The notes beneath the pieces were generated by a model. It was given only the letters and a program-made list of their open reading frames with translations. It had not been told where the DNA came from and searched no databases. Positions 1-64,000 of a stretch of 64,000 nt of DNA are shown in pieces. Made by a program: the position numbers and the translations under genes. The stretch is from Candidatus Latescibacterota bacterium (lineage in GTDB: Bacteria > Latescibacterota > UBA2968 > UBA8231). The stretch is from contig OZ220089.1 in NCBI GenBank assembly GCA_964291625.2, forward strand, positions 1,504,001-1,568,000. Reading direction: 5' to 3'. How positions within the stretch are numbered: the stretch's first letter is position 1; every line of letters starts with the position of its first letter.

Positions 1-272
1 TCTTCCCCGCCGGCGAGGTCGGCGGCCCCGCCTTCGTCAAGTCCGTCCTCGGCCCCTGCCCGTGGACGCGCATCATGCCCACCGGCGGCGTCGACGCCAC
101 CCGCGAGAGCCTGGAGGCCTGGTTCTCCGCCGGCGTCGCCTGCGTCGGCATCGGCTCCAACCTGGTGACGCGGGAGATCGTCCAGACCCGCGACTACGCC
201 GGCTTGACGGCCAGGGTGAAGCAGGTGGTCGCCTGGATCGAGGAGATCCGCGCCGGAGGGAACGACCATTGA
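1..272 (+). CDS. eda: KHG/KDPG aldolase, 5' part outside the window
   Basis: FPAGEVGGPAFVKSVLGPCPW...MPTGGV...WFSAGVACVGIGSNL is a typical Eda C-terminus. Confidence 0.85.
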   Translation, partial: FPAGEVGGPAFVKSVLGPCPWTRIMPTGGVDATRESLEAWFSAGVACVGIGSNLVTREIVQTRDYAGLTARVKQVVAWIEEIRAGGNDH

Positions 273-517
273 CAGGAATCGACTGGATTACCCCGGCCTT
301 GATCGTGGCCGTCGGCTTGGCGCTATGGCGCTTCATGCGCACGGAGATCCGGGATCTGCGCACCGAGATCCGAGACCTGCGCCATGACCTTGGCAGCCGC
401 ATCGACCACGCCAGCGCCGATCTGGGAGGCCGCATCGACCGCGTCAACGACGACTTGGGAGGCCGCATCGACCGCGTCAACGACCGCCTGGACCGCTACT
501 TGGAGGGAACCCCATGA
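269..517 (+). CDS. Small membrane-anchored coiled-coil protein (82 aa)
   Basis: TTG start overlaps the eda stop; GGAGGG RBS; N-terminal TM; tandem RTEIRDL and DLGGRIDRVND repeats; paralogue at 17168. Confidence 0.75.
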   Translation: MTGIDWITPALIVAVGLALWRFMRTEIRDLRTEIRDLRHDLGSRIDHASADLGGRIDRVNDDLGGRIDRVNDRLDRYLEGTP

Positions 518-673
518 AGTCCAAGCGCAAGAGGCGCCCATGGGAACGGACGGTTCCCCGGTGACCAGCATCGGCAGGGAGGAGGCCGAACTGCGGCCAA
601 GGCCGCGGACGAGGTCGACAGACGCTTGAACTAGCTCAGGAACGAGAGGTCAGGGGGTCCGGCTCTCCCTGAT

Positions 674-693
674 ACATCAATGAATCTTGATAT
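674..693. promoter_or_regulatory. Putative SahR operator
   Basis: 20-bp palindrome ACATCAATGAATCTTGATAT (ATCAA-n6-TTGAT) upstream of the ArsR-methyltransferase/ahcY operon; resembles the described SahR motif. Confidence 0.75.
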
Positions 694-776
694 CTTGTCC
701 TCGACGGGGGCCTTCCCTACCTTCTGCCCTCCCGCCCCCGCAAGGACCCCCAACCCACCCCGTCCCCCTCCCCCCC

Positions 777-1709
777 GTGCCCGAGCTCCTGCAGATCCAC
801 AAGGCCCTCGCCGACGAGACGCGCCTGCGCCTGATGCGCCTGCTGGCGCGGGGGCCCCTGAACGTCAACGAGATCCTGGGCATCCTGCGCATGGGCCAGA
901 GCCGGGTCTCGCGCCACCTGCGCATCCTCGCCGAGGCGGGCCTGGTGACCAGCCGGCGCGAGGGCACCTGGATCTACTACGAGCGCATCATCTCCGAGAG
1001 CGGATCCCCGCTGGTGAGCGACACCCTGGCGCTGCTGGACGCCCACGAACGCGGCCTGCCCCACTACGAGGCCGACGTGCAGCGGCTGGAGACGGCCGTG
1101 GAGCGCCGCCGCGAGCAGACGCGCAGCTTCTTCGACAGCCTCTCCCCCGGCGACGAGCTGCGCCACCGATCCCTCGACGGCACCTACTACCGCCGCGTGG
1201 CGCTGTCGGTGCTGCCCCCAAGGTCCCGGACGATCCTCGACCTCGGCACCGGCTCGGGCCTGATGCTGCCGGCCCTGCTGGAGCGCGCCGGGGGGGTCAT
1301 CGCCGTCGACTCCTCCACCACCATGCTCGACCTGGCGCGCAAGTCGGCGGGCGCCGAGGCGCACCGGTGCGACTTCCGCCTCGGCGACCTGGAGCACCTG
1401 CCCGTGGCCGACGGCGAGGCCGACGCGGTGCTGGCGTGCATGGTCCTCCACCACGTCTCGGCGCCGTCCCAGGCGCTCGAGGAGGCGCACCGGGCCCTGG
1501 CCGCGGGCGGCGACCTGGCGCTGATCGACCTGGCCCCGCACACGGACGAGAGCCTTCGGGACCAACTGGCCGACCTGTGGCTCGGGTTCCAGCCCGAACA
1601 GGTGCGCCGCTGGCTCGAAGCAGCCGGCTTCGAGGTCGTCGAGGCCGGTTCCGCCGCACCGGATTCGGAAGCCCTTCAACTCATCACATTCAGAGGACGG
1701 AAACCATGA
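777..1709 (+). CDS. sahR: ArsR-family HTH fused to a SAM/SAH-binding methyltransferase domain (SahR-type SAM-cycle regulator)
   Basis: [11 protein letters not shown]...[17 protein letters not shown]...REG (ArsR); ILDLGTGSG motif; ATGA overlap with ahcY. Confidence 0.85.
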
Positions 1710-3055
1710 GCAAGACCGCGACCCCCGCACGCAGGACCCGCAAGGCGAAAGGTCGCAACGGCCGCGCCGGAGACTTCAAGGTGGCGGACATCGGGCTGGC
1801 CGGATGGGGCCGCAAGGAGATCCGCCTGGCCGAGCGCGAGATGCCGGGGCTGATGGCCCTGCGCGAGGAGTACGGCGAGGAGAAGCCGCTGAAGGGGGCG
1901 CGCATCGCCGGCTCCCTGCACATGACGATCCAGACGGCGGTGCTCATCGAGACCCTGCAGGCCCTCGGCGCCGAGGTGCGCTGGTGCTCGTGCAACATCT
2001 TCTCCACCCAGGACCACGCCGCCGCGGCGATCGCCGCCACCGGCACGCCGGTCTTCGCCTGGAAGGGGGAGACGGAGAAGGAGTACTGGTGGTGCACGGA
2101 CCAGACCCTGAACTGGCCGCGGGGCCAGGGGCCGAACATGATCCTCGACGACGGCGGCGACCTGACGAACTGGGTCCATGACGAGCGCCCCGAGCTGCTG
2201 CCCGAGATCCGCGGCACCTCGGAGGAGACGACCACCGGCGTCCACGCCCTCTACCGGCGGCTCGAGGAGGGCCAACTGAAGATCCCGGCGATCAACGTCA
2301 ACGACTCGGTGACGAAGTCGAAGTTCGACAACCTCTACGGCTGCCGGGAGTCGCTCCTCGACGGCATCAAGCGCGCCACCGACATCATGACCGCAGGCAA
2401 GGCCGTGGTCGTCGCCGGCTACGGAGACGTGGGCAAGGGCTCGGTGGGCTCGATGAAGGGCTTCGGCGCCCGCGTCATCGTCACCGAGGTCGATCCGATC
2501 TGCGCCCTGCAGGCGGCGATGGAGGGCCTGGAGGTGATGCCCATGAGGCAGGCGGCGAAGGAGGGGGACATCTTCGTCACCACCACCGGCTGCCGCGACG
2601 TGATCACCCTCGAGCACATGAAGGCGATGAAGGACGGCGCCATCGTCTGCAACATCGGCCACTTCGACGTGGAGATCCAGGTGGAGGCGCTGCAGAAGTT
2701 CCCCGGCATCCGGCACACGGAGATCAAGCCCCAGGTGGACGAGTACACCTTCCCCGACGGCCACTCGATCCTGCTGCTGGCCGAGGGCCGGCTGGTCAAC
2801 CTCGGCTGCGCCACCGGCCACCCATCCTTCGTGATGTCCATGTCCTTCTGCAACCAGGTGCTGGCCCAGATCGAGCTGTTCAACCGCGAGCACGAGGTCG
2901 GCGTCTACCGCCTGCCCAAGAAGCTGGACGAGCAGGTGGCGCGGCTGCACCTGAAGAAGCTGGGGATCCGGCTGGACCGGCTGAACAGCGGCCAGGCGGG
3001 CTACCTGGGGATCAAGGCGGGAGGGCCGTACAAGCCGGAGCACTACAAGTACTGA
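1706..3055 (+). CDS. ahcY: S-adenosylhomocysteine hydrolase
   Basis: [48 protein letters not shown]. Confidence 0.98.
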
Positions 3056-3058
3056 GGA

Positions 3059-3315
3059 CTACCGCCTCCTCTGCAGAGTCATGCAAGGGGGCGGTAAGCC
3101 CCGCTCCACGATCCGCCGCTCGTCGAGACGTCCCGCGCCGGGGCTGCTCCCCCGGGGCCGCCCGCAGCGCGGGGCTGTCCTGCGTCCGCACGACCATCAT
3201 CCCGCCGCGGCGGCACAGGCCCGCCGCTTCCGCGAGGGCGGCGCCGTAGAGGGCCGGCTTCGAGCCCCGGGGGGCTCCCCCAGGGCCGGGTCGGCGGTCA
3301 CCGCGTCGAAGGTAC
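3059..3315 (-). pseudogene. Decayed copy of the 3' end of the RNA methyltransferase gene at 10093-11247
   Basis: Aligns with 10093-10360 from the stop codon onward (cacgatccgccgctcgtcgag, gcgccgtagagggc, gtcggcggtcaccgcgtcgaagg shared), with indels. Confidence 0.85.
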
Positions 3316-3355
3316 GGCCGCGCCAGCCATCGCCTGGTCCTGTTTCGCTGCCAAG

Positions 3356-4441
3356 CTACCGAAGCAACTCAAAAGCGGCATCAGACGCGGCATCCTGAGG
3401 AGCATCACCGTCCCTTTGGCACGCATCGAAGCGCAATTGCAGCTCGCAGCCGTCGATTCCACCTTCCTCACCGATAAAGACAAGCTGTGTCCCCGGAGTC
3501 TCGTCGCCCCACGGCTCACCCATGATCAAACGCGCCCGCCTGCCAACAACGTGGACCATTCCCTTACGACCGGGATTGTCGGCGAGGTGAACGAACCCCT
3601 TGGCGCGGTAGATGGTCGCAGGCAGGGTCTTCACCGCATCACGCACCGCCCCACGGGACAGAGGTTTGTCAGTCGTGTAGCACCAGGTGTTGAAGACAAG
3701 CGTATGGTCCGTGTGGTGTTGGTGATGATGCCTGTCAGCGTGTTCGTGCTCATGCTCCTCGCCGTCCGCATGAATGTGAACATCCGGACCCGGCTTCCCC
3801 GCAAAGCGCTGGAGGTCGTATGTCCCCACTCCGAGTACCAGATCGAGCGGGACCTTGCCAAAAGTAGCTTCGAGGATACGCGCACTCGGAACGATATCCC
3901 TGACCAGGTCCCCCAATTCCTCCCGCCTTGCATCATCGACCAGGTCAAGCTTGTTCAGCACCACAATGTCTGCCATGGCGATCTGCTCCACCGCGAGCCT
4001 GCGATGCGCTTCGTTCACCTGGTGGATCTGCTCCGCATCGACTACGGTGAGCACACTGTCCACTCGCGTCCGGGACTGCAACTCGCCAGCCAGGAAGGTC
4101 ATTGAAACAGCCCCAGGGTCGGATACGCCGCTTGTTTCAACGACGATATACTCCGGCGAGTTTCGGTCGTCCTGAATCAACTGGACCGCTGCTTCAAGCA
4201 AGTCATCGCGAATCGAGCAACAGATACACCCGTTGGCGAGGTTGATGCTGGACTCCCCGGAGACCCCGGAGATCAACTCGGCGTCGATGTTGATCTCTCC
4301 GAAGTCGTTGACCAGGACCGCCACACGCAACCCGTGGTCGGCGTTGAGAATGTGGTTGAGCAGGGAGGTCTTGCCCGCACCCAGGAAGCCGCTGATGATT
4401 GTTACTGGAATGGGCTCTGACAGGTCTCGATCTTCAACCAT
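3356..4441 (-). CDS. COG0523/CobW-family Zn metallochaperone GTPase
   Basis: GFLGAGKT, LANGCICC, ETSG, NKLD, His-rich linker, CobW_C domain. Confidence 0.95.
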   Translation of the reverse strand: MVEDRDLSEPIPVTIISGFLGAGKTSLLNHILNADHGLRVAVLVNDFGEINIDAELISGVSGESSINLANGCICCSIRDDLLEAAVQLIQDDRNSPEYIVVETSGVSDPGAVSMTFLAGELQSRTRVDSVLTVVDAEQIHQVNEAHRRLAVEQIAMADIVVLNKLDLVDDARREELGDLVRDIVPSARILEATFGKVPLDLVLGVGTYDLQRFAGKPGPDVHIHADGEEHEHEHADRHHHQHHTDHTLVFNTWCYTTDKPLSRGAVRDAVKTLPATIYRAKGFVHLADNPGRKGMVHVVGRRARLIMGEPWGDETPGTQLVFIGEEGGIDGCELQLRFDACQRDGDAPQDAASDAAFELLR

Positions 4442-4536
4442 TGGATCTCTCTCCTGGAGGTGCCGCGCATCTACTCAAGCCAAACCGAGCCGGTCTCGGT
4501 CATGCTCGTCGTCGTGTTCAATCTCTTGTGCCTCAG

Positions 4537-4917
4537 CTACTGCCCAGCGCTGCACTCGCCGCATCGTCCATAGAGGGTGATCTCGTGCTCATCGACCTCG
4601 AAACCCGGCGGCGCCAGCTCTGCCATCTCTCCCGGACATCCGTGTATATCGAACGCTTCCTCGCACTCACGACAGAGAAAGTGGTGATGATGACCCCGGT
4701 CGGTGGGCTCGTAGCGCACATCATTGACGCCCAGGTCCACCGCCCGCACCTCATCGGCGTCTTGCAGGCGCCTGAGCTGCCGATAGACCGTTGCAATGCC
4801 CAGCGTCGGAACTATGCGGGACGCCAAGTCGAGGATTTCCAGGGGCCGAAGTGGCCCGGGGGCGTCGCGAACAACCCTCACGATGGCGCTGCGTTGGCTG
4901 GTGCGTCTGCTGCTCAT
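4537..4917 (-). CDS. Fur-family regulator, probably Zur
   Basis: TSQR..I, GIATVYR, HHHHFLCREC, C-terminal CxxC; zinc-gene context. Confidence 0.9.
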   Translation of the reverse strand: MSSRRTSQRSAIVRVVRDAPGPLRPLEILDLASRIVPTLGIATVYRQLRRLQDADEVRAVDLGVNDVRYEPTDRGHHHHFLCRECEEAFDIHGCPGEMAELAPPGFEVDEHEITLYGRCGECSAGQ

Positions 4918-5001
4918 GAGGTTGCCTCCCTGGGAGCGCCGGCCTGGGTTTCGTCCAAGACTCTCGCATCTCTCCTCCTGCAGTGTCCGATCCAGGTTGG
5001 C

Positions 5002-5472
5002 CTAGAGTTGGGTGGGATTGGGGGCGGCGCCATAGACCTCCTGGTGATTGAAGACCTTCTGCGTCTCCGTGAATCCCAGGGGCTCGCCGGCCTGATCGCC
5101 AAAGGGCACGGCGCGGTAGAAGCAGGAGCGGTACCCTACATGGCAACTGGCCCCGCCCTGGACGTCCACACGCAGCCAGATGCAATCCTGGTCGTCATCG
5201 ATTCGGATCTCGCGGACCCGCTGCACCAAGCCGCTCGTTGCGCCCTTGTGCCAGAGGCACTTGCGGCTCCGGCTCCAATAGACGGCCTCGCCCATGGCGA
5301 TCGTTCGCGTGAGCGCCTCGGCGTTCATGTAGGCATGCATGAGTACTTCGCCGGATATGAAGTCCGTGGTGACTGCGGGGATCAGCCCGTGCTCATCGAA
5401 CCTGGGGGCCAGTTGGACTCCTTCCTCGACCTGCTGGACGCTCTGTCTCTCCGAATAGGGCGAATTGCTCAC
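5002..5472 (-). CDS. hisI: Phosphoribosyl-AMP cyclohydrolase (stand-alone paralogue)
   Basis: [33 protein letters not shown]. Confidence 0.93.
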
Positions 5473-5524
5473 TTTGCTCTCCTGGTTGTGTCAGCCCACG
5501 AGCCCGCCGCCGATGATCAGCCGA

Positions 5525-5629
5525 TCCAGTTGAGCGCACCACGCCGCGCCAGTCTTCTCCGTCGTTGAGGATCGCCCACAACTTCTCGGCGTCGAACGGA
5601 GTCGGCCCCTGACAGGCAAAGCTCGAGGT
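5525..5629 (-). pseudogene. Fragment resembling a second COG0523 C-terminal domain
   Basis: TSSFACQGPTPFDAEKLWAILN..DWRGVVRSTG resembles the CobW_C start SSF....RPF...L......GV.RSKG. Confidence 0.5.
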
Positions 5630-5644
5630 GCACCAACGCCTGGC

Positions 5645-5668
5645 ATGATACTGATAAGTCATTATCAT
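5645..5668. promoter_or_regulatory. Fur/Zur-type box
   Basis: AT-rich inverted repeat ATGATACTGA-TAAG-TCATTATCAT upstream of hisI-fur-COG0523. Confidence 0.75.
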
Positions 5669-5683
5669 TTAGCTGGCAAGTCG

Positions 5684-5843
5684 AATCGGGCCGAGGGCGC
5701 GGAGGACGGTCGCCGGCGCAAGCCGGAGGCGAGCACGGCTACCGGGGCACCTGATCCGGCGCAACGAGCGTTTCGAGACTCTGGCCGAGCTGCAGACGAC
5801 CTCGGGTCGGTGGGTGCGGGAGTCGGCCGAGCGCCTGCGCTGT
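5684..5843 (+). mobile_element. Internally deleted IS21 istA remnant
   Basis: Three joined pieces (RAEGAEDGRRRKPEA / EHGYRGT / LIRRNERFETLAELQT..ESAERLRC) match separate parts of istA at 25581-26882. Confidence 0.85.
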
Positions 5844-5892
5844 AACCTGGCAACGACGCACTCCACCCAAACACCCGGGCAGGTCAACCACA

Positions 5893-6732
5893 TTGCCTCA
5901 ATCTGACCCGATCCTCTGGAGTGTCGACCCGATCCTCTTCCAGGTCGGTCCGCTCACGATCAGGCACTACGGAGTCCTCTTCGCGCTCTCGTTCTTCATC
6001 GGACACAACATCATCCGTTCCGTCTTCCGGCGAGAGGGCAAGCCGGAATCCGATCTCGCAACGCTCCTGACGTACATGTTGATCGGCACGACCGTGGGCG
6101 CGCGCCTCGGTCATTGCCTCTTCTACGACCCGGGATACTACCTCGGCAATCCGCACAGGATGCTGATGGTGTGGGAAGGCGGGCTCGCCAGCCACGGTGC
6201 CGCGATCGGCATTCTGACCGCGCTGTTCGTCTACGCCCGACGCCACCCCGATCAACCGTATCTGTGGCTGCTCGATCGGATGGTCATTGTCGTCGCCCTC
6301 GCAGGACTGCTGATCCGGCTCGGGAACTTCCTCAACTCGGAGATACTCGGAATCCCCACCGATCTCCCCTGGGCCGTCGTCTTCGACCGGATCGACGATA
6401 CCCCGAGACATCCCGCACAACTCTACGAGTCGATCGCCTACGGAATGATCTTCGTGGGGTTGTATCGACTCTACATCCGGCTCGAAGCCCGAACCCCGCG
6501 AGGGTTCTTGTTCGGCCTCTTCCTCGTCTCCGTCTTCGGGTTCGGGTTCCTCATCGAATTCGTCAAAGAACGACAGGCGGCGTATGGCGCGGACCTTGCT
6601 CTCAGTGTCGGTCAGATCCTCAGCATACCGCTGGTCATCCTCGGAATCGCACTCCTGGCAAGGCCGCTGCGCAATGGCCTCTCCAGGCCCGATTCGGTTG
6701 ATGCAGCTCACCGGGCTGCCGCCGGCGTGTAG
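5893..6732 (+). CDS. lgt: Prolipoprotein diacylglyceryl transferase
   Basis: GARLGH, GGLASHG, IRLGNFLNSEI, RHPAQLYE. Confidence 0.95.
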   Translation: MPQSDPILWSVDPILFQVGPLTIRHYGVLFALSFFIGHNIIRSVFRREGKPESDLATLLTYMLIGTTVGARLGHCLFYDPGYYLGNPHRMLMVWEGGLASHGAAIGILTALFVYARRHPDQPYLWLLDRMVIVVALAGLLIRLGNFLNSEILGIPTDLPWAVVFDRIDDTPRHPAQLYESIAYGMIFVGLYRLYIRLEARTPRGFLFGLFLVSVFGFGFLIEFVKERQAAYGADLALSVGQILSIPLVILGIALLARPLRNGLSRPDSVDAAHRAAAGV

Positions 6733-7262
6733 GGCTCGATCGACTCGACGTCCATCGAGTAGCCGGAACTGACATCGAGGAGGGAGTCATAGCCGTCCTC
6801 AGCAAGCTCGCTCGTACCGTGACCCGTCTTCAGGCGGCCGGAGATCCAGACCGGGCGCCACATCTCCTGCAGCTCATGGGCCTGCTCGAGGCTGCAGCGG
6901 ATGACCTGGTTGGCCGGCGGCGGCGGGGTGTGCAGACAGGCCCCAAGATAGGGCACCAACAGGAATTCGCGGATCCGTGCCTCTTCGTATTCCAGGGGCA
7001 ATACGTAGCCCGGAATCCTGACCGTCTGGCCATCGAGCTCCTCGATCACCGGCGCCTGGTCGAGCATTTCCTGGGCCTTCTCCTGCAACGCGAGGTACTC
7101 TTCGTCGCTGAGTGCGGCGTACTCCTCGTCGCTGAGCTCATCGAAGGCGGCGTAGGGATTCCAGTCCTCGGGAACGAGCTGGTCCCACAGGATCTCGCGC
7201 GGTGGGTCCGAGGCGGCTGCGCTCGTGACGAGCAGCAACATGAGCAATCGTTGGCGAGACAT
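6708..7262 (-). CDS. DUF3299 periplasmic protein of the Zrg/PA4063-66-type zinc ABC system
   Basis: Signal peptide; W..LVP, IPGYVLPL, EFLLVPY.GAC.H.PPPP.NQ; alternative start at 7268. Confidence 0.88.
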   Translation of the reverse strand: MSRQRLLMLLLVTSAAASDPPREILWDQLVPEDWNPYAAFDELSDEEYAALSDEEYLALQEKAQEMLDQAPVIEELDGQTVRIPGYVLPLEYEEARIREFLLVPYLGACLHTPPPPANQVIRCSLEQAHELQEMWRPVWISGRLKTGHGTSELAEDGYDSLLDVSSGYSMDVESIEPYTPAAAR

Positions 7263-7303
7263 GGGCATGGTCCTCCCGATCTGCGACGGAGAGTGTCCCG
7301 CGC

Positions 7304-8545
7304 TCACAGACGGGTCGACAGTCCGTCGGCGAGCGAGTTCCGGTAACAGCGCCAGGCCGGCACCAGGCCGGCGAGCAGGCCGGCGGCCATCAGACCGCCG
7401 AGGAGCGGCCATTCGCCCGCGGTGGGCAAGCCGATCGGCAGGAGCAGGCCGAAGCGCTCGACGATCCAGGGCTGCAGGGCCCTCAGCGCCATGCTCTGCA
7501 TCGCCACTCCCAGTACGATACCGAGCAGTGTCAGCAGCGCTGACTCCATGATGAGCAGCTCCATGACGTGGCGGTAGCCGGCGCCGACCGAGCGCAGCAC
7601 GGCCATTTCGCGCCGGCGTTCGTTGAGTCCCGCCAGCGAGACCGCCAGCAGGCCCGCCAGCGCCGCGGCTGCCACAAGGATCGAGACGATCCGCAGCGCC
7701 TGCTCGCCGGTGCGCATCAGGTCCCAGAGTTCCTGCAGCGCCACGCCCGGAAAGATGGCGAGCAAGGGTTCGGCGCCGTACCGATTGATGTCGCGCTGCA
7801 GCTTGAAGGCGGCGAGTCGGTTGTCGAGGCCGAGGAGGAAGGCGGTGATCTGGCGCGGGGTCAGGTCCTGACCGCGAGCCCGCCGGAGATCGGTCTCGAC
7901 GCGGTTCCAGTTCATGTGCATGGCCTCGATCCCCGCGAGGCCGACGTGAACGGTGCGGTCCACGGGCGTGCCCGTCGGCACCAGGATGCCCGTGACCTTG
8001 AACGGGTGGTTGTCGTGGTCGCCGAAGCCTTCTGTCCCGATGCCGTGGGTGACGACCAGTTCGTCGCCGAGCCGGTACCCGAGCTTGCGCGCCACTTCTG
8101 CGCCGAGGACGGCATCCAGCGTCTCGGCGAAGGGTCCACCTTCCGCAAAGCCGAGACGACGCTTGTCGGCGTAGCGGAAGTGCTCGAAGTAGCCGGTAGA
8201 GGTGCCCATGACGCGGTAACCGCGGTGCGAATCGCCGAGGGAGATCGGGATGGCCCAGCGGACGCCGGGCCAGGTCGCGATGTCCGAGTAGCTGGACCAG
8301 GCGACATTGCTCGTGGCGTTGCCGATGCGAAAGACCGAGTAGAGCAACAGCTGCACCGAGCCGCTGCGGGCGCCGACGATCAGGTCGGTACCGGAGACGG
8401 TGTTGGCGAAGCTCAGGCGCGCGTGGGAACGGACCTTCTCGACGCCGAGCAGCAGCGCCACGCTGACCGCGATCGTCAGGACGGTCAGGGACGCCGTATC
8501 GCGCCGGTTCAGCAGACTCTTCCAGGCCAGACGCAGCACGTTCAC
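7304..8545 (-). CDS. ABC permease (MacB/FtsX-like), Zrg-type
   Basis: DLIVGARSGSVQLLLYSVF, PISLGDSHRG, ERRREMAVLRSVGA; GTGA overlap with the ATPase. Confidence 0.92.
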   Translation of the reverse strand: MNVLRLAWKSLLNRRDTASLTVLTIAVSVALLLGVEKVRSHARLSFANTVSGTDLIVGARSGSVQLLLYSVFRIGNATSNVAWSSYSDIATWPGVRWAIPISLGDSHRGYRVMGTSTGYFEHFRYADKRRLGFAEGGPFAETLDAVLGAEVARKLGYRLGDELVVTHGIGTEGFGDHDNHPFKVTGILVPTGTPVDRTVHVGLAGIEAMHMNWNRVETDLRRARGQDLTPRQITAFLLGLDNRLAAFKLQRDINRYGAEPLLAIFPGVALQELWDLMRTGEQALRIVSILVAAAALAGLLAVSLAGLNERRREMAVLRSVGAGYRHVMELLIMESALLTLLGIVLGVAMQSMALRALQPWIVERFGLLLPIGLPTAGEWPLLGGLMAAGLLAGLVPAWRCYRNSLADGLSTRL

Positions 8546-9243
8546 GGGCGAGCCTCGGCTCGGAATTCGTCGATGTCGACGGTACGGTCGAAGCGCGCCG
8601 CGAGGGTTGGATCGTGACTGGCGAAGACCAGCGTCGCCCGCGACGCCTGAACCTGCTCGAAGAGCAGCTCGATGAAGCGCGCTCGTGCATCGAAGTCGAG
8701 TGCCGAGGTCGGTTCGTCGGCAATCACGATCTCGGGATCGCCGATCAGGGCTCGCGCCGCGGCTACGCGCTGCTGCTGGCCGACGGAGAGCCTGGACACC
8801 GGTGCCGTCCGGTCCAGCTCCTCCTCGACGAACAGGCGCCGCAGCAGCAACCGCGCGGCCGCGGTCACGCCACCGTGCGCCTCGGCCGCGCGCGCGGCTC
8901 GGCGCCGGGAGAAGTGGCAGGGCAGGACGACGTTCTCGGCCAGGTTGAGGTAGGGGACCAGGTTGAACTGCTGGAAGATGAACCCGATGTGGTCGGCACG
9001 AAGTCGGTCGCGGGCGGCCGCGGCCAGCGAGCCCGTATCCCGCCCCATCAGCGACAGGCGGCCCGAATCCGGCGTCAGTACTCCCGCCACCAGGTTCAGC
9101 AGCGTCGACTTGCCGCTGCCCGAGGGACCGCGGACATACAGGTGTTCGCCGCGTCGCAGGAGGAAGCGGTCGCAGCCGAGCAGGGGCGCGGCGCCGGGCC
9201 AACCGAAGCGCAGGCCCTCGATCTCGATGAGCTCTTCGTTCAC
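8542..9243 (-). CDS. ABC ATPase, Zrg-type
   Basis: GPSGSGKS, LSVGQQQRV, ADEPTSALD. Confidence 0.95.
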   Translation of the reverse strand: MNEELIEIEGLRFGWPGAAPLLGCDRFLLRRGEHLYVRGPSGSGKSTLLNLVAGVLTPDSGRLSLMGRDTGSLAAAARDRLRADHIGFIFQQFNLVPYLNLAENVVLPCHFSRRRAARAAEAHGGVTAAARLLLRRLFVEEELDRTAPVSRLSVGQQQRVAAARALIGDPEIVIADEPTSALDFDARARFIELLFEQVQASRATLVFASHDPTLAARFDRTVDIDEFRAEARP

Positions 9244-9263
9244 GTCGGGCGTCGGCTCGCGTG

Positions 9264-9929
9264 CTATCTCAAACTGATCACCGGGTCATCCGCCTTGGCA
9301 ACGCCACCGAACTGGCCGTCCGGCGTCAGGGCCTGCACGCGGATCTCCTCGATTCGCGGCCAGTACTCGAAGAGACGAACCCCGATCGTCCCGATGGCTG
9401 ATCCGTTGCACTCGCAGCGGTAGCGTGCATGGAACTCGGAGTGCGTCTCCCCCTCCTCGCCGGCCTCTCCGTCCTCGTCGCCGTCATCGTGTCCGGAGTC
9501 CGTGCCGTCCTCTTCCTCGACGGCCTGTCCGTGCTCGTCGCCGTGGTCCTGTGCGGCTTCATGTCCGATGTGCGCGCCGTGCTCGTCCTCGTCCTCGTCC
9601 TCGTCATCAGCGCCGCGTCCATGACCTCCGTGCTCCACTTCCGCGACATGCAGGCTGCAGCTGGCCGCAAGGGGCAGGTCGAACAGCTCGTTGCCTTTCC
9701 TCAGCTGTTCGATCGCATCCCGGATCGCTCGACGCTCGGCGGCGGTGACCGCTTCGTGCTCGAAGCCGACGATGTTGCCGGCCGGTGACACGAACTCGAT
9801 CTCGAGTTCGTCGGCTTCCATGGCCAGGTTGAGGGTTGCGATCCCGTGAACGTGTGCGGACTGCTGAGCTGCCGTCACGCCGGTCAGCATCAACAGGAAG
9901 GCAACGACGGGCAGAGATCTGTGGATCAT
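9264..9929 (-). CDS. DUF2796/ZrgA-like periplasmic zinc-binding protein
   Basis: Signal peptide; AHVHG, SPAGNIVGFEH, His/Asp/Glu-rich loop, HSEF.A.Y. Confidence 0.9.
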   Translation of the reverse strand: MIHRSLPVVAFLLMLTGVTAAQQSAHVHGIATLNLAMEADELEIEFVSPAGNIVGFEHEAVTAAERRAIRDAIEQLRKGNELFDLPLAASCSLHVAEVEHGGHGRGADDEDEDEDEHGAHIGHEAAQDHGDEHGQAVEEEDGTDSGHDDGDEDGEAGEEGETHSEFHARYRCECNGSAIGTIGVRLFEYWPRIEEIRVQALTPDGQFGGVAKADDPVISLR

Positions 9930-10092
9930 ACGGCTCCTCCTCCGAGCGGGGCGCAGTCACAGTGGCGGAGATCAGGACGACGGACGCGCGAGCAGGCGCG
10001 CTTCTGCAACTCCGTCGGCGCGTGAGAAGCAGGCCCTGCAGCGCCGACGGAAGGGTGAATGAGCATAGACACGGTGCCGGCCTTCGCAAGCC

Positions 10093-11243
10093 CTACCCCC
10101 TTCTCCGCAGGGTCAGGCACAGGGGGCGGTAGCTCCGCTGCACGATCCGCCGCTCGTCGAGGACATCCCACGCCGGGGGCGGCTCCCCCAGGACCGCCCG
10201 CAGCGCGCCGCTGTCCTGGGTCAGCATGACCATGATCCCGCCTGCGCGGCAGAGACGCGCGGCCTCGGCCAGAGTTGCGCCGTAGAGGGCGCGGTTCGAG
10301 CCGCGGGAGCCGTGCCGCCCGCCCCACGGCAGGTCGGCGGTCACCGCGTCGAAGGCGCCGCCGGGGAACCCCGTGGCCCGGGCGTCTCCGCGGACCAGCC
10401 GGACCCGCTCCGCCAGACCGGCGGCGGCCAGGTTCCCGCGGCTGGCGGCCAGGGCCTCGCGGGAGTTGTCGACCCCCACGGCCGTTGCGGCGCCCCGCCG
10501 CAGGAGCCGCTCGATCAGCAGGGTACCGGCGCCGCACATCAGGTTCAGGTAGCGCTGCTCCCGCCGGGGGCGGCTCAGCTCCACCATGCAGGCGGCGATG
10601 GCGGCGTTCAGGCTGACGGGCCAGTCGACCCGCCGCCAATCCCTGGAGGCCAGGGGGCGGTTCCCGGCGCGGCAGAGCACCTCCCAGCCCCGGCGCCCCG
10701 GCCGGAAGGTGATCAGGCAGTCCCCGTCCTCGGGGTCCCAGGGCATGCCGAGCCGCTCCTCGAGGGCCGCGGCGATGCGCCCCATGGTGGGCGATCCGGC
10801 GCCGGCGGCGTCGAAGCGGAAGCCGCCGGGCGGGCGGCCGAGGGCGCGGGCCCGCTCGACCAGCTCCACGAGGGCGGTCATGTGCTCGGGGCTGAGCAGG
10901 GTGCGTGGGCGCTGCACGGCGAAGTCCCGGCGCAGCAGCAGGCTCTGGGCCGTGGCCAGCCGCAGCAGCTCCTCCGGCTCGCCCTCGAAGGTGAAGTGGA
11001 CTTCGTCCTGCCGCTCGTGGGGGACGAGGCGGCAGCGGCCGCCGAAGCGCCGGGCCAGCTCTCCGCGAACGATCTCCTGGGTGCCGTCGAGGGCCGCCGC
11101 CGTCCACAGGTGGGCGGGTCCCGCGGACCTCTTGCCTCCGCGCCGGCGGGTCCCGGCCGGGGCGCCGGCCGCCCGCGTGGAACCCCTGACGACGTTGGAC
11201 CGGGCGCCGGCCGCGCCGCGGCGGCGCCGGGGACCGCCCCGGC

Positions 11244-11247
<4 letters not shown>
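10093..11247 (-). CDS. RNA methyltransferase (Trm14/UPF0020-like)
   Basis: SLNAAIAACM, NLMCGAGTLLIE, DAVTADLPWG; GTG start overlaps the peptidase stop. Confidence 0.8.
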
Positions 11248-13225
<1,978 letters not shown>

Positions 13226-13229
<4 letters not shown>

Positions 13230-14983
13230 CGGCTCTCTCCCGCGGCTTCCGCCGTCTCCTTCCGCGCCTCTTCAGGGGCGGCCATGAGGGACAGGTGGCC
13301 CCGGTCGACCTCGATCTGCAGGGGCGACCCGCCGGCGCCCAGGTGGCCGCTGACGGTGTGGCCGCCGCGGCTGTTGGCCGCCACCTCCAGCGGCAGGTCG
13401 GTGGCCGCGCGGCCGCGGTCGACGTGGCCGAGCACCTCCAGCGACGAATCGCGGGGCACCTGCAGGTGGACGTTGCCGCGCGAGCACTGCACCGTGCAGG
13501 GGGAGCCCACGGGCCGCTTCCAGCGGATCTCGACGTCGCCGCGCTGGCCCTGGACGGTGACCTCCGCGCCCGGCTCCAGGAGGAGGGTGCGGCCGCCGCT
13601 GGATCGCAGGGCGACGTCTCCGGCGACCTCGCGCAGCTCCACGGGGCCGTGGTCGCTGCGGACCATGGCGCCGCCGCCGACGGCGGAGGCCTTGAGCGGC
13701 GAGCGCGAGCTGCGCACCACGAGCCTGCCGCCCACGGCGGAGGCCGTCACGGGGGCGTGGCTGGCGCGCACCACGGCGCCGCCGCCGACCTCGTCGAGCT
13801 TCACCGGGCCGTGGGAGGTGGTCAGCTGCAGGTCCTCCGCGACGCCGGAGATGGTCATGGGCGAGTGACTGCCATCGACCGAGAGACCGGCGCGCAGGCC
13901 CTCGGCCTCCAGGGGGCTGTGGCGCACGCGGACCCGCGCCGCCCCGCGGACCCGGCGGATGCTCACCGGGCCGTGGGCGCCGGACAGCTCGAGGGAGCCG
14001 CCGGCGCGCCGCACCTTGGCCGGCGAGTGCTGCAGGCGCAGGTTGGCCGGGCCCTCGACGGACTTCACGCTCACCTTGGAGTGATGGGCGTCGAGGGTGA
14101 GCCCGCCTCCCAGCTGCCGCAGGTCCGCCTCTCCGTGGCGCTGCCGGAGGACGGTGTCGCCGCCGATGCCCTGCAGGGTCGTGCGGCCGTGGCGGGCGTC
14201 GATCGTGGCATCCGCCTCGAGGGAGGCGACGTCGACCTCGCCGCGGGCGTTGCGCAGGTCCACCGACACCTTCGGGTGCACGCGCACGACGAAGTGACAG
14301 GTCACCCGGGCCGGCCCCTCGTTGATGGTCCCGGAGCCCTGGGCCTCGACCCGCAGGGCGCCTTCGGTGCGGTCGAGGCTCAGGCCGACGCGGCGGGCGC
14401 AGTTCCTCGCCGTCTCCTCGTCGTGGGCGCCGGTCACCGTCCGCAGCTCCACCCGGACCTCGTCGCGGTCCCAGGTCTTCACCTGGATCGACCCCCGGAG
14501 GTTGCGCAGCGCCAGGCGTTCGCCCGGGGCCAGGGGCGCCTGCTCGGAGAGGTTGTACTCGACGGTGAACGCGTAGTCGCGGTCGTCGTCCACCTCGCCG
14601 GCCTCGGCGAAGGCCTCGCTGATCGTCCGTCCCATGTCGTTCAAAGCCTCGCCAAGATCGGGGATGGCGGCAAACGCCTCGTCCACCAGGTGATCCACGT
14701 CGGGGATGGCGTCGCGCACCGTGCGGCGGACCCCCGGCATGGAGGCGCGGACCGTGCGGCGGGCGCGGTCGAACTGGTCGCGGACCTCGCCCTCCAGCTC
14801 CTCCCACTCCACGGCCACCTGGTTCCCGAGATCACCGACCTGGCCCCACTTCACCCGGGGCCACTTCCCCCGCCTGGGCGGCGGGTCCCCGTTGCCGAGG
14901 GCCTTCAGCAGGCGCTCGGCCTCGTCCACCGAGATCTTCCCGTCGGCCAGCATCTGCAGCACCTTGGACCGCTCGTCGCTCAT
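13226..14983 (-). CDS. SHOCT-like + DUF4097 (Toastrack) protein, LiaX/YvlB-like
   Basis: ERSKVLQMLADGKISVDEAERLL N-terminus; beta-solenoid repeats. Confidence 0.85.
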
Positions 14984-15375
14984 GATCCATCCTCCTTCAG
15001 TTGTTCCAGCATGGAGACCGCGGTCCCGGCGTCGATCTCGCCGCGCTCCAGGCGCTCCAGCACGCCGCGGCGGCCTCCGTCCCCCGGAGGGGCGGCCGGG
15101 GCCTCCCCGCGGCTCTCGAAGCCCAGCTCGGCGATCACCTCGTCGAGGCGGCTGCGGACCGCCGCGTAGGGGACGCCGAGCTCGCGCTCCATCTCCTTGA
15201 CGTTGCCCCGGGCCCGCAGGAAGGCCTCGGCGAAGGCCAGCGACCCCGGCGACAGGCGGTCGAAGACGGTGGCGGCGAACCGCCCCGTGACGTCGGTCTC
15301 GCAACCCCCGCAACTCAGGCGGGTGATGCTCAGCTCCCCGCCGCAGGCGGGACAGCGTTCCAGGACCTTTCTCAA
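14980..15375 (-). CDS. DUF2089 Zn-ribbon/HTH protein
   Basis: CPACGG...LSCGGC, GNVKEMERELGVPY..VR.RL, C-terminal SHOCT-like motif. Confidence 0.9.
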   Translation of the reverse strand: MRKVLERCPACGGELSITRLSCGGCETDVTGRFAATVFDRLSPGSLAFAEAFLRARGNVKEMERELGVPYAAVRSRLDEVIAELGFESRGEAPAAPPGDGGRRGVLERLERGEIDAGTAVSMLEQLKEDGS

Positions 15376-15481
15376 GACTGTTTTCTCCTGTTACGACAAA
15401 GAACGAAACACATGAAGCCGTTTCGCGGCAAGAATTTGGTAATTCCATAAAAAATGATGCCTGCTTCAGTGAGACCGCGAA

Positions 15482-15534
15482 ATATCAAATTATTGAAGTC
15501 TGGACTTGAGTTTTTTGATATATCCGCGTATAAT
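15482..15534 (+). promoter_or_regulatory. Sigma70-type promoter overlapped by a 40-bp imperfect palindrome
   Basis: TTGAGT (15506-11), 17 bp, TATAAT (15529-34); palindrome 15482-15521 ATATCAAA..AAGTC-TG-GACTT..TTTGATAT. Confidence 0.7.
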
Positions 15535-15558
15535 CGTTTCATATTTGGAGGATGACCG

Positions 15559-15912
15559 ATGGATGTATCGAAAGCCCAGTGCCCCGAATGCTCCAGGGCC
15601 CTCCAGGTCGAGCGCATGGTCTGCCGCTCCTGCGGGGTGGCCGTGGAGGGCGAGATCGAGGTTTCGGCCCTCGGCCAGCTCGACCTCGACGACCAGGTCT
15701 TCGTCACCGCCTTCCTGCGCGGCCACGGGTCGATCCGGCGCATGGAGTCCCTCTTCGGGGTCAGCTACCCGACGGTGAAGAACCGGCTCAACAAGATCGT
15801 GGCCCGCCTCGACGCGGCCTTCACGCCTCCGCGCTCCGACAATGCCGAGGTCCTCGACCGGCTGGCGCGGGGGGAGATCACCGCCGCCCAGGCCCTCGAG
15901 GAGTTGTCTTGA
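15559..15912 (+). CDS. DUF2089 Zn-ribbon/HTH protein (second, divergent paralogue)
   Basis: CPEC...CRSC, GSIRRMESLFGVSYPTVKNRL, LARGEITAAQALEEL. Confidence 0.9.
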   Translation: MDVSKAQCPECSRALQVERMVCRSCGVAVEGEIEVSALGQLDLDDQVFVTAFLRGHGSIRRMESLFGVSYPTVKNRLNKIVARLDAAFTPPRSDNAEVLDRLARGEITAAQALEELS

Positions 15913-16139
15913 TCCCTCCCATGTTCGTCCTCGTCGCCTTCGGGCGCGGTCCCTGGATGGTGCCCGTGCCCATCCCGGTCTTTCTCCTGTGGCCGCTGGC
16001 CCCGCTCGTCATCGCCCACGGCCGCATCGCCCGCGACCCCCGCGGCATCGCCCTCCTGCGCCTGGCCGCGGCGGCGCGGGGTCTGCGGGTCAGCCTCCGC
16101 AGCGGCTCCGGGGAGCGCTTCCTGCTCCGCGTGCTCTGA
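15909..16139 (+). CDS. Small membrane protein
   Basis: TTGA overlap; MIPP...VPVPIPVFLLWPL hydrophobic segment. Confidence 0.6.
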   Translation: MIPPMFVLVAFGRGPWMVPVPIPVFLLWPLAPLVIAHGRIARDPRGIALLRLAAAARGLRVSLRSGSGERFLLRVL

Positions 16140-16166
16140 AACCCCCCTCGAAGAAGGAGACCTCCG

Positions 16167-16586
16167 ATGAGTGATGACCGCCGCAAGATCCTGGACATGC
16201 TGGCCGCCGACCAGATCAGCGTCGACGACGCCGACCGGCTGCTCGACAAGGTGGAGCCGCCGCCGGCGCCGGTGCCGGCCGTGGCGCCGGGCGATCCCCC
16301 GGCCCGGAGCGGGCCCCGCTACCTGCGCATCCACATCGTCGACGACGACGACAAGGTGGAGCTGCAGATCCCGCTGGCCCTCATCCGCACCGGCATCCGC
16401 CTGGGCGCCGTGGTGCCCGACTCGGCCAAGGGCAAGCTCAAGAAACTGAAGAAGCTGAAGAAGGAGGGCTTCGACATCGACCAGTTCTTCGAGATGGCAT
16501 CGGAGGAACTGGTCGACTCGCTGGCGGAGCTGGAGGTCAACATCGAGGGCGAGGACGGCGAGCGGGTGCGCCTGTTCTGCGAGTAG
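16167..16586 (+). CDS. SHOCT-like domain protein
   Basis: RRKILDMLAADQISVDDADRLL; PRYLRI; V...IPL.L; AGGAG RBS. Confidence 0.8.
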   Translation: MSDDRRKILDMLAADQISVDDADRLLDKVEPPPAPVPAVAPGDPPARSGPRYLRIHIVDDDDKVELQIPLALIRTGIRLGAVVPDSAKGKLKKLKKLKKEGFDIDQFFEMASEELVDSLAELEVNIEGEDGERVRLFCE

Positions 16587-16621
16587 ACGGAGCGGGGGCC
16601 GGCGCCCATATTCGCCCGACC

Positions 16622-17095
16622 GTGGAACAACAACCGATCGACCGGCGCTGCTTCGGGCGGCGCGTGGTGAGCCTCGCCGTCGCCGGGGCCGCCGTCTGGC
16701 GGGGGACCGGCGACGCCGGCGCCCTGCAGCGGCGGGAGGTGGAGGTCGTCGTCGATCTCGACGACCCGCGCTTCGCCGCCCTGCGCGAGGTGGGCGGCGC
16801 CATGAAGGTGGTCCCCGAGGGCAGCTTCGAGCCGGTGATCGTCGTGCGCCTGTCCGAGGACGAGCTGATCGCCTTCAGCAGCGCCTGCCCCCACTGGGGC
16901 TGCGAGGTCACCCTGCCCGACGAGGAGGGCCTCATCGCCTGCTCCTGCCACGAGAGCTGGTTCGACATCGAGGGCCGCTACCTGGAGGGCCCCGCCGAGG
17001 AGGATCTGCCCCGGGTCAAGCTGGTGGTCTCCCCCGCCACCGGGGTGGCCCCGCGGTCCTGGGGACGGGTGAAGGACGGCTCCCGCAGGCGCTGA
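16622..17095 (+). CDS. Rieske 2Fe-2S protein with Tat-like signal
   Basis: DRRCF; CPHWGC and CSCHESWF; C-terminal TGVAPRSWGRVK. Confidence 0.85.
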   Translation: MEQQPIDRRCFGRRVVSLAVAGAAVWRGTGDAGALQRREVEVVVDLDDPRFAALREVGGAMKVVPEGSFEPVIVVRLSEDELIAFSSACPHWGCEVTLPDEEGLIACSCHESWFDIEGRYLEGPAEEDLPRVKLVVSPATGVAPRSWGRVKDGSRRR

Positions 17096-17167
17096 TCCCG
17101 CGGTTCCTCCGATGGCTTGACATGGGTCGTCGGCGCGGGAAGGTTCTTGCGAAAGGAGGACTACCCA

Positions 17168-17317
17168 ATGAGCCTGGAATCCTATCTGACCCCGGCGGTC
17201 GTGGTGGCTGCCACCGCCTTCCTCTGGAAGGTTCTGGGAGCCCGGATCGACCACCTCGAGCGACGATTCGATGCCCTGAACGCCCGGATCGACCGTCACC
17301 TGGAAGGCCACCCGTAG
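17168..17317 (+). CDS. Small TM + coiled-coil protein, paralogue of 269-517
   Basis: AAGGAGG RBS; YLTPAVVVA...LW...ARIDRHLEGHP. Confidence 0.7.
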   Translation: MSLESYLTPAVVVAATAFLWKVLGARIDHLERRFDALNARIDRHLEGHP

Positions 17318-17339
17318 GCGACCCGGAGACCCGACGAGC

Positions 17340-18956
17340 ATGACGCAAGGAACGGACCACATCGGTTGGCAGGCGTCCAGCGACGCCGGCGCCGTGGCCG
17401 CGGGCGGCGCCGGCGCCGTGGACGCGGGGATGCGCATCCTCGAGCAGGGCGGCAACGCCGCCGACGCGGCGGCGGCCACCATCTTCGCCCTGCAGGTCAC
17501 CGACCACATCGCCTGCTGCATCGGCGGCGAGGTGCCGCTGCTGATCTGGGACGCCGGCCGCGGCGAGGTGAAGTCCCTCTCGGGGCAGGGCCGCGCGCCC
17601 CTGGACCCGGCGGCGATCGACTGGTACATGGCCAACGGCATCCCGGGACGGGGGGACATGAAGATGGCCCCGGTGCCGTCGGTGGTGGACCTGTGCATCA
17701 CCACCCTGCAGCACTACGGGACCATGCCCCTGGAGCAGGTCGTGGCGCCGACCCTGGAGATCCTCGACGCCGGCGACCGCGAGTGGGAGCCGAAGCTGGC
17801 CCATACCCTGCGGCGCATGGTGGAGGAGGAGGGTCTGGCGGGCGGCTCCCGCGAGGACCGTCTGCAGGCCGCCTGCGACCGCTTCTACGGGCGCTCGTCA
17901 CGCTGCAACGACATCGCCGAGGAGCTGGAGGCCGAGTTCGTCAGACACGGCAGCTTCCTGCGCCGGGCCGACCTGGCCGCCCACCGCACCACCATCGAGG
18001 CGCCGGCCACCGCCGACTACCGCGGCTACACCGTCTGCAAGTGCGGCCCCTGGACCCAGGGGCCGGCGCTGCTCCAGGCCCTGCGCCTGCTCGAGGGTTT
18101 CGACCTGGCGGCGATGGGCCACCTGTCGGCCGACTACGTCCACGTGGTGGTGGAGGCGATCAAGCTCGCCTTCGCCGACCGCGACGCCCACTACGGCGAC
18201 CCGGAGTTCGTCCACGTGCCCCTGGACTCCCTGCTCTCCGACGCCTACACCGGCCTGCGGCAGCCCCTGATCGACATGGCTTCCGCCTCCCCCGAGGCGC
18301 GGCCGGGGAACCCGCTGGCCTTGGAGGCCGTCGTCGAAGGCGGCGTCTTCCGGCCCGGCGGCGAGGGCACCACCACCTGCGTCGTCGCCGACCGCTGGGG
18401 CAACGTCGTCTCGGCGACGCCGAGCGCCAACGTCGACACCAGCCGCATGGACGGCGGCGAGGCGGGGGTCACCTACGGCAACCGCCTGCGCAGCCTCAAC
18501 ACGACGCCCGACCACCCCAACTGCATCCAGCCCGGCAAGCGCCCTCGCATCACCCTCACGCCGACGCTGGTCCTCAAGGACGGCCAGCCCGCCTTCGCCG
18601 TCAGCGTCGCCGGCGGCGACCGCCAGGACCAGACGACCCTGGCCCTGCTGCTGGACGCCATCGACTTCGGCATGACCCCGGCCGAGGCGGTGCGGGCGCC
18701 CCGGTTCAGCACCTTCCACCACCAGAACTCCTTCGACCCCAACCCGCGGCGGGACCAGACCTTCACCGACGCCGGGGCCCTGGAGATCAACGAGTCGGTG
18801 GATTCCCGGGTGCGGGCGGAGCTTCAGCGGCGGGGCCACCCGCTGCGGGTGAAGGCGGGGGCGATCTCGTCGCCGGTGATGCTGCGGGTGGAGGAGTCCA
18901 GAAGATTCCTGGCCGCCGGCGACCCCGACGCGGGACGGCACGCGGCCGGGCTCTGA
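17340..18956 (+). CDS. ggt: Gamma-glutamyltransferase family protein
   Basis: GGNAADAA, KLAFADRD..YGDP, GTTT...DRWGN, PGKRPR.TL.P. Confidence 0.92.
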   Translation: MTQGTDHIGWQASSDAGAVAAGGAGAVDAGMRILEQGGNAADAAAATIFALQVTDHIACCIGGEVPLLIWDAGRGEVKSLSGQGRAPLDPAAIDWYMANGIPGRGDMKMAPVPSVVDLCITTLQHYGTMPLEQVVAPTLEILDAGDREWEPKLAHTLRRMVEEEGLAGGSREDRLQAACDRFYGRSSRCNDIAEELEAEFVRHGSFLRRADLAAHRTTIEAPATADYRGYTVCKCGPWTQGPALLQALRLLEGFDLAAMGHLSADYVHVVVEAIKLAFADRDAHYGDPEFVHVPLDSLLSDAYTGLRQPLIDMASASPEARPGNPLALEAVVEGGVFRPGGEGTTTCVVADRWGNVVSATPSANVDTSRMDGGEAGVTYGNRLRSLNTTPDHPNCIQPGKRPRITLTPTLVLKDGQPAFAVSVAGGDRQDQTTLALLLDAIDFGMTPAEAVRAPRFSTFHHQNSFDPNPRRDQTFTDAGALEINESVDSRVRAELQRRGHPLRVKAGAISSPVMLRVEESRRFLAAGDPDAGRHAAGL

Positions 18957-19347
18957 GGCGCGGCGCCGGGGTGGTGCCCGAGCTCGGTCAGTCCCCCGAG
19001 TCCAGGTCGATCCCCCGAAGACCCCAGGTCACCGGATCAGGGCCACCTTCCCGATCCTCACCTGGTTCCCCGCGATCAGCCTCCACAGGTAGACCCCGCC
19101 GGCGACCTCACGGCCATCGCTGGTGCCGTCCCACTCCTTGGCGTAGACGCCCCTGGGGACGCCAGGATCGGCCACCAGGGTGGCCACAGGCTGGCCGGAG
19201 AGGTTGTAGACGATCAGGCTCACCGGGGCGTCCTCGGGCAACTGATAGTAGAACATGGTCGCCGGATTGAACGGGTTCGGGGCTGAGTGGATGACGAGCT
19301 CCCGAGGTCCTCCCATGGAGGACGGTCAACTGCGGCTGGTGATTCTC

Positions 19348-19425
19348 AGTGCCATCATCGGTGCCGTCGTCGGTCCCGTCATCGGTGCCGTCGTCACTCC
19401 CGTCATCCGTGCCGTCATCGGTCCC
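19348..19425 (-). repeat. 12-bp tandem repeat encoding (GTDD)n linker
   Basis: GTDDGTDDGSDDGTDDGTDDGTDDGT in translation. Confidence 0.85.
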
Positions 19426-19553
19426 ACCTCTTCTAGGGACCACCGGGGTGGTCTTGACGAGGGTGGTGTTGTCCTCGTAGTCATCGTTGTAGATCACCGT
19501 CGCCCGGAGTCTGCGTCCGACGTCGGAGGCGCTCGGTGTATAGGCAGGGCCCA

Positions 19554-20975
19554 CTAGCAGGCCGTTGATAATGTCACGTTTTGGCACACGTTCGGTCGAT
19601 CTGAGTGGAAGAGGCGCCGAGGGATGAGAAATCGTCGATCCCGGGCCCAGGTGAGGAAGGGGCCTCCGGCGCGACCCGAGAGGCCCCGAGCGGCTTGCCG
19701 CCACGCCTGGAAGAGCCCAAGAACCGCCCCCCGCGCCCGCAGACCCCTCGGGGTCCCGCAACCGGTGAGCTTCCGCATGGCCAGGCCCAGATTGAAGGCG
19801 CTGCCATGAAGGCTCAGCCGCTTGGAGATGTTGGCGTGGCCCCGCAGGGGCGTCCGCCGCAGACCCCCGCTTTCGTAGGTGTGAGCGAAACTGCGTTCCG
19901 CGCACTCGGCCCGACGCCGTTGCAGGGCGCGGCCTCGGGCCCCTCGAATCCGGCGTCGGTTGGCATACACGGCGGCCTGGGCGTCCCGGTCCTTCCACCG
20001 GCGGCGCCCGCGGTCGGGCTCGGACTGGTAGCCGCGGATCCGGGCGCGCTTCAACATCTTGGTCGTGTCGTTGCTGTGATACCCTTTGTCCGTCACCACT
20101 TCCGACATCGGTTGGCCATGCAGATGTTTCTTGGCTGTCGGATCCTGCGACACGGCCTGCAGATTCAGGTCGCTCTGGATCAGCGTCCAAGACAGCGATG
20201 CCGTGTCTCCCACGTCGGCGCCGGTCACCTGGGTGGCCACCAGGGCCTGGGTGTCCAGATCGACCGCGTGCTCGACCTTGTGTGCCAGGTGGGTCCGCCC
20301 GTCCTTCATCTTGGTGATGCGGGCCTCCGGGTCGTGGGGATGCTGCCAGTCCTGGTTGGAGCCTTTGCGCGGCCGCTTCTTGTCGAGCCGGGCCACGTCC
20401 TGGCGCGTCGGCGTCTCGATCCCTTCGGCCCGGGCCAGCTCCTCCAGGTACTCGCGGTAGCCTTGCCCGGTGTCCCGCCGCACGACGCTGCGCAGGGCGG
20501 CGTTGGCCTCCAGGGTCGTGGCGTCCACCGCCAAGGTCTTGCCCTTCAGGAGCCCTTCCTTGGCCAGCACGGTCAGCACCCAGTTGAACACCTCTTGGTA
20601 GACCTCCGGCGGCAGACGCTGACGAATGCGCGTCAGGCTCGAGTGATCGGGCGTGGCCTCGCTCAAGGCGTAGCCCAGAAACCGCCGCAGCGACAGCGAG
20701 TCGGCCACCCGCCAGGCGATGCCCCGCTCCGAGCCCAGGCCCTCGAAGTAGCCGATCAGGAGCATGCGAAAATAGACCCCCGGCGCGATGCTCGGCCGGC
20801 CCAGCTTCTCCGCGTAATACGGCGCGCACCGGGATTCCACAAACCGGTCAAATCCATGCGCCGCCAGCAGCTGATTCAGTTGCGTATAGAACGGACACCC
20901 GGGCGCCTCCGGCAGCGTGTGGGTCGGCACCCACATCTCCTGTTGCTGACTCTCGGGTCGTCGACTCATCGACAT
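19554..20975 (-). CDS. Transposase (IS1182-like)
   Basis: GRPSIAP, SERGI, TPDHSSL, DATTLEANA, TDKGY, ERSFAH; stop codon supplied by the CTAG target. Confidence 0.9.
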   Translation of the reverse strand: MSMSRRPESQQQEMWVPTHTLPEAPGCPFYTQLNQLLAAHGFDRFVESRCAPYYAEKLGRPSIAPGVYFRMLLIGYFEGLGSERGIAWRVADSLSLRRFLGYALSEATPDHSSLTRIRQRLPPEVYQEVFNWVLTVLAKEGLLKGKTLAVDATTLEANAALRSVVRRDTGQGYREYLEELARAEGIETPTRQDVARLDKKRPRKGSNQDWQHPHDPEARITKMKDGRTHLAHKVEHAVDLDTQALVATQVTGADVGDTASLSWTLIQSDLNLQAVSQDPTAKKHLHGQPMSEVVTDKGYHSNDTTKMLKRARIRGYQSEPDRGRRRWKDRDAQAAVYANRRRIRGARGRALQRRRAECAERSFAHTYESGGLRRTPLRGHANISKRLSLHGSAFNLGLAMRKLTGCGTPRGLRARGAVLGLFQAWRQAARGLSGRAGGPFLTWARDRRFLIPRRLFHSDRPNVCQNVTLSTAC

Positions 20976-21018
20976 CGATCCGGCTCCTTGGGTACGTGGC
21001 CTATGCCGAATCTAGAAA

Positions 21019-22382
21019 GGCTCATCCGGGATTACTGTGGGTAGCCCCAACATGTTGTGGTCTCGGATAGAGGTCGAGTCCGCCGCAATGGAAGTAGATG
21101 GCGGTCTGGAAGTTCGTGCGGTTGCGATAGCCGCGGGCCAGGCGCTTGACCTTTTCCACCTGCGCGTTCACCGCCTCGTTGAGGGCGTTGGTGATCCGGT
21201 GGCGCAGGTAGGTCAGGATGTTGTCCAGCCGCCGCTTCAGCGTGCGGGCCACGGCGATCACCGGCGGCAGACGGCTGTGGGTGGCCCAGAAGTACCAGCG
21301 CCGGAAGAAGCGACGAGCCCACCCTTCCCGGCGGTAGGTCCACAGCTGGCGCAGATTCTCCTTCAGGGCCCAGGCGCGGCTGACCTGCAGGTCCATGGCC
21401 CGCAACGCCTCGAACCGGGGCAGCAGGGCCTCGGGGATCCGGTCGGGGTGGTAGAGCCAGAGGTATTTGGTCCCCGTGAGCACCTCGTCCTGCTGGGCCC
21501 GCAGCTTCTTGTGCTCCTGGCGGCGCACCCGGTCGACGGCCTCGTTCATCAGTCGCAGGACGTGGAACTTGTCGAACACGATCTTGTCCCCGGCGTCGGG
21601 CACCCAGGCTTTCACGGCCGCGATGTAGGGGTCGTGCATGTCCAGGCAGATGGCCTCGATCCGCTTCAACTCCTGTTCGTCGAAGGGGAGGAAATACTCC
21701 TCCAGGCTCTCCCGTCGACGACCGTCGGCCACGTGTTCCACGCTCTTGGTTTCCAGGTCGCAGACCAGGGTCATGTACTGGTGGCGCTTGGCGAAGGCCT
21801 TCTCGTCGACGCCGAGATGGACCGGCACCCTCCACACCTTGCGGCGCTGGCCCCGGCGAACGGCGCCGGCCAGGACGCTCGAACAGCGATCCCAACTGAG
21901 CCCGGTGAGGCGGCTCACCGCCTGCAGGCTGCACTCCTTGGCCAAGTCGATGACGCGGGCCTCCAGGGCCCGGGTCAGACCCGAGCCGGGCTCGGCCCAC
22001 TCGGAAGCGATGGAGAGCACGACGTGGACCCGGCACTGGACCCGGGGCAGGCGGGTATGGACGTAGGTCGGCCGATCGCAGGTGTCCAGATGGCGCCATT
22101 CCCGCTCGGGGGCGTGGTCGTAGACGGGACACCAGGCGTCACAGCGGGGACAGCGCATCTTGACGCCGCGCTCATGGTCCACGTAGACATCGACCCGCTC
22201 CCGGTCCTGGAACCGCACCTCGAGCACAATCCAAGGGCGCTCGATTCGCAGCAGATGGGCATAGAACTGCTTGAGGTCGTCCATGGACGGCCCTCCCCGA
22301 TGGCGGTGGCAAGGGACTGCGAGACTCGGTCCCTATGATACCACAACATCTTGGGGGTCCCCACTCTCAACCCGGATGAGCC
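21019..22382 (-). mobile_element. ISL3-family IS
   Basis: TIR GGCTCATCCGGG; 8-bp TSD TCTAGAAA. Confidence 0.93.
21022..22284 (-). CDS. ISL3 transposase
   Basis: CPRC..YDH...WRHLD, GVDEK, DKFHV, TNALNEAVN...RGYRN. Confidence 0.93.
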   Translation of the reverse strand: MDDLKQFYAHLLRIERPWIVLEVRFQDRERVDVYVDHERGVKMRCPRCDAWCPVYDHAPEREWRHLDTCDRPTYVHTRLPRVQCRVHVVLSIASEWAEPGSGLTRALEARVIDLAKECSLQAVSRLTGLSWDRCSSVLAGAVRRGQRRKVWRVPVHLGVDEKAFAKRHQYMTLVCDLETKSVEHVADGRRRESLEEYFLPFDEQELKRIEAICLDMHDPYIAAVKAWVPDAGDKIVFDKFHVLRLMNEAVDRVRRQEHKKLRAQQDEVLTGTKYLWLYHPDRIPEALLPRFEALRAMDLQVSRAWALKENLRQLWTYRREGWARRFFRRWYFWATHSRLPPVIAVARTLKRRLDNILTYLRHRITNALNEAVNAQVEKVKRLARGYRNRTNFQTAIYFHCGGLDLYPRPQHVGATHSNPG

Positions 22383-22962
22383 TCTAGAAAAGACCGGTAC
22401 GAGGGGACAATCGTCCCCTCCCCCATCCGCGCCTTTTTCAACGGACTGCTAGGTCCGGATCGTCCGCTGACTCGACGGTTCCTCCTGCCTTCGACCAGGA
22501 CCACCTCATCTCTTCCGCGTCGTCAGGGTCGATCAATCTCCCTGTGATGACCTGCCCTTGAACCGGAGGATCGGCGTTGTCCAGGGAGATCTCTCCGACG
22601 GTGTTCTGCTTGAGAGTCACGGTGACGGAGTAGGCCTCCGTGGAGGCATGGGTCGCCGTGCTGCCGTTGACGCCCACGGTGTATACGTTAGCGTCGGGGT
22701 CCGTTTCATTGTAGTCCGGTCGACTACTCGTGAAGGTCAGGTCGCCGTTGTCGTCGATCGCGAAATATCCATCGGAGTTGGAGCTCAGTCTCCAGGTCAC
22801 GTCCGATATACTCTCGCCGTCGGAAGTCTCTGCCGCGTACCGGCCAAATGGCCCGCGACCATCCTTGGTAGTAGTCGAGAGTCGTCGGGCCGCGGATGAC
22901 CAGCGCTTGCACGGTAGTCAGTCTCGGCTGGAGAGGAGCGGTGGGCTCGCTCTGGGCGGTAA

Positions 22963-23051
22963 GGCTTTGTCACGAATCAACTGAACTACTGCGGGGCGCC
23001 CTTCGGTCGGCGGAACCTCGACTTATGACTCGTTTATTTGTTCGCGGAGCC
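22963..23051. mobile_element. 89-bp MITE, copy 1
   Basis: GGCTTTGTCACGAA...TTCGCGGAGCC; TAA TSD; near-identical inverted copy at 53589-53677. Confidence 0.88.
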
Positions 23052-24801
23052 TAACCTTCGCCACTGGATGCGCATCGTCGTTGTAGGTCACTGTGGCTCT
23101 GTACTTCCTGTTCAGATACCTGTCGTCGTCTGGCGTAAAGGTGTTGGTGATTTCCCCGTCCACATAGTCACCCGGCCGGCCCTCCATTGTGATCTCCTGC
23201 CATCTCCACCCCACCCTCCTCGGATTATCGCGGTCGTTGAAGGTCGCAACGATTGGCGTGCCAATCCTTGGCGGATCGCCTGTCTGGAGCGTCACGGTGC
23301 CTCGAATGTTCTTCTTGACGTCCACAGACACGTCATAGGACGTTCGACGCTGTGGGTTGATGGTCGCCACGACATCAATGTCGTACGTCCCTGCTGGGGT
23401 GCTGGCTGCATCCGCAAGGGTCAGGCTGCCCTCGTCATCGATGGCAAAGTAGCGGTCGTTGTTGTTGGTCAAGGACCACTCGACGGAGGCTCCTCCGCAG
23501 GTCCCCTCCGGGACCGAGTACTGCCCCAGAGCATTGCCCCGGTGCGTCCAGTGGGTATAGCTGCTCTCCCCTCGACAACTATCGGCACGGGAGGGGCGGG
23601 GAAGTCCCGCGTATAGATGCCGCTCCACCGATAGTGCTCCTCGTCAATGTCACTGTCGCGATCGGCCTTCGTGTCCCTGATGCAGTCGGATTCGCTTCGG
23701 ATGCAGTGACCTGCCTTGACAGCCAGGGTGTAGGTCCTGCCGGGAGACATGGGCCACTCCTCCACTTGGCCCGGTCTCCACCACCTGTCATAGGGGTCGA
23801 CATCGATGGAATCAATAGCCTCCCAGAATTCCACACCCCGCGGCTTCCAGGTGCCTGAGGAGGGGATGTGCTGCTGGGGGTCTCCGCCATGACAGTCTAC
23901 CGAATTCACTTTGAGGAATACCATCGAAATGGGAGGGTTCTGGTCTTGCTCGCCTCCCAATTTGATTGCCACTTTGGCGCGGCTGTTGCTAAGGCATCGC
24001 GCAGAAATAAACGCTGTTCTTTTTGATGGAGGGGTGTTATCTTTGAAGCGTGGACACGGAGAGCACCCTGCGGGCGAAATGCGAAGCCCTGGCGCCGATG
24101 TTGAACGAGCGCACCCGGCGCTTGTGGGCCGCGTCGGAGGCGCAAGCCCTGGGGCATGGCGGCATTGCCGTGGTGGCCCGGGCGACGGGCCTGTCGCGGA
24201 CCCGGATCGCTCGCGGCCTGCAGGAACTGCGGTCGGACGCCCCCCCGGCCGTGTGCGCCGACCGGGCGGCGGCCGCAAGCGGCGCGTCGATACCGACGTC
24301 ACGCTGTTGTCGGACCTCAACGCCCTGGTCGAGCCGGTCACCGCCGGGGCGCCGGACGACAGTCCCCTGCGATGGACGTCGAAGAGCACCCGCAAGTTGG
24401 CGGTCGAGTTGCAGGCCTTGGGCCATTCGGTAAGTCCTCGCCTCGTCAGCGGACTGTTGCACGAGCTCGGCTACACGCTGCAGGCGAATCGCAAGACGAG
24501 AGAAGGCACCCAACACCCGGATCGGGACGCCCAGTTTCACTATCTCAACGACCAGGTCCGAAGGGCCCAGGCCCAAGGCCAGCCGGTCATTTGTCAAGGG
24601 ACACCCAGATTCGCGCAGTTAGGGGACACCCAGATTCGCGCACCCCGGATGGTCGGGGTTGGTGGTACCGGATCGGTTTCCCTCCCTCCGGAGGTGAGGC
24701 GTGGCACCGGGCGCGGGGGTCTTCAATGCACCCCGGGGCGGAGCCCCCGCTCCCACGAAGGGCCCCTCTTCGAAGAGGCCTGGCGGTGAACGACGTACGG
24801 G

Positions 24802-25581
24802 TCATCGGTCCTGGGCGAGCTGCTGCTCCATGTCCCGGAGGCGGAAGCTGCGGCCGTCGATCTGCAGTACATGGCAGTAGTGCAGCAGGCGGTCCAGGAT
24901 GGCCGTGGCCAGGACCTCGTCGCCGGCCAGCATCTCCGGCCATTCGCGGATGCTCTTGTTGGAGGTGATCAGGGTGCTGCCGCGCTCGTATCGATGGTTG
25001 ATGACCTTGAACAGCAGGTGGGCCTGGTGCCGGTCCAGGGCCTGGAAGCCGAGCTCGTCGATGATCAGCAGACTGGTGGTCATGTACTTGCGCCGGTGCA
25101 GCCGCGAGCCGTCGGCGGTTTCGTCGCGGCGGACCACGTCGACGAGGTCGTCGGCGCTCATGAAGGCCACGGAGAAACCGTTCTGCACCGCCTTGACGCC
25201 CAGCCCGGCCGCCAGGTGGGACTTGCCCACGCCCGGGGGGCCCAACAACAGCACCACCTCCTTGCGGCGCACGAACTCGGAGGTAGCCAGCAGGTCGATC
25301 TGGCTCTTGTCGACGCTGGTCTGGAAGGCGAAGTCGAAGGTGTCCAGGGTCTTGCCTCCTGGCAGGCCGGAGAGCTTGAGGCCGGTGCGCACGCGGCGCT
25401 CCTCCCGCGACTCCTGCTCCCGCTGGCAGACCAGGTGCAGGAACTTGGGCAGGCTCAGCTCTTCCTTGACGGCCCGCTCCAGCAACTCCGGCAGGCACTG
25501 GGACACCCACTCCAGGCCCAGGTGCGTCAGCAGGGTGCGGGTGTCGTCCAGCTCGCTCTGCGAGGGGGGACGGGCGGCCAT
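24802..25581 (-). CDS. istB: IS21 helper ATPase
   Basis: GPPGVGKSHLA, LLIIDELG, RYERGS..ITSN, AILDRLLH. Confidence 0.93.
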   Translation of the reverse strand: MAARPPSQSELDDTRTLLTHLGLEWVSQCLPELLERAVKEELSLPKFLHLVCQREQESREERRVRTGLKLSGLPGGKTLDTFDFAFQTSVDKSQIDLLATSEFVRRKEVVLLLGPPGVGKSHLAAGLGVKAVQNGFSVAFMSADDLVDVVRRDETADGSRLHRRKYMTTSLLIIDELGFQALDRHQAHLLFKVINHRYERGSTLITSNKSIREWPEMLAGDEVLATAILDRLLHYCHVLQIDGRSFRLRDMEQQLAQDR

Positions 25582-26882
25582 CAGCCCCGCCTCCCGGCGC
25601 GTTCCACCAGCGCCGCGTAGCCGTCGAGGGGCCGAGTGGGCGCCTGCCAGTCCCAACTCTTGGGCAGCACGATCTGCTGGGCCAAGCGCCCCAGGGGCGT
25701 GGGCGCCTCGAGATGATCCGGCGGCGCCCCCTCGTAACAGCGTTGATCGATGAGACGGCGACAGGCCGTATGGCGCGGATAGCTCATCACACAGCGGTCC
25801 TCGACGTAGATCTCGACCGTGGCGGCGCAGCCGCGCACCTGCACGGCGCGGCCCACCCAGGCGAAGGGCACGCCGTATTCGCGGCCGTCGAAGCGCACCA
25901 AGCCGTCGCGGCCCACGTCTCGCTGCACCTGCGTGTCGAAGGGGGTGGGCAAGGTTTCCGGCAGCGGCGCCAGGTGAGGCCGCTCCACCTGCCAGGACTC
26001 GGCCACCGACTGGCCGGTCAGCGGACAGCGCAGGCGCTCGGCCGACTCGAGCACCCGCAGATCGGACGCCGTCTGCAACTCGGCCAGGGTCTCGAAGCGC
26101 TCGTTGCGCCGGATCAGATTCCAGCGCACATCGCGCACCCGCCGCTCGACCTTGCCCTTGTCGGTGGGCCGGCGGATCCGGCAGGCGTCCGGCACGAAGC
26201 CCAGCGGCCGGGCGTAGGCGGCGTAGTCGTCGTTGAGGATCGCCCACGGCCCGCCGCGGCGGACCACGGCGGTCTTGCAGTTGTCGAAGCGCACGCTCCA
26301 GGGCACCCCCTGTACCGCCTCGAAGGCGCGATTGTGCGCCTCCTGCCAGGACAGCTGGCCCTGGTCGAGCCGCCACTGCACCGACCACATGCGCGAAAAG
26401 CTGAGCGACAGGCTGAAGGCGCTCAGCCGCGTGCGACCACCCAGCTCGCGCACCTGCACCCAGGGCTCGACCCAGTCCACCTGCGCCTGGCTGCCCGGCC
26501 GCACCTCCACCCGACGCAGCGGGCGCACCTTCGGCGGCGGCCGGCGTCGCCGCACATAGCGGGCCACCGCCTTGTAGGTCCCCCGGTAGCCGTGCTCGCG
26601 GACCAGGGTGTCGTAGAGGGCCCGCACCGGCTCCGGCCGCTGGCCCTCTTGCACACGCTCTTGCTGTCCCTGGATCCACGCCTGAATCACCCCGTCATGG
26701 GCCGAACAGGCCTCCGGCTTGCACCGACGGCCGTCCTCCGCCCCCTCGGCTCGACGCTTGAGCCGGTAGCGAAGGGTGCTCTCGGCGACCCCCAACTCCT
26801 GGGCCGCCGAGCGAACGCTGTGACCGCACTCGGCGGTCAGGACTTGCGCACACACCAGATCTCTCTCCCGCAACTTGGTCAT
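25581..26882 (-). CDS. istA: IS21 transposase
   Basis: PG.QAQVDW, FDNCKTAV, KGKVER. Confidence 0.93.
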   Translation of the reverse strand: MTKLRERDLVCAQVLTAECGHSVRSAAQELGVAESTLRYRLKRRAEGAEDGRRCKPEACSAHDGVIQAWIQGQQERVQEGQRPEPVRALYDTLVREHGYRGTYKAVARYVRRRRPPPKVRPLRRVEVRPGSQAQVDWVEPWVQVRELGGRTRLSAFSLSLSFSRMWSVQWRLDQGQLSWQEAHNRAFEAVQGVPWSVRFDNCKTAVVRRGGPWAILNDDYAAYARPLGFVPDACRIRRPTDKGKVERRVRDVRWNLIRRNERFETLAELQTASDLRVLESAERLRCPLTGQSVAESWQVERPHLAPLPETLPTPFDTQVQRDVGRDGLVRFDGREYGVPFAWVGRAVQVRGCAATVEIYVEDRCVMSYPRHTACRRLIDQRCYEGAPPDHLEAPTPLGRLAQQIVLPKSWDWQAPTRPLDGYAALVERAGRRG

Positions 26883-27814
26883 GCCCGGCCCCCTTGCCTG
26901 AGGAACGATTCCTCCAAGGATGGCGCCGAGCGACGGATCGCGGGGTGCGCGAAAGTAGATGTCCCTTAAGAGCGAAAATCGGTGGATTCCTTACATCATT
27001 TCGGTGGACACCAAGAAGAAGGAGCTGATCGGCGACTTCAAGAACGGGGGTCGAGCCTGGCGTCCGAAGGGCGATCCGGAACGCGTGAAGGTCCACGACT
27101 TCCTCATCCCCACCCAGGGCAAGGCGATTCCCTACGGGGTCTACGACCTGAGCCGCAACGAGGGCTGGGTCAGCGTTGGGGTCGACCACGACACCGCCCA
27201 CTTCGCGGTGAACACCATCCGCAGCTGGTGGCAACGCATGGGACGCCCGGCCTACCCGGCGGCCTCGCACCTGTGGATCACGGCCGATGCGGGGGGCAGC
27301 AACGGCCCGAGACTGCGATTGTGGAAATGGGAATTGCAGCGCTTTGCCGATCGCACGGGCCTGACGATCACCGGCTGTCACTATCCTCCGGGCACGAGCA
27401 AGTGGAACCGCATCGAGCATCGCCTGTTCTCCTATATCGCCAAGAACTGGCGAGGCCAGCCGTTGGTCAGTCTGGCCACGGTGGTCAACCTGATCGGCCG
27501 GACGACCACGACGAAAGGGCTTCGAGTGCGCTCGGAGATCGACAAGCGATCGTATCCCAAAGCTGTGGTCGTCAAGGACGAGCAAATGGAGCGGATCGAT
27601 CTCTTGCCGCATGAGTTTCACGGGGACTGGAACTACACGATCCGGCCCACATCGGCCAGCCGAAGTGAATCATCTGTTTCGTGACAAAGCCCTAGTCCTC
27701 CCTGTAGGATAGCTGTATGGAGGGATTTTCTTGCCTACTGAACTACCTGCTACACTTCTAAATGCTCTTTGAACTGATTCCGCGGCCGGATTGTTGAAGA
27801 AGTTCTTCGACCCA

Positions 27815-27982
27815 TCAAATTAACGAGGAGAAATGTGATGGAATTTCCAGCACCGTAATCGTTTGGAGGAAGGGTGTTTCTGCTTTGTGGTCACGGCTGG
27901 AGACGCTAAGATTGAGAACCCTCTTTGCGTTCTCTCTGATGGCCTCGCGGCTCTCTTTGATGGCTTCGCTTAGGTCGGTCAT
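27815..27982 (-). CDS. Small ORF (55 aa) or frameshifted start of the shattered gene
   Basis: AAGGAG RBS 6 nt before ATG; MTDLSEAIKESREAIRENAKRVL. Confidence 0.35.
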   Translation of the reverse strand: MTDLSEAIKESREAIRENAKRVLNLSVSSRDHKAETPFLQTITVLEIPSHFSSLI

Positions 27983-28092
27983 GTATAACTCCTTGAGTTA
28001 AGGTTATTTCAGCGGAGGAGAAGAAGGGAAGGGACCTCCCAAGGGAAGGCACCAGAGGTCCCCGGATCAGCCCCTTCTCCCCCTCCGATCAA

Positions 28093-28626
28093 TCAGGGGT
28101 CGAGGATCTTCGTCCTCGTGCAGTTTGGTTCAGGATTCACCCACTCCCCGTCATAGTAGTAGGTGGTCCCGTTCTTGTCCTCCGAGTCGTTGGAGATCAG
28201 CAGTGCGTCGTTGTGGCACTTGATCCCCGCCGCGGAGAAGTCGAACGTTGCGCACTCGGCTACGGCATCCCCTCTTTCCCATACGTCGTCAGGGCAGTCG
28301 GATTCCTTGGACGTGCACTGAGGCTCGTATCTCGGGTCCCCGTCGAGGCGGGCGATAACCTCGGTGGTTGTCCACTCTCTGGTGTGGTAGTGGTAGTACA
28401 GAGCTTTGCCCCGGCCCACTCCGTCGTGCGGCACCGGGAGCACCTTGTACACGTCTTTCCGCTCCCACCGGGTGTCTATCACGGTTTGAGACGGGAACTT
28501 GCAGCCCCAGCAGTCATACAGCTTCTTGGGCGTCCCGATCCTGTGCTTGTAGCCGTGTCCCTCGGCCTCCTTGACCGCCAGCCCCAGGACCGCGACCACC
28601 AGCCCGACGACGATAGTGATTCTCAT
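28093..28626 (-). CDS. Secreted Cys/His/Tyr-rich protein; predicted mature N-terminus His-Gly
   Basis: Signal peptide ending AEG|HG; HYHTREWTT; paralogue of 29223-29732. Confidence 0.8.
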   Translation of the reverse strand: MRITIVVGLVVAVLGLAVKEAEGHGYKHRIGTPKKLYDCWGCKFPSQTVIDTRWERKDVYKVLPVPHDGVGRGKALYYHYHTREWTTTEVIARLDGDPRYEPQCTSKESDCPDDVWERGDAVAECATFDFSAAGIKCHNDALLISNDSEDKNGTTYYYDGEWVNPEPNCTRTKILDP

Positions 28627-28647
28627 GCTTTCCTCCCTGCGAGTGAG

Positions 28648-29226
28648 TTAGAACGAAAAGAACGCCTCAGTCCTCGCCCCTCCTAAAGCAAGGCTAAAGA
28701 TGGTTCGCACGATGTCTCGGCCGTCCCTGGGCCGGTTCATCCTGGTGTAACGCAAGGACACTCCTTTCTGAGTCCGCAGGCCGACCCGGTTGAAGGGCCT
28801 CCAGGCTACCCCGATCCCTGTTCCGCACCCCAAAATCAAGGTGCTGCCCTTTAGCTCTCCTTCGCTGGTGTGTCGGCTACTCCTTTCGGATAAGCTGACG
28901 AACCAGAAGGGTTTGATTTTGCCCTTGCCCTCCCGGTAGCGGTGGTGGATCAGGCTTATCTCTGCGCTGACCCTACCGGCTTCGAGGTCTCCGATCTCCT
29001 CTTTCACCCACTCCCCTTCTGGCCCCGTGGTGACCTGTGATACCTCACCCTGGCTGCTGGAGATCAACCCTCCTATTTCCAGTCCCCAGGCCGAGCTACC
29101 GCTGCTCCTCCAGACGCTGACCTTGTCCATGTCAGGTACGGTCAGCCCAAGAGCATACTTATCCTCCGGCTCGGCATCGGCCCAGGTGAAGGCCAATGCC
29201 GAGCCTACGAAGATGAGCCTTTTCAC
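28648..29226 (-). CDS. Putative small outer-membrane beta-barrel
   Basis: GTG start overlaps the upstream stop; short signal; alternating beta strands; ends in AFFSF. Confidence 0.65.
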   Translation of the reverse strand: MKRLIFVGSALAFTWADAEPEDKYALGLTVPDMDKVSVWRSSGSSAWGLEIGGLISSSQGEVSQVTTGPEGEWVKEEIGDLEAGRVSAEISLIHHRYREGKGKIKPFWFVSLSERSSRHTSEGELKGSTLILGCGTGIGVAWRPFNRVGLRTQKGVSLRYTRMNRPRDGRDIVRTIFSLALGGARTEAFFSF

Positions 29227-29732
29227 GAGGTCTTGCGCACATACCAGCAGGGGTAGTAGTGGTGGTAATAGTAGTAGTCGTAGCCGGAGATTCCGTCGTC
29301 CACGGGCAGGTAGGTTTCTTCCGGGTAACCGTCCTGGCAATTCGTGTCGTTGTAGAAGCAGTAGCCGAGGGAGTTCCCATACGGCTTTTTGACCTTCTCG
29401 TCCGCGCACTTGCTCTCCCACACGTCACAGTCGTAGGAGTAGCGGGGGTGGGGATAGGTGAAGTCCTGGGAGGTTGTCCACTCGGATACGTGGTAGTGGT
29501 TGACCGGATTGACGGCCTTGCTGTGGGTGTCGCCGCCGGGGTCCTCGCTGTACAGGTTGGATCTCTTCCAGGTGGTTGTCACCCGGTAGATGGAGAGCCC
29601 GCTTACGCAGGCCTCTCTTTCTCCGATCTTCTGCTTCTCCCCCTTCCTGACCAGTGATCCGTGCCCGTAAACGTCACTGACGATCAGGACGCATCCGAGC
29701 AGAAGGAGTCCCGCCAAAATCTTGCAGCGCAT
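29223..29732 (-). CDS. Secreted Cys/His/Tyr-rich protein; predicted mature N-terminus His-Gly
   Basis: Signal peptide ending VYG|HG; HYHVSEWTT; AAGGAG RBS. Confidence 0.8.
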   Translation of the reverse strand: MRCKILAGLLLLGCVLIVSDVYGHGSLVRKGEKQKIGEREACVSGLSIYRVTTTWKRSNLYSEDPGGDTHSKAVNPVNHYHVSEWTTSQDFTYPHPRYSYDCDVWESKCADEKVKKPYGNSLGYCFYNDTNCQDGYPEETYLPVDDGISGYDYYYYHHYYPCWYVRKTS

Positions 29733-29872
29733 GATTCTACTCCTTGAGAGGAGCCCACTCGTCAGTGAGCTTCTCGATGATGAAGAATTTTGCCTCGAAA
29801 GACTTGCTGATCTCCGAGGCGGATTTGCGGCACTTGTCGATGGTGCCGCATGCTAGGGGTCTCTGCGGAACG

Positions 29873-31442
29873 TGTCAATGCGAATGAGACACTTCGGTTG
29901 ATAGTTTACTGTCCTCCTTCGGCTCGCATTCGATGGTCTTCGGAGGCGGGTTGATCCACACTTCGGCCGGGAGTTCGGGCGCCTGGGGCGGCCCCTGGAC
30001 GAAGCGCTCGGGATGGCGTGCGTAGGCGTCCTCGAGGACGCGTTGCCGTTCGGCCTGGAGCGAGCCGGCCCGGCCTTGATGGACGGCTTCCGGGGTCAGC
30101 AGGCCGAGTCCGCTGTGGCGATGTTGGGTGTTGTACCAGGGAAAGAACGAGCGGCAGTAGGTTCGAGCCTGCTCCGGGTCGGCAAAGCGGCCCGGGTAGG
30201 TGCGGGCGTATTTGACCGTTTTGAACTGACTTTCCGAATACGGGTTGTCGTCGGCGGTGCGCGGCCGGCTGTAGCTGGCCCGGATGTCGAGATCGACGAG
30301 CAGCTGCGAGAAGCTCTTGGCCGTCATGGGGGCGCCCCGGTCCTGGTGCAGGGTCAGTTGCCCCGGCGCGATCCCTTGCCGGTGGCAAGCGGCCTCGACC
30401 AGGCGCCGGGCGCGGCCGGCGCTTTCCCCGGTGGCCACCATCCAGGCCACGACGTAGCGCGAAAACAGATCCAGCACCACGTAGAGCGGATACGTCTCCC
30501 CTCGACGCGGACCGGCCAGGCGGGTGATGTCCCACGTCCAGATCTGGTTGGGGGCCGTGGCCACCAGCCGCGGCGGCTCGGCCCGGGGGTGGCGGCGTTG
30601 GCGGCGACGTTCCCGCACCTCGCCGGCGTCGTGCAGCAGACGATACATCGTGCGCACAGAGCACAGGTAGCGGCCTTCCTCCAGCAGGCTCGCGTAGACG
30701 GCGGCCTGACGGCGGCCGGGGCCTGATCGACGAACCGGTCTTCGTGCAGGGTCGCCAGCACCTGGGCGCGTTCGGCCGGCGCCAGGGCGCGAGGCGAACG
30801 GCGCGGGGCCGGACCCGGCCGGGCCCCCGGCCGCTGGCGGTGCCGGTAGATCGAGGCCCGGGGCACCCCCAGAGCCCGGCACGCCGGCGCCACCCCGACC
30901 AAGGGCGCCAACTGTTCGACCGCGGCTCTCATTCGTCGTCGGCGTTGGCGGGCCGGTTCAGGGGGATCCCCAGGATCTCGGAGGCTTTTTTTGGATCTCG
31001 AGAATCGCCTGGGCCTGCGCCAGACGCCGCTGCAGGCGGGCGTTCTCCTGGCGCAGCCGCTCGTTCTCGCGGGCCACCGGGTCGCGGCGACGGCCCTGGG
31101 GCCCCCGGGGTTTGGCCAGGGCCTGCAACGAGCCTTCCCGGCGCGCCCGCCGCCAGGCGGTCAGCTGCGAAGAATACAGGCCCTCGCGGCGCAGCAAGGC
31201 GCCGACCTCGCCCGGCGCCCGGCAGGCCTCGGCTTCTTCCAGGATCCGCAGTTTGTATTGGGCACTGAAGCGACGGCGCTTGGCCCTCTCCGGCACTTCC
31301 GAATCCGGAGCGGGCGCCGCCTTGGAGGGCCCTCCAGGGACCCTGGCTCCCTTCGACCATTGTCCGTGCTCATCCTTGCTCTCCTTGCCGCCCTCCAACA
31401 ATACTAAACTCGGATGGCAAAGTGTCTCACTCTATACTGGCA
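29873..31442 (-). mobile_element. IS3-family IS; orfAB slippery site, orfB broken by an 11-bp duplication
   Basis: TG...CA ends with GAGACACTT in both TIRs; A7G site at ~30985-30992; WTWDIT, HQDRG, DNPYSES; duplicated ggccgccgtc at ~30700-30720. Confidence 0.88.
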
Positions 31443-31730
31443 CGTAGGGCTGGTCGCCGACAACATCGTGCGCCTCGCGCGCCTGCTGTGCCGAACGCGG
31501 TACCAGCCTGCCGAAGGCCAAGCGAATCCTCTCGGCCTCCTCGGCTTTCCATTAGGAATAATACCCTACGGATATGTGATTCTTGTGTGCCTTCCGGGGG
31601 GGCAGGGGATGTTTTCTTGTGTGTCTCGGGCCTATTTTTCAAACGGATTCGACCCCTTCACCCCGAATCAGATCCCGGACCGAGGCGAGCAACATATGAG
31701 ACCTGCGGGCACCTTAGGCGATTGCTATAG

Positions 31731-32721
31731 CGGGGATTCGGGACGTATGCGTATATTTTCCAGTGACTTGCTGTCGGTGGCCGCCTCCCCCGCCGGCTCC
31801 CCCGCCTTGACGAAGGAGGGGGGCGATGACCGCGATTCTCTCTCTGGCGCCCTTTCAGCAGCGGCAGCTGTGGGAGCGCTTCCGAGATCACACGCACGAA
31901 GCCCTGGATGCGTTGCCGGATCGGCTGGAGGCGGGCATGACCCAACCCGACGGTCTCCCAAGAGCGCGCCGGACTCACCGCAGCCCTGGTGGAGGCCTTC
32001 GTCGAACGCCGCCATGGCCCGTGGCTGACGCAACAAGAGGCTGCTTGCCCGAGTGTGAGCGCCTCCTGCCCGCGCGTCCATCGCGCTCGCGCACGGTCGA
32101 GACGCTGCTCGGGCCGGTGACCTTGGAGCGTCCCTATTTCTACTGCCCGGCCTGTCACCACGGGTTCTATCCGCTGGACGAGGCCTTGGCCCTGTCGGGG
32201 CACCGCAAGCAGGGGGACGTGCAGCAGGCCGGGGTCAAGCTGGTGCTGGAGATGTCCCACCAGCGCGCCTCGAAGCTGTTGGACGAGCTCACGGACGCGT
32301 CGGTGAGCGACAGTGTGATTCACGGGTGCTGCAACAGACCGGGGCGTTGGACGTGCTGCAGGTGTGTCCGGACGCGGCCGACATCCAGGATCGCATTGCG
32401 CAAGCGGCCGCCGGCCGCAAGTGGCGGCCGATCGTGGTGTTGGCCATCGACGCGGCCGACGTGCCCAGTCGTCCCGAAACCGCCAAAGGGACGCGTCCCG
32501 GGCGCAAGAAGAGCCGGGCCCGGCGAAAGCGCTGGCAGGGGGAATACCGCGAGGCCAAGGGGTTTCGCTTCTACCTAGTCGACGAAGTGACCCTGGCCCG
32601 CCTGTTCTGCGGCGAGGCGACGGGCGTGGTCTGGGGTCTGCAGCGCATGCAGCCGGTCTCGGACGAGGCCGAAGAGGCGATCGGAACGGCCCTGACGTAC
32701 CTGCACAAGCGGCTGCACCAA
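31731..32721 (+). mobile_element. Degenerate ISKra4-like transposase remnant
   Basis: VETLLG.V.LERPYFYCPAC.HGFYPLDEAL, AIDAA, EAKG; frameshifts and deletions. Confidence 0.7.
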
Positions 32722-32879
32722 GCCCTGGCGATCAGCGATTCAGTGGAGCGGAGGTGCGGTTGGAGCTGGAGAGGCGGGGCCACCCGCTGGAGTCACGGCA
32801 GGGGGCGGTCTCGTCGCCGGTGATGGTGCGGGCGGAGGAGGCGGAAGGATTCCTGGCCGCCGGCGACCCCGGGGCGGGA
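32722..32879 (+). pseudogene. Decayed copy of the 3' end of ggt
   Basis: ALAISDSV.../ELERRGHPL...AVSSPVMVR.EE...FLAAGDP aligns with 18777-18935. Confidence 0.85.
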
Positions 32880-34115
32880 TCAGCGCTCCAGCACCATCCC
32901 CTCGCGCTCGATGCGCTCGAACATCGCCCGGTACTCCGGCGAGCCGTCGTCGTCCCAGTAGTCGGTCTCGATGGGGGCGTCGTAGCTCATGGGGATCAGC
33001 CGCCGACGGTCGGGGCGCACCATGAAGATCGACTCGGCGGGATCGGCGATGTTGTACATGCGGGCGCCGTTGGCAAAGCGGGAGCGGACGATCCACTTCG
33101 GCTGCTCGGGCAGCTCGAGCCCCTTCAGGCGCTCCAGGGCGCCGCGGTCCAGGGTGACGCCGAGGCCCGGCTTCTCGGGCACCCGCAGGAACCCGTTCAC
33201 CGGCTGCGACCGCTCGTGGACCACGTCGTCGGCCCAGGTCTCGCAGTCGCTGAAGAAGTGGAAGCTGGCCGTGGGGAAGGCGGCCATCATGTGGCAGGTC
33301 ATGGCCCGGGTGATGTCGCCGCCCACGTTCTGCAGCATGAAGGGGATGCCGCCGGCGGCGAAGAGCCCGGCCCGGCGCGCGGCGTCGCCGATGCGGGAGT
33401 GGCCGAGCATGTAGGCGTCGGCGGCGCCCATGAGGACCTCGTAGGTCGCCCCCAGGGGACAGTGGTGGAGGACCACCGGCAGGGGGCTGCGCTTGCGCAG
33501 CTCGATGTAGCCGGGCAGGTCCTCGGCGGGCAGGGCGTCCTCGAAGCAGCCGGCGATCGGATAGCGGGCCAGCTTCGTCAGGAGGGTGAACATGTGGTCG
33601 TCGGTGCCGTGCATGGTGAAGTCGTAGTGGACCCGGAACCCCTTGGGCGCCGCCGCCTGCATCGCCTCGGTCTGGTCGATGACGTTCTCGAAGGGGGAGA
33701 GGTGGTACTTCAGCCACGTGTAGCCCTGCGCCGAGTACTGGCGCACGGCCTCGGCCATGCGGTCGGGATGGGTGGAGACCGTCCAGCTGCCCACCGGCAC
33801 CCACGACCGGTGCTTCTGGCCGAAGAGCTTGTAGACCGGCACCCCCGCGGCCTGCCCCATCAGGTCGTACATCGCCGTGCCCAGCCCGAGGGAGACCTCG
33901 TCGCCCACGTGGTCGAAGGGGCTGGTGCCGATGTAGCGGTCCACCGTCTCCTGCGGCTCGGTGGAGCCGCTCTCCCCCAGGCCGGTGAGACCGTCGTCGG
34001 TGTGGGCCACGTAGATCGTCCGCCGCGTCGGCCCGTAGTAGTGGTTGAGCTGGTAGCTGATCCAGTCGACGTACGGAAGGGTGATCTGGTGGACCTCGAT
34101 CTCCGTGACCTTCAT
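32880..34115 (-). CDS. Mandelate racemase/muconate lactonizing enzyme family protein
   Basis: TDDGLTGLGE, AMYDLMGQAAGVPVYKLFG, KxH, VPEKPGLGVTLD. Confidence 0.88.
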   Translation of the reverse strand: MKVTEIEVHQITLPYVDWISYQLNHYYGPTRRTIYVAHTDDGLTGLGESGSTEPQETVDRYIGTSPFDHVGDEVSLGLGTAMYDLMGQAAGVPVYKLFGQKHRSWVPVGSWTVSTHPDRMAEAVRQYSAQGYTWLKYHLSPFENVIDQTEAMQAAAPKGFRVHYDFTMHGTDDHMFTLLTKLARYPIAGCFEDALPAEDLPGYIELRKRSPLPVVLHHCPLGATYEVLMGAADAYMLGHSRIGDAARRAGLFAAGGIPFMLQNVGGDITRAMTCHMMAAFPTASFHFFSDCETWADDVVHERSQPVNGFLRVPEKPGLGVTLDRGALERLKGLELPEQPKWIVRSRFANGARMYNIADPAESIFMVRPDRRRLIPMSYDAPIETDYWDDDGSPEYRAMFERIEREGMVLER

Positions 34116-35116
34116 GGCTGTCCCCAGGTGAGCAGGACGCCGAGGGCCTTGTCCCGCTCATCGCGCAGGAGCCGGTAGGCCTCGGCGGCCTCGGTGCAAG
34201 GCAGGCGGTGGGTGGTCAGACCGGCCACGTCCAGCTCGCCGCGCTCGATCATCTTCAGCACCTGGCGGCGGTTGTACTGCTGGGTCCAGGGCCAGGCCGG
34301 CGTCGCCGTGGTGGGGCACTTCGGCTGGTGGCAGCCCACCAGGGTCAGCTCCTTCTGGTGGAAGTCCATGAAGTCAACCTCCACCTTGCGGTGCCAGATC
34401 GACCCGAGGGCCATGATGCGGCCCCCGATGCGGGCCATGTCGAAGAGCACCGGCAGGATGTCGGGATAGCCCGAGGCCTCGATGGCGATGTCGAGTCCCC
34501 GGTCCCCGGTGACGGCGGCGACGCGGGAGGGCAGGTCGTCGCCGGCCAGGAGGGTGTGGGTGGCGCCCGAGGCGGCGGCGGTCTGAAGGCGGGCGGCGCT
34601 CAGATCGACGGCGATGAGCAGCTCGCACCCCGTGCACGCCGCCAGCTGCAGGGCGAGCTGGCCCACCAGGCCCATGCCGGTGATGGCGGCGAACTCCCCC
34701 AACTCCAGGCGCGCCTTGCGGACCCCGTGCATGGAGACGCTGCCCAGGACCCCGTAGGCGCCGTCGTCGAAGGAGACGCCCTCCGGCAGCTTCGCCAGCG
34801 ACCGCGGCTCGGTGGAGACGGTGACGTGACTCGCGTGGTGGCCCAGGGAGAGGACCCGGTCGCCGACGGCGTACTCGCCGGAGTCGTCGCCGAGGGCGAG
34901 GACGCGGCCGGTGTTGGAGTATCCGGGGATGTAGTCCCGGGTGCGTTGCTGCTCCTGGCTGCCGAGCTCGGTGCCGGCGCTGATGAGGGTGCGGACGGTC
35001 TCGACGAGCGCCTGGCCCGGGCCGGGCGGCGCGATCTCGAAGGGCTCGGTGCCGATCCCGCCGTCGGGGCGGACGACGACGCGGTGGCCTCTGGAGGGGA
35101 TGGGGTTGTCTGGCAT
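34112..35116 (-). CDS. Zinc-binding (MDR) dehydrogenase
   Basis: ISAGTE, PGYS, HASH, GMGLVG. Confidence 0.88.
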   Translation of the reverse strand: MPDNPIPSRGHRVVVRPDGGIGTEPFEIAPPGPGQALVETVRTLISAGTELGSQEQQRTRDYIPGYSNTGRVLALGDDSGEYAVGDRVLSLGHHASHVTVSTEPRSLAKLPEGVSFDDGAYGVLGSVSMHGVRKARLELGEFAAITGMGLVGQLALQLAACTGCELLIAVDLSAARLQTAAASGATHTLLAGDDLPSRVAAVTGDRGLDIAIEASGYPDILPVLFDMARIGGRIMALGSIWHRKVEVDFMDFHQKELTLVGCHQPKCPTTATPAWPWTQQYNRRQVLKMIERGELDVAGLTTHRLPCTEAAEAYRLLRDERDKALGVLLTWGQP

Positions 35117-35229
35117 GGGGTCCAGGGATGAGGCGAGGGCACGTCGGCCGGTGGCGCAGGTCCAGGGCAGGCCACTACCATAGCCCGCTCCGCACCCCCG
35201 CGCCAAGGATGAGGAGACCCGTCCCGCCC

Positions 35230-37488
35230 ATGGTCCGAGACCAGTCCACTTCGCGCCCCGACCCCGCTCCCGGGGGGACTGCCTCTGGCGGAGCGACCGC
35301 CTCGCCGGCGGGGAGGATCCTGCCGACGGCGGCCCCGGGCCGGGGGCCGCGGCTCCCCTCCCTCCCGGCGCTCCTCTTGCTGCCACCGACGGCCGCCCTC
35401 GCCGCCGAGCCCGAGCCCCCCGACTCAGCGCAGTACACGGCGCCGCCGGTGGTGGTGACCGCGGTCCGGGAGGCGGCCCCCCTGGAGCGCCTGCCGCTGG
35501 CGGTCTCCGCCGTCGGGCAGGACCGCTTCGCGCCCGGTGAGAAGTCGCTCTCCCTAACCGAGGCCCTGCGCCAGGTGCCGGGGCTGCACGTGGCCGAGCG
35601 CAACAACCCGTCCCAGGGGCCGCGGCTGATGGCGCGCGGCCTGGGAGCGAGGGCCGCCTTCGGGGTGCGCGGCGTCAAGGTCCTGCTCGACGGGGTGCCC
35701 CTGACCACCCCCGACGGCCAGACCCAGCTCGGCAACATCGACCTGGCCGCGGCCGGCCGGGTGGAGGTCCTGCGGGGACCCAACTCGAGCCTCTACGGGA
35801 ACGCCGGCGGCGGCGTGGTCTCCGTCCACACACGCCACCCCGAGGCGGCGGGCGTGCGGGTGAAGCCGCGCCTCGTTGCCGGCAGCGACGGCCTGTGGCT
35901 GCGCCAGGCCACCCTCACCGGGGGCGGACGCCACTCCTTCCACCTGTCGGCGCGGCAGCTGGACCTCGACGGCTACCGCGACCACTCCGAGGCGCGGGTG
36001 CGGGGGCTGAACGCGGTGGTGCGCTCGCGCCTGCGTCCGTCCTGGGAGCTGGTGTGGGTGGTCAACCTCTACGACGCGCCGTACCTGCTCAACCCGAGTT
36101 CCCTGATCCGGGGGGACGCGCGCGACCGGCCGCGCTTCGCCCGCGGATTCATCGTCCGGCAGGGGGCCTCCAAGGAGGCGCGGCAGAGCCAGGGCGGGAT
36201 CACCCTGCGCCACACCGGCGGAAACGGGCGGACCGAGCTGACCCTCTACGGGGTCGACCGCGGCCTGCTGAACCCGATCCCCGGGGCGGTGATCGACCTG
36301 GAGCGCCGCGCCGGCGGCCTGCGGGCCGTGCACGGGCGGACCCTGCGCCTGGCGGGCCTGCCGGGCAGCTGGAAGGCGGGGGTGGACCTGGAGGCCCAGC
36401 GGGACGACCGCCGCGAGCACGGGAACGAGGGCCTCGCCGACCCGGACACGGACCCCGCCCGGGTGCCGGAGAGCGTCGCCCTCGGGGCCCTGCTGCAGGA
36501 CCAGGAGGAGTCGGTGGGCAGCGCCGGCGCCTTCGCCGCCCTCGCCCTGCATCCGCGGCCGGGCTGGACCCTCAGCCTGGGGGGCCGCCTGGACCGCTAC
36601 GGCTTCGAGGTCTCCGACCGCCTCCTGGACGACGGCGACGACTCCGGCACCCGCAGCCTCTCCCAGTTCAGCCCCTCCGCCGGCCTCGGCTGGCAGCTTA
36701 CGCCGCGGAATCTGCTCTACGCCTCGTACGGGACCGCCTTCCAGACGCCGACCACCGTGGAGCTGGGCAACCGGCCCGACGGCGGCGGCGGCTTCAACCC
36801 CGACCTCGACCCGGAGAGCGTGTCCAGCTTCGAAGTCGGCCTGCGGGGGAGCGACCGCTCCGGACGCCTGACCTGGGACGCCGCCGTGTACCGGCTGGCG
36901 GTGGACGGCATGCTGATCCCCTTCCAGGTGGAGGACCCGGCGAGCGAGGCCGTGTACTACCGCAACGCCGGGCGCACTTCCAGCCGCGGCCTGGAGGCGG
37001 CCCTGGGCGCCCGCCGCGGCGCCTGGCGCGCCGATCTCTCCTATACCTTCATGGACTTCCGCTTCGACGACTACGTGATCCGCTCCGGCGAGGAGCCCGT
37101 GCAGCTCTCCGGCCACCGGGTCCCCGGCCTGCCGCCGCACCGGCTGCTGCTCGACGCCGCCGGCGACCTGCCCCTCGGACTGCGCGCCGAGATCGAGACC
37201 GAGTGGGTGGCCGGGTACTACGCCAACGACCACAACGGACCGCCGCCCGGAAGCGCCGCCGCCCCGAGCGACTTCCGCAACGACACCTACGCCGTCACCG
37301 GCCTGCGCCTCACCGCCCCCCTCACCCTCGGCTTCGGGGGCGTGCGCCTCTTCACCGGCATCGACAACCTCCTCGACGCCGCGTACAACGGCTCCATCAC
37401 CCCCAACGCCTTCGGCAGCCGCTTCTTCGAGCCCGCCCCCGGACGCACCTGGTACGCCGGGCTCGAGGCGGACCTCGGCCCACCCTGA
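35230..37488 (+). CDS. TonB-dependent receptor
   Basis: VVVTA, RGLGARAAFGVRG, VEVLRGP.SSLYGNA.GGV, IDNLLD..Y, PGRTWY. Confidence 0.92.
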   Translation: MVRDQSTSRPDPAPGGTASGGATASPAGRILPTAAPGRGPRLPSLPALLLLPPTAALAAEPEPPDSAQYTAPPVVVTAVREAAPLERLPLAVSAVGQDRFAPGEKSLSLTEALRQVPGLHVAERNNPSQGPRLMARGLGARAAFGVRGVKVLLDGVPLTTPDGQTQLGNIDLAAAGRVEVLRGPNSSLYGNAGGGVVSVHTRHPEAAGVRVKPRLVAGSDGLWLRQATLTGGGRHSFHLSARQLDLDGYRDHSEARVRGLNAVVRSRLRPSWELVWVVNLYDAPYLLNPSSLIRGDARDRPRFARGFIVRQGASKEARQSQGGITLRHTGGNGRTELTLYGVDRGLLNPIPGAVIDLERRAGGLRAVHGRTLRLAGLPGSWKAGVDLEAQRDDRREHGNEGLADPDTDPARVPESVALGALLQDQEESVGSAGAFAALALHPRPGWTLSLGGRLDRYGFEVSDRLLDDGDDSGTRSLSQFSPSAGLGWQLTPRNLLYASYGTAFQTPTTVELGNRPDGGGGFNPDLDPESVSSFEVGLRGSDRSGRLTWDAAVYRLAVDGMLIPFQVEDPASEAVYYRNAGRTSSRGLEAALGARRGAWRADLSYTFMDFRFDDYVIRSGEEPVQLSGHRVPGLPPHRLLLDAAGDLPLGLRAEIETEWVAGYYANDHNGPPPGSAAAPSDFRNDTYAVTGLRLTAPLTLGFGGVRLFTGIDNLLDAAYNGSITPNAFGSRFFEPAPGRTWYAGLEADLGPP

Positions 37489-37502
37489 AAGGAGTTTCGC
37501 CC

Positions 37503-39098
37503 GTGTTGATCGGATACGTCAGCGACGAGCGCTACGTCGCCGTCCCCGACGTCCTCTTCGAGTTCGAGAACGAGAGCGGCCGCGTCGTGGAGTCGCGGTC
37601 GAGCATCACCGGCGCCGTGCGCGCCGACCTGGAGCCGGGGCGCTGGAACGTCGCCCTCGGCCGGGACGGCTACGGCGCCAAGCGCACCACCCTGGAGCTG
37701 CCGCTGGCCGAGCCCCACCACTTCCGGCTGCTGCGGGACCAGCTGATCGGCTACATGTGGCCCAAGTGGGTCCGCTCCGGGGAGAGGTCCGAGTTCCGCG
37801 TCCACTCCGACGAGGCCTACAAGCTGGAGCTGTGGCGCTACGGCTGGGAGAAGGAGCTGATCCGTACCATCGGCTGGTACGACGAGCACGGCCCGCGGGC
37901 GACGGTGCAGATCACCCCCGACGGCGACTACACGCAGACGGGGGTGCAGTTCAACCACCGGGGATACGCCCGCAGCGCCCACAAGCAGTTCCTCACCGCC
38001 CCAAACCGCTCCGGCCTCTACTACCTGCACGCCAAGGGCGAGTCCGGGGCCTTCTTCTCCTTCCCCTGGCTGGTGGCTCCCGACCGCCCGCGGGCCCCGC
38101 TGGCGGTCCTGGCGGCCAACATCAACTGGAACTGCTACAACAACTTCGGGGGCCGCTCGAACTACATCCACGCCGACGGCCTGACGCCGTCGCCGGCGAT
38201 GAACGCGCGCCTGGAGCTGCTGCGCTACACCGACCCCGACCACATGCTCTTCGCCGCCGACCACTACCCGCCGCTGTCCTTCGACCGCCCCGAGCCGATC
38301 AACCACATCGACGAGCACGAACGCATCACCGACCCCATCGAGGGGCGCAGCAACTGCCACGTGGCGCCGGCGGAGTGGCGGTTCTTCGGCTGGCTCGACC
38401 GCGAGGGCTACGACTACGACCTCTACGCCGAGACCCAGCTCCACGACGGCAGCCTCGACCTGGGCCAGTACCGGGCCCTGGCGGTGAGCGCCCACCCCGA
38501 GTACTGGTCGGCGAAGATGTACTTCGCGCTGAAGGAGTGGGTCTTCGAGGGCGGCGGGAAGCTGCTCTACCTCGGCGGCAACGGCCTCAACTGCGAGGTG
38601 GAGTTCCTCGACGACACGACGATCACCGTCCACAACGGGCCCTACGGCGGCGGCTTCTTCCACCTGCAGAAGATCGGCTACGAGAGCCGCTTCCATCTGC
38701 GCCACGAGTCGGAGGCCAACCTCCTCGGCGTGACCTGCTCGGAGACCGGGATCATGACCGGCGCCCCGTACCGCGTCATCGAGCCCGGCCACTGGATCTT
38801 CGAGAACACGGGCCTGCGCCAGGGCGACCTCTTCGGCGAGGAGTGCCTGCACATGCGCTGCCCCGGCGGCGCCTCCGGCCACGAGACCGACAAGGTCTCG
38901 GCCAGCTCCCCGGCCAACGCCAAGCCCCTGGCCAAGGGCCTCAACCCCGACGACGGCGGCGCCGAGATCGTCTGCTTCGACACCCCCTCCGGCGGCCACG
39001 TGTTCTCGGTGGGCTCGATCTCGTGGCCGGCGTCGCTGCCCGTGGACGAGCAGGTCTCGCGCATCACCCGCAACGTGCTGCAGCGGTTCCTGGCCTGA
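37503..39098 (+). CDS. N,N-dimethylformamidase large-subunit family protein
   Basis: YN.FGGRS.Y, LSFDRP, HPEYWS, YLGGNG, ASGHETD; AAGGAG RBS. Confidence 0.8.
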   Translation: MLIGYVSDERYVAVPDVLFEFENESGRVVESRSSITGAVRADLEPGRWNVALGRDGYGAKRTTLELPLAEPHHFRLLRDQLIGYMWPKWVRSGERSEFRVHSDEAYKLELWRYGWEKELIRTIGWYDEHGPRATVQITPDGDYTQTGVQFNHRGYARSAHKQFLTAPNRSGLYYLHAKGESGAFFSFPWLVAPDRPRAPLAVLAANINWNCYNNFGGRSNYIHADGLTPSPAMNARLELLRYTDPDHMLFAADHYPPLSFDRPEPINHIDEHERITDPIEGRSNCHVAPAEWRFFGWLDREGYDYDLYAETQLHDGSLDLGQYRALAVSAHPEYWSAKMYFALKEWVFEGGGKLLYLGGNGLNCEVEFLDDTTITVHNGPYGGGFFHLQKIGYESRFHLRHESEANLLGVTCSETGIMTGAPYRVIEPGHWIFENTGLRQGDLFGEECLHMRCPGGASGHETDKVSASSPANAKPLAKGLNPDDGGAEIVCFDTPSGGHVFSVGSISWPASLPVDEQVSRITRNVLQRFLA

Positions 39099-39129
39099 GC
39101 GGGACCGGCGCCCGGGACCGGCGGGCCGG

Positions 39130-39182
39130 GGCCGGAGGTTTTCTCGCGAGGGTCTAAACCTCCGGCCCTCCGGCTTCGTCAA
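39130..39182 (+). promoter_or_regulatory. ECF-type promoter overlapping an inverted repeat
   Basis: TAAAC-n17-CGTCAA; GGCCGGAGGTTT...AAACCTCCGGCC hairpin covers the -35. Confidence 0.55.
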
Positions 39183-39226
39183 ACCTGTCGAGAAACAACA
39201 AACCTCGACAGCGGAGCCGGTCGCCG

Positions 39227-39805
39227 ATGCCAGCCGCACTCGCCCTCGAGGCGAGCCTCCCGAAGAGGGGCCCCTTGCCCGCCGACCCACAGCAAGCCGA
39301 GCGCGAGACCATCGCCGCCTGCCGGCGGGGAGACCTGGGCGCCTACGAACGGGTCTTCCGCGACCATCAGCGGCGCCTCCTCGGCGTGGCCGCGCGCATG
39401 CTCGGCGACCCTGCCGATGCCGAGGACGCCGTGCAGACCGCCTTCGTCCGCCTCTACCGGAGCATCGGCCGCTTCCGCGGCGAGGCCGGCCTCGGCACCT
39501 GGCTCATGCGCATCCTGATCAACGTCTGCCACGACATGCTGAGGGCGCGGAAGCGCCGTTTCGAGCTCCGGCCCGCCGAGCCCGCTCCCGGGCCCGGACC
39601 GGACCTGCGGCTGCAGCTGCAGGAGGCGATCCTCTCCCTGCCGGAGCGCATGCGCGCCTGCTTCGTGCTGTATGCCGTGGAGGGCTTCCCCCAGAAGGAG
39701 ATCGCCGAGATGCTCCGGATCCGCGAGGGCACCGTGAAGGCCCAGGTCTTCCAGGCCAAGGAGCGCCTGCGGGCCATCCTGACCGACGAGGAGGATTCGC
39801 CATGA
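39227..39805 (+). CDS. ECF RNA polymerase sigma factor
   Basis: DAEDAVQ, FRG...TWL.RI..N, EIAEML.I.EGTVK. Confidence 0.92.
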   Translation: MPAALALEASLPKRGPLPADPQQAERETIAACRRGDLGAYERVFRDHQRRLLGVAARMLGDPADAEDAVQTAFVRLYRSIGRFRGEAGLGTWLMRILINVCHDMLRARKRRFELRPAEPAPGPGPDLRLQLQEAILSLPERMRACFVLYAVEGFPQKEIAEMLRIREGTVKAQVFQAKERLRAILTDEEDSP

Positions 39806-40416
39806 GCTGCGACCGCTACCGCGAGCGCGAGACGGGACGCCTGGAGGAAGAGGCCTTCCAGGCCCACCTGAAGGACTGCGACATCTGCCGGGAGCGCCTG
39901 CGCCAGGACGAGGTCATCGACGAGCTGGCCGCCAACCTCCCGGAAGTGACCGAGCCCCCCTTTCTGTGGGAGCGCGTCGAGGGGGCCCTCCGCGCCGAGC
40001 AGCGGCGCGCCCGGCGGCGCACGTGGGTCTACCGGGCCGCCGCCGTCCTCGTGGTCAGCCTCGGGCTGGGGGCGTTGATGCAGCAGGGGAGCGGCATCCC
40101 CGAGCCGGCCACCGGCCTCTACACGGCCGAGGCCCTGGAGAAGGTCCGCGACCGGGAGCGGGAGTACGCCGCCGCCATCGAGGAGCTGGAGGAGATCGCC
40201 GGCGAGCGCATGGAGCGCATGGCTGCTGGCCCTGCGGGAGACGCGGAGCTGGCCTTCCTCTACCGCGACAAGATCGCCACCATCGACACCCAGATCGACC
40301 GCTGCCTGCGGGCCCTGAGCGGCAACCCGGCCAACACCCACATCCGCCGCTACCTGCTGCTGGCCCTGCGGGACAAGAGAGAGACCCTCGAAGAGATCGT
40401 GCAGCTCGAGCTGTAA
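39802..40416 (+). CDS. Anti-sigma factor (zinc-finger HxxxCxxC + TM)
   Basis: HLKDCDIC, single TM, ATGA overlap with the sigma gene. Confidence 0.8.
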   Translation: MSCDRYRERETGRLEEEAFQAHLKDCDICRERLRQDEVIDELAANLPEVTEPPFLWERVEGALRAEQRRARRRTWVYRAAAVLVVSLGLGALMQQGSGIPEPATGLYTAEALEKVRDREREYAAAIEELEEIAGERMERMAAGPAGDAELAFLYRDKIATIDTQIDRCLRALSGNPANTHIRRYLLLALRDKRETLEEIVQLEL

Positions 40417-40430
40417 AGGGAGGAACCGTC

Positions 40431-42082
40431 ATGATCACTCGAACCGCCGCGCTGCTGTCCCTGGCCCTGCTGGCCGTCCCCCTTCCCGGAAAGGCGGACT
40501 CCCTCGATATCGCCGTGGGCGGCGTCGGCCTGAGCCTGGGCAACTCCAGCCGCATCACCGGGGTGCGGGTGAACCTCGTCGACCACGAGGTGCGCCGCGT
40601 CACCGGCGTCAACCTGACCCTGTGGAAGGCCCGCCGGAACCCCGACGCCCTGGTCCGCGGTGTCGCCGTCGGCCTCGTGGGCCCGTACGCCCACCGCCTC
40701 GAAGGCATCGCCGTCGGCGGGCTGTTCGCCATCACCGAGCAGGACCTCCGCGGCATCGCCGTGGGCGGCCTCGGCGTCGACGCCGGCCGCGACATCCACG
40801 GGATCGGGGTCGGCCTCGGCGGCGTGGTCGCCGTCCGCCACCTGAGGGGGATCGCCCTGGCCGGCGCCCGCGCCGGCGCCCGCGGCGACGTGCACGGGGC
40901 GGCGGTCACCCCGGGTCTGGCCTCGGCCGGGGGCAAGGCCCGGGGGGTCCTCGCCGGGGGGCTGGTCGCCCGGGCCAGGGAGGAAGCCAGCGGCGCCCTG
41001 CTCTCCGCGGGCGGGGCCTGGACCGGAGGCGACGGCAGGGGCCTGATCCTCGGGGGGCTCGGCGCCGGCATCGGCGGCGACTTGGGGGGGATCCTCGCCG
41101 GAGGGCTGGGGGCGGGGGCGGGTCACGACGCCCGCGGCATCATCCTCGGCGGCTTCGGCGCCGGGGCCGGGCACGACCTGGAAGCCGGCGCCGTGGTCGG
41201 CCTGGTCGGCGCCGGCGTCGGCCACGACGCCCGCGGGATCGTCCTCGGGGGTGTCGGCGCGGGCGCGGGACATGACGTGACCGGGATCGTCGGCGGGGGG
41301 CTGGGCGCAGGCGCGGGACACAACGGCCGCGGACTCGTGGTCGGCGGTTTCGGCGCGGCGTCGGACACGACCTCACGGGAGTGGCCGCGGGCGGCCTCGG
41401 CGCGGGGGTCGGACACGACCTGCAAGGGGGCGCCGTGATCGGCCTGGTCGGCGCCGGCGTCGGACGCCATGCCCGCGGCATCGTCCTCGGGGGGGCCGGC
41501 GCCAGCGTCGGGAGCGACCTGAGGGGGATCCTCGGCGGCGGACTCGGCGCCGGAGCCGGACACGACGCCCGCGGCCTGGTCTTCGGCGGTCTCGGCGCCG
41601 GGGTGGGCCACGACCTCACGGGGATCCTCGCCGGGGGTCTGGTCACGGGCGTGGGCCACGACCTGCGCGGCGCCGCCGGCTCCGCCGGCGTCGTCGCCGC
41701 GGGGCATGACCTGACCGGTATCGCCGTCGGCGGGTTGGGCGTCGTCGCCGGCGGCTCGGGCCGGGGGATCCTCCTCAGCCTCGTCGGGGTCGGCGCCGGC
41801 GAGGGGCTGAGCGGCCTCATCGCCGGCGGGGTCACCGCCTTCGCGCCGAGTGTGCGCGGGCTCTCCGTGAGCGCCGCCAACGGCATCTCCGTGGGAGGCC
41901 GTCACCTGCCCGGCGGCTCCGGCCGCTGGTTCGAGCCCGTCAACGAACGCTTCACCGGCCTGTCCGTCGGACTGGTCAACTACAGCCGCCAGCTGAAGGG
42001 GGTGCAGGTCGGGGTGCTCAACTACGCCGGCAACAACCCCCGCTGGGCCCGGCTGCTGCCCCTCGTCAACGCGAACCTGTAG
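40431..42082 (+). pseudogene. Secreted Gly-rich repeat protein with a single frameshift at ~41356
   Basis: 15-aa GAGHD.RG...GGLG repeats continue across two frames; ggcgcggcgtcggacac is one base short of the repeat consensus; ends GVQVGVLN...LPLVNANL. Confidence 0.75.
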
Positions 42083-42093
42083 AGGAGGAACCC

Positions 42094-43629
42094 ATGGGAC
42101 GCATTCCCAACCTGACTCTGATCCTCCTGCTCGCGGCCACCTTCTGGAGCCAGGCGGGAGCGGATGCCCGCGAGATGATGCGGCGCACCTACGCTCGCAG
42201 CGCTCCCGCCGAGTCGGGAAGCCGCCTGCGGCTCGAAGCCCACAACGCCGACATCACCATCACCGGCACCGGCGGCGACTCGCTGGCCGCGGAGGCCGTG
42301 GTCGAGATCAGCGGCGGCGACTCGGCGGCCGTGGAGGAGTACCTCCAGGCCGTGACCCTGGTCCTGGAGAGCGACGGAGACGGGTTCTACGCCCGCCTCG
42401 ACACGCCGGAACGGCCCGAGGGCGAGGTCACGACGGCCGTCGGCTTCCTGCGCGGGATGTTCTACGAGGACGGGGGAGCCAACCTCGGTCTGTCCATCTC
42501 CACGCGGCTGCGGGTGCGCGTGCCCCCGCGCTGTTCCGTCGATCTCTTCAACCGCTACGGCGACGTGCGCGTCGAAGGCCTCGACGGGGAGCTGAGCCTC
42601 GACAACAACTCCGGGGGCGTGGAGGTCCTCAACGCCGGCGGCTCCCTGTCGGCGGCCAACGACTACGGCGAGGTGGGGGTGCACGGTTTCCGCGGACCCG
42701 TGACCGTGAGGGGCAACAGCACCGAGGTCACCCTCTCGGAGGTGGACGGCGCGGTGAACGTCAGCACGTCCTACAAGGGGGTGCGCCTGGAGGGGGTGCG
42801 GGGACAGGTGACGGTGCAGAGCCTCAGCGGGGAGGTCACCGGCCGCGGCATCGAGGGCGACTGCACGGTGCGCAACTCCTACAAGAGGGTGGACCTCGAG
42901 GAGGTCTCCGGCTCCCTTAAGGTCGTCAGCCAGAGCGGCAGCGTGCGCCTGGACGGCGTCGGCGGCAACGCCTCGATCGAGTCGAGCTACAAGCCGGTCC
43001 GCGTCTCCCGCGTCGGCGGCGGACTCACCGTCAGCGCCAACTCCAGCGAGGTGGAGGTGGACCGGGTCGAAGGCGATGCCGCCATCGTCACCTCGTACAA
43101 GCCGATCCGGGTCGAGGACGTGAGCGGGAACCTCACCGTGAGCGGCACCTCGTCGGACGTGACGGTCGAGTCCGTGGAGGGCGACGCCGCCATCGTCACC
43201 TCGTACAAGTCGATCCGGGTCGAGGACGTGAACGGGAACCTCACCGTGAGCGGCACCTCGTCCAGCGTGACCGTCGGGTCCGTGGACGGCGACGTGACGG
43301 TGACCAACTCCTACAAGCCCGTCACCATCAAGGGCGCCTCGGGCTCGATCACCGTGCGCGGCCAGCACAGCCCCATCGAGGTCTCGCAGATCCCGCGCCG
43401 GACGCAGGGCGGAAGGATCACGCTGGCCACCTCCGGGAAGCCGGTCACCCTCGCCCTTCCCTCCGGCACCGGGTTCAACGCCTCCCTGCGGACGCGCCAC
43501 GGACGGATCCAGTCCGACTTTCCGGCGGCCACCCGCGGCGACCAGCGCAGCGCCCGGCTCACGGTCGGCGACGGTTCCGTGAAGATCAGCATCGACGCCG
43601 GCCAGGACATCAACCTGCGGCGGGAGTGA
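42094..43629 (+). CDS. Secreted DUF4097 (Toastrack) beta-solenoid protein
   Basis: Signal peptide; SYK repeats; 108-bp tandem duplication at ~43066-43290. Confidence 0.85.
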   Translation: MGRIPNLTLILLLAATFWSQAGADAREMMRRTYARSAPAESGSRLRLEAHNADITITGTGGDSLAAEAVVEISGGDSAAVEEYLQAVTLVLESDGDGFYARLDTPERPEGEVTTAVGFLRGMFYEDGGANLGLSISTRLRVRVPPRCSVDLFNRYGDVRVEGLDGELSLDNNSGGVEVLNAGGSLSAANDYGEVGVHGFRGPVTVRGNSTEVTLSEVDGAVNVSTSYKGVRLEGVRGQVTVQSLSGEVTGRGIEGDCTVRNSYKRVDLEEVSGSLKVVSQSGSVRLDGVGGNASIESSYKPVRVSRVGGGLTVSANSSEVEVDRVEGDAAIVTSYKPIRVEDVSGNLTVSGTSSDVTVESVEGDAAIVTSYKSIRVEDVNGNLTVSGTSSSVTVGSVDGDVTVTNSYKPVTIKGASGSITVRGQHSPIEVSQIPRRTQGGRITLATSGKPVTLALPSGTGFNASLRTRHGRIQSDFPAATRGDQRSARLTVGDGSVKISIDAGQDINLRRE

Positions 43630-43838
43630 GGCGAGCCCATTGCCTGGAGCGGCGACGCACCGCCCGGGGCGCCGAGCCTACGCAGGAAGACCGATCCTGC
43701 ATGTTGGCCGGACTCTTCACCGAACATCCCGCATGATACCGAGCATGTCCTCTGCGAGCTGAGTCAGGACCTCAGCCGCGGGATCCTCCGAAACCGGCAT
43801 GCAGTCGGCGGGTCCGCTGATCTGCACATGATAGTCTG

Positions 43839-44858
43839 TCAACACGTTGGATCCGCGGATCGGGTTCCGCTCTGGACAGGAACGTTGAGTCTCATGGCCG
43901 AGAAGTCCCCCGCCAGTTCCAGGTCACCCTCAATGGTGTTGCTCACTTCAAACTCCGTCAGCTCACCGTCAGGAGTCCTCGCTCCATCCCGGTTGAGAAG
44001 ATCACCTCCACCAAATTCAACTGTTGCCTTGCGGGAGGTCTGAACCTGGCCCCCCATCACCAAGGAAGTGCGAGACTCCCGACTCCTGACAGCGAAGGCC
44101 ACGAACTCACCATCGGACAGCAAGACCGCTGTCAAGTCAGATCCTCGGAATATGGCTGGCATGCCATGGTAGTCCGTGTGCAGAGGGGGAATCTGGCATG
44201 GAACACCCTGAACCGTCCAGCTGCCATCCGAGTTCCTGGCAGCCGCGAAACGGGTGTCAAAGACATCGTCTTCTCTTATGTCATATTGTACACAGAAGTC
44301 ACCGAGACCTGTTATCGTGACCTGGCCACCAAAGACTTCCTGCGTAATGGGCTTGTCGCTCTTTCTGCACGAGCTTCCATCGGGCTTGACTGAGAACCTG
44401 ACCTGATAGGCCCCGGCTGGATAGCTGCAGCTCTCTCCTGGCCGCACCTCCATACCAACCTGACATGCTCCCAGGTCAATGGGCGGCTCGGTGACCGTTA
44501 CCTTGAAGATGACAGACGCCGATTGCGCGTTTGCCTGCCCGCTTGAGTCTGTGGCGTACACAGTGCAGGAGGTTGTCCCCACCCCCATGGCCGTGATGGT
44601 GATGGTCTTGTCCTCTATGGAGGACTGAGCAATCCCTCGGTCCTCGCAAGTGGCACTGATCGTATGCACGTCGACCACGTCCTCGTCCTCTATCCGGACT
44701 CTGACGGTCATGGTATCGCCGTCTTCCAGCGTCCGGTCGGAAATCTCCTCGACGACGGGTTGGGCGTTGCGCGGCACGGCGGCTGGATTGTCCCCGCCGC
44801 AACCTGCTTGGATGAGAGCGAACAGTGCAGCGGCAATGAGAACGACCAGATGCTTCAT
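43839..44858 (-). CDS. Lipoprotein with cadherin/Ig-like domain (lower GC)
   Basis: Lipobox IQAGC; N..PV....DRT; T...VYATD; C.VG..V.PGESC. Confidence 0.7.
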   Translation of the reverse strand: MKHLVVLIAAALFALIQAGCGGDNPAAVPRNAQPVVEEISDRTLEDGDTMTVRVRIEDEDVVDVHTISATCEDRGIAQSSIEDKTITITAMGVGTTSCTVYATDSSGQANAQSASVIFKVTVTEPPIDLGACQVGMEVRPGESCSYPAGAYQVRFSVKPDGSSCRKSDKPITQEVFGGQVTITGLGDFCVQYDIREDDVFDTRFAAARNSDGSWTVQGVPCQIPPLHTDYHGMPAIFRGSDLTAVLLSDGEFVAFAVRSRESRTSLVMGGQVQTSRKATVEFGGGDLLNRDGARTPDGELTEFEVSNTIEGDLELAGDFSAMRLNVPVQSGTRSADPTC

Positions 44859-45536
44859 TTCCGTTCCTCCCTCAAGGATCCGCCAACGGAGCTTCCCTCC
44901 AAGGGGGCAAGGTTACGCTCCAAGAGGACAGGGAGTGTCCGTTTCTGGAGGGGGCAGCCACGCCGGCGCCGGACGCCGTGGGCGATGGAAGCCGGACTGT
45001 GGCGCAACGTCACCCGCGAGCCGTCAGCAGTGGCCCCTGTCCGGCTATCCGGCGGTGGAAATGCTGACGCGGAGCTGGCAGGTCGACGAGAGCGGCGGAC
45101 CTGGTTCCGGGGCTGGGTCGCAGGCCCTGGCCGCCTGGAGCCGGGGGGGGTCGACCGGCCGCTGACCCTCGACGGCGAGCCGATGCATAGCAGCTGCTGG
45201 GAGAGCGGACGCAGGAGAAGACCTGGCTCGCCGCCAGCCTGGCCCGGACCGTGGGGGCCTTCGTCATGACGCCGGCCGACCGGATCGACGGTCTGGACGC
45301 GGAAACCTTCGTGCTCCGTCTACCGCGCCGCCCTGGGCCGCGACCCCTCCCCGACGATCTGCGCATCCGTGTGCGGGAGCTGGCCGCCGGCAAGGGGAGG
45401 GCCGCCCTCATCGAGGAGGTCCAAGGCTCGGACGAGGCGCGCCGGCGCCGGATCGGCGAGGTCCTCGGAAGAGCCGCGGAGATCGCCGAGAGCCCTGAGC
45501 CAGGTTCGTGGCTCGCGGGGCCGGCCGCCTGAGCCG

Positions 45537-46361
45537 CTACGGCTCCAGGTCCTCCACCCGGACCGACTGCTTCCACTGGTCGTAGTCGGCGGTCATCGCC
45601 TCCGACCAGGCCCGGTCGACCTCGCCCGGGGTGTAGACGCCCTCGCGGATGCGCATCTTGCCGAAGTAGTCGCGCATGCGCGTCTCCTCCGACTTCTCCA
45701 CGACCTCCGCCGCCAGCTTCGGCGGCACGAAGACGATCCCCGAGGGCGTGCCCAGCACCACGTCGCCGGGCATGACCGTGGCCTCGCCGATGCGCACGGG
45801 GCCGTTGATCTCGGCCAGGGTCACGTCGCCGATGGCGGTGGGGTGGACGTCGCGGCAGAACACGTTCATCGGCAGCTGGGCCACGCGCTGGGCGTCGCGG
45901 ATCGAGCCGTCCACCACCAGCCCGGTGCCCCCGGTGCGGGTGGCGATGGCGGTGCCGAGGTTGTCGCCGATGAAGGTGCCGCGCTCGATCTTGCCGAAGA
46001 GCTCGACGACGAGGACGTCGTTGTTCTCCAGGGTGTCGATGACCCACGAGTTCTGGCCGCCCACGCGCTCCTTCTCCTTGCCCTCCTCCTCCACCAGGGC
46101 GTGCAGGTCGGGGCGCTGCGGCACGTAGCGGCAGGTGACGGCGCGGCCCACGAGGATCCGCTCCGGGTGCAGGTTCATCCAGCCGCCGTCGTACTGCAGC
46201 CGGAACTCGTGGCCCATGAGCACGCCCCAGGCCTCCTCGGTGGTCACCCTCTTCATGCGCTCCAGGATGTCGTCGGGCACCAGGGGCCGGCCGAAGCGGT
46301 CCCTGGGCAGGTCGCAGTCACGGGTGAGCTCGGCGTTGCGGTCCGGGCAGTTCAGTTCCAT
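45537..46361 (-). CDS. RraA-like / HMG-aldolase family protein
   Basis: VGRAVT, GDNL, VVDGSIRD, VMPGDVVLG..SG. Confidence 0.85.
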   Translation of the reverse strand: MELNCPDRNAELTRDCDLPRDRFGRPLVPDDILERMKRVTTEEAWGVLMGHEFRLQYDGGWMNLHPERILVGRAVTCRYVPQRPDLHALVEEEGKEKERVGGQNSWVIDTLENNDVLVVELFGKIERGTFIGDNLGTAIATRTGGTGLVVDGSIRDAQRVAQLPMNVFCRDVHPTAIGDVTLAEINGPVRIGEATVMPGDVVLGTPSGIVFVPPKLAAEVVEKSEETRMRDYFGKMRIREGVYTPGEVDRAWSEAMTADYDQWKQSVRVEDLEP

Positions 46362-46533
46362 CCATCGCCTCGTTTCGTCTTGATGGGGTTCACGGATCTA
46401 GCGATAGAATAGACACGATCCGCCTCCCGGGGCACGGCCCCGCCCCGCCGCCGCCGTCGCCCGGATCTCCCGCATCGCCTAAGATTCCCGCCCCCCGCGC
46501 CCACCGGCGCCACCTCTTACGCGAGAGACCCAC

Positions 46534-48015
46534 GTGAGCGAACGGCCCAACCTCCTCTACCTGCACTCCGACCAGCACAGCCCCTTCGTGGCCGGCTGCT
46601 ACGGCGACGAGCTGGTCCGCACCCCCCACCTCGACCGCCTCGCCTCCCGGGGCGTCGTCCTCGACGCCTGCTACTGCCCCTCTCCCCTGTGCGTGCCGTC
46701 GCGCATGTCCGCCCTCACCGGCCGCCACCCCTTCGAGAACCGGGTCTGGACCAACAGCCACGTCCTCGACTCCGCCATCCCCACCCTGGCCCACTCCATG
46801 GGCGCCGGCGGCCTCCGCCCGGCCCTGATCGGCCGCATGCACGCCCTCGGCCCCGACCAGCTCCACGGCTACGCCGAGCGCCTCGTGGGCGACCACGGCC
46901 CCAACCACCTCGGCGGGCGCGGCGTCGACCACGGCGAGCTGACCGGCACGGCGGGTCCGGCGCGGGTCAGCCTGGTCAAATCGGGGCCGGGCCAGAGCGC
47001 CTACCAGGTCCACGACGAGGACGTGACGGACCACGCCGTGGACTGGCTGAACCGCCTCGGGGAGCGCCGCCGGGCGGGGGAGGACGAGCCTTTCTCCCTC
47101 TCCGTGGGCTTCATGCTGCCCCATCAGCCCTTCGTCGCCCGGGCCGAGGACTACGCCCGGTACGAGGGCCGCATGACCTTGCCGCGGACGCCCGAACCGT
47201 TCTCCGACGCCCTGCACCCGCACCTGCGGGCCTGGCGCCGGGCCTGCGGCATCGAGGAGGTGACGGAGGAGGAAGTCCTGCGGGCGCGCACCGCCTACTG
47301 GGCCCTGGTGACCCGGCTCGACCACATGATCGGCCGCATCCTCCAGGCCCTGGAGGCCGCCGGCCTGGCGGAGAGCACCCTCGTCCTCTACACCTCCGAC
47401 CACGGCGAGCAGGTGGGCGAGCACGGCCTGTGGTGGAAGCAGACCTTCTACGAGGACTCGGTGCGGGTGCCGGCGGTCCTGTCGTGGCCCGGGCGGCTGC
47501 CCGAGGGCGAGCGCTGCGGCCGGGTGACCAGCAGCCTGGACCTGAACGCCACCATGCTCGACGCCCTGGAGTGCCCGCCCCTGCCCCACTCCCGGGGCCG
47601 CAGCCTGCTGCCGCTGCTGCGGGCGCCGGGGACGGCGGAGTGGGAGGACGTCGCCTTCAGCGAGTTCTGCCTGGACGAAGCGGGGGCCGCCGGACCCGTG
47701 GCGGGGGAGGTGGTGCAGCGGATGGTCCGCCGCGGGCCGTGGAAGCTGAACTACTACGACGGCCAGCCCAGCCAGCTCTTCCACCTGGAGGAGGACCCCC
47801 GCGAGACCCGCGACCGCGCCGCGGACCCGGCCTGCGCCGGGGTACGGGCCGAGCTGGAGCGCCTGGTGCTCGACGGCTGGGACCCGGCGTGGGTGCGGGA
47901 GCAGCTGGCGCGGAGGCGGGCCGAGGGGCGGGTGCTGGCCGAGTGGGGGCGGCGGGTGCAGCCGCCGGACGTGTGCCGGTGGGACCTGCGGCCGGAGATG
48001 GACTACCTGGATTGA
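46534..48015 (+). CDS. Sulfatase (choline-sulfatase-like)
   Basis: PNLL...SDQH, TPHLD.LA, CVPSR formylglycine motif, TSDHGE. Confidence 0.93.
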   Translation: MSERPNLLYLHSDQHSPFVAGCYGDELVRTPHLDRLASRGVVLDACYCPSPLCVPSRMSALTGRHPFENRVWTNSHVLDSAIPTLAHSMGAGGLRPALIGRMHALGPDQLHGYAERLVGDHGPNHLGGRGVDHGELTGTAGPARVSLVKSGPGQSAYQVHDEDVTDHAVDWLNRLGERRRAGEDEPFSLSVGFMLPHQPFVARAEDYARYEGRMTLPRTPEPFSDALHPHLRAWRRACGIEEVTEEEVLRARTAYWALVTRLDHMIGRILQALEAAGLAESTLVLYTSDHGEQVGEHGLWWKQTFYEDSVRVPAVLSWPGRLPEGERCGRVTSSLDLNATMLDALECPPLPHSRGRSLLPLLRAPGTAEWEDVAFSEFCLDEAGAAGPVAGEVVQRMVRRGPWKLNYYDGQPSQLFHLEEDPRETRDRAADPACAGVRAELERLVLDGWDPAWVREQLARRRAEGRVLAEWGRRVQPPDVCRWDLRPEMDYLD

Positions 48016-48060
48016 GGCGATAGATGAATGCTCACAGACAGGCCGAGCTAGTCTGTTGCC

Positions 48061-49350
48061 ATGGAGCAAGAGGGTCCCTCAATCGCGGAGGAGGTCGTGA
48101 TGGCTCAGGAGTCTGGTAGGCCCCATGCGGTGCTCCGATTCTGGTCAAGAGTCGTACGAAGAGTTGACACCATTCCTGTCTTTCGAGCGATCTTGGTTGG
48201 ACTTCTACTTCTCCTGGGCATTGTGTTTCTCACTGTAATGTGCTCAGACAATCCTTCGTGGGCTCTCGACCTCCTGGGAACCAAGGAACTGGAGAGATCC
48301 AAGTACGAGACTCTGAAGTTCCTGGGACTAGCTATGGGCGGCATCTTGGTAGCGCTACAGGCACTGATGTCATACAGACGCGCCAACGCAATGGAGGATA
48401 GAGTTTCGACTTCTGAACAGGGCCAGCAGCACGAACGCCTAAAGAATGCGATTGAGCATTTGGGCAACAAGAAGCAGTCTGTGCGATTGGGCGGAGCCTA
48501 CGAGCTCTTCCATCTGGCAAAGGAAGGTGAAGAGCTGAATGACATGGTGCTTGATATCCTATGTGCACACATTCGGAGAACGACAGCCAAGCGAAAGTAC
48601 CAGAGAAGGTACCGCACAAATCCCTCTGAGGAGATTCAGAGCCTCCTGAGGCTTGTATTCGTGCAGGACTACGAACCCTTGGACAGCTCCTACGCCGACC
48701 TGCAGGGCGCTTGGCTGAATGGTGCCCAGCTTGGGGGAGCACGGTTGCACGGGGCTGATCTTGAAAGTGCGTACCTAAAAGGTGCAAATCTTGTCCAAGC
48801 AAGTCTGCAAGGAGCTTCCCTTGACAAGGCGCAACTGCAAATGGCTTTCCTTGTCCGCGCACACCTCGAAGGGGTGTCCTTTGAACAAGCAAACCTCCAG
48901 GGAGCATACCTTGACTGTGCACATCTCCAAGGAGCTTCCCTTGTCGAAGCACAAGTCCAGGGGGCCTCTGTCGGTGAAGCAGACCTAAGAGGGGTACGAA
49001 GCAATGATCCGCCGGTCGACTACAGTGAAATTGCTAGAGAAGTGACGGCTTCCAGCGGCTTCCAAGAAGTGATGAGGGATTCGATCGGACTCAAGACTGA
49101 TGTATCAGGAGCAGTGCTGAATGGCGGCTTGAGCAAGAGTGCCATAGAGTCTTCCACTGAGAACCTGTCAGAGGACACAGCAAAGGAGTTGCGGAAACTA
49201 CTCAAGCCGCACATTGCTATGCCAGATAGCGCTGAACTTCCCGAAGACAGCTCTGTTCGTGTCGGAACCTACAATAGGGCAGAAGCCGATGAGTGGATTA
49301 CCGCATACGAACGCCAAGTGGACGAGAGGCATGGGCATCCAGCAAGCTGA
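48061..49350 (+). CDS. Membrane-anchored pentapeptide-repeat protein (low GC insert)
   Basis: Two TMs; RLGGAY.L, ILCAHIR; A.L.GA.L repeats. Confidence 0.88.
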   Translation: MEQEGPSIAEEVVMAQESGRPHAVLRFWSRVVRRVDTIPVFRAILVGLLLLLGIVFLTVMCSDNPSWALDLLGTKELERSKYETLKFLGLAMGGILVALQALMSYRRANAMEDRVSTSEQGQQHERLKNAIEHLGNKKQSVRLGGAYELFHLAKEGEELNDMVLDILCAHIRRTTAKRKYQRRYRTNPSEEIQSLLRLVFVQDYEPLDSSYADLQGAWLNGAQLGGARLHGADLESAYLKGANLVQASLQGASLDKAQLQMAFLVRAHLEGVSFEQANLQGAYLDCAHLQGASLVEAQVQGASVGEADLRGVRSNDPPVDYSEIAREVTASSGFQEVMRDSIGLKTDVSGAVLNGGLSKSAIESSTENLSEDTAKELRKLLKPHIAMPDSAELPEDSSVRVGTYNRAEADEWITAYERQVDERHGHPAS

Positions 49351-49442
49351 GACGACTCCGCCACTTCCCCCTCGCTCCGCTGCCCCGTTTTTCTGAATCC
49401 GCCACTCTCCCCTTGGGGACTCCCTAAACGTCGGAAGGAAGG

Positions 49443-50078
49443 ATGCCAATCGAAGTCTTCGACTACCGCCGCGACGTGCGCAACATCTTCGTCTCCTCGC
49501 AGATGCGCTCGCGATTCCTGCGCATGGAGCCGGGACAGCAGGCGGACCTGCACAGCCACGACCTGGGCCACGAGATCTTCCTCATCCTGCAGGGGAGGGC
49601 GCGGTTCGAGATCTCGGGAGAGGTGGCCGATCTCGGGCCGGGGCAGGCCTGCTTCGCCCTGGCCCACGAGCCCCACCGGGTCAGCGTGATCGGCGACGAG
49701 CCGATGACCATGTATCTCTCGGTGACGCCGCACGTGCAGCCCACGCACACGGGGCGCACCGAGGACGGGGAACGGCTGCCCGTCCGCTTCCAGCCGTCAT
49801 CCGCCTACGACGTGGAGGAGGACCCGGCCCCGGCGGAGGAACTGCTGGAGGGCTTCGTCGGCCTGGCGGAGGAACTGGCCTCGGCGGCTGCCACCGCGGC
49901 CGGGGAGCAGCGCGAGGCGGGGGCCCGCCTGCGGGAGGCTCTCGCCGCCGGCGACGAGGAAGCCGCCGGACGCCACCGCGAGGCGATGTGGCTCGCCCTG
50001 CGCGGCGTGGTCGACAAGCTCCACGAGACCGCCGAGCAGTGGAACCGGCTGGCGCCGCGGGCGGGGAAGACCGGATGA
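49443..50078 (+). CDS. Cupin-domain protein
   Basis: HSHD..HE.F..L.G ... EPH. Confidence 0.8.
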   Translation: MPIEVFDYRRDVRNIFVSSQMRSRFLRMEPGQQADLHSHDLGHEIFLILQGRARFEISGEVADLGPGQACFALAHEPHRVSVIGDEPMTMYLSVTPHVQPTHTGRTEDGERLPVRFQPSSAYDVEEDPAPAEELLEGFVGLAEELASAAATAAGEQREAGARLREALAAGDEEAAGRHREAMWLALRGVVDKLHETAEQWNRLAPRAGKTG

Positions 50079-51154
50079 GCGCGGCTCCCCGGCTGCGGAT
50101 CGGTGTCGTCGGCTGCGGCGCCGTGGCCCAGGTGCAGCACCTGCCCAACCTCGCCTTCCTGCGCGAGGAGTTCGAGATCGCCGGCCTCTGCGACCTGTCC
50201 GCGACGCTGGCGCGCTCCGCCGCCGAGGAGTACCGCGTCCCCGACTGGTTCACGGACCTGCGCGACCTGCTGGCCGCCGATCCCGACGCCGTCCTGCTGT
50301 GCCAGTCCGACCCCAAGGTGAGCGCCGCCCTCCAGGTGCTGGAGTCCGGCCGCCACCTGCTCCTCGAGAAGCCGGTGGCCTTCGTCCCCGAGGACGTGGA
50401 CCGCATGGCCAGCGCCGCCGCCGACGCCGGGGTCGTGGCCCAGGCGGCGTACATGAAGCTCTACGATCCCGCCTTCCGCCTGCTGGAGCGCGAGGTCGGG
50501 GCCATGGGGCCGGAGCCGCGCTTCGCCCAGGTGAACCACCTGCACACGGACAACCGCCATCACCTCGCCCACTTCCGGCTGCGGCGCGCCGACGACCTGC
50601 CGGACTCGGCCCTCCGAGAGACGACCGCCACCCGCAACGCCGACGCCGCCCGCGCCCTCGGCGACGTCCCCGGCCACGTGCGCTCCGCCTTCTTCCACCT
50701 CGCCGGCAGCATGATCCACGACCTCTACGGACTGCGCTACCTCTTCGGGCCGCCGGAACGCGTGGCCGCCACGGAGATCTGGGACGGCGGGCTGGGGATC
50801 AGCACGATCCTCAGGTGGTCCGGCGGCCTGCGCTGCGCCGCCACCTGGGTCGAGCTGGAGCGCATCCGCCACTTCCGCGAGACCCTGGAGGTCTACGGTC
50901 CGGACCGAGGCGTGATCCTCTCCTACCCGACGGGGTTCTCGCGGGGGCAGTTGAGCGAGGTGGTGATCCGCGGGGTCTCGGAGGAGGGCGAGCCCTTCGA
51001 GCGCCGGCCCTCCGTCGACTGGGAAAGCCCCTTCGTCGCCGAGCTGCGCCACTTCCACGCCTGCGTGACCGAGGGGGAGGCCTGCCGCACGCCGCTGGCG
51101 GAGGCCCGCCACGACGTGCAGCTGGTGGTGGACATCGCCCGCACGGCTAACTGA
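50075..51154 (+). CDS. Gfo/Idh/MocA oxidoreductase
   Basis: IGVVGCG.VA, LLEKP, MIHD. Confidence 0.9.
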   Translation: MSAAPRLRIGVVGCGAVAQVQHLPNLAFLREEFEIAGLCDLSATLARSAAEEYRVPDWFTDLRDLLAADPDAVLLCQSDPKVSAALQVLESGRHLLLEKPVAFVPEDVDRMASAAADAGVVAQAAYMKLYDPAFRLLEREVGAMGPEPRFAQVNHLHTDNRHHLAHFRLRRADDLPDSALRETTATRNADAARALGDVPGHVRSAFFHLAGSMIHDLYGLRYLFGPPERVAATEIWDGGLGISTILRWSGGLRCAATWVELERIRHFRETLEVYGPDRGVILSYPTGFSRGQLSEVVIRGVSEEGEPFERRPSVDWESPFVAELRHFHACVTEGEACRTPLAEARHDVQLVVDIARTAN

Positions 51155-51169
51155 CCCCTCCGGCCTCCA

Positions 51170-51373
51170 CGCGTGGGGCCGCACCTCCAGGTCCAGACGA
51201 TCAGCCAGTTCGTCTTCGGCTAAATCCAACTCATAGCGGGCCAGACGCAGGGCCGTATCCGCGGAGATGCCTCGCTTGCCCAGGACGATCTCGTTGATAC
51301 GCCGGGGCGGCACTCCTATTGCGAGGGCCAGGCGGTTCTGGCTGAGGTCATCGGCTTGAGGAACTCCTTCAGC
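51170..51373 (-). pseudogene. higA: HigA antitoxin remnant
   Basis: EFLKPM/LSQNRLA.AIGVPPRRINEIV.GKR.ISADTALRLARY; FW..LQ segment missing; frameshift. Confidence 0.8.
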
Positions 51374-51384
51374 CCCCCAGCGCC

Positions 51385-51740
51385 ATGGCAAGGCTCCGTA
51401 CCCGGGGTGAGTCCGAGTGAGCAGGGCCAATCTCACTCCTCCCAGGAGGGCCGCCTGCATCCTGCGCGTCCCATCGACCACCTGCTCGATCCAGTAGAAC
51501 GCCCACTGCAGGAACGCATAGAACAGGGACAGGGACAGGCGGCCGATGGGGAGCACGTGCTGGGTAGGCCAGAAGCAGAGGGCATAGGCCATTCCGGCGA
51601 TGAACCCGGCAGAGCGCGAACGGTACAGGCTGGCCGCCAAGGGTTACATAGCCGATGCCGGAAGACACGTGCGCGGTGCGCAGGACGACCTTCACTGACA
51701 GGAAGAAGTCGCCGAGGACCATATGGACGAGCCCCACGAG
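51385..51740 (-). pseudogene. Fragment of a polytopic membrane protein
   Basis: Hydrophobic helices in two frames, THPGYG; no start or stop context. Confidence 0.45.
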
Positions 51741-52368
51741 GCAGAAGAAGACTGGGCCGTAGGTCTGGAGGACGGGAGACCCCGTTCCGACGTAGACCGT
51801 CCAGACGGGGAGTTGGCTGTCCGCGATGGCCCGGGCAGCCTGCCAGGAAGAGGAAAGGTGAGCGGAGGCGTCAGCAGCCCAAGCGTCTTGTGTGGATCAG
51901 CGAAGCACTTCTGCAGGAAGTCCGTTAGAGCGTGGTGGAGAGCGCAGCATCCCCTAGGTGGGAAACCGAGACCTACCCACGCGGTTCCTGGTGGCACTAC
52001 CTACCCGATTCCGCTGCATGGACAGCGGCGGCTTTCCCTTGGAGGTCCGACCGTCAGAAAGGGGATCGAAGAAGAGGACACGGCCTTCTCACCTGAATCC
52101 TGCAACCAAGTCTTGTCGCACTTCGTGCGCGCAGCACATCATGATGCCGTTGGCGACCTCCTCCCACGGGAAAAGTCCCTGTTGTTCTCGTCATGGATGA
52201 TGGCGTGGCCAAACATCTCCAGCAGCGGCTTCGGCGCATCGTTGTCCGTCGGGTATTTCCGCAGATCGCTGCCGTAGCCATATCCTCCCGAGAGGGCACC
52301 TTTGTTGCACGGGCCTCCCATGTCGATCACGCCCAGTCTTCTCCCGAAAACCGCACGCCATGTCCCTA

Positions 52369-53489
52369 GTGCCTACCTGCACAGTTCAGCGTATGTATCA
52401 TGAAGCTCCGTAGGGACGACGTTCCGCTTCTTCCACTCGAAGGGCTGCGCCGTCGAGTTGTAGGCGGCGATGAAGGCGTCGATGGCTTGGCGCAGTTGCC
52501 GGGGCGAGGTGAAGCTGGCCCCCTGCAAGGCGCGGCGGGTGAGGATGCTGAACCAGATCTCGATCTGATTCAGCCAGCAGGCGTTGGTGGGCGTGTAGTG
52601 GAAGTGCACGTTGGGATGACGGGCCCGCCATCGGTCGCGTTTGGGCTTGTGGGTGTTCAGGTTGTCCAGGATCACGTGAATGGCCTGGTGGGGCGAATAC
52701 TCTCGGACCAGGTCGTTCATGAAGTCGAGGAACTCCCGGCGCCGTCGTCGCTTTGCGTGGCCAGCCTGGATGCGCCCCGTGGCGACCTCGAGGGCGGCGA
52801 ACAAGGTCGTGGTGCCGTGGCGTTGATAGCGATGGCTGGCGCCGCTCATGGCCTGGCCATTGGGCAACCGCAGATACCCCTGGGCTCGTTCCAAGGCCTG
52901 GATGGAAGGCTTTTCGTCGACGCACAGCACCACGGCGTTCTCCGGCGGGTCGAGGTACAACCCCACGACATCGGCAGCCTTGGCCGAAAACTCCGGGTCC
53001 GTGCTCACCTCATGGGACCGTCGCCGCTGCAGATGGATGCCATGCTGACGCAGCACCCTCCACACGTGATCGTCCGACACGTCGCCCATGGCCTCGGCCA
53101 CCAGCGTCCCGGTCCAGGTCGCGTGCCCCTCCGGCGGCGGTTGGGACACCACGTCGAGGATGCGCTGCTCGGTTTCCTCGTCATACCGCCTCGGCGGACC
53201 CGGCCTCGGCGCGTCCTGCAACCCGTCCAGGCCGTGCGCGGCAAAGCGCGTCCGCCACTTGCTCACCGTGCCGGGGCGCAGCTCCAGCCGGTGGGCGATG
53301 GCCGCCGACGCCTCGCCGGCCGCCGCGGCCAGAATGATGCGCGCCCGCAAGGCGAGCCGCTGTTCCGTGGTCCCCGATCGCGCCCATTGCGACAGCGTGG
53401 CGCGATCCTCTTCCGTCAACAAAATCTGGGTCGCGGGCCGTGGCATGCCCCCAAGATACGTTATGACGATAACTCGTACAAGTGAGCAC
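52369..53489 (-). mobile_element. IS630-family IS
   Basis: cTAg at both ends; TIRs GTGCCTACCTGCAC / GTGCTCACTTGTAC. Confidence 0.9.
52373..53446 (-). CDS. IS630 transposase
   Basis: D.PRPG.P, CVDEK, DNLNTHK, WLNQIEIWF. Confidence 0.93.
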   Translation of the reverse strand: MPRPATQILLTEEDRATLSQWARSGTTEQRLALRARIILAAAAGEASAAIAHRLELRPGTVSKWRTRFAAHGLDGLQDAPRPGPPRRYDEETEQRILDVVSQPPPEGHATWTGTLVAEAMGDVSDDHVWRVLRQHGIHLQRRRSHEVSTDPEFSAKAADVVGLYLDPPENAVVLCVDEKPSIQALERAQGYLRLPNGQAMSGASHRYQRHGTTTLFAALEVATGRIQAGHAKRRRRREFLDFMNDLVREYSPHQAIHVILDNLNTHKPKRDRWRARHPNVHFHYTPTNACWLNQIEIWFSILTRRALQGASFTSPRQLRQAIDAFIAAYNSTAQPFEWKKRNVVPTELHDTYAELCR

Positions 53490-53563
53490 TAGGATCCACC
53501 TGCACAAAGTGGCTACCCGGCCCTTTCAGCCTTGTAGGTCACCTTGGCCAGCAGAGATCGCCA

Positions 53564-53762
53564 ACCAGCGCCACCTTCCCGAACCTAAGGCTCCGCGAAC
53601 AAATAAACGAGTCATAAGTCGAGGTTCTGCCGACCGAAGGGCGCCCCGCAGTAGTTCAGTTGATTCGTGACAAAGCCTAACCTGGTCCCCCGCGACCAGC
53701 CTCCACAGATAGACCCGTGGCGATCTCTTGGCCGTTTCGGGGTTCCGTCCCACTCCTTGGCG
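53564..53762 (-). pseudogene. Decayed copy of the giant gene's 3' end (FlgD-Ig), interrupted by the MITE
   Basis: Aligns with 53979-54087 after MITE removal (KEWDG...YLWRLVAGDQVRFGKVAL). Confidence 0.85.
53589..53677. mobile_element. 89-bp MITE, copy 2
   Basis: Reverse complement of 22963-23051 (one substitution seen); TAA TSD. Confidence 0.88.
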
Positions 53763-53842
53763 GCGAGGGGTTCTTTCGGTGGGGATGGTCTCATAGATTG
53801 AGGGCGGGGCCGCGATGGATCCACGGCCCCGGCCAAGTGGGT

Positions 53843-53918
53843 GAGGGTGTAGCTCAAAAGGATGGAGCAGCCGTTTTACGCAGAGGCAGGGTTGCGGGTT
53901 CGAGTCCCGCCACCCTCA
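53843..53918 (+). tRNA. tRNA-like element (Val-TAC-like, aberrant anticodon arm)
   Basis: Acceptor GAGGGTG/CACCCTC, D stem GCTC/GAGC, T arm GCGGG-TTCGAGT-CCCGC; anticodon stem mispaired with extra bases; no encoded CCA. Confidence 0.55.
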
Positions 53919-56619
53919 CCGAACCACAATAGAACGAACTTTCAGAATAGAGTACAATGGTGCACTTGTGTTCAGCGCACCAGCGCCACCTTCCCGAACC
54001 TGACCTGGTCCCCCGCAATCAGCCTCCACAGATAGATCCCTGCGGCGATCTCCTGGCCGTTTCGGGTGCCGTCCCACTGCTTGGCGTAGACGCCCGCGGG
54101 GACGTCGGGATCGGCCACCAGGGTGGCGATCGCCTGCCCTGAGAGGTTGTAGATGACCAAGCTGACCGGGCCGTCCTCGGGCAGTTGGTAGTAGAACATG
54201 GTCGTCGGGTTGAACGGATTGGGGGCCGCATAGATGGCGAGCTCGTCAGGGCCTCCCATGGAGACGAGGACCTTCCCGGCTTCGTTGGTGACGCTGTCTC
54301 CTACGTGTGCAGGGACCGTGTACTCTGCGTACGGCCCCCACCCGATGCTGTTCTTGGCTTTGACCCGGAAGGTGTAGGTGATTCCGGCCAGGATCCCTGT
54401 GGCGGTGAAATTCCTGTCTCCGTTCGTGTGGGTGTCGTTGTTCCAGATCTGGCCGACCTTCCGATTCCAGATGTAGTCTGTGATCGAGGCCCCGTTGTCG
54501 TCAGGCTCGTCCCACTCGATGCGCACGGACCCGGTGATCGGCCGGCGGTAACTGAATCCACTGGGCGCGTCGGGATTGCCCGCTGGGGTGGCGGAGTCCG
54601 TCGAGGGCGGTCCAAACCCTGCGGGGTTGTGTGCCCGGACCTGGAAGTAGTAGAGGGTGCCGTTGGTGAGCCCTTCGATGGTCTTGGTTCGCGAGGTGAC
54701 TCTGCTATAGGCGGTGTACGACCCGCCATCGACCTTGAACCGATAGTTGTAGCGGTCGATGTTGGCTCCCTGGTCGTCCGCCGCATCCCACGTCAGGGTG
54801 ACCTTTGCGTCTCCGCGAGAGGCGTTCAGATTTGGCGGAGGCAGGGGTTTCTTGGCGCTGACCACGCTCGTAGTGGTGGCCGAGGCATACTTCCCGTCTC
54901 CATGGCCGTCCGAGTATTCCCTGGAGGCTCTCAGGAACTTGCCGACGAGATACTTGGAAGAGATGGTGAGGGTCCGGCCGTCACTGGAGAGTGCGAAGTC
55001 ATGGTCATCCAAGGCTGTGCCTTGTGACGAACTGGAACTGGTGGTGGACCACTCCCAGTTCGCCTCGAATCCAAGGTCTCCGTCCGGGTCCGAGAGCAAC
55101 GCGGTGACGGAGTCTCCCCATTTCGGGGCGTTGTTGGACAAGGTGACGGTGCCGTCCTCGTCTACGTTTTCAATGGTGATGGCGGTCGTGTGGCTGTCGG
55201 ATGCGCCGCTGGCATCCGTTGCGGTGACTTGGAGGGAGTAGGACTTCTTGGCTTCGTAGTTGGGGCTGATCGCGAACGTCACCCTGCGAGTGTTGTCGGT
55301 GGCTCCCGCCGAGTGGCTGAAGATGGCCCCGTCGCTCACAGACCAGGTGATGGTGTCATCGGGGAGATCGTCATCCGAGACGGTATAGACTCCAACGAAC
55401 TGCTTGGAGGTATTCTCCGGGACAGATACCTGAGTCCGACCTGACACCTCGGGCTCATCGTTGGCAGGAATAGTTGCCGTGCTTGTGACAGAGGACCCGC
55501 TGCCGATGGCGTTGACGGCCCTGACCTCGAACTTGTATTCCGTGCCGGCCAAGAGGCCGGAGGCCGTCGCGGTGCGAGCGGTCTTGAACGTCCATGGAGA
55601 CCAAGTTCCACCGGACAAATTCACCCTGTATCGGTATTGATACCTGGCCACCGCCGACCCGCAGTCACTGGACGGGGCGTCCCAAGTCCATGTCATGCTC
55701 TTTGTCCCGACGCTCCCGGAGAGGTTCCTCGGAGGCATCGGGACGCTGGCCAAGACAGTGCCCGTCGAAACCGTAAGGGTGTTGTCGGCGGCGGCGTTGT
55801 CTTCATACTCGGCGATGACGGAGATCTTCTGTCCTACACGCGAGGAAGGGATCGAGCGAGTAACGGTCGCCGAGGTCTCCGACAATTCGACCCCGTCCCA
55901 CGTCCAGCCGTGATCGTCATCCGACATGTCGATCCCCCCGTCAGGATCCGTGAGGGTGGCTTGGAGGCTGGAGCAAACGCGAGGGGCACTGCTGTTGAAG
56001 GTGATGGACCCTGTCTCGATCTCGTTGGTGACCCTGACCGTCCGATTGGCCGTGCCGGTCACTTCGCCGTCGCTGACTTGGATCTTGACGGAGTAGATGT
56101 GCTTCGACTCGTAGTTGGGAGCCGACTTGAACTCCAGAGTCCTCCGGTCGCTGTGACCCGCCACGGCCTCCAGATCGAAGGAACTGCCATCCGTCCCGCC
56201 CGGAGACCACGTCAGGTCCCCGCAGTAGGAGTTGGCCCCCACCTCGTAGGTCCCCGCCGACTGCGTGGTGTTCTCAGGGACGTCCTGCTTGGTGTCCGGA
56301 ACCTCGTCCACGGTGATGACGCAATCGGTGGCGATGACGGGCGAGTTCGTCGTCTTCCGGACCGTGTGATTGCCATACTCGTCGTTGTAGTTGACCGTCA
56401 CTTTGAGATGGGATCCCACGTCCCCTGAGGTGGGGGTGTAGGTGTCGGTGGCGCTCAAAGAGGGGGTGGTGGTCCTGGCGGAGTTCTCATCACTACTGGA
56501 GGCCCCGACACGATCCCACCTCCATGTGTGCTGACGGTGGTTGTCCTCATCGATCAAGGTGGCCGTCACCGTCTGGCCTTTGACCGGCGGATCCGGAGAG
56601 ATGCCCAGCACCCCTGGCC

Positions 56620-57560
56620 CGTTGGGTTTACGCACCACGATGCCTGTAGTCCCGGTGGCGGTCTGTTCCCCGTCGTCATCGTCGTACGTGGCCGTCACCT
56701 TCAGCTTTTTGCCCACGTCATCTTTGACAGGGGTGTACGTTGAAGTGCCGTCGGTTGCATCTAGGGACGTCAGGGTGGTCTCAGTGGACCCGTCCACTCT
56801 CACCCAATCCCCCCAAGAGATGTCGGAAACGCCATCGTCGTCGGCCACGGAGGCCGTCACAGCCTTCGTCTGCTGAGGCACGCCGGCGGGATCGCTCTGC
56901 GCGAAGGTGAAACTGACCTCGCCCGGGGTGTTGGTGCTCGGAGCAGTGGGCTTCGCTACCACGGTGCCAGTGGTCCCGGTGGCGGTCTGCTCTCCGTCGT
57001 CATCGTCGTACGTGGCTGTCACCTTCAACTTCTTGCCCACGTCCGCCGCGACAGGCGTATACGTGGCGTCGCCGTCGGTCGCATCCGTAGACGTCAGGGT
57101 TGTCTCGGTGGCGCCGTCCACCCGCACCCAATCCCCCCAAGTGACATCGGACGTGCCATCGTCGTCGGCCACGGAGGCCGTCACCGTCTTCGTCTCCTGA
57201 GGCACGTCGGCGGGATCGGTCTGAGCGAAGGTGAAACTGACCTCGCCGGGGGCGTTCGGCTTTGTCACCACGGTGCCTGTGGTCCCCGTAGCGGTTTGCT
57301 CCCCGTCGTCATCGTCGTACGTAGCTGTCACCTTCAGTTTCTTGCCTACGTCGTCCGCGACAGGGGTGTACGTCGCGTTGCCGTCGGTTGCATCCGTGGA
57401 GGTCAGGGTGGTCTCGGTGGTCCCGTCCACCCGCACCCAATCCCCCCAAGTGACGCTGGACACGCCGTCATCGTCGCTCACGGAGGCCGTCACAACCTTG
57501 GTCTTCTGAGGCACGCCAGCCGGGTCGGTCTGCTCAAAGGTGAAACTGACCTCGCCGGGG
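56620..57560 (-). repeat. Three tandem ~103-108 aa Ig-like repeats
   Basis: PGEVSFTF.Q.DP...WGDWVRVDG...TYTPV..DVGKKLKVTATYDDDDGEQTATG x3; spacing 309 and 324 bp. Confidence 0.9.
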
Positions 57561-60500
57561 CTATTGGTGCCCGGAGAGACCGGAGCCGCCAACACGACGC
57601 CTGAAGTCTGGCTGATGGTGTGCGAACCGAAATTGTCGGTATAGGTCACGGTGGCTTTGATCATGTCACCGACATCATCCTCGTCCACCTGGTAGGTGTT
57701 GCCGTCCCCGGTCAGTGTCACCGGGTCGCTGCCCGTAACGATCTTCTGCCATGTCCATGCAGGAGCCGGACTGGTATCCTCGACGGTGTCGTCTTCCTCC
57801 AAGGTGGCGGTGAGGGTCTTGGTGGCCACCGGAGGGTCTGGCGACAAGGTGACGGACCCTGGCCTGTCTTTGATGACGATCTCCGACGTTACGCTGGCCG
57901 AAGTACTCCCATGGTTATCCGTGTAGGTCACCGAGGACCTGACTCTATGGCCGACATCCTCCTCGACCACCTCGTAGGTGTTGCCGTCGCCTGTCAACAC
58001 GGTGGGCCTCACATCTCGACCCACGAGTATCCGTTCCCAAGTCCAGTTTGGAGCTGGGTCATCCTCCTCAACGGTGTCGTCGTCATGCAAGGTGGCCGTG
58101 AGCGTATGGCCCTTCTTGGGCGGATTCGGGTCCAGCGTCACCGTGCCGGGACTGTTCGGGTCCTCTTCCAGCACAGCCAGGGTGGTGCCTGTAGCCGTCT
58201 GCTCCCCGAAGAAATCCGTGTAGGTTACGCTCCACTTCAACTGGGCATCGACATCCGCCGTCTTCGCTGTGTACGAGAACTGCCGACTCGTTCGGTCGGC
58301 ATCCTCCAACGGGACCGACACCTCGTCCCCGGAATCTGGCACACGTGTCAATGTCCAAGTGGGACCGGGGGGCTTGATGTCCACATTGTTGGGATCAACA
58401 AGGTTCACCGTCAACTTAGTGTCCTTGATGGGAGGATTCGGGTCGAATGTCAATGTGCCGGGCGTATTCGTACCAGTGACAGTGTGAGTATGTATGGCGA
58501 CCGATGGACGGATAATGGGGGAGTTGCGGTGAATCGAATGATCATCTTGGTAGGCTGCGGTGATCACGAGTCTGTTCCCCACGTCCAGAGCCACAGGCGT
58601 ATAGGTTGACGTGGTGGATATAGTGGCGGGCGTATGGGTTGACGTATGGACTCGGTGATTCCCACCAAACACCACTTCCCTCATCCAGGTGAATCTGATG
58701 TCTCTTGCATTGTCCGGATCTGTGAGAGTCACCGTAATGGGTGTGCCTTCTGCGGCTGACCGGTCTCCGCCCGCGAAGGACAGCACGCCATCGGTTGGCT
58801 TGACCAAGGTCAGAGTCACATTGTAGTCGGAAGAGACCTCCGTCTCCGTCCTCACGCTGACCACCAGTTTGTACTCGTTGCTCTCACCGTGGTCGAAGAA
58901 GGGCCTGTCTTCGGTGAACATGAGTTGCCCGTGGTTGTTGATGGCGAACCCTTTCGGACTGTCCACCAGAGACCACGTCCCGTTGGTCACAGGATCTGCC
59001 GACGCATCTGTGGCGGAGTACGTCGCCAGCGCCTCGCCGACGGCATCGTCATTCCAGACATCCGGCTCATCGGGGCCGCTGATGGTGAACGTCTCGGAGC
59101 GAGGCACAGTGAAGGAATCCGAGGCCAAGGAGCTCATCCAGTAATCGTCCCGGTCTACGGACGAATACCCTTGATCACGGTCACTATTGCACTCGGACAG
59201 CCGATCGGCGCGGCACATGCCCACTTCCAACTCGAAGGTATACGTGCGCCCCTTGCTGATAGGCCACTTGAGCAAGGCTCCGTTCGTTTGCCAAATCCGG
59301 TAGATATTGTCAGAGTAGAAATGGACATCCTTCTTCTTCCACTGCGAAGCACTCCCCCTGTGCCATTGCAGGTCTTCCCCTTCGAGGGTTACAGACCATA
59401 CTCGATACAGGATCATCCGGGCTCGGGATGAGCCGTCCGTCCCTACGGAGGCCCGCACCTGCCCTTCCGTCCCCGATGTCTTGACAAAGCGGATATTGCC
59501 AGGCCCTGGCCCCGAGTCGTCGGTGGTGGCCTCCGAAACGCGGATGTCCACATCCTGAGTGGCCGTCGCGGTGACAGCCCCCGACTTGCTCGCCGTCGCC
59601 TTGACGGTGACGTCGTAGGAGTTGTCGCCGTCGTCGTCGTACTCAGGGGATTCGCGGAACGTCAGTACGCCTTGGCTCAAGGCGAAATCCCCACTGTCGT
59701 CTCCCTCCTTGGTCCATAAGAGAGATCCGAAGGCGGCGGCGTCAGACAGCTCGGGTTTGGCACTGTAGGACCCGAGGATGGTGGTCGTCGGGGCTCCCTC
59801 TTGGACGGTGAGAGCCCGGTTGCCGGTGAACATGCCACAGTCCTCGAACGCCACAGCCGTAGGCGTGATGGACGCATCCGTATCGCCGCTGTTGTAGCAG
59901 TACTCGCCCGCTTGCAGGGTCGTGCTGGCCAGCGAGACCGTCCCCTTGTTGTAGATCCCATACCACCCCGGGTCTTGCGGGTCCACTTTCCGGGGCCGGA
60001 GGGTCGCTGTCTTGACCTTCAGGGTGGACCCCTTCTGCACGACGATCTCAGCCAGGTCCGGGGAGTTGCCTACGTCTTCCAGGTCGGTGTTGTTCTTGAA
60101 CTCGATCTCCGATGAAGAGTCCATGATGAGGGTGGCCTCGGGGCGATCCGAGTCACTGGCGGATGGATCTCCCACCGATATGTCGGCACTGGCGACCGCC
60201 TTCCCCTTGAAGGTGTGCTGCCCTTGGGCGATGGTCAGCCCTTCCATGTTGACAGTGCCGCCGGACTGGATGACCAAGCCGTGCTCTTCGTCGCCGGCCT
60301 CGGCTTCTCTGCCTGTCTCCAGCGCGGATCGAAAGACGACGCCCTTGCGAATGTTCAGACTCCCTTCATTGGCGACGATGATATCGGAGCGCTTGTTCCC
60401 ATTGCCATCCAAGGTGACCGGCTCCAAGAAGTAGACGACGGCATCTTCCTCGATCGTCAAGGTGGCCCCGCTCTGGATGGTCAGATCGCCGCCGATATAG

Positions 60501-60787
60501 ACGTCGCCTTCGGCGGAGTAGTCGGAGACCGTCTCGGATCCATGGACTTGCTCCTCGATGTCTCCGATCCAGTGATTGACGAAGATGTTGACTTGGGCTT
60601 GGCCCGTCGCAGCGTCATCCGCATCCGGGATCATCCGGATGCGTCGAATGGCTACCCTCGAAGGAGGGAAGTCCTCTCGGTTCTCCGCGTCCAGCAGGTG
60701 ATTGCTGTCGTCGATGTTCCGCACGTCTGGCCGAAGTTCCGGCATCGGGAGGGTGACCCCCGAGGGAAGACCATTGTCATCAATAAA

Positions 60788-62327
60788 GGGTGTAGCCCCC
60801 GTTTTACGCAGCCCTCTTGAAGGTTTGTTGCAGGTACCAGTTCCAGAAGGCTTCCCATCGATGGGATAGCACTTGGGCTCGCAGATTGAGGATCCGCTGG
60901 CCTCCTTGGCGGGTCCAGCGCATGCCGCTGCGTTTGAGGCGATGGCCGACGAGCGTTTTGGCGGCGGCTTCCACGGGACCACTGGAGAGGATCAGCCCGG
61001 CCTCCCGATAGCCTGCGTAGTCCATCTTGTCCCGGTTGTTTCGGAAGTAACCCAACTCGGTGGTCACCGCGCGATGCCGTTCGGAGCCCTCTCGCAGTTT
61101 GCGGCGATGGTAGGCCAGGGAGCGGATCAGGCCCTGCACGGCCCCGGGCTCATGCCTCAGTTTGTGCCGCCAGGACCGGTACCAGCGGCGGGCTTGGGCC
61201 GATAGCTTGCCGAAGAGATGCTCAGCGGCCTTCGACAGGTGCTGGGTCGCGTGATAGAAGTCGAGAATGCGGGTGAAGCCGTCGAACACCGGTTGCCGGT
61301 CCACGGTGCGCCAGATTTCGCGCTGGCCGTCGGCCAACACCACCCGGTGCTCATAGGCCCCCTGCTGTACGGCCTGGGTCGTCTGCTCCACCAAGTTGTG
61401 GACCAGGGTCTTCATCTTGGGCTCCGGCATGCGCGCGGCATAGCGCACATCGACGCGCTGCGGCTCGTCCCCGGTCTGCAGCGGGGTCTGATAGGTGGCG
61501 ACCATCCCTACCCCGGCCTCCTTCCAGGCGGTGGGCGCGGGGTCGCGGTCGGGGTCCGTCGGTCGCTCGGCGGGCCGTCCGCGCTTGGGCGCCGGTTCCC
61601 GCAGGGGCACGTGGACGCCGTCCCAACTGACCACCAAGGTGTCGGCCTCGGCCTTCAGCGGCGCCGCGTCCTGCAAGGCCAGCTCCAGCTGCTCGGCGTG
61701 GTCTTCGGCATACTGCCCGACGGTGGTCAACAGATGCTGAATGGCGGTGCGCGACGGCGGCTCCGGCAGCAGCTCGGTCAAGGTGGTCTCGACTTCGGAC
61801 GGGACCAGTTGGGCGCCCAGCAGGACCGTGACCCGCTCCAGGGCCGGCACCATGAATCGTTGGCTCATGCCGCAGCGTTCATCCAAGGGCACCCAACTGG
61901 GGCCGCCCCGGTCCGGCTGATAGAGCCGACGCGGCACTTGGACCTTGCCCCACAGGGTCATCCACTCCTTGGGGACGTCCTGCTTGAAGCGGTAGATCCG
62001 ACCCTGGTGGACCACGGTGTCGTCGTCGATCTCACAGGCTTGGGCCAGCCGCCGAAATCCCACTCGGCCGATGTCGTCCACCGACCCTCGGAACTGGCGG
62101 ATCATCTGCTCGAACTCCTCCGGTCCGGCCTCCGGCGATTGCAGGCGATGCTCCCACTGGAGGAGATCCTCCTCCAATTTCGTCAGGCGCGCGCGCAGAT
62201 TCTTCGTATCTTCCATCCGGGACCCCTTTCCGGGTTTGGGCGTAAGTCGTTGCACCCAAAGATACATTCGTGCCCGGAGTGGGGGTCCCTCTTTTCTGGA
62301 AGTCTGCGTAAAGTGGAGGCTACACCC
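60788..62327 (-). mobile_element. ISKra4-like IS
   Basis: TIR GGGTGTAGCC; 8-bp TSD TCAATAAA. Confidence 0.9.
60804..62216 (-). CDS. ISKra4-family transposase
   Basis: VPLDE, SWDG, DGQREIW, LDFYHA, SGPVEAA.K, RLKRSGMRW. Confidence 0.88.
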   Translation of the reverse strand: MEDTKNLRARLTKLEEDLLQWEHRLQSPEAGPEEFEQMIRQFRGSVDDIGRVGFRRLAQACEIDDDTVVHQGRIYRFKQDVPKEWMTLWGKVQVPRRLYQPDRGGPSWVPLDERCGMSQRFMVPALERVTVLLGAQLVPSEVETTLTELLPEPPSRTAIQHLLTTVGQYAEDHAEQLELALQDAAPLKAEADTLVVSWDGVHVPLREPAPKRGRPAERPTDPDRDPAPTAWKEAGVGMVATYQTPLQTGDEPQRVDVRYAARMPEPKMKTLVHNLVEQTTQAVQQGAYEHRVVLADGQREIWRTVDRQPVFDGFTRILDFYHATQHLSKAAEHLFGKLSAQARRWYRSWRHKLRHEPGAVQGLIRSLAYHRRKLREGSERHRAVTTELGYFRNNRDKMDYAGYREAGLILSSGPVEAAAKTLVGHRLKRSGMRWTRQGGQRILNLRAQVLSHRWEAFWNWYLQQTFKRAA

Positions 62328-64000
62328 TCAATAAACCCGAAGGGATCGGAGATCTGATCCTGCCAAGTGTAGGTGTAGTCGCTGTCGTCCTCCACCACCG
62401 GTACGTCCGTCCCGGATACAAGGGATGCGCCGATAGGTGTCTCATCGCTTTGAGTCTCTCTGGCGTCTCGTATCCATCGTCCATCGGCGGGAATGAGCCG
62501 AGGGTCGTCCCAGATCACACGCGGGTAATCGATATAGAGCGATCTACCAACATGGTCTTCTTCAAGGACCTCCTTCCAGACCAAGAGGCCGACCATCTTC
62601 TCGAACCGATGCCAGCCGATGTACTGCCCATATTCCTCGGCTGTCACCAAGTCGAGGAAGAACTCCGATGGGAGGGTTGGATGGTCCATGGATCGAATCC
62701 GATAGTAGTTGTCTGGCCCCGGATCAATGGTCCGATCCTGAACGGTCTCTGTGATCAACACTTCGCCGCCACTCCAGCCCAACCATTTGCGATAGACGGC
62801 GTCGAAGTGCACGGGGCAGGACCCATAGGCGTAAACGAACTCATCGTAATCCTCTGTCGTCGTGTGCTGCTTCCATATAGGAGGACCATGCTGGTTGGAT
62901 GCCATGATGCTCCAGTTGCCATGGTATTGAATTCCGTCATCTGTGCCTAGAGTAGTCGCTGTTGTTCCCGTATAGGGATTCAGTGTCGGGGGGTAACCTC
63001 CCCTATAATGATTAAGACCAAGGAGGTGCCCTATCTCATGGACATGAAGACCGATGGCTGCGAATGCGTCCACATCAGTATGCCCGGGGTTCCCTGACCC
63101 TCTCCTCTCTGCCATCACATACCGGTAGCCGTACTTCATCACGTCTGTAGAGGAAGGATCGGTAGTGGTGATTTTCTCGACTCGGGGATGGAGTTGACCC
63201 CTGTCGGCGATCTCGGTTCCCGCATGAAGAAACAGGATCTTGTTGGCCTTGCGGTTGGCAATGGTGTTGCCTCTTGGAAGGGTGTGGCCAGCAGCCACAG
63301 CGGCCAAGTAACAGTGCTCCCAGTACTCCCCCTCCTCTACCTCATAGTACCATCTCGAACGAGGCAATTCGATCCACTCCGGGTACTCCTCATGGTCGTC
63401 CATAGGATCATTGACCACCTCGACCTGCAAGTCAAGGTCTCCACCAGACATCTCATCGTAGTAGTCCTTGACGCTGCCGAACACCTCCGGCAGATCCTCG
63501 TTGCCGTCGGCGACAGTGATGCCGGTGCCCTTGAACGAAGGAGCTCCGGACTCCCCGAAGAGTTTCTGAAAGTCCTCCAAGGTGTACGCGTCATCCCCCG
63601 GCTCCCACTCCCCGTCAGAATTCTTGCTCCAGCCATAAGGAGTGTCATGCTCTGAATGGCCGTGCTTGTCTTTGTCATGGTTCTCGCTGACGTCCTTGAA
63701 CTTGACCAAGACCACGTAGAGCTTCATGGGGCTCGACCAGGTGTGCTGGAGATCGATCCTCTGGGCCATCAGAGGCATCGCTGTGAGAAGAAGAGTAGCC
63801 AGAAGAATGCGCTTCATCGAAACGATCCCTTGCGGTTGGTTGAGAAGCAGGAAACTCTGTCATTTGACGGGTTTCTCAGAATGAGAAAACTGCCCTGCTA
63901 CAACGTCAGTCCTGAGAGAGGTCCGGGAACTGGGAATCCCAGTAGGAAGAGGTCGTCGGAGGTGGGGGAGTCTTCCCGAGACTGAAATCGAAGTCCTCCG

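Follow-up and report, generated by a model that had tools for sequence, protein, structure and literature searches.

Gene organization of the locus

The window analysed here, a stretch of 64,000 nucleotides from a Candidatus Latescibacterota bacterium, contains a compact minus-strand unit of three genes in the order parA, middle gene, parB. The features of this cassette and of its upstream border are as follows:

29885–31429, minus strand: IS3-family insertion sequence (orfA 31401–30958, orfB 30882–29875), which bounds the cassette upstream
29850–29878, minus strand: TTGACA-17-TAGCAT, a sigma-70-like promoter match lying about 120 nt ahead of parA and just outside the IS3 end
29737–29874, minus strand: start-less frame of 45 codons between the IS3 end and parA, with no in-frame start and closed upstream by a TGA at 29877–29875
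29732–29223, minus strand: parA (P0002), an ORF of 169 aa with an AAGGAG Shine-Dalgarno sequence before its ATG
29226–28648, minus strand: middle gene (P0001), 192 aa, with a GTG start within a GTGA that overlaps the TGA of parA
28626–28093, minus strand: parB (P0003), an ORF of 177 aa with a GGAGG Shine-Dalgarno sequence in the 21-nt spacer behind the middle gene
28017–28040, minus strand: terminator-like hairpin with a T-rich tail, 53 nt past the parB stop

All three ORFs are intact. The third-position GC of the cassette genes lies between 0.75 and 0.83, which fits real genes in a high-GC host. The promoter match is a consensus match only; it agrees at 10 of 12 positions, and the region holds two such sites against 0.6 expected. 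The hairpin behind parB has six pairs, and the regional count of such sites does not exceed the shuffle expectation. The overall GC content of the cassette is 59%, compared with about 70% around it. The three genes apparently form an operon that was acquired by horizontal transfer.

The products of orfA and orfB carry the Pfam domains HTH_Tnp_1, rve and rve_3, and the inverted-repeat ends of the element, read by eye, are TGAGACACTT...AAGTGTCTCA, with the end at about position 29885. The earlier note had described the gene upstream of parA as cut at a CTAG. What ends there is instead the IS3-family element, and the CTAG lies inside the promoter-like −10 hexamer. The start-less frame is either the remnant of an interrupted gene or a non-coding leader. 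IS21, ISL3, a split transposase of the ISAzo13 type and pieces of other genes also flank the cassette. Its neighbours are IS elements, and no gene for the homeostasis of copper, nickel or another metal adjoins it; nor was any carbohydrate-active, redox-partner or substrate-related gene found near it. The proposed position upstream of a giant adhesin does not hold either: the 2336-aa protein with FN3 and cadherin domains is encoded at 53975–60982, at a distance of 24 kb and unlinked, and numerous unrelated genes as well as IS elements separate it from the cassette. The core pair of paralogues described in the earlier note thus stands, while the CTAG cut and the adhesin link fall away; its observation is confirmed in part and its interpretation is partly supported.

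parA and parB encode putative exported paralogues

The parA and parB products share 41 identities over 134 aligned positions (31%, BLASTP E-value 1e-7). Judged from this similarity, they are real paralogues, as had been noticed before from two divergent proteins of about 170 aa. The pairwise alignment shows every motif listed at that time, namely W-x-R, H-Y-H-x-x-E-W-T-T, P-R-Y...C....E-S-x-C, further cysteines and a YYY run. The region encoding HYHxxEWTT is also visible at the DNA level as a 36-nt repeat with 78% identity between the two genes. In the phylogenetic tree, parB clusters with P0006, a relative from elsewhere (support 94/95), and not with parA, which suggests that the duplication is old.

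In both proteins a typical n/h/c signal sequence precedes a signal-peptidase-type site that is directly followed by His-Gly, VYG|HG in parA and AEG|HG in parB, in line with the initial reading. The signal peptide of parA covers residues 1–23 (...SDVYG), and the predicted mature protein starts with His24-Gly25 (His codon at 29663–29661). The signal peptide of parB also covers residues 1–23 (...KEAEG), with a predicted mature start at His24-Gly25 (His codon at 28557–28555). The internal motif H79-Y-H81 is encoded at 29498–29490 in parA and at 28392–28384 in parB. Mature parA has 146 residues, among them six cysteines and 19 tyrosines. The parB protein has seven cysteines, of which six occupy family-conserved positions and one is extra and creates a C-W-G-C motif.

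Several other types of N-terminal processing were considered and ruled out. Type IV pilin-like processing does not fit, as the hydrophobic segment lies before the G|H site and not after it. Lipoprotein processing at the LLGC of the parA signal peptide was rejected, as the family does not conserve this cysteine, and so was Tat export, as the twin-arginine motif consensus is lacking. A Ni-hook of the NiSOD type was dismissed since neither position 2 nor position 6 is a cysteine.

The middle gene encodes a probable outer-membrane barrel

The gene between parA and parB had been presented as a putative β-barrel gene coupled to the upstream paralogue by a GTGA overlap. The 192-codon ORF and its coupled start were found as described; the identification of its product as a small outer-membrane β-barrel protein is probable. 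By inspection, the N-terminus is signal-like, VKRLIFVGSALAFTWA|DAEPEDK, and the protein ends in ...TEAFFSF, so that it combines a signal peptide with the C-terminal aromatic β-signal of outer-membrane β-barrels (MBB clan). Its Atlas feature neighbours, at 0.97–0.98, include clusters of DUF3575, of TraO and of OMP_b-brl (34% of members), and its ten best family-bearing Atlas matches all fall in one family or clan. The protein resembles the small 8–10-strand MBB barrels (OMP_b-brl, DUF3575, TraO; OmpX/OmpW/OmpA-N) in its size and Atlas neighbours as well as in its signal peptide and the aromatic residue at its C-terminus. It differs from the barrel families of this clan in giving no HMM match: Pfam returned no family at E ≤ 10, the PDB gave no match, and NCBIfam yielded only noise at 13 bits. 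A word-indexed search with the middle gene found the protein itself alone among 200 candidates. The Kyte-Doolittle β-moment, a crude test, was no better than that of shuffled sequences, 180 of 500 of which reached the observed value. The barrel assignment is based on the signal sequence, on the phenylalanine at the C-terminus and on the neighbours in the language model.

A dedicated exporter had also been envisaged for this gene. Barrels of 8–10 strands are too small to export a folded protein. With about 176 residues in its mature form, the predicted barrel is too small to serve as exporter of a folded 17-kDa protein. It would be a partner of parA and parB in some other way, as suggested by their arrangement at this single locus.

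A rare family with a near-invariant His-Gly at the predicted mature N-terminus

Relatives of parA and parB were searched for with an exhaustive HMMER scan of 1,835,955,588 representative proteins at a threshold of E ≤ 1e-3. The 19 matches comprise the two queries, 16 relatives, all unnamed, and one spurious protein with an MG2 domain. The latter (P0015, 1648 aa) aligns to profile positions 120–160 only and was dropped as a family member. Other searches returned little. A word-indexed search with parB gave 90 candidates, of which only the query itself belonged to the family, and the same search with the 18-sequence profile recovered only three of the known relatives. Scans of genome contigs with two smaller alignments, in a collection of genomes other than the window's own, gave 6 and 156 pattern stretches, none of which was confirmed by tblastn. 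No match was obtained by tblastn with parB and P0004 against plasmids or with parB against phages.

Known families were not recognized either. Pfam returned no family for mature parA and parB at E ≤ 10, and at E ≤ 0.1 only one of the 18 members had any match, a weak and unrelated one (E 0.043). NCBIfam had no match for parA or parB, and a PDB profile search gave none at E ≤ 10. No assignment to a known non-metal family was therefore obtained from Pfam, NCBIfam or the PDB, the outcome on which the original interpretation had been made to depend. PADLOC and PHROGs gave no match to a toxin, defence or phage family. The Atlas search with parB reached only cysteine-rich Sushi-type clusters, all below 0.9, which were treated as noise.

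Conservation was counted in the alignment of 18 sequences (parA, parB and the 16 relatives). Histidine occupies position +1 in 17 of the 18 sequences and glycine position +2 in equally many; the exceptions are P0020 with Ser at +1 and P0008 with Glu at +2. Position −1 is always a small residue (Gly in 16, Ala in 2), and position −3 is A, V, T or I in 18/18. The H-x-H motif is also well kept, with H56 in 16/17 and H58 in 15/17 sequences. Further conserved positions are C19 (17/18), S23 (17/18), W/Y31 (18/18), Y77 (14/17) and five cysteines besides C19, each present in 14–15 of 15–16 sequences. Every family-conserved residue is retained in both parA and parB.

For nine of the 16 relatives, the signal-peptide and HG columns of the profile contributed to detection, so that their His1 is not independent evidence. 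A bias control used a profile without these columns, and the size of the whole library as Z. This profile found seven relatives at E < 1e-3, and they have His at +1 in 7/7 and Gly at +2 in 6/7 cases. The expected conservation of His1 in homologues is thus seen overall (17/18) as well as without the HG columns. In signal-peptide proteins generally, His occurs at +1 in just 2.6%, according to PMC12537917. The His-Gly start is therefore far above chance. Judged from these sequences, parA and parB belong to a family of exported, cysteine-rich proteins that is very rare and unnamed. Neither Pfam nor NCBIfam has a model for it, and its fold is neither solved nor recognizable, yet His1, Gly2, H-x-H and six cysteines are kept.

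Structure prediction

AlphaFold2 was run on mature parB together with 19 relatives. The best model has a pLDDT of 83.1, while the other four of the five models reach 58–63; the pTM is 0.51. A run with the two paralogues alone gave a pLDDT of 33 and was unusable. In the best parB model, strands are predicted at residues 3–6, 11–20, 24–39 and 54–69, and the 10-residue blocks over residues 11–40 and 61–80 average pLDDT values of 91–97. H56 and H58 sit in the last long strand (54–69), which is predicted with confidence. A Foldseek search with this model against 350,542 PDB chains had a best E-value of 0.55 and TM scores of at most 0.23, with no LPMO among the matches listed, and a search against BFVD gave nothing significant. 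The earlier note had recognized no LPMO fold motifs, and none were detected by Pfam or Foldseek.

Proposed function

The family proteins would be exported by Sec and have about 150 residues in the mature form, in which the six conserved cysteines presumably form three disulfides. Signal peptidase I would cut just before His-Gly, as predicted from the −3/−1 rule, and would free the α-amino group and the imidazole of His1 as a chelate. A histidine brace calls for a second histidine besides His1, and the conserved H-x-H motif provides candidates for a second and a third. On a long β-strand both side chains of this motif would point toward the same face and could form, together with His1, a mononuclear transition-metal site, for which Cu(II) is the likeliest metal. 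The resulting set of an amine and three imidazoles would be that of pMMO CuB, whose ligands are described as the amine and ND1 of His33, His137 and His139 (PMC12576850). In the periplasm or at the cell surface, the proteins would most likely capture, buffer or pass on the metal. The barrel would act as the membrane partner, either as a docking site or as a small-solute conduit, and not as a protein exporter.

Metal binding by the parA/parB family is likely from this pattern. A conserved histidine stands first after the predicted cleavage site in 17/18 family members, as well as in all 7/7 relatives of the bias control, and such a first residue is one mark of the N-terminal-His (histidine-brace) metalloproteins, a functional class and not a homologous family. 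As PMC12537917 reports, an N-terminal His bared by signal-peptide cleavage chelates metal whatever the fold, and the four unrelated bacterial families so found are all metal-binding. Few metal sites are directly recognizable in a sequence; such a histidine is one of them, and so far every new family of this kind has proved to be a real metalloprotein. We propose that parA and parB represent a new family of proteins that bind a metal, most likely copper, through an N-terminal histidine and handle it in the periplasm or at the surface with the co-translated barrel as partner; we consider this full reading about as probable as its opposite.

The same His1 and H-x-H conservation could also be taken to indicate redox enzymes with copper, be they oxidases, peroxygenases or monooxygenases, in which a new fold would carry a histidine brace and for which the barrel would admit or present a small substrate. 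AlkL/OmpW-type barrels are known to admit hydrophobic molecules. The conserved aromatic residues W/Y31, Y37 and Y77 alongside the histidines would suit such chemistry, and so would the tyrosine-rich composition of parA (19 of 146 mature residues), as Tyr/Trp chains are described to shield oxidative copper enzymes (PMC11087555) and the histidine brace of LPMOs can be a powerful oxidant (PMC10952591). Against this, parA and parB match no LPMO family or fold, and the cassette has no carbohydrate-active, redox-partner or substrate-related neighbour gene. According to PMC10952591 and PMC12537917, catalysis has not been convincingly demonstrated for pMMO-CuB- or CopC-type sites with a protein ligand at the fourth position, and most bacterial His1 families characterized to date bind or transport metal while their oxidase activity is negligible. 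The copper-enzyme explanation is hence improbable in our view. Its most elaborate form, a new-fold enzyme whose pMMO-CuB-like site would carry out oxidative reactions at the cell envelope, with two specialized paralogues and a dedicated substrate-admitting barrel, is slightly more improbable still. By analogy with other bacterial His1 families, metal handling appears more likely than enzyme activity, and the oxidase interpretation raised at the outset is less likely than metal handling (PMC10952591; PMC12537917).

A role unrelated to metals is unlikely, although it deserves more weight than an enzymatic one. The proteins would then be disulfide-rich secreted structural, adhesive, signalling or antagonistic proteins, and His-Gly would be kept for processing, receptor contact or fold capping. 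Metal binding is a prediction from the sequence pattern here, one member has Ser at +1, and the family is tiny and patchy, like many accessory or antagonistic genes. The low-GC, IS-rich island without metal genes and the weak cysteine-rich Sushi-type Atlas neighbours of parB (below 0.9) are consistent with this explanation as well. Signal peptidase I accepts many +1 residues (PMC12537917), yet the histidine is near-invariant and the H-x-H motif is present in 15–16 of 17 sequences, a combination for which it is difficult to find a reason other than chelation; a toxin, defence or phage family match is also missing. The least probable explanation is decay: surrounded by a graveyard of IS elements, the cassette would be unexpressed cargo without a function in the present host. 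The flanking IS3, split ISAzo13-type transposase, IS21, ISL3 and gene fragments, the GC content of 59% in surroundings of about 70% and the start-less ORF remnant immediately upstream would agree with decay. The cassette itself speaks against it, with three intact ORFs, Shine-Dalgarno sequences at parA and parB, the coupled start of the middle gene, promoter-like and terminator-like sites, a third-position GC of 0.75–0.83 and all family-conserved residues held in both paralogues.

If the metal-binding family proposed here binds copper, it would provide a new scaffold for the histidine-brace class, with a CuB-like ligand set in a small soluble protein that is open to expression and spectroscopy. 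Should the copper-enzyme explanation be true, the proteins would offer a soluble and tractable system in which to study the disputed CuB site. If no metal is bound, the near-invariant His-Gly itself needs a new explanation.

Comparison with known systems

Like parA and parB, LPMOs (AA10 and others) are secreted, begin with His-Gly in the mature form and have a further conserved histidine; AA10 LPMOs usually begin with HG. The parA and parB proteins differ from them in having no Pfam match to AA9–AA17 or LPMO_10 and no match to an Ig/FnIII-like fold, and no carbohydrate-binding module or glycoside hydrolase is encoded among the cassette neighbours.

In cop and pco operons, CopC or PcoC is encoded beside an outer-membrane barrel, CopB or PcoB. 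This barrel is much larger than the mature barrel of about 176 residues predicted here, and to our knowledge CopC has no cysteines of the parA/parB kind. The parA and parB proteins have no CopC Pfam match, PDB profile match or fold match, and no copA or copD gene is present at the locus. They resemble CopC/PcoC, a periplasmic copper chaperone whose mature His1 binds Cu(II) together with an internal His or Asp (PMC10952591), in the predicted mature His1 with further internal histidines and in the probable barrel gene beside them. Bacterial histidine-brace derivatives are described there as mostly copper-transport proteins.

The CuB site of PmoB/AmoB displays the same ligand pattern in sequence, a post-cleavage N-terminal His and an H-x-H motif, and is likewise extracytoplasmic (PMC12576850; PMC12537917). 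Only this pattern is shared, as neither Pfam nor the PDB nor Foldseek gave any sequence or fold relation to parA and parB. In PmoB/AmoB the site belongs to a cupredoxin-type domain of a membrane enzyme subunit, whereas parA and parB encode small soluble six-cysteine proteins of about 150 residues, with no pmo or amo genes near the cassette.

A parallel in both the route of discovery and the anatomy is offered by the "signal strapping" families DUF4198, DUF6702, Ang-1 and Ang-2, in which a signal peptide is also followed by a conserved histidine and further conserved histidines (PMC12537917). In these bacterial families the first histidine is conserved in 65–100% of members, the folds are diverse and not those of LPMOs, and Ni, Co or Cu is bound without notable oxidase activity; DUF6702 was modelled with a tri-histidine site. 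None of the 18 members of the parA/parB family belongs by Pfam to DUF4198, DUF6702 or the HupE/UreJ-linked Ang domains. The family is cysteine-rich and far rarer (16 relatives in 1.84 billion proteins), and it is paired with a small barrel gene, whereas the signal-strapping families are fused to a HupE/UreJ permease or lie close to a TonB receptor. The locus may also reveal a new two-protein-plus-barrel module for outer-membrane metal handling in a high-GC diderm bacterium.

Organization of the parA–parB cassette

The genes of two predicted secreted paralogues with a putative His-Gly N-terminus, parA and parB, and the middle gene between them are packed as a compact unit on the minus strand, within 28017–29878.

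29878–29850 (−): sigma-70-like match TTGACA-17-TAGCAT, ~120 nt upstream of parA; a consensus match only
29732–29223 (−): parA (P0002), 169 aa, with an AAGGAG Shine-Dalgarno sequence 5′ of the start
29226–28648 (−): middle gene (P0001), 192 codons, with a GTG start within a GTGA overlap with the parA TGA
28626–28093 (−): parB (P0003), 177 aa, after a 21-nt spacer that holds GGAGG
28040–28017 (−): hairpin with a T-rich tail, 53 nt downstream of parB; a consensus match only

Across all six reading frames of the window, the family profile matches two copies only, parA and parB, and the middle gene, which encodes the probable barrel, is present once. A 55-codon ORF (MTDLSEAIKE...) with an AAGGAG Shine-Dalgarno sequence is found at 27815–27982 (−), between the terminator-like hairpin and an ISAzo13 fragment. 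The GC content is 59% over 28–30 kb, compared with ~70% in the flanks. The cassette is located inside an IS-rich stretch with nested insertions at ~19.5–32.6 kb (19557–32575).

19557–20975: DUF772/DDE transposase
21025–22284: ISL3 transposase
23911–24786 and 26959–27681: ISAzo13-type transposase gene, split in two by an IS21 element
24805–25620 and 25584–26882: IstB and IstA of the IS21 element
29885–31429: IS3 element, directly upstream of parA
31826–32575: UPF0236/ISKra4-like fragment

At its ends, the IS3 element carries TGAGACACTT… (31429) and …AAGTGTCTCA (29885). The earlier note had described a further upstream gene cut at a CTAG. A more fitting description is a start-less 45-codon frame that remains between the IS3 end and parA. 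The CTAG sits within the promoter-like −10 hexamer.

Relationship of ParA and ParB

The proposed paralogy of ParA and ParB is borne out by their alignment (41/134 identical residues, E 1e-7), in which all of the shared motifs listed in the earlier note were found. The HYHxxEWTT stretch is also a direct DNA repeat of 36 nt with 78% identity. The claim that His-Gly follows a signal-peptidase-type site likewise stands, as both signal-type N-termini comprise 23 residues that end in VYG or AEG and are followed by HG. In the maximum-likelihood tree of the 18 family sequences, ParB pairs with P0006, a relative from the profile search (support 94/95), within a seven-member clade (82/86). ParA lies outside this clade on a long branch whose position is without resolution. 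The grouping of ParB apart from ParA argues against a recent local duplication.

Residues 11–14 of the ParA signal peptide (29691–29702, −) form a lipobox-like string, L-L-G-C. Lipoprotein processing at this site is unlikely because the cysteine is missing in the 17 other family members. Mature ParA (29226–29663, −) is rich in tyrosine (13%, 19/146 residues) and ends in DYYYYHHYYPCWY; the tyrosines could serve redox hole-hopping, cross-linking or metal contacts. At residues 39–42 of ParB (28501–28512, −), an extra cysteine and a family-conserved one form C-W-G-C, a thioredoxin-like CxxC; the extra cysteine is not kept in the family.

Distribution and conservation of the family

No match to the paralogues or the middle protein was obtained in Pfam (at E<=1 and E<=10), PADLOC, PHROGs or the PDB sequence search, nor in NCBIfam, where the sole barrel hit, at 13 bits, is noise. 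A word-indexed search of 5.8 billion proteins with parB as the query returned nothing but parB itself. When the two-paralogue profile was run exhaustively with HMMER against 1,835,955,588 representatives, 19 proteins scored E<=1e-3, namely the two queries, 16 relatives and a spurious 1648-aa MG2-domain protein, which was left out of the family. The 16 relatives (95–225 aa, cluster sizes of 1–5 members) are all unnamed and all from ENA/Logan assemblies. P0009, P0014, P0017 and P0020 are fragments from contigs of <1.1 kb, and some other relatives come from contigs between 100 kb and 1.4 Mb long. Pfam over the 18 members gave one weak, unrelated match in one member (E 0.043). Neither two pattern-based scans covering 185,579 species-representative genomes nor searches of plasmid and phage collections yielded any relatives. 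Judged from these searches, the family is real but very rare.

Conservation in the 18-sequence alignment (numbering of mature ParB)
Position −3: A/V/T/I 18/18
Position −1: Gly 16, Ala 2
Position +1: His 17/18, Ser in P0020
Position +2: Gly 17/18, Glu in P0008
C19 17/18; S23 17/18; W/Y31 18/18; Y37 13/18
H56 16/17; H58 15/17; Y77 14/17
Cys 81, 88, 102, 114 and 146: each 14–15 of 15–16 covering sequences

Because the retrieving profile had included the signal peptide and the HG columns, it was rebuilt without both, and the matches were rescored with the whole-library Z. Seven true relatives (P0004, P0005, P0006, P0007, P0008, P0009 and P0011) still score E <1e-3, and they carry His at +1 in 7/7 and Gly at +2 in 6/7 cases. 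The remaining nine exceed E 1e-3, and their His1 is therefore no independent evidence, even though the Cys/HxH pattern is common to them. His1 is kept in homologues. In signal-peptide proteins at large, His occupies +1 in 2.6% (PMC12537917).

Predicted structure of ParB and nature of the middle protein

AlphaFold2 with the two sequences only gave a pLDDT of 33. With mature ParB and 19 relatives, the best model reached a mean pLDDT of 83.1 and a pTM of 0.51, and the other four 58–63. In the best model, a short strand (3–6) directly follows His1-Gly2. Long strands at 11–20, 24–39 and 54–69, several short strands and a helix (109–121) are also predicted, and the loop 40–53 is of low confidence. 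H56 and H58 lie within the fourth strand. Side chains of strand residues i and i+2 are on one face, and those of the two histidines would therefore face the same way. The order of the strands 24–39 and 54–69 suggests a hairpin; if it forms, Y37 would be placed opposite H56, with W31 on the same face. Foldseek with this model found nothing significant in the PDB (best E 0.55, TM <=0.23) or BFVD (best E 0.075). The absence of recognizable LPMO fold motifs, already remarked upon in the earlier note, agrees with this search, which gave no LPMO, CopC or cupredoxin-type match among the hits listed.

The middle protein has a signal-like N-terminus (…AFTWA|DAEPEDK), ~176 mature residues with 13% Gly, and the C-terminal end …AFFSF. 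No HMM matches it, and the sequence search returned the protein alone. Its language-model neighbours, at 0.97–0.98, include OMP_b-brl (34% of members), DUF3575 and TraO clusters, and the ten best family-bearing matches all belong to one family or clan. By a crude statistic of beta-amphipathicity, the protein did not stand out from shuffles, 180/500 of which reached the observed mean. The window also encodes a TonB-dependent receptor and Lgt, which indicates a diderm host. The middle gene product is probably a small outer-membrane barrel, as had been suggested. The exporter role proposed with it is not retained, since a barrel this small cannot export a folded 17-kDa protein. An anchor, a docking site or a small-solute conduit is a sensible reading of its role.

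Putative function of the ParA/ParB family

The Sec-type signal peptide, the near-invariant His1 of the predicted mature protein, the strand-borne HxH and the six cysteines together are, at the sequence level, an N-terminal-histidine metal-site signature. According to PMC12537917, the N-terminal-His criterion alone led, by signal strapping, to four unrelated bacterial families, all of which bound Ni, Co or Cu. The ligands of CuB in pMMO are the N-terminal His amine and imidazole plus a His-x-His (PMC12576850), and the same set is present here by sequence. Bacterial histidine-brace derivatives mostly serve copper transport, as stated in a review (PMC10952591). With these precedents, the His1/HxH/Cys pattern favours metal binding or handling, a role that we propose with evenly balanced confidence for the ParA/ParB family; Cu(II) would be the likeliest metal, and Ni or Zn are possible.

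That the proteins are oxidative enzymes is considered improbable. The four signal-strapping families showed little or no oxidase activity (PMC12537917), and convincing redox activity of bacterial histidine-brace derivatives has not been demonstrated according to the review (PMC10952591). A role that does not involve a metal is unlikely, though it deserves some weight. No copper, nickel or redox genes were found near the cassette. It is very doubtful that the cassette, IS-rich as its surroundings are, represents decaying cargo. The two paralogue frames have third-position GC values of 0.75 and 0.83, which real genes of a high-GC host would be expected to show.

N-terminal-His metalloproteins as a kind are already known. 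The sequence family, the predicted fold and the paralogue–barrel–paralogue arrangement have no counterpart in the searched libraries, and keyword searches of open-access text yielded no description of such a family.

Other genes in the window

The genes at 3359–9956 (−) encode a CobW/ZigA-type GTPase (3359–4474), an ABC ATPase (8545–9285) and a ZrgA-family zinc uptake protein (9267–9956). They are likely a zinc-limitation cluster, ~18 kb from the cassette and with no evident link to it. The cassette had also been placed upstream of a giant adhesin, which is not upheld: the 2336-aa protein, which contains FN3, cadherin and AIR9-type Ig domains, is encoded at 53975–60982 (−), 24 kb away. Two more large ORFs upstream of its gene, 60807–62267 and 62186–63817, have no Pfam match. 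By the end of the giant gene lies a tRNA gene (53843–53920, +; Rfam 44.2 bits), reported by ARAGORN as 'tRNA-???' with the four-base anticodon 'tacg', which suggests either that its anticodon loop is unusual or that the tRNA is miscalled or degenerate. ORF fragments of 120 and 201 aa at 22438–23628 (−) contain cadherin-like 'FAIDD.G.L' modules, and the 201-aa fragment is related to the repeats of the 2336-aa protein (BLASTP E 2e-6). These fragments resemble the remains of another large repeat protein that IS elements have broken up.
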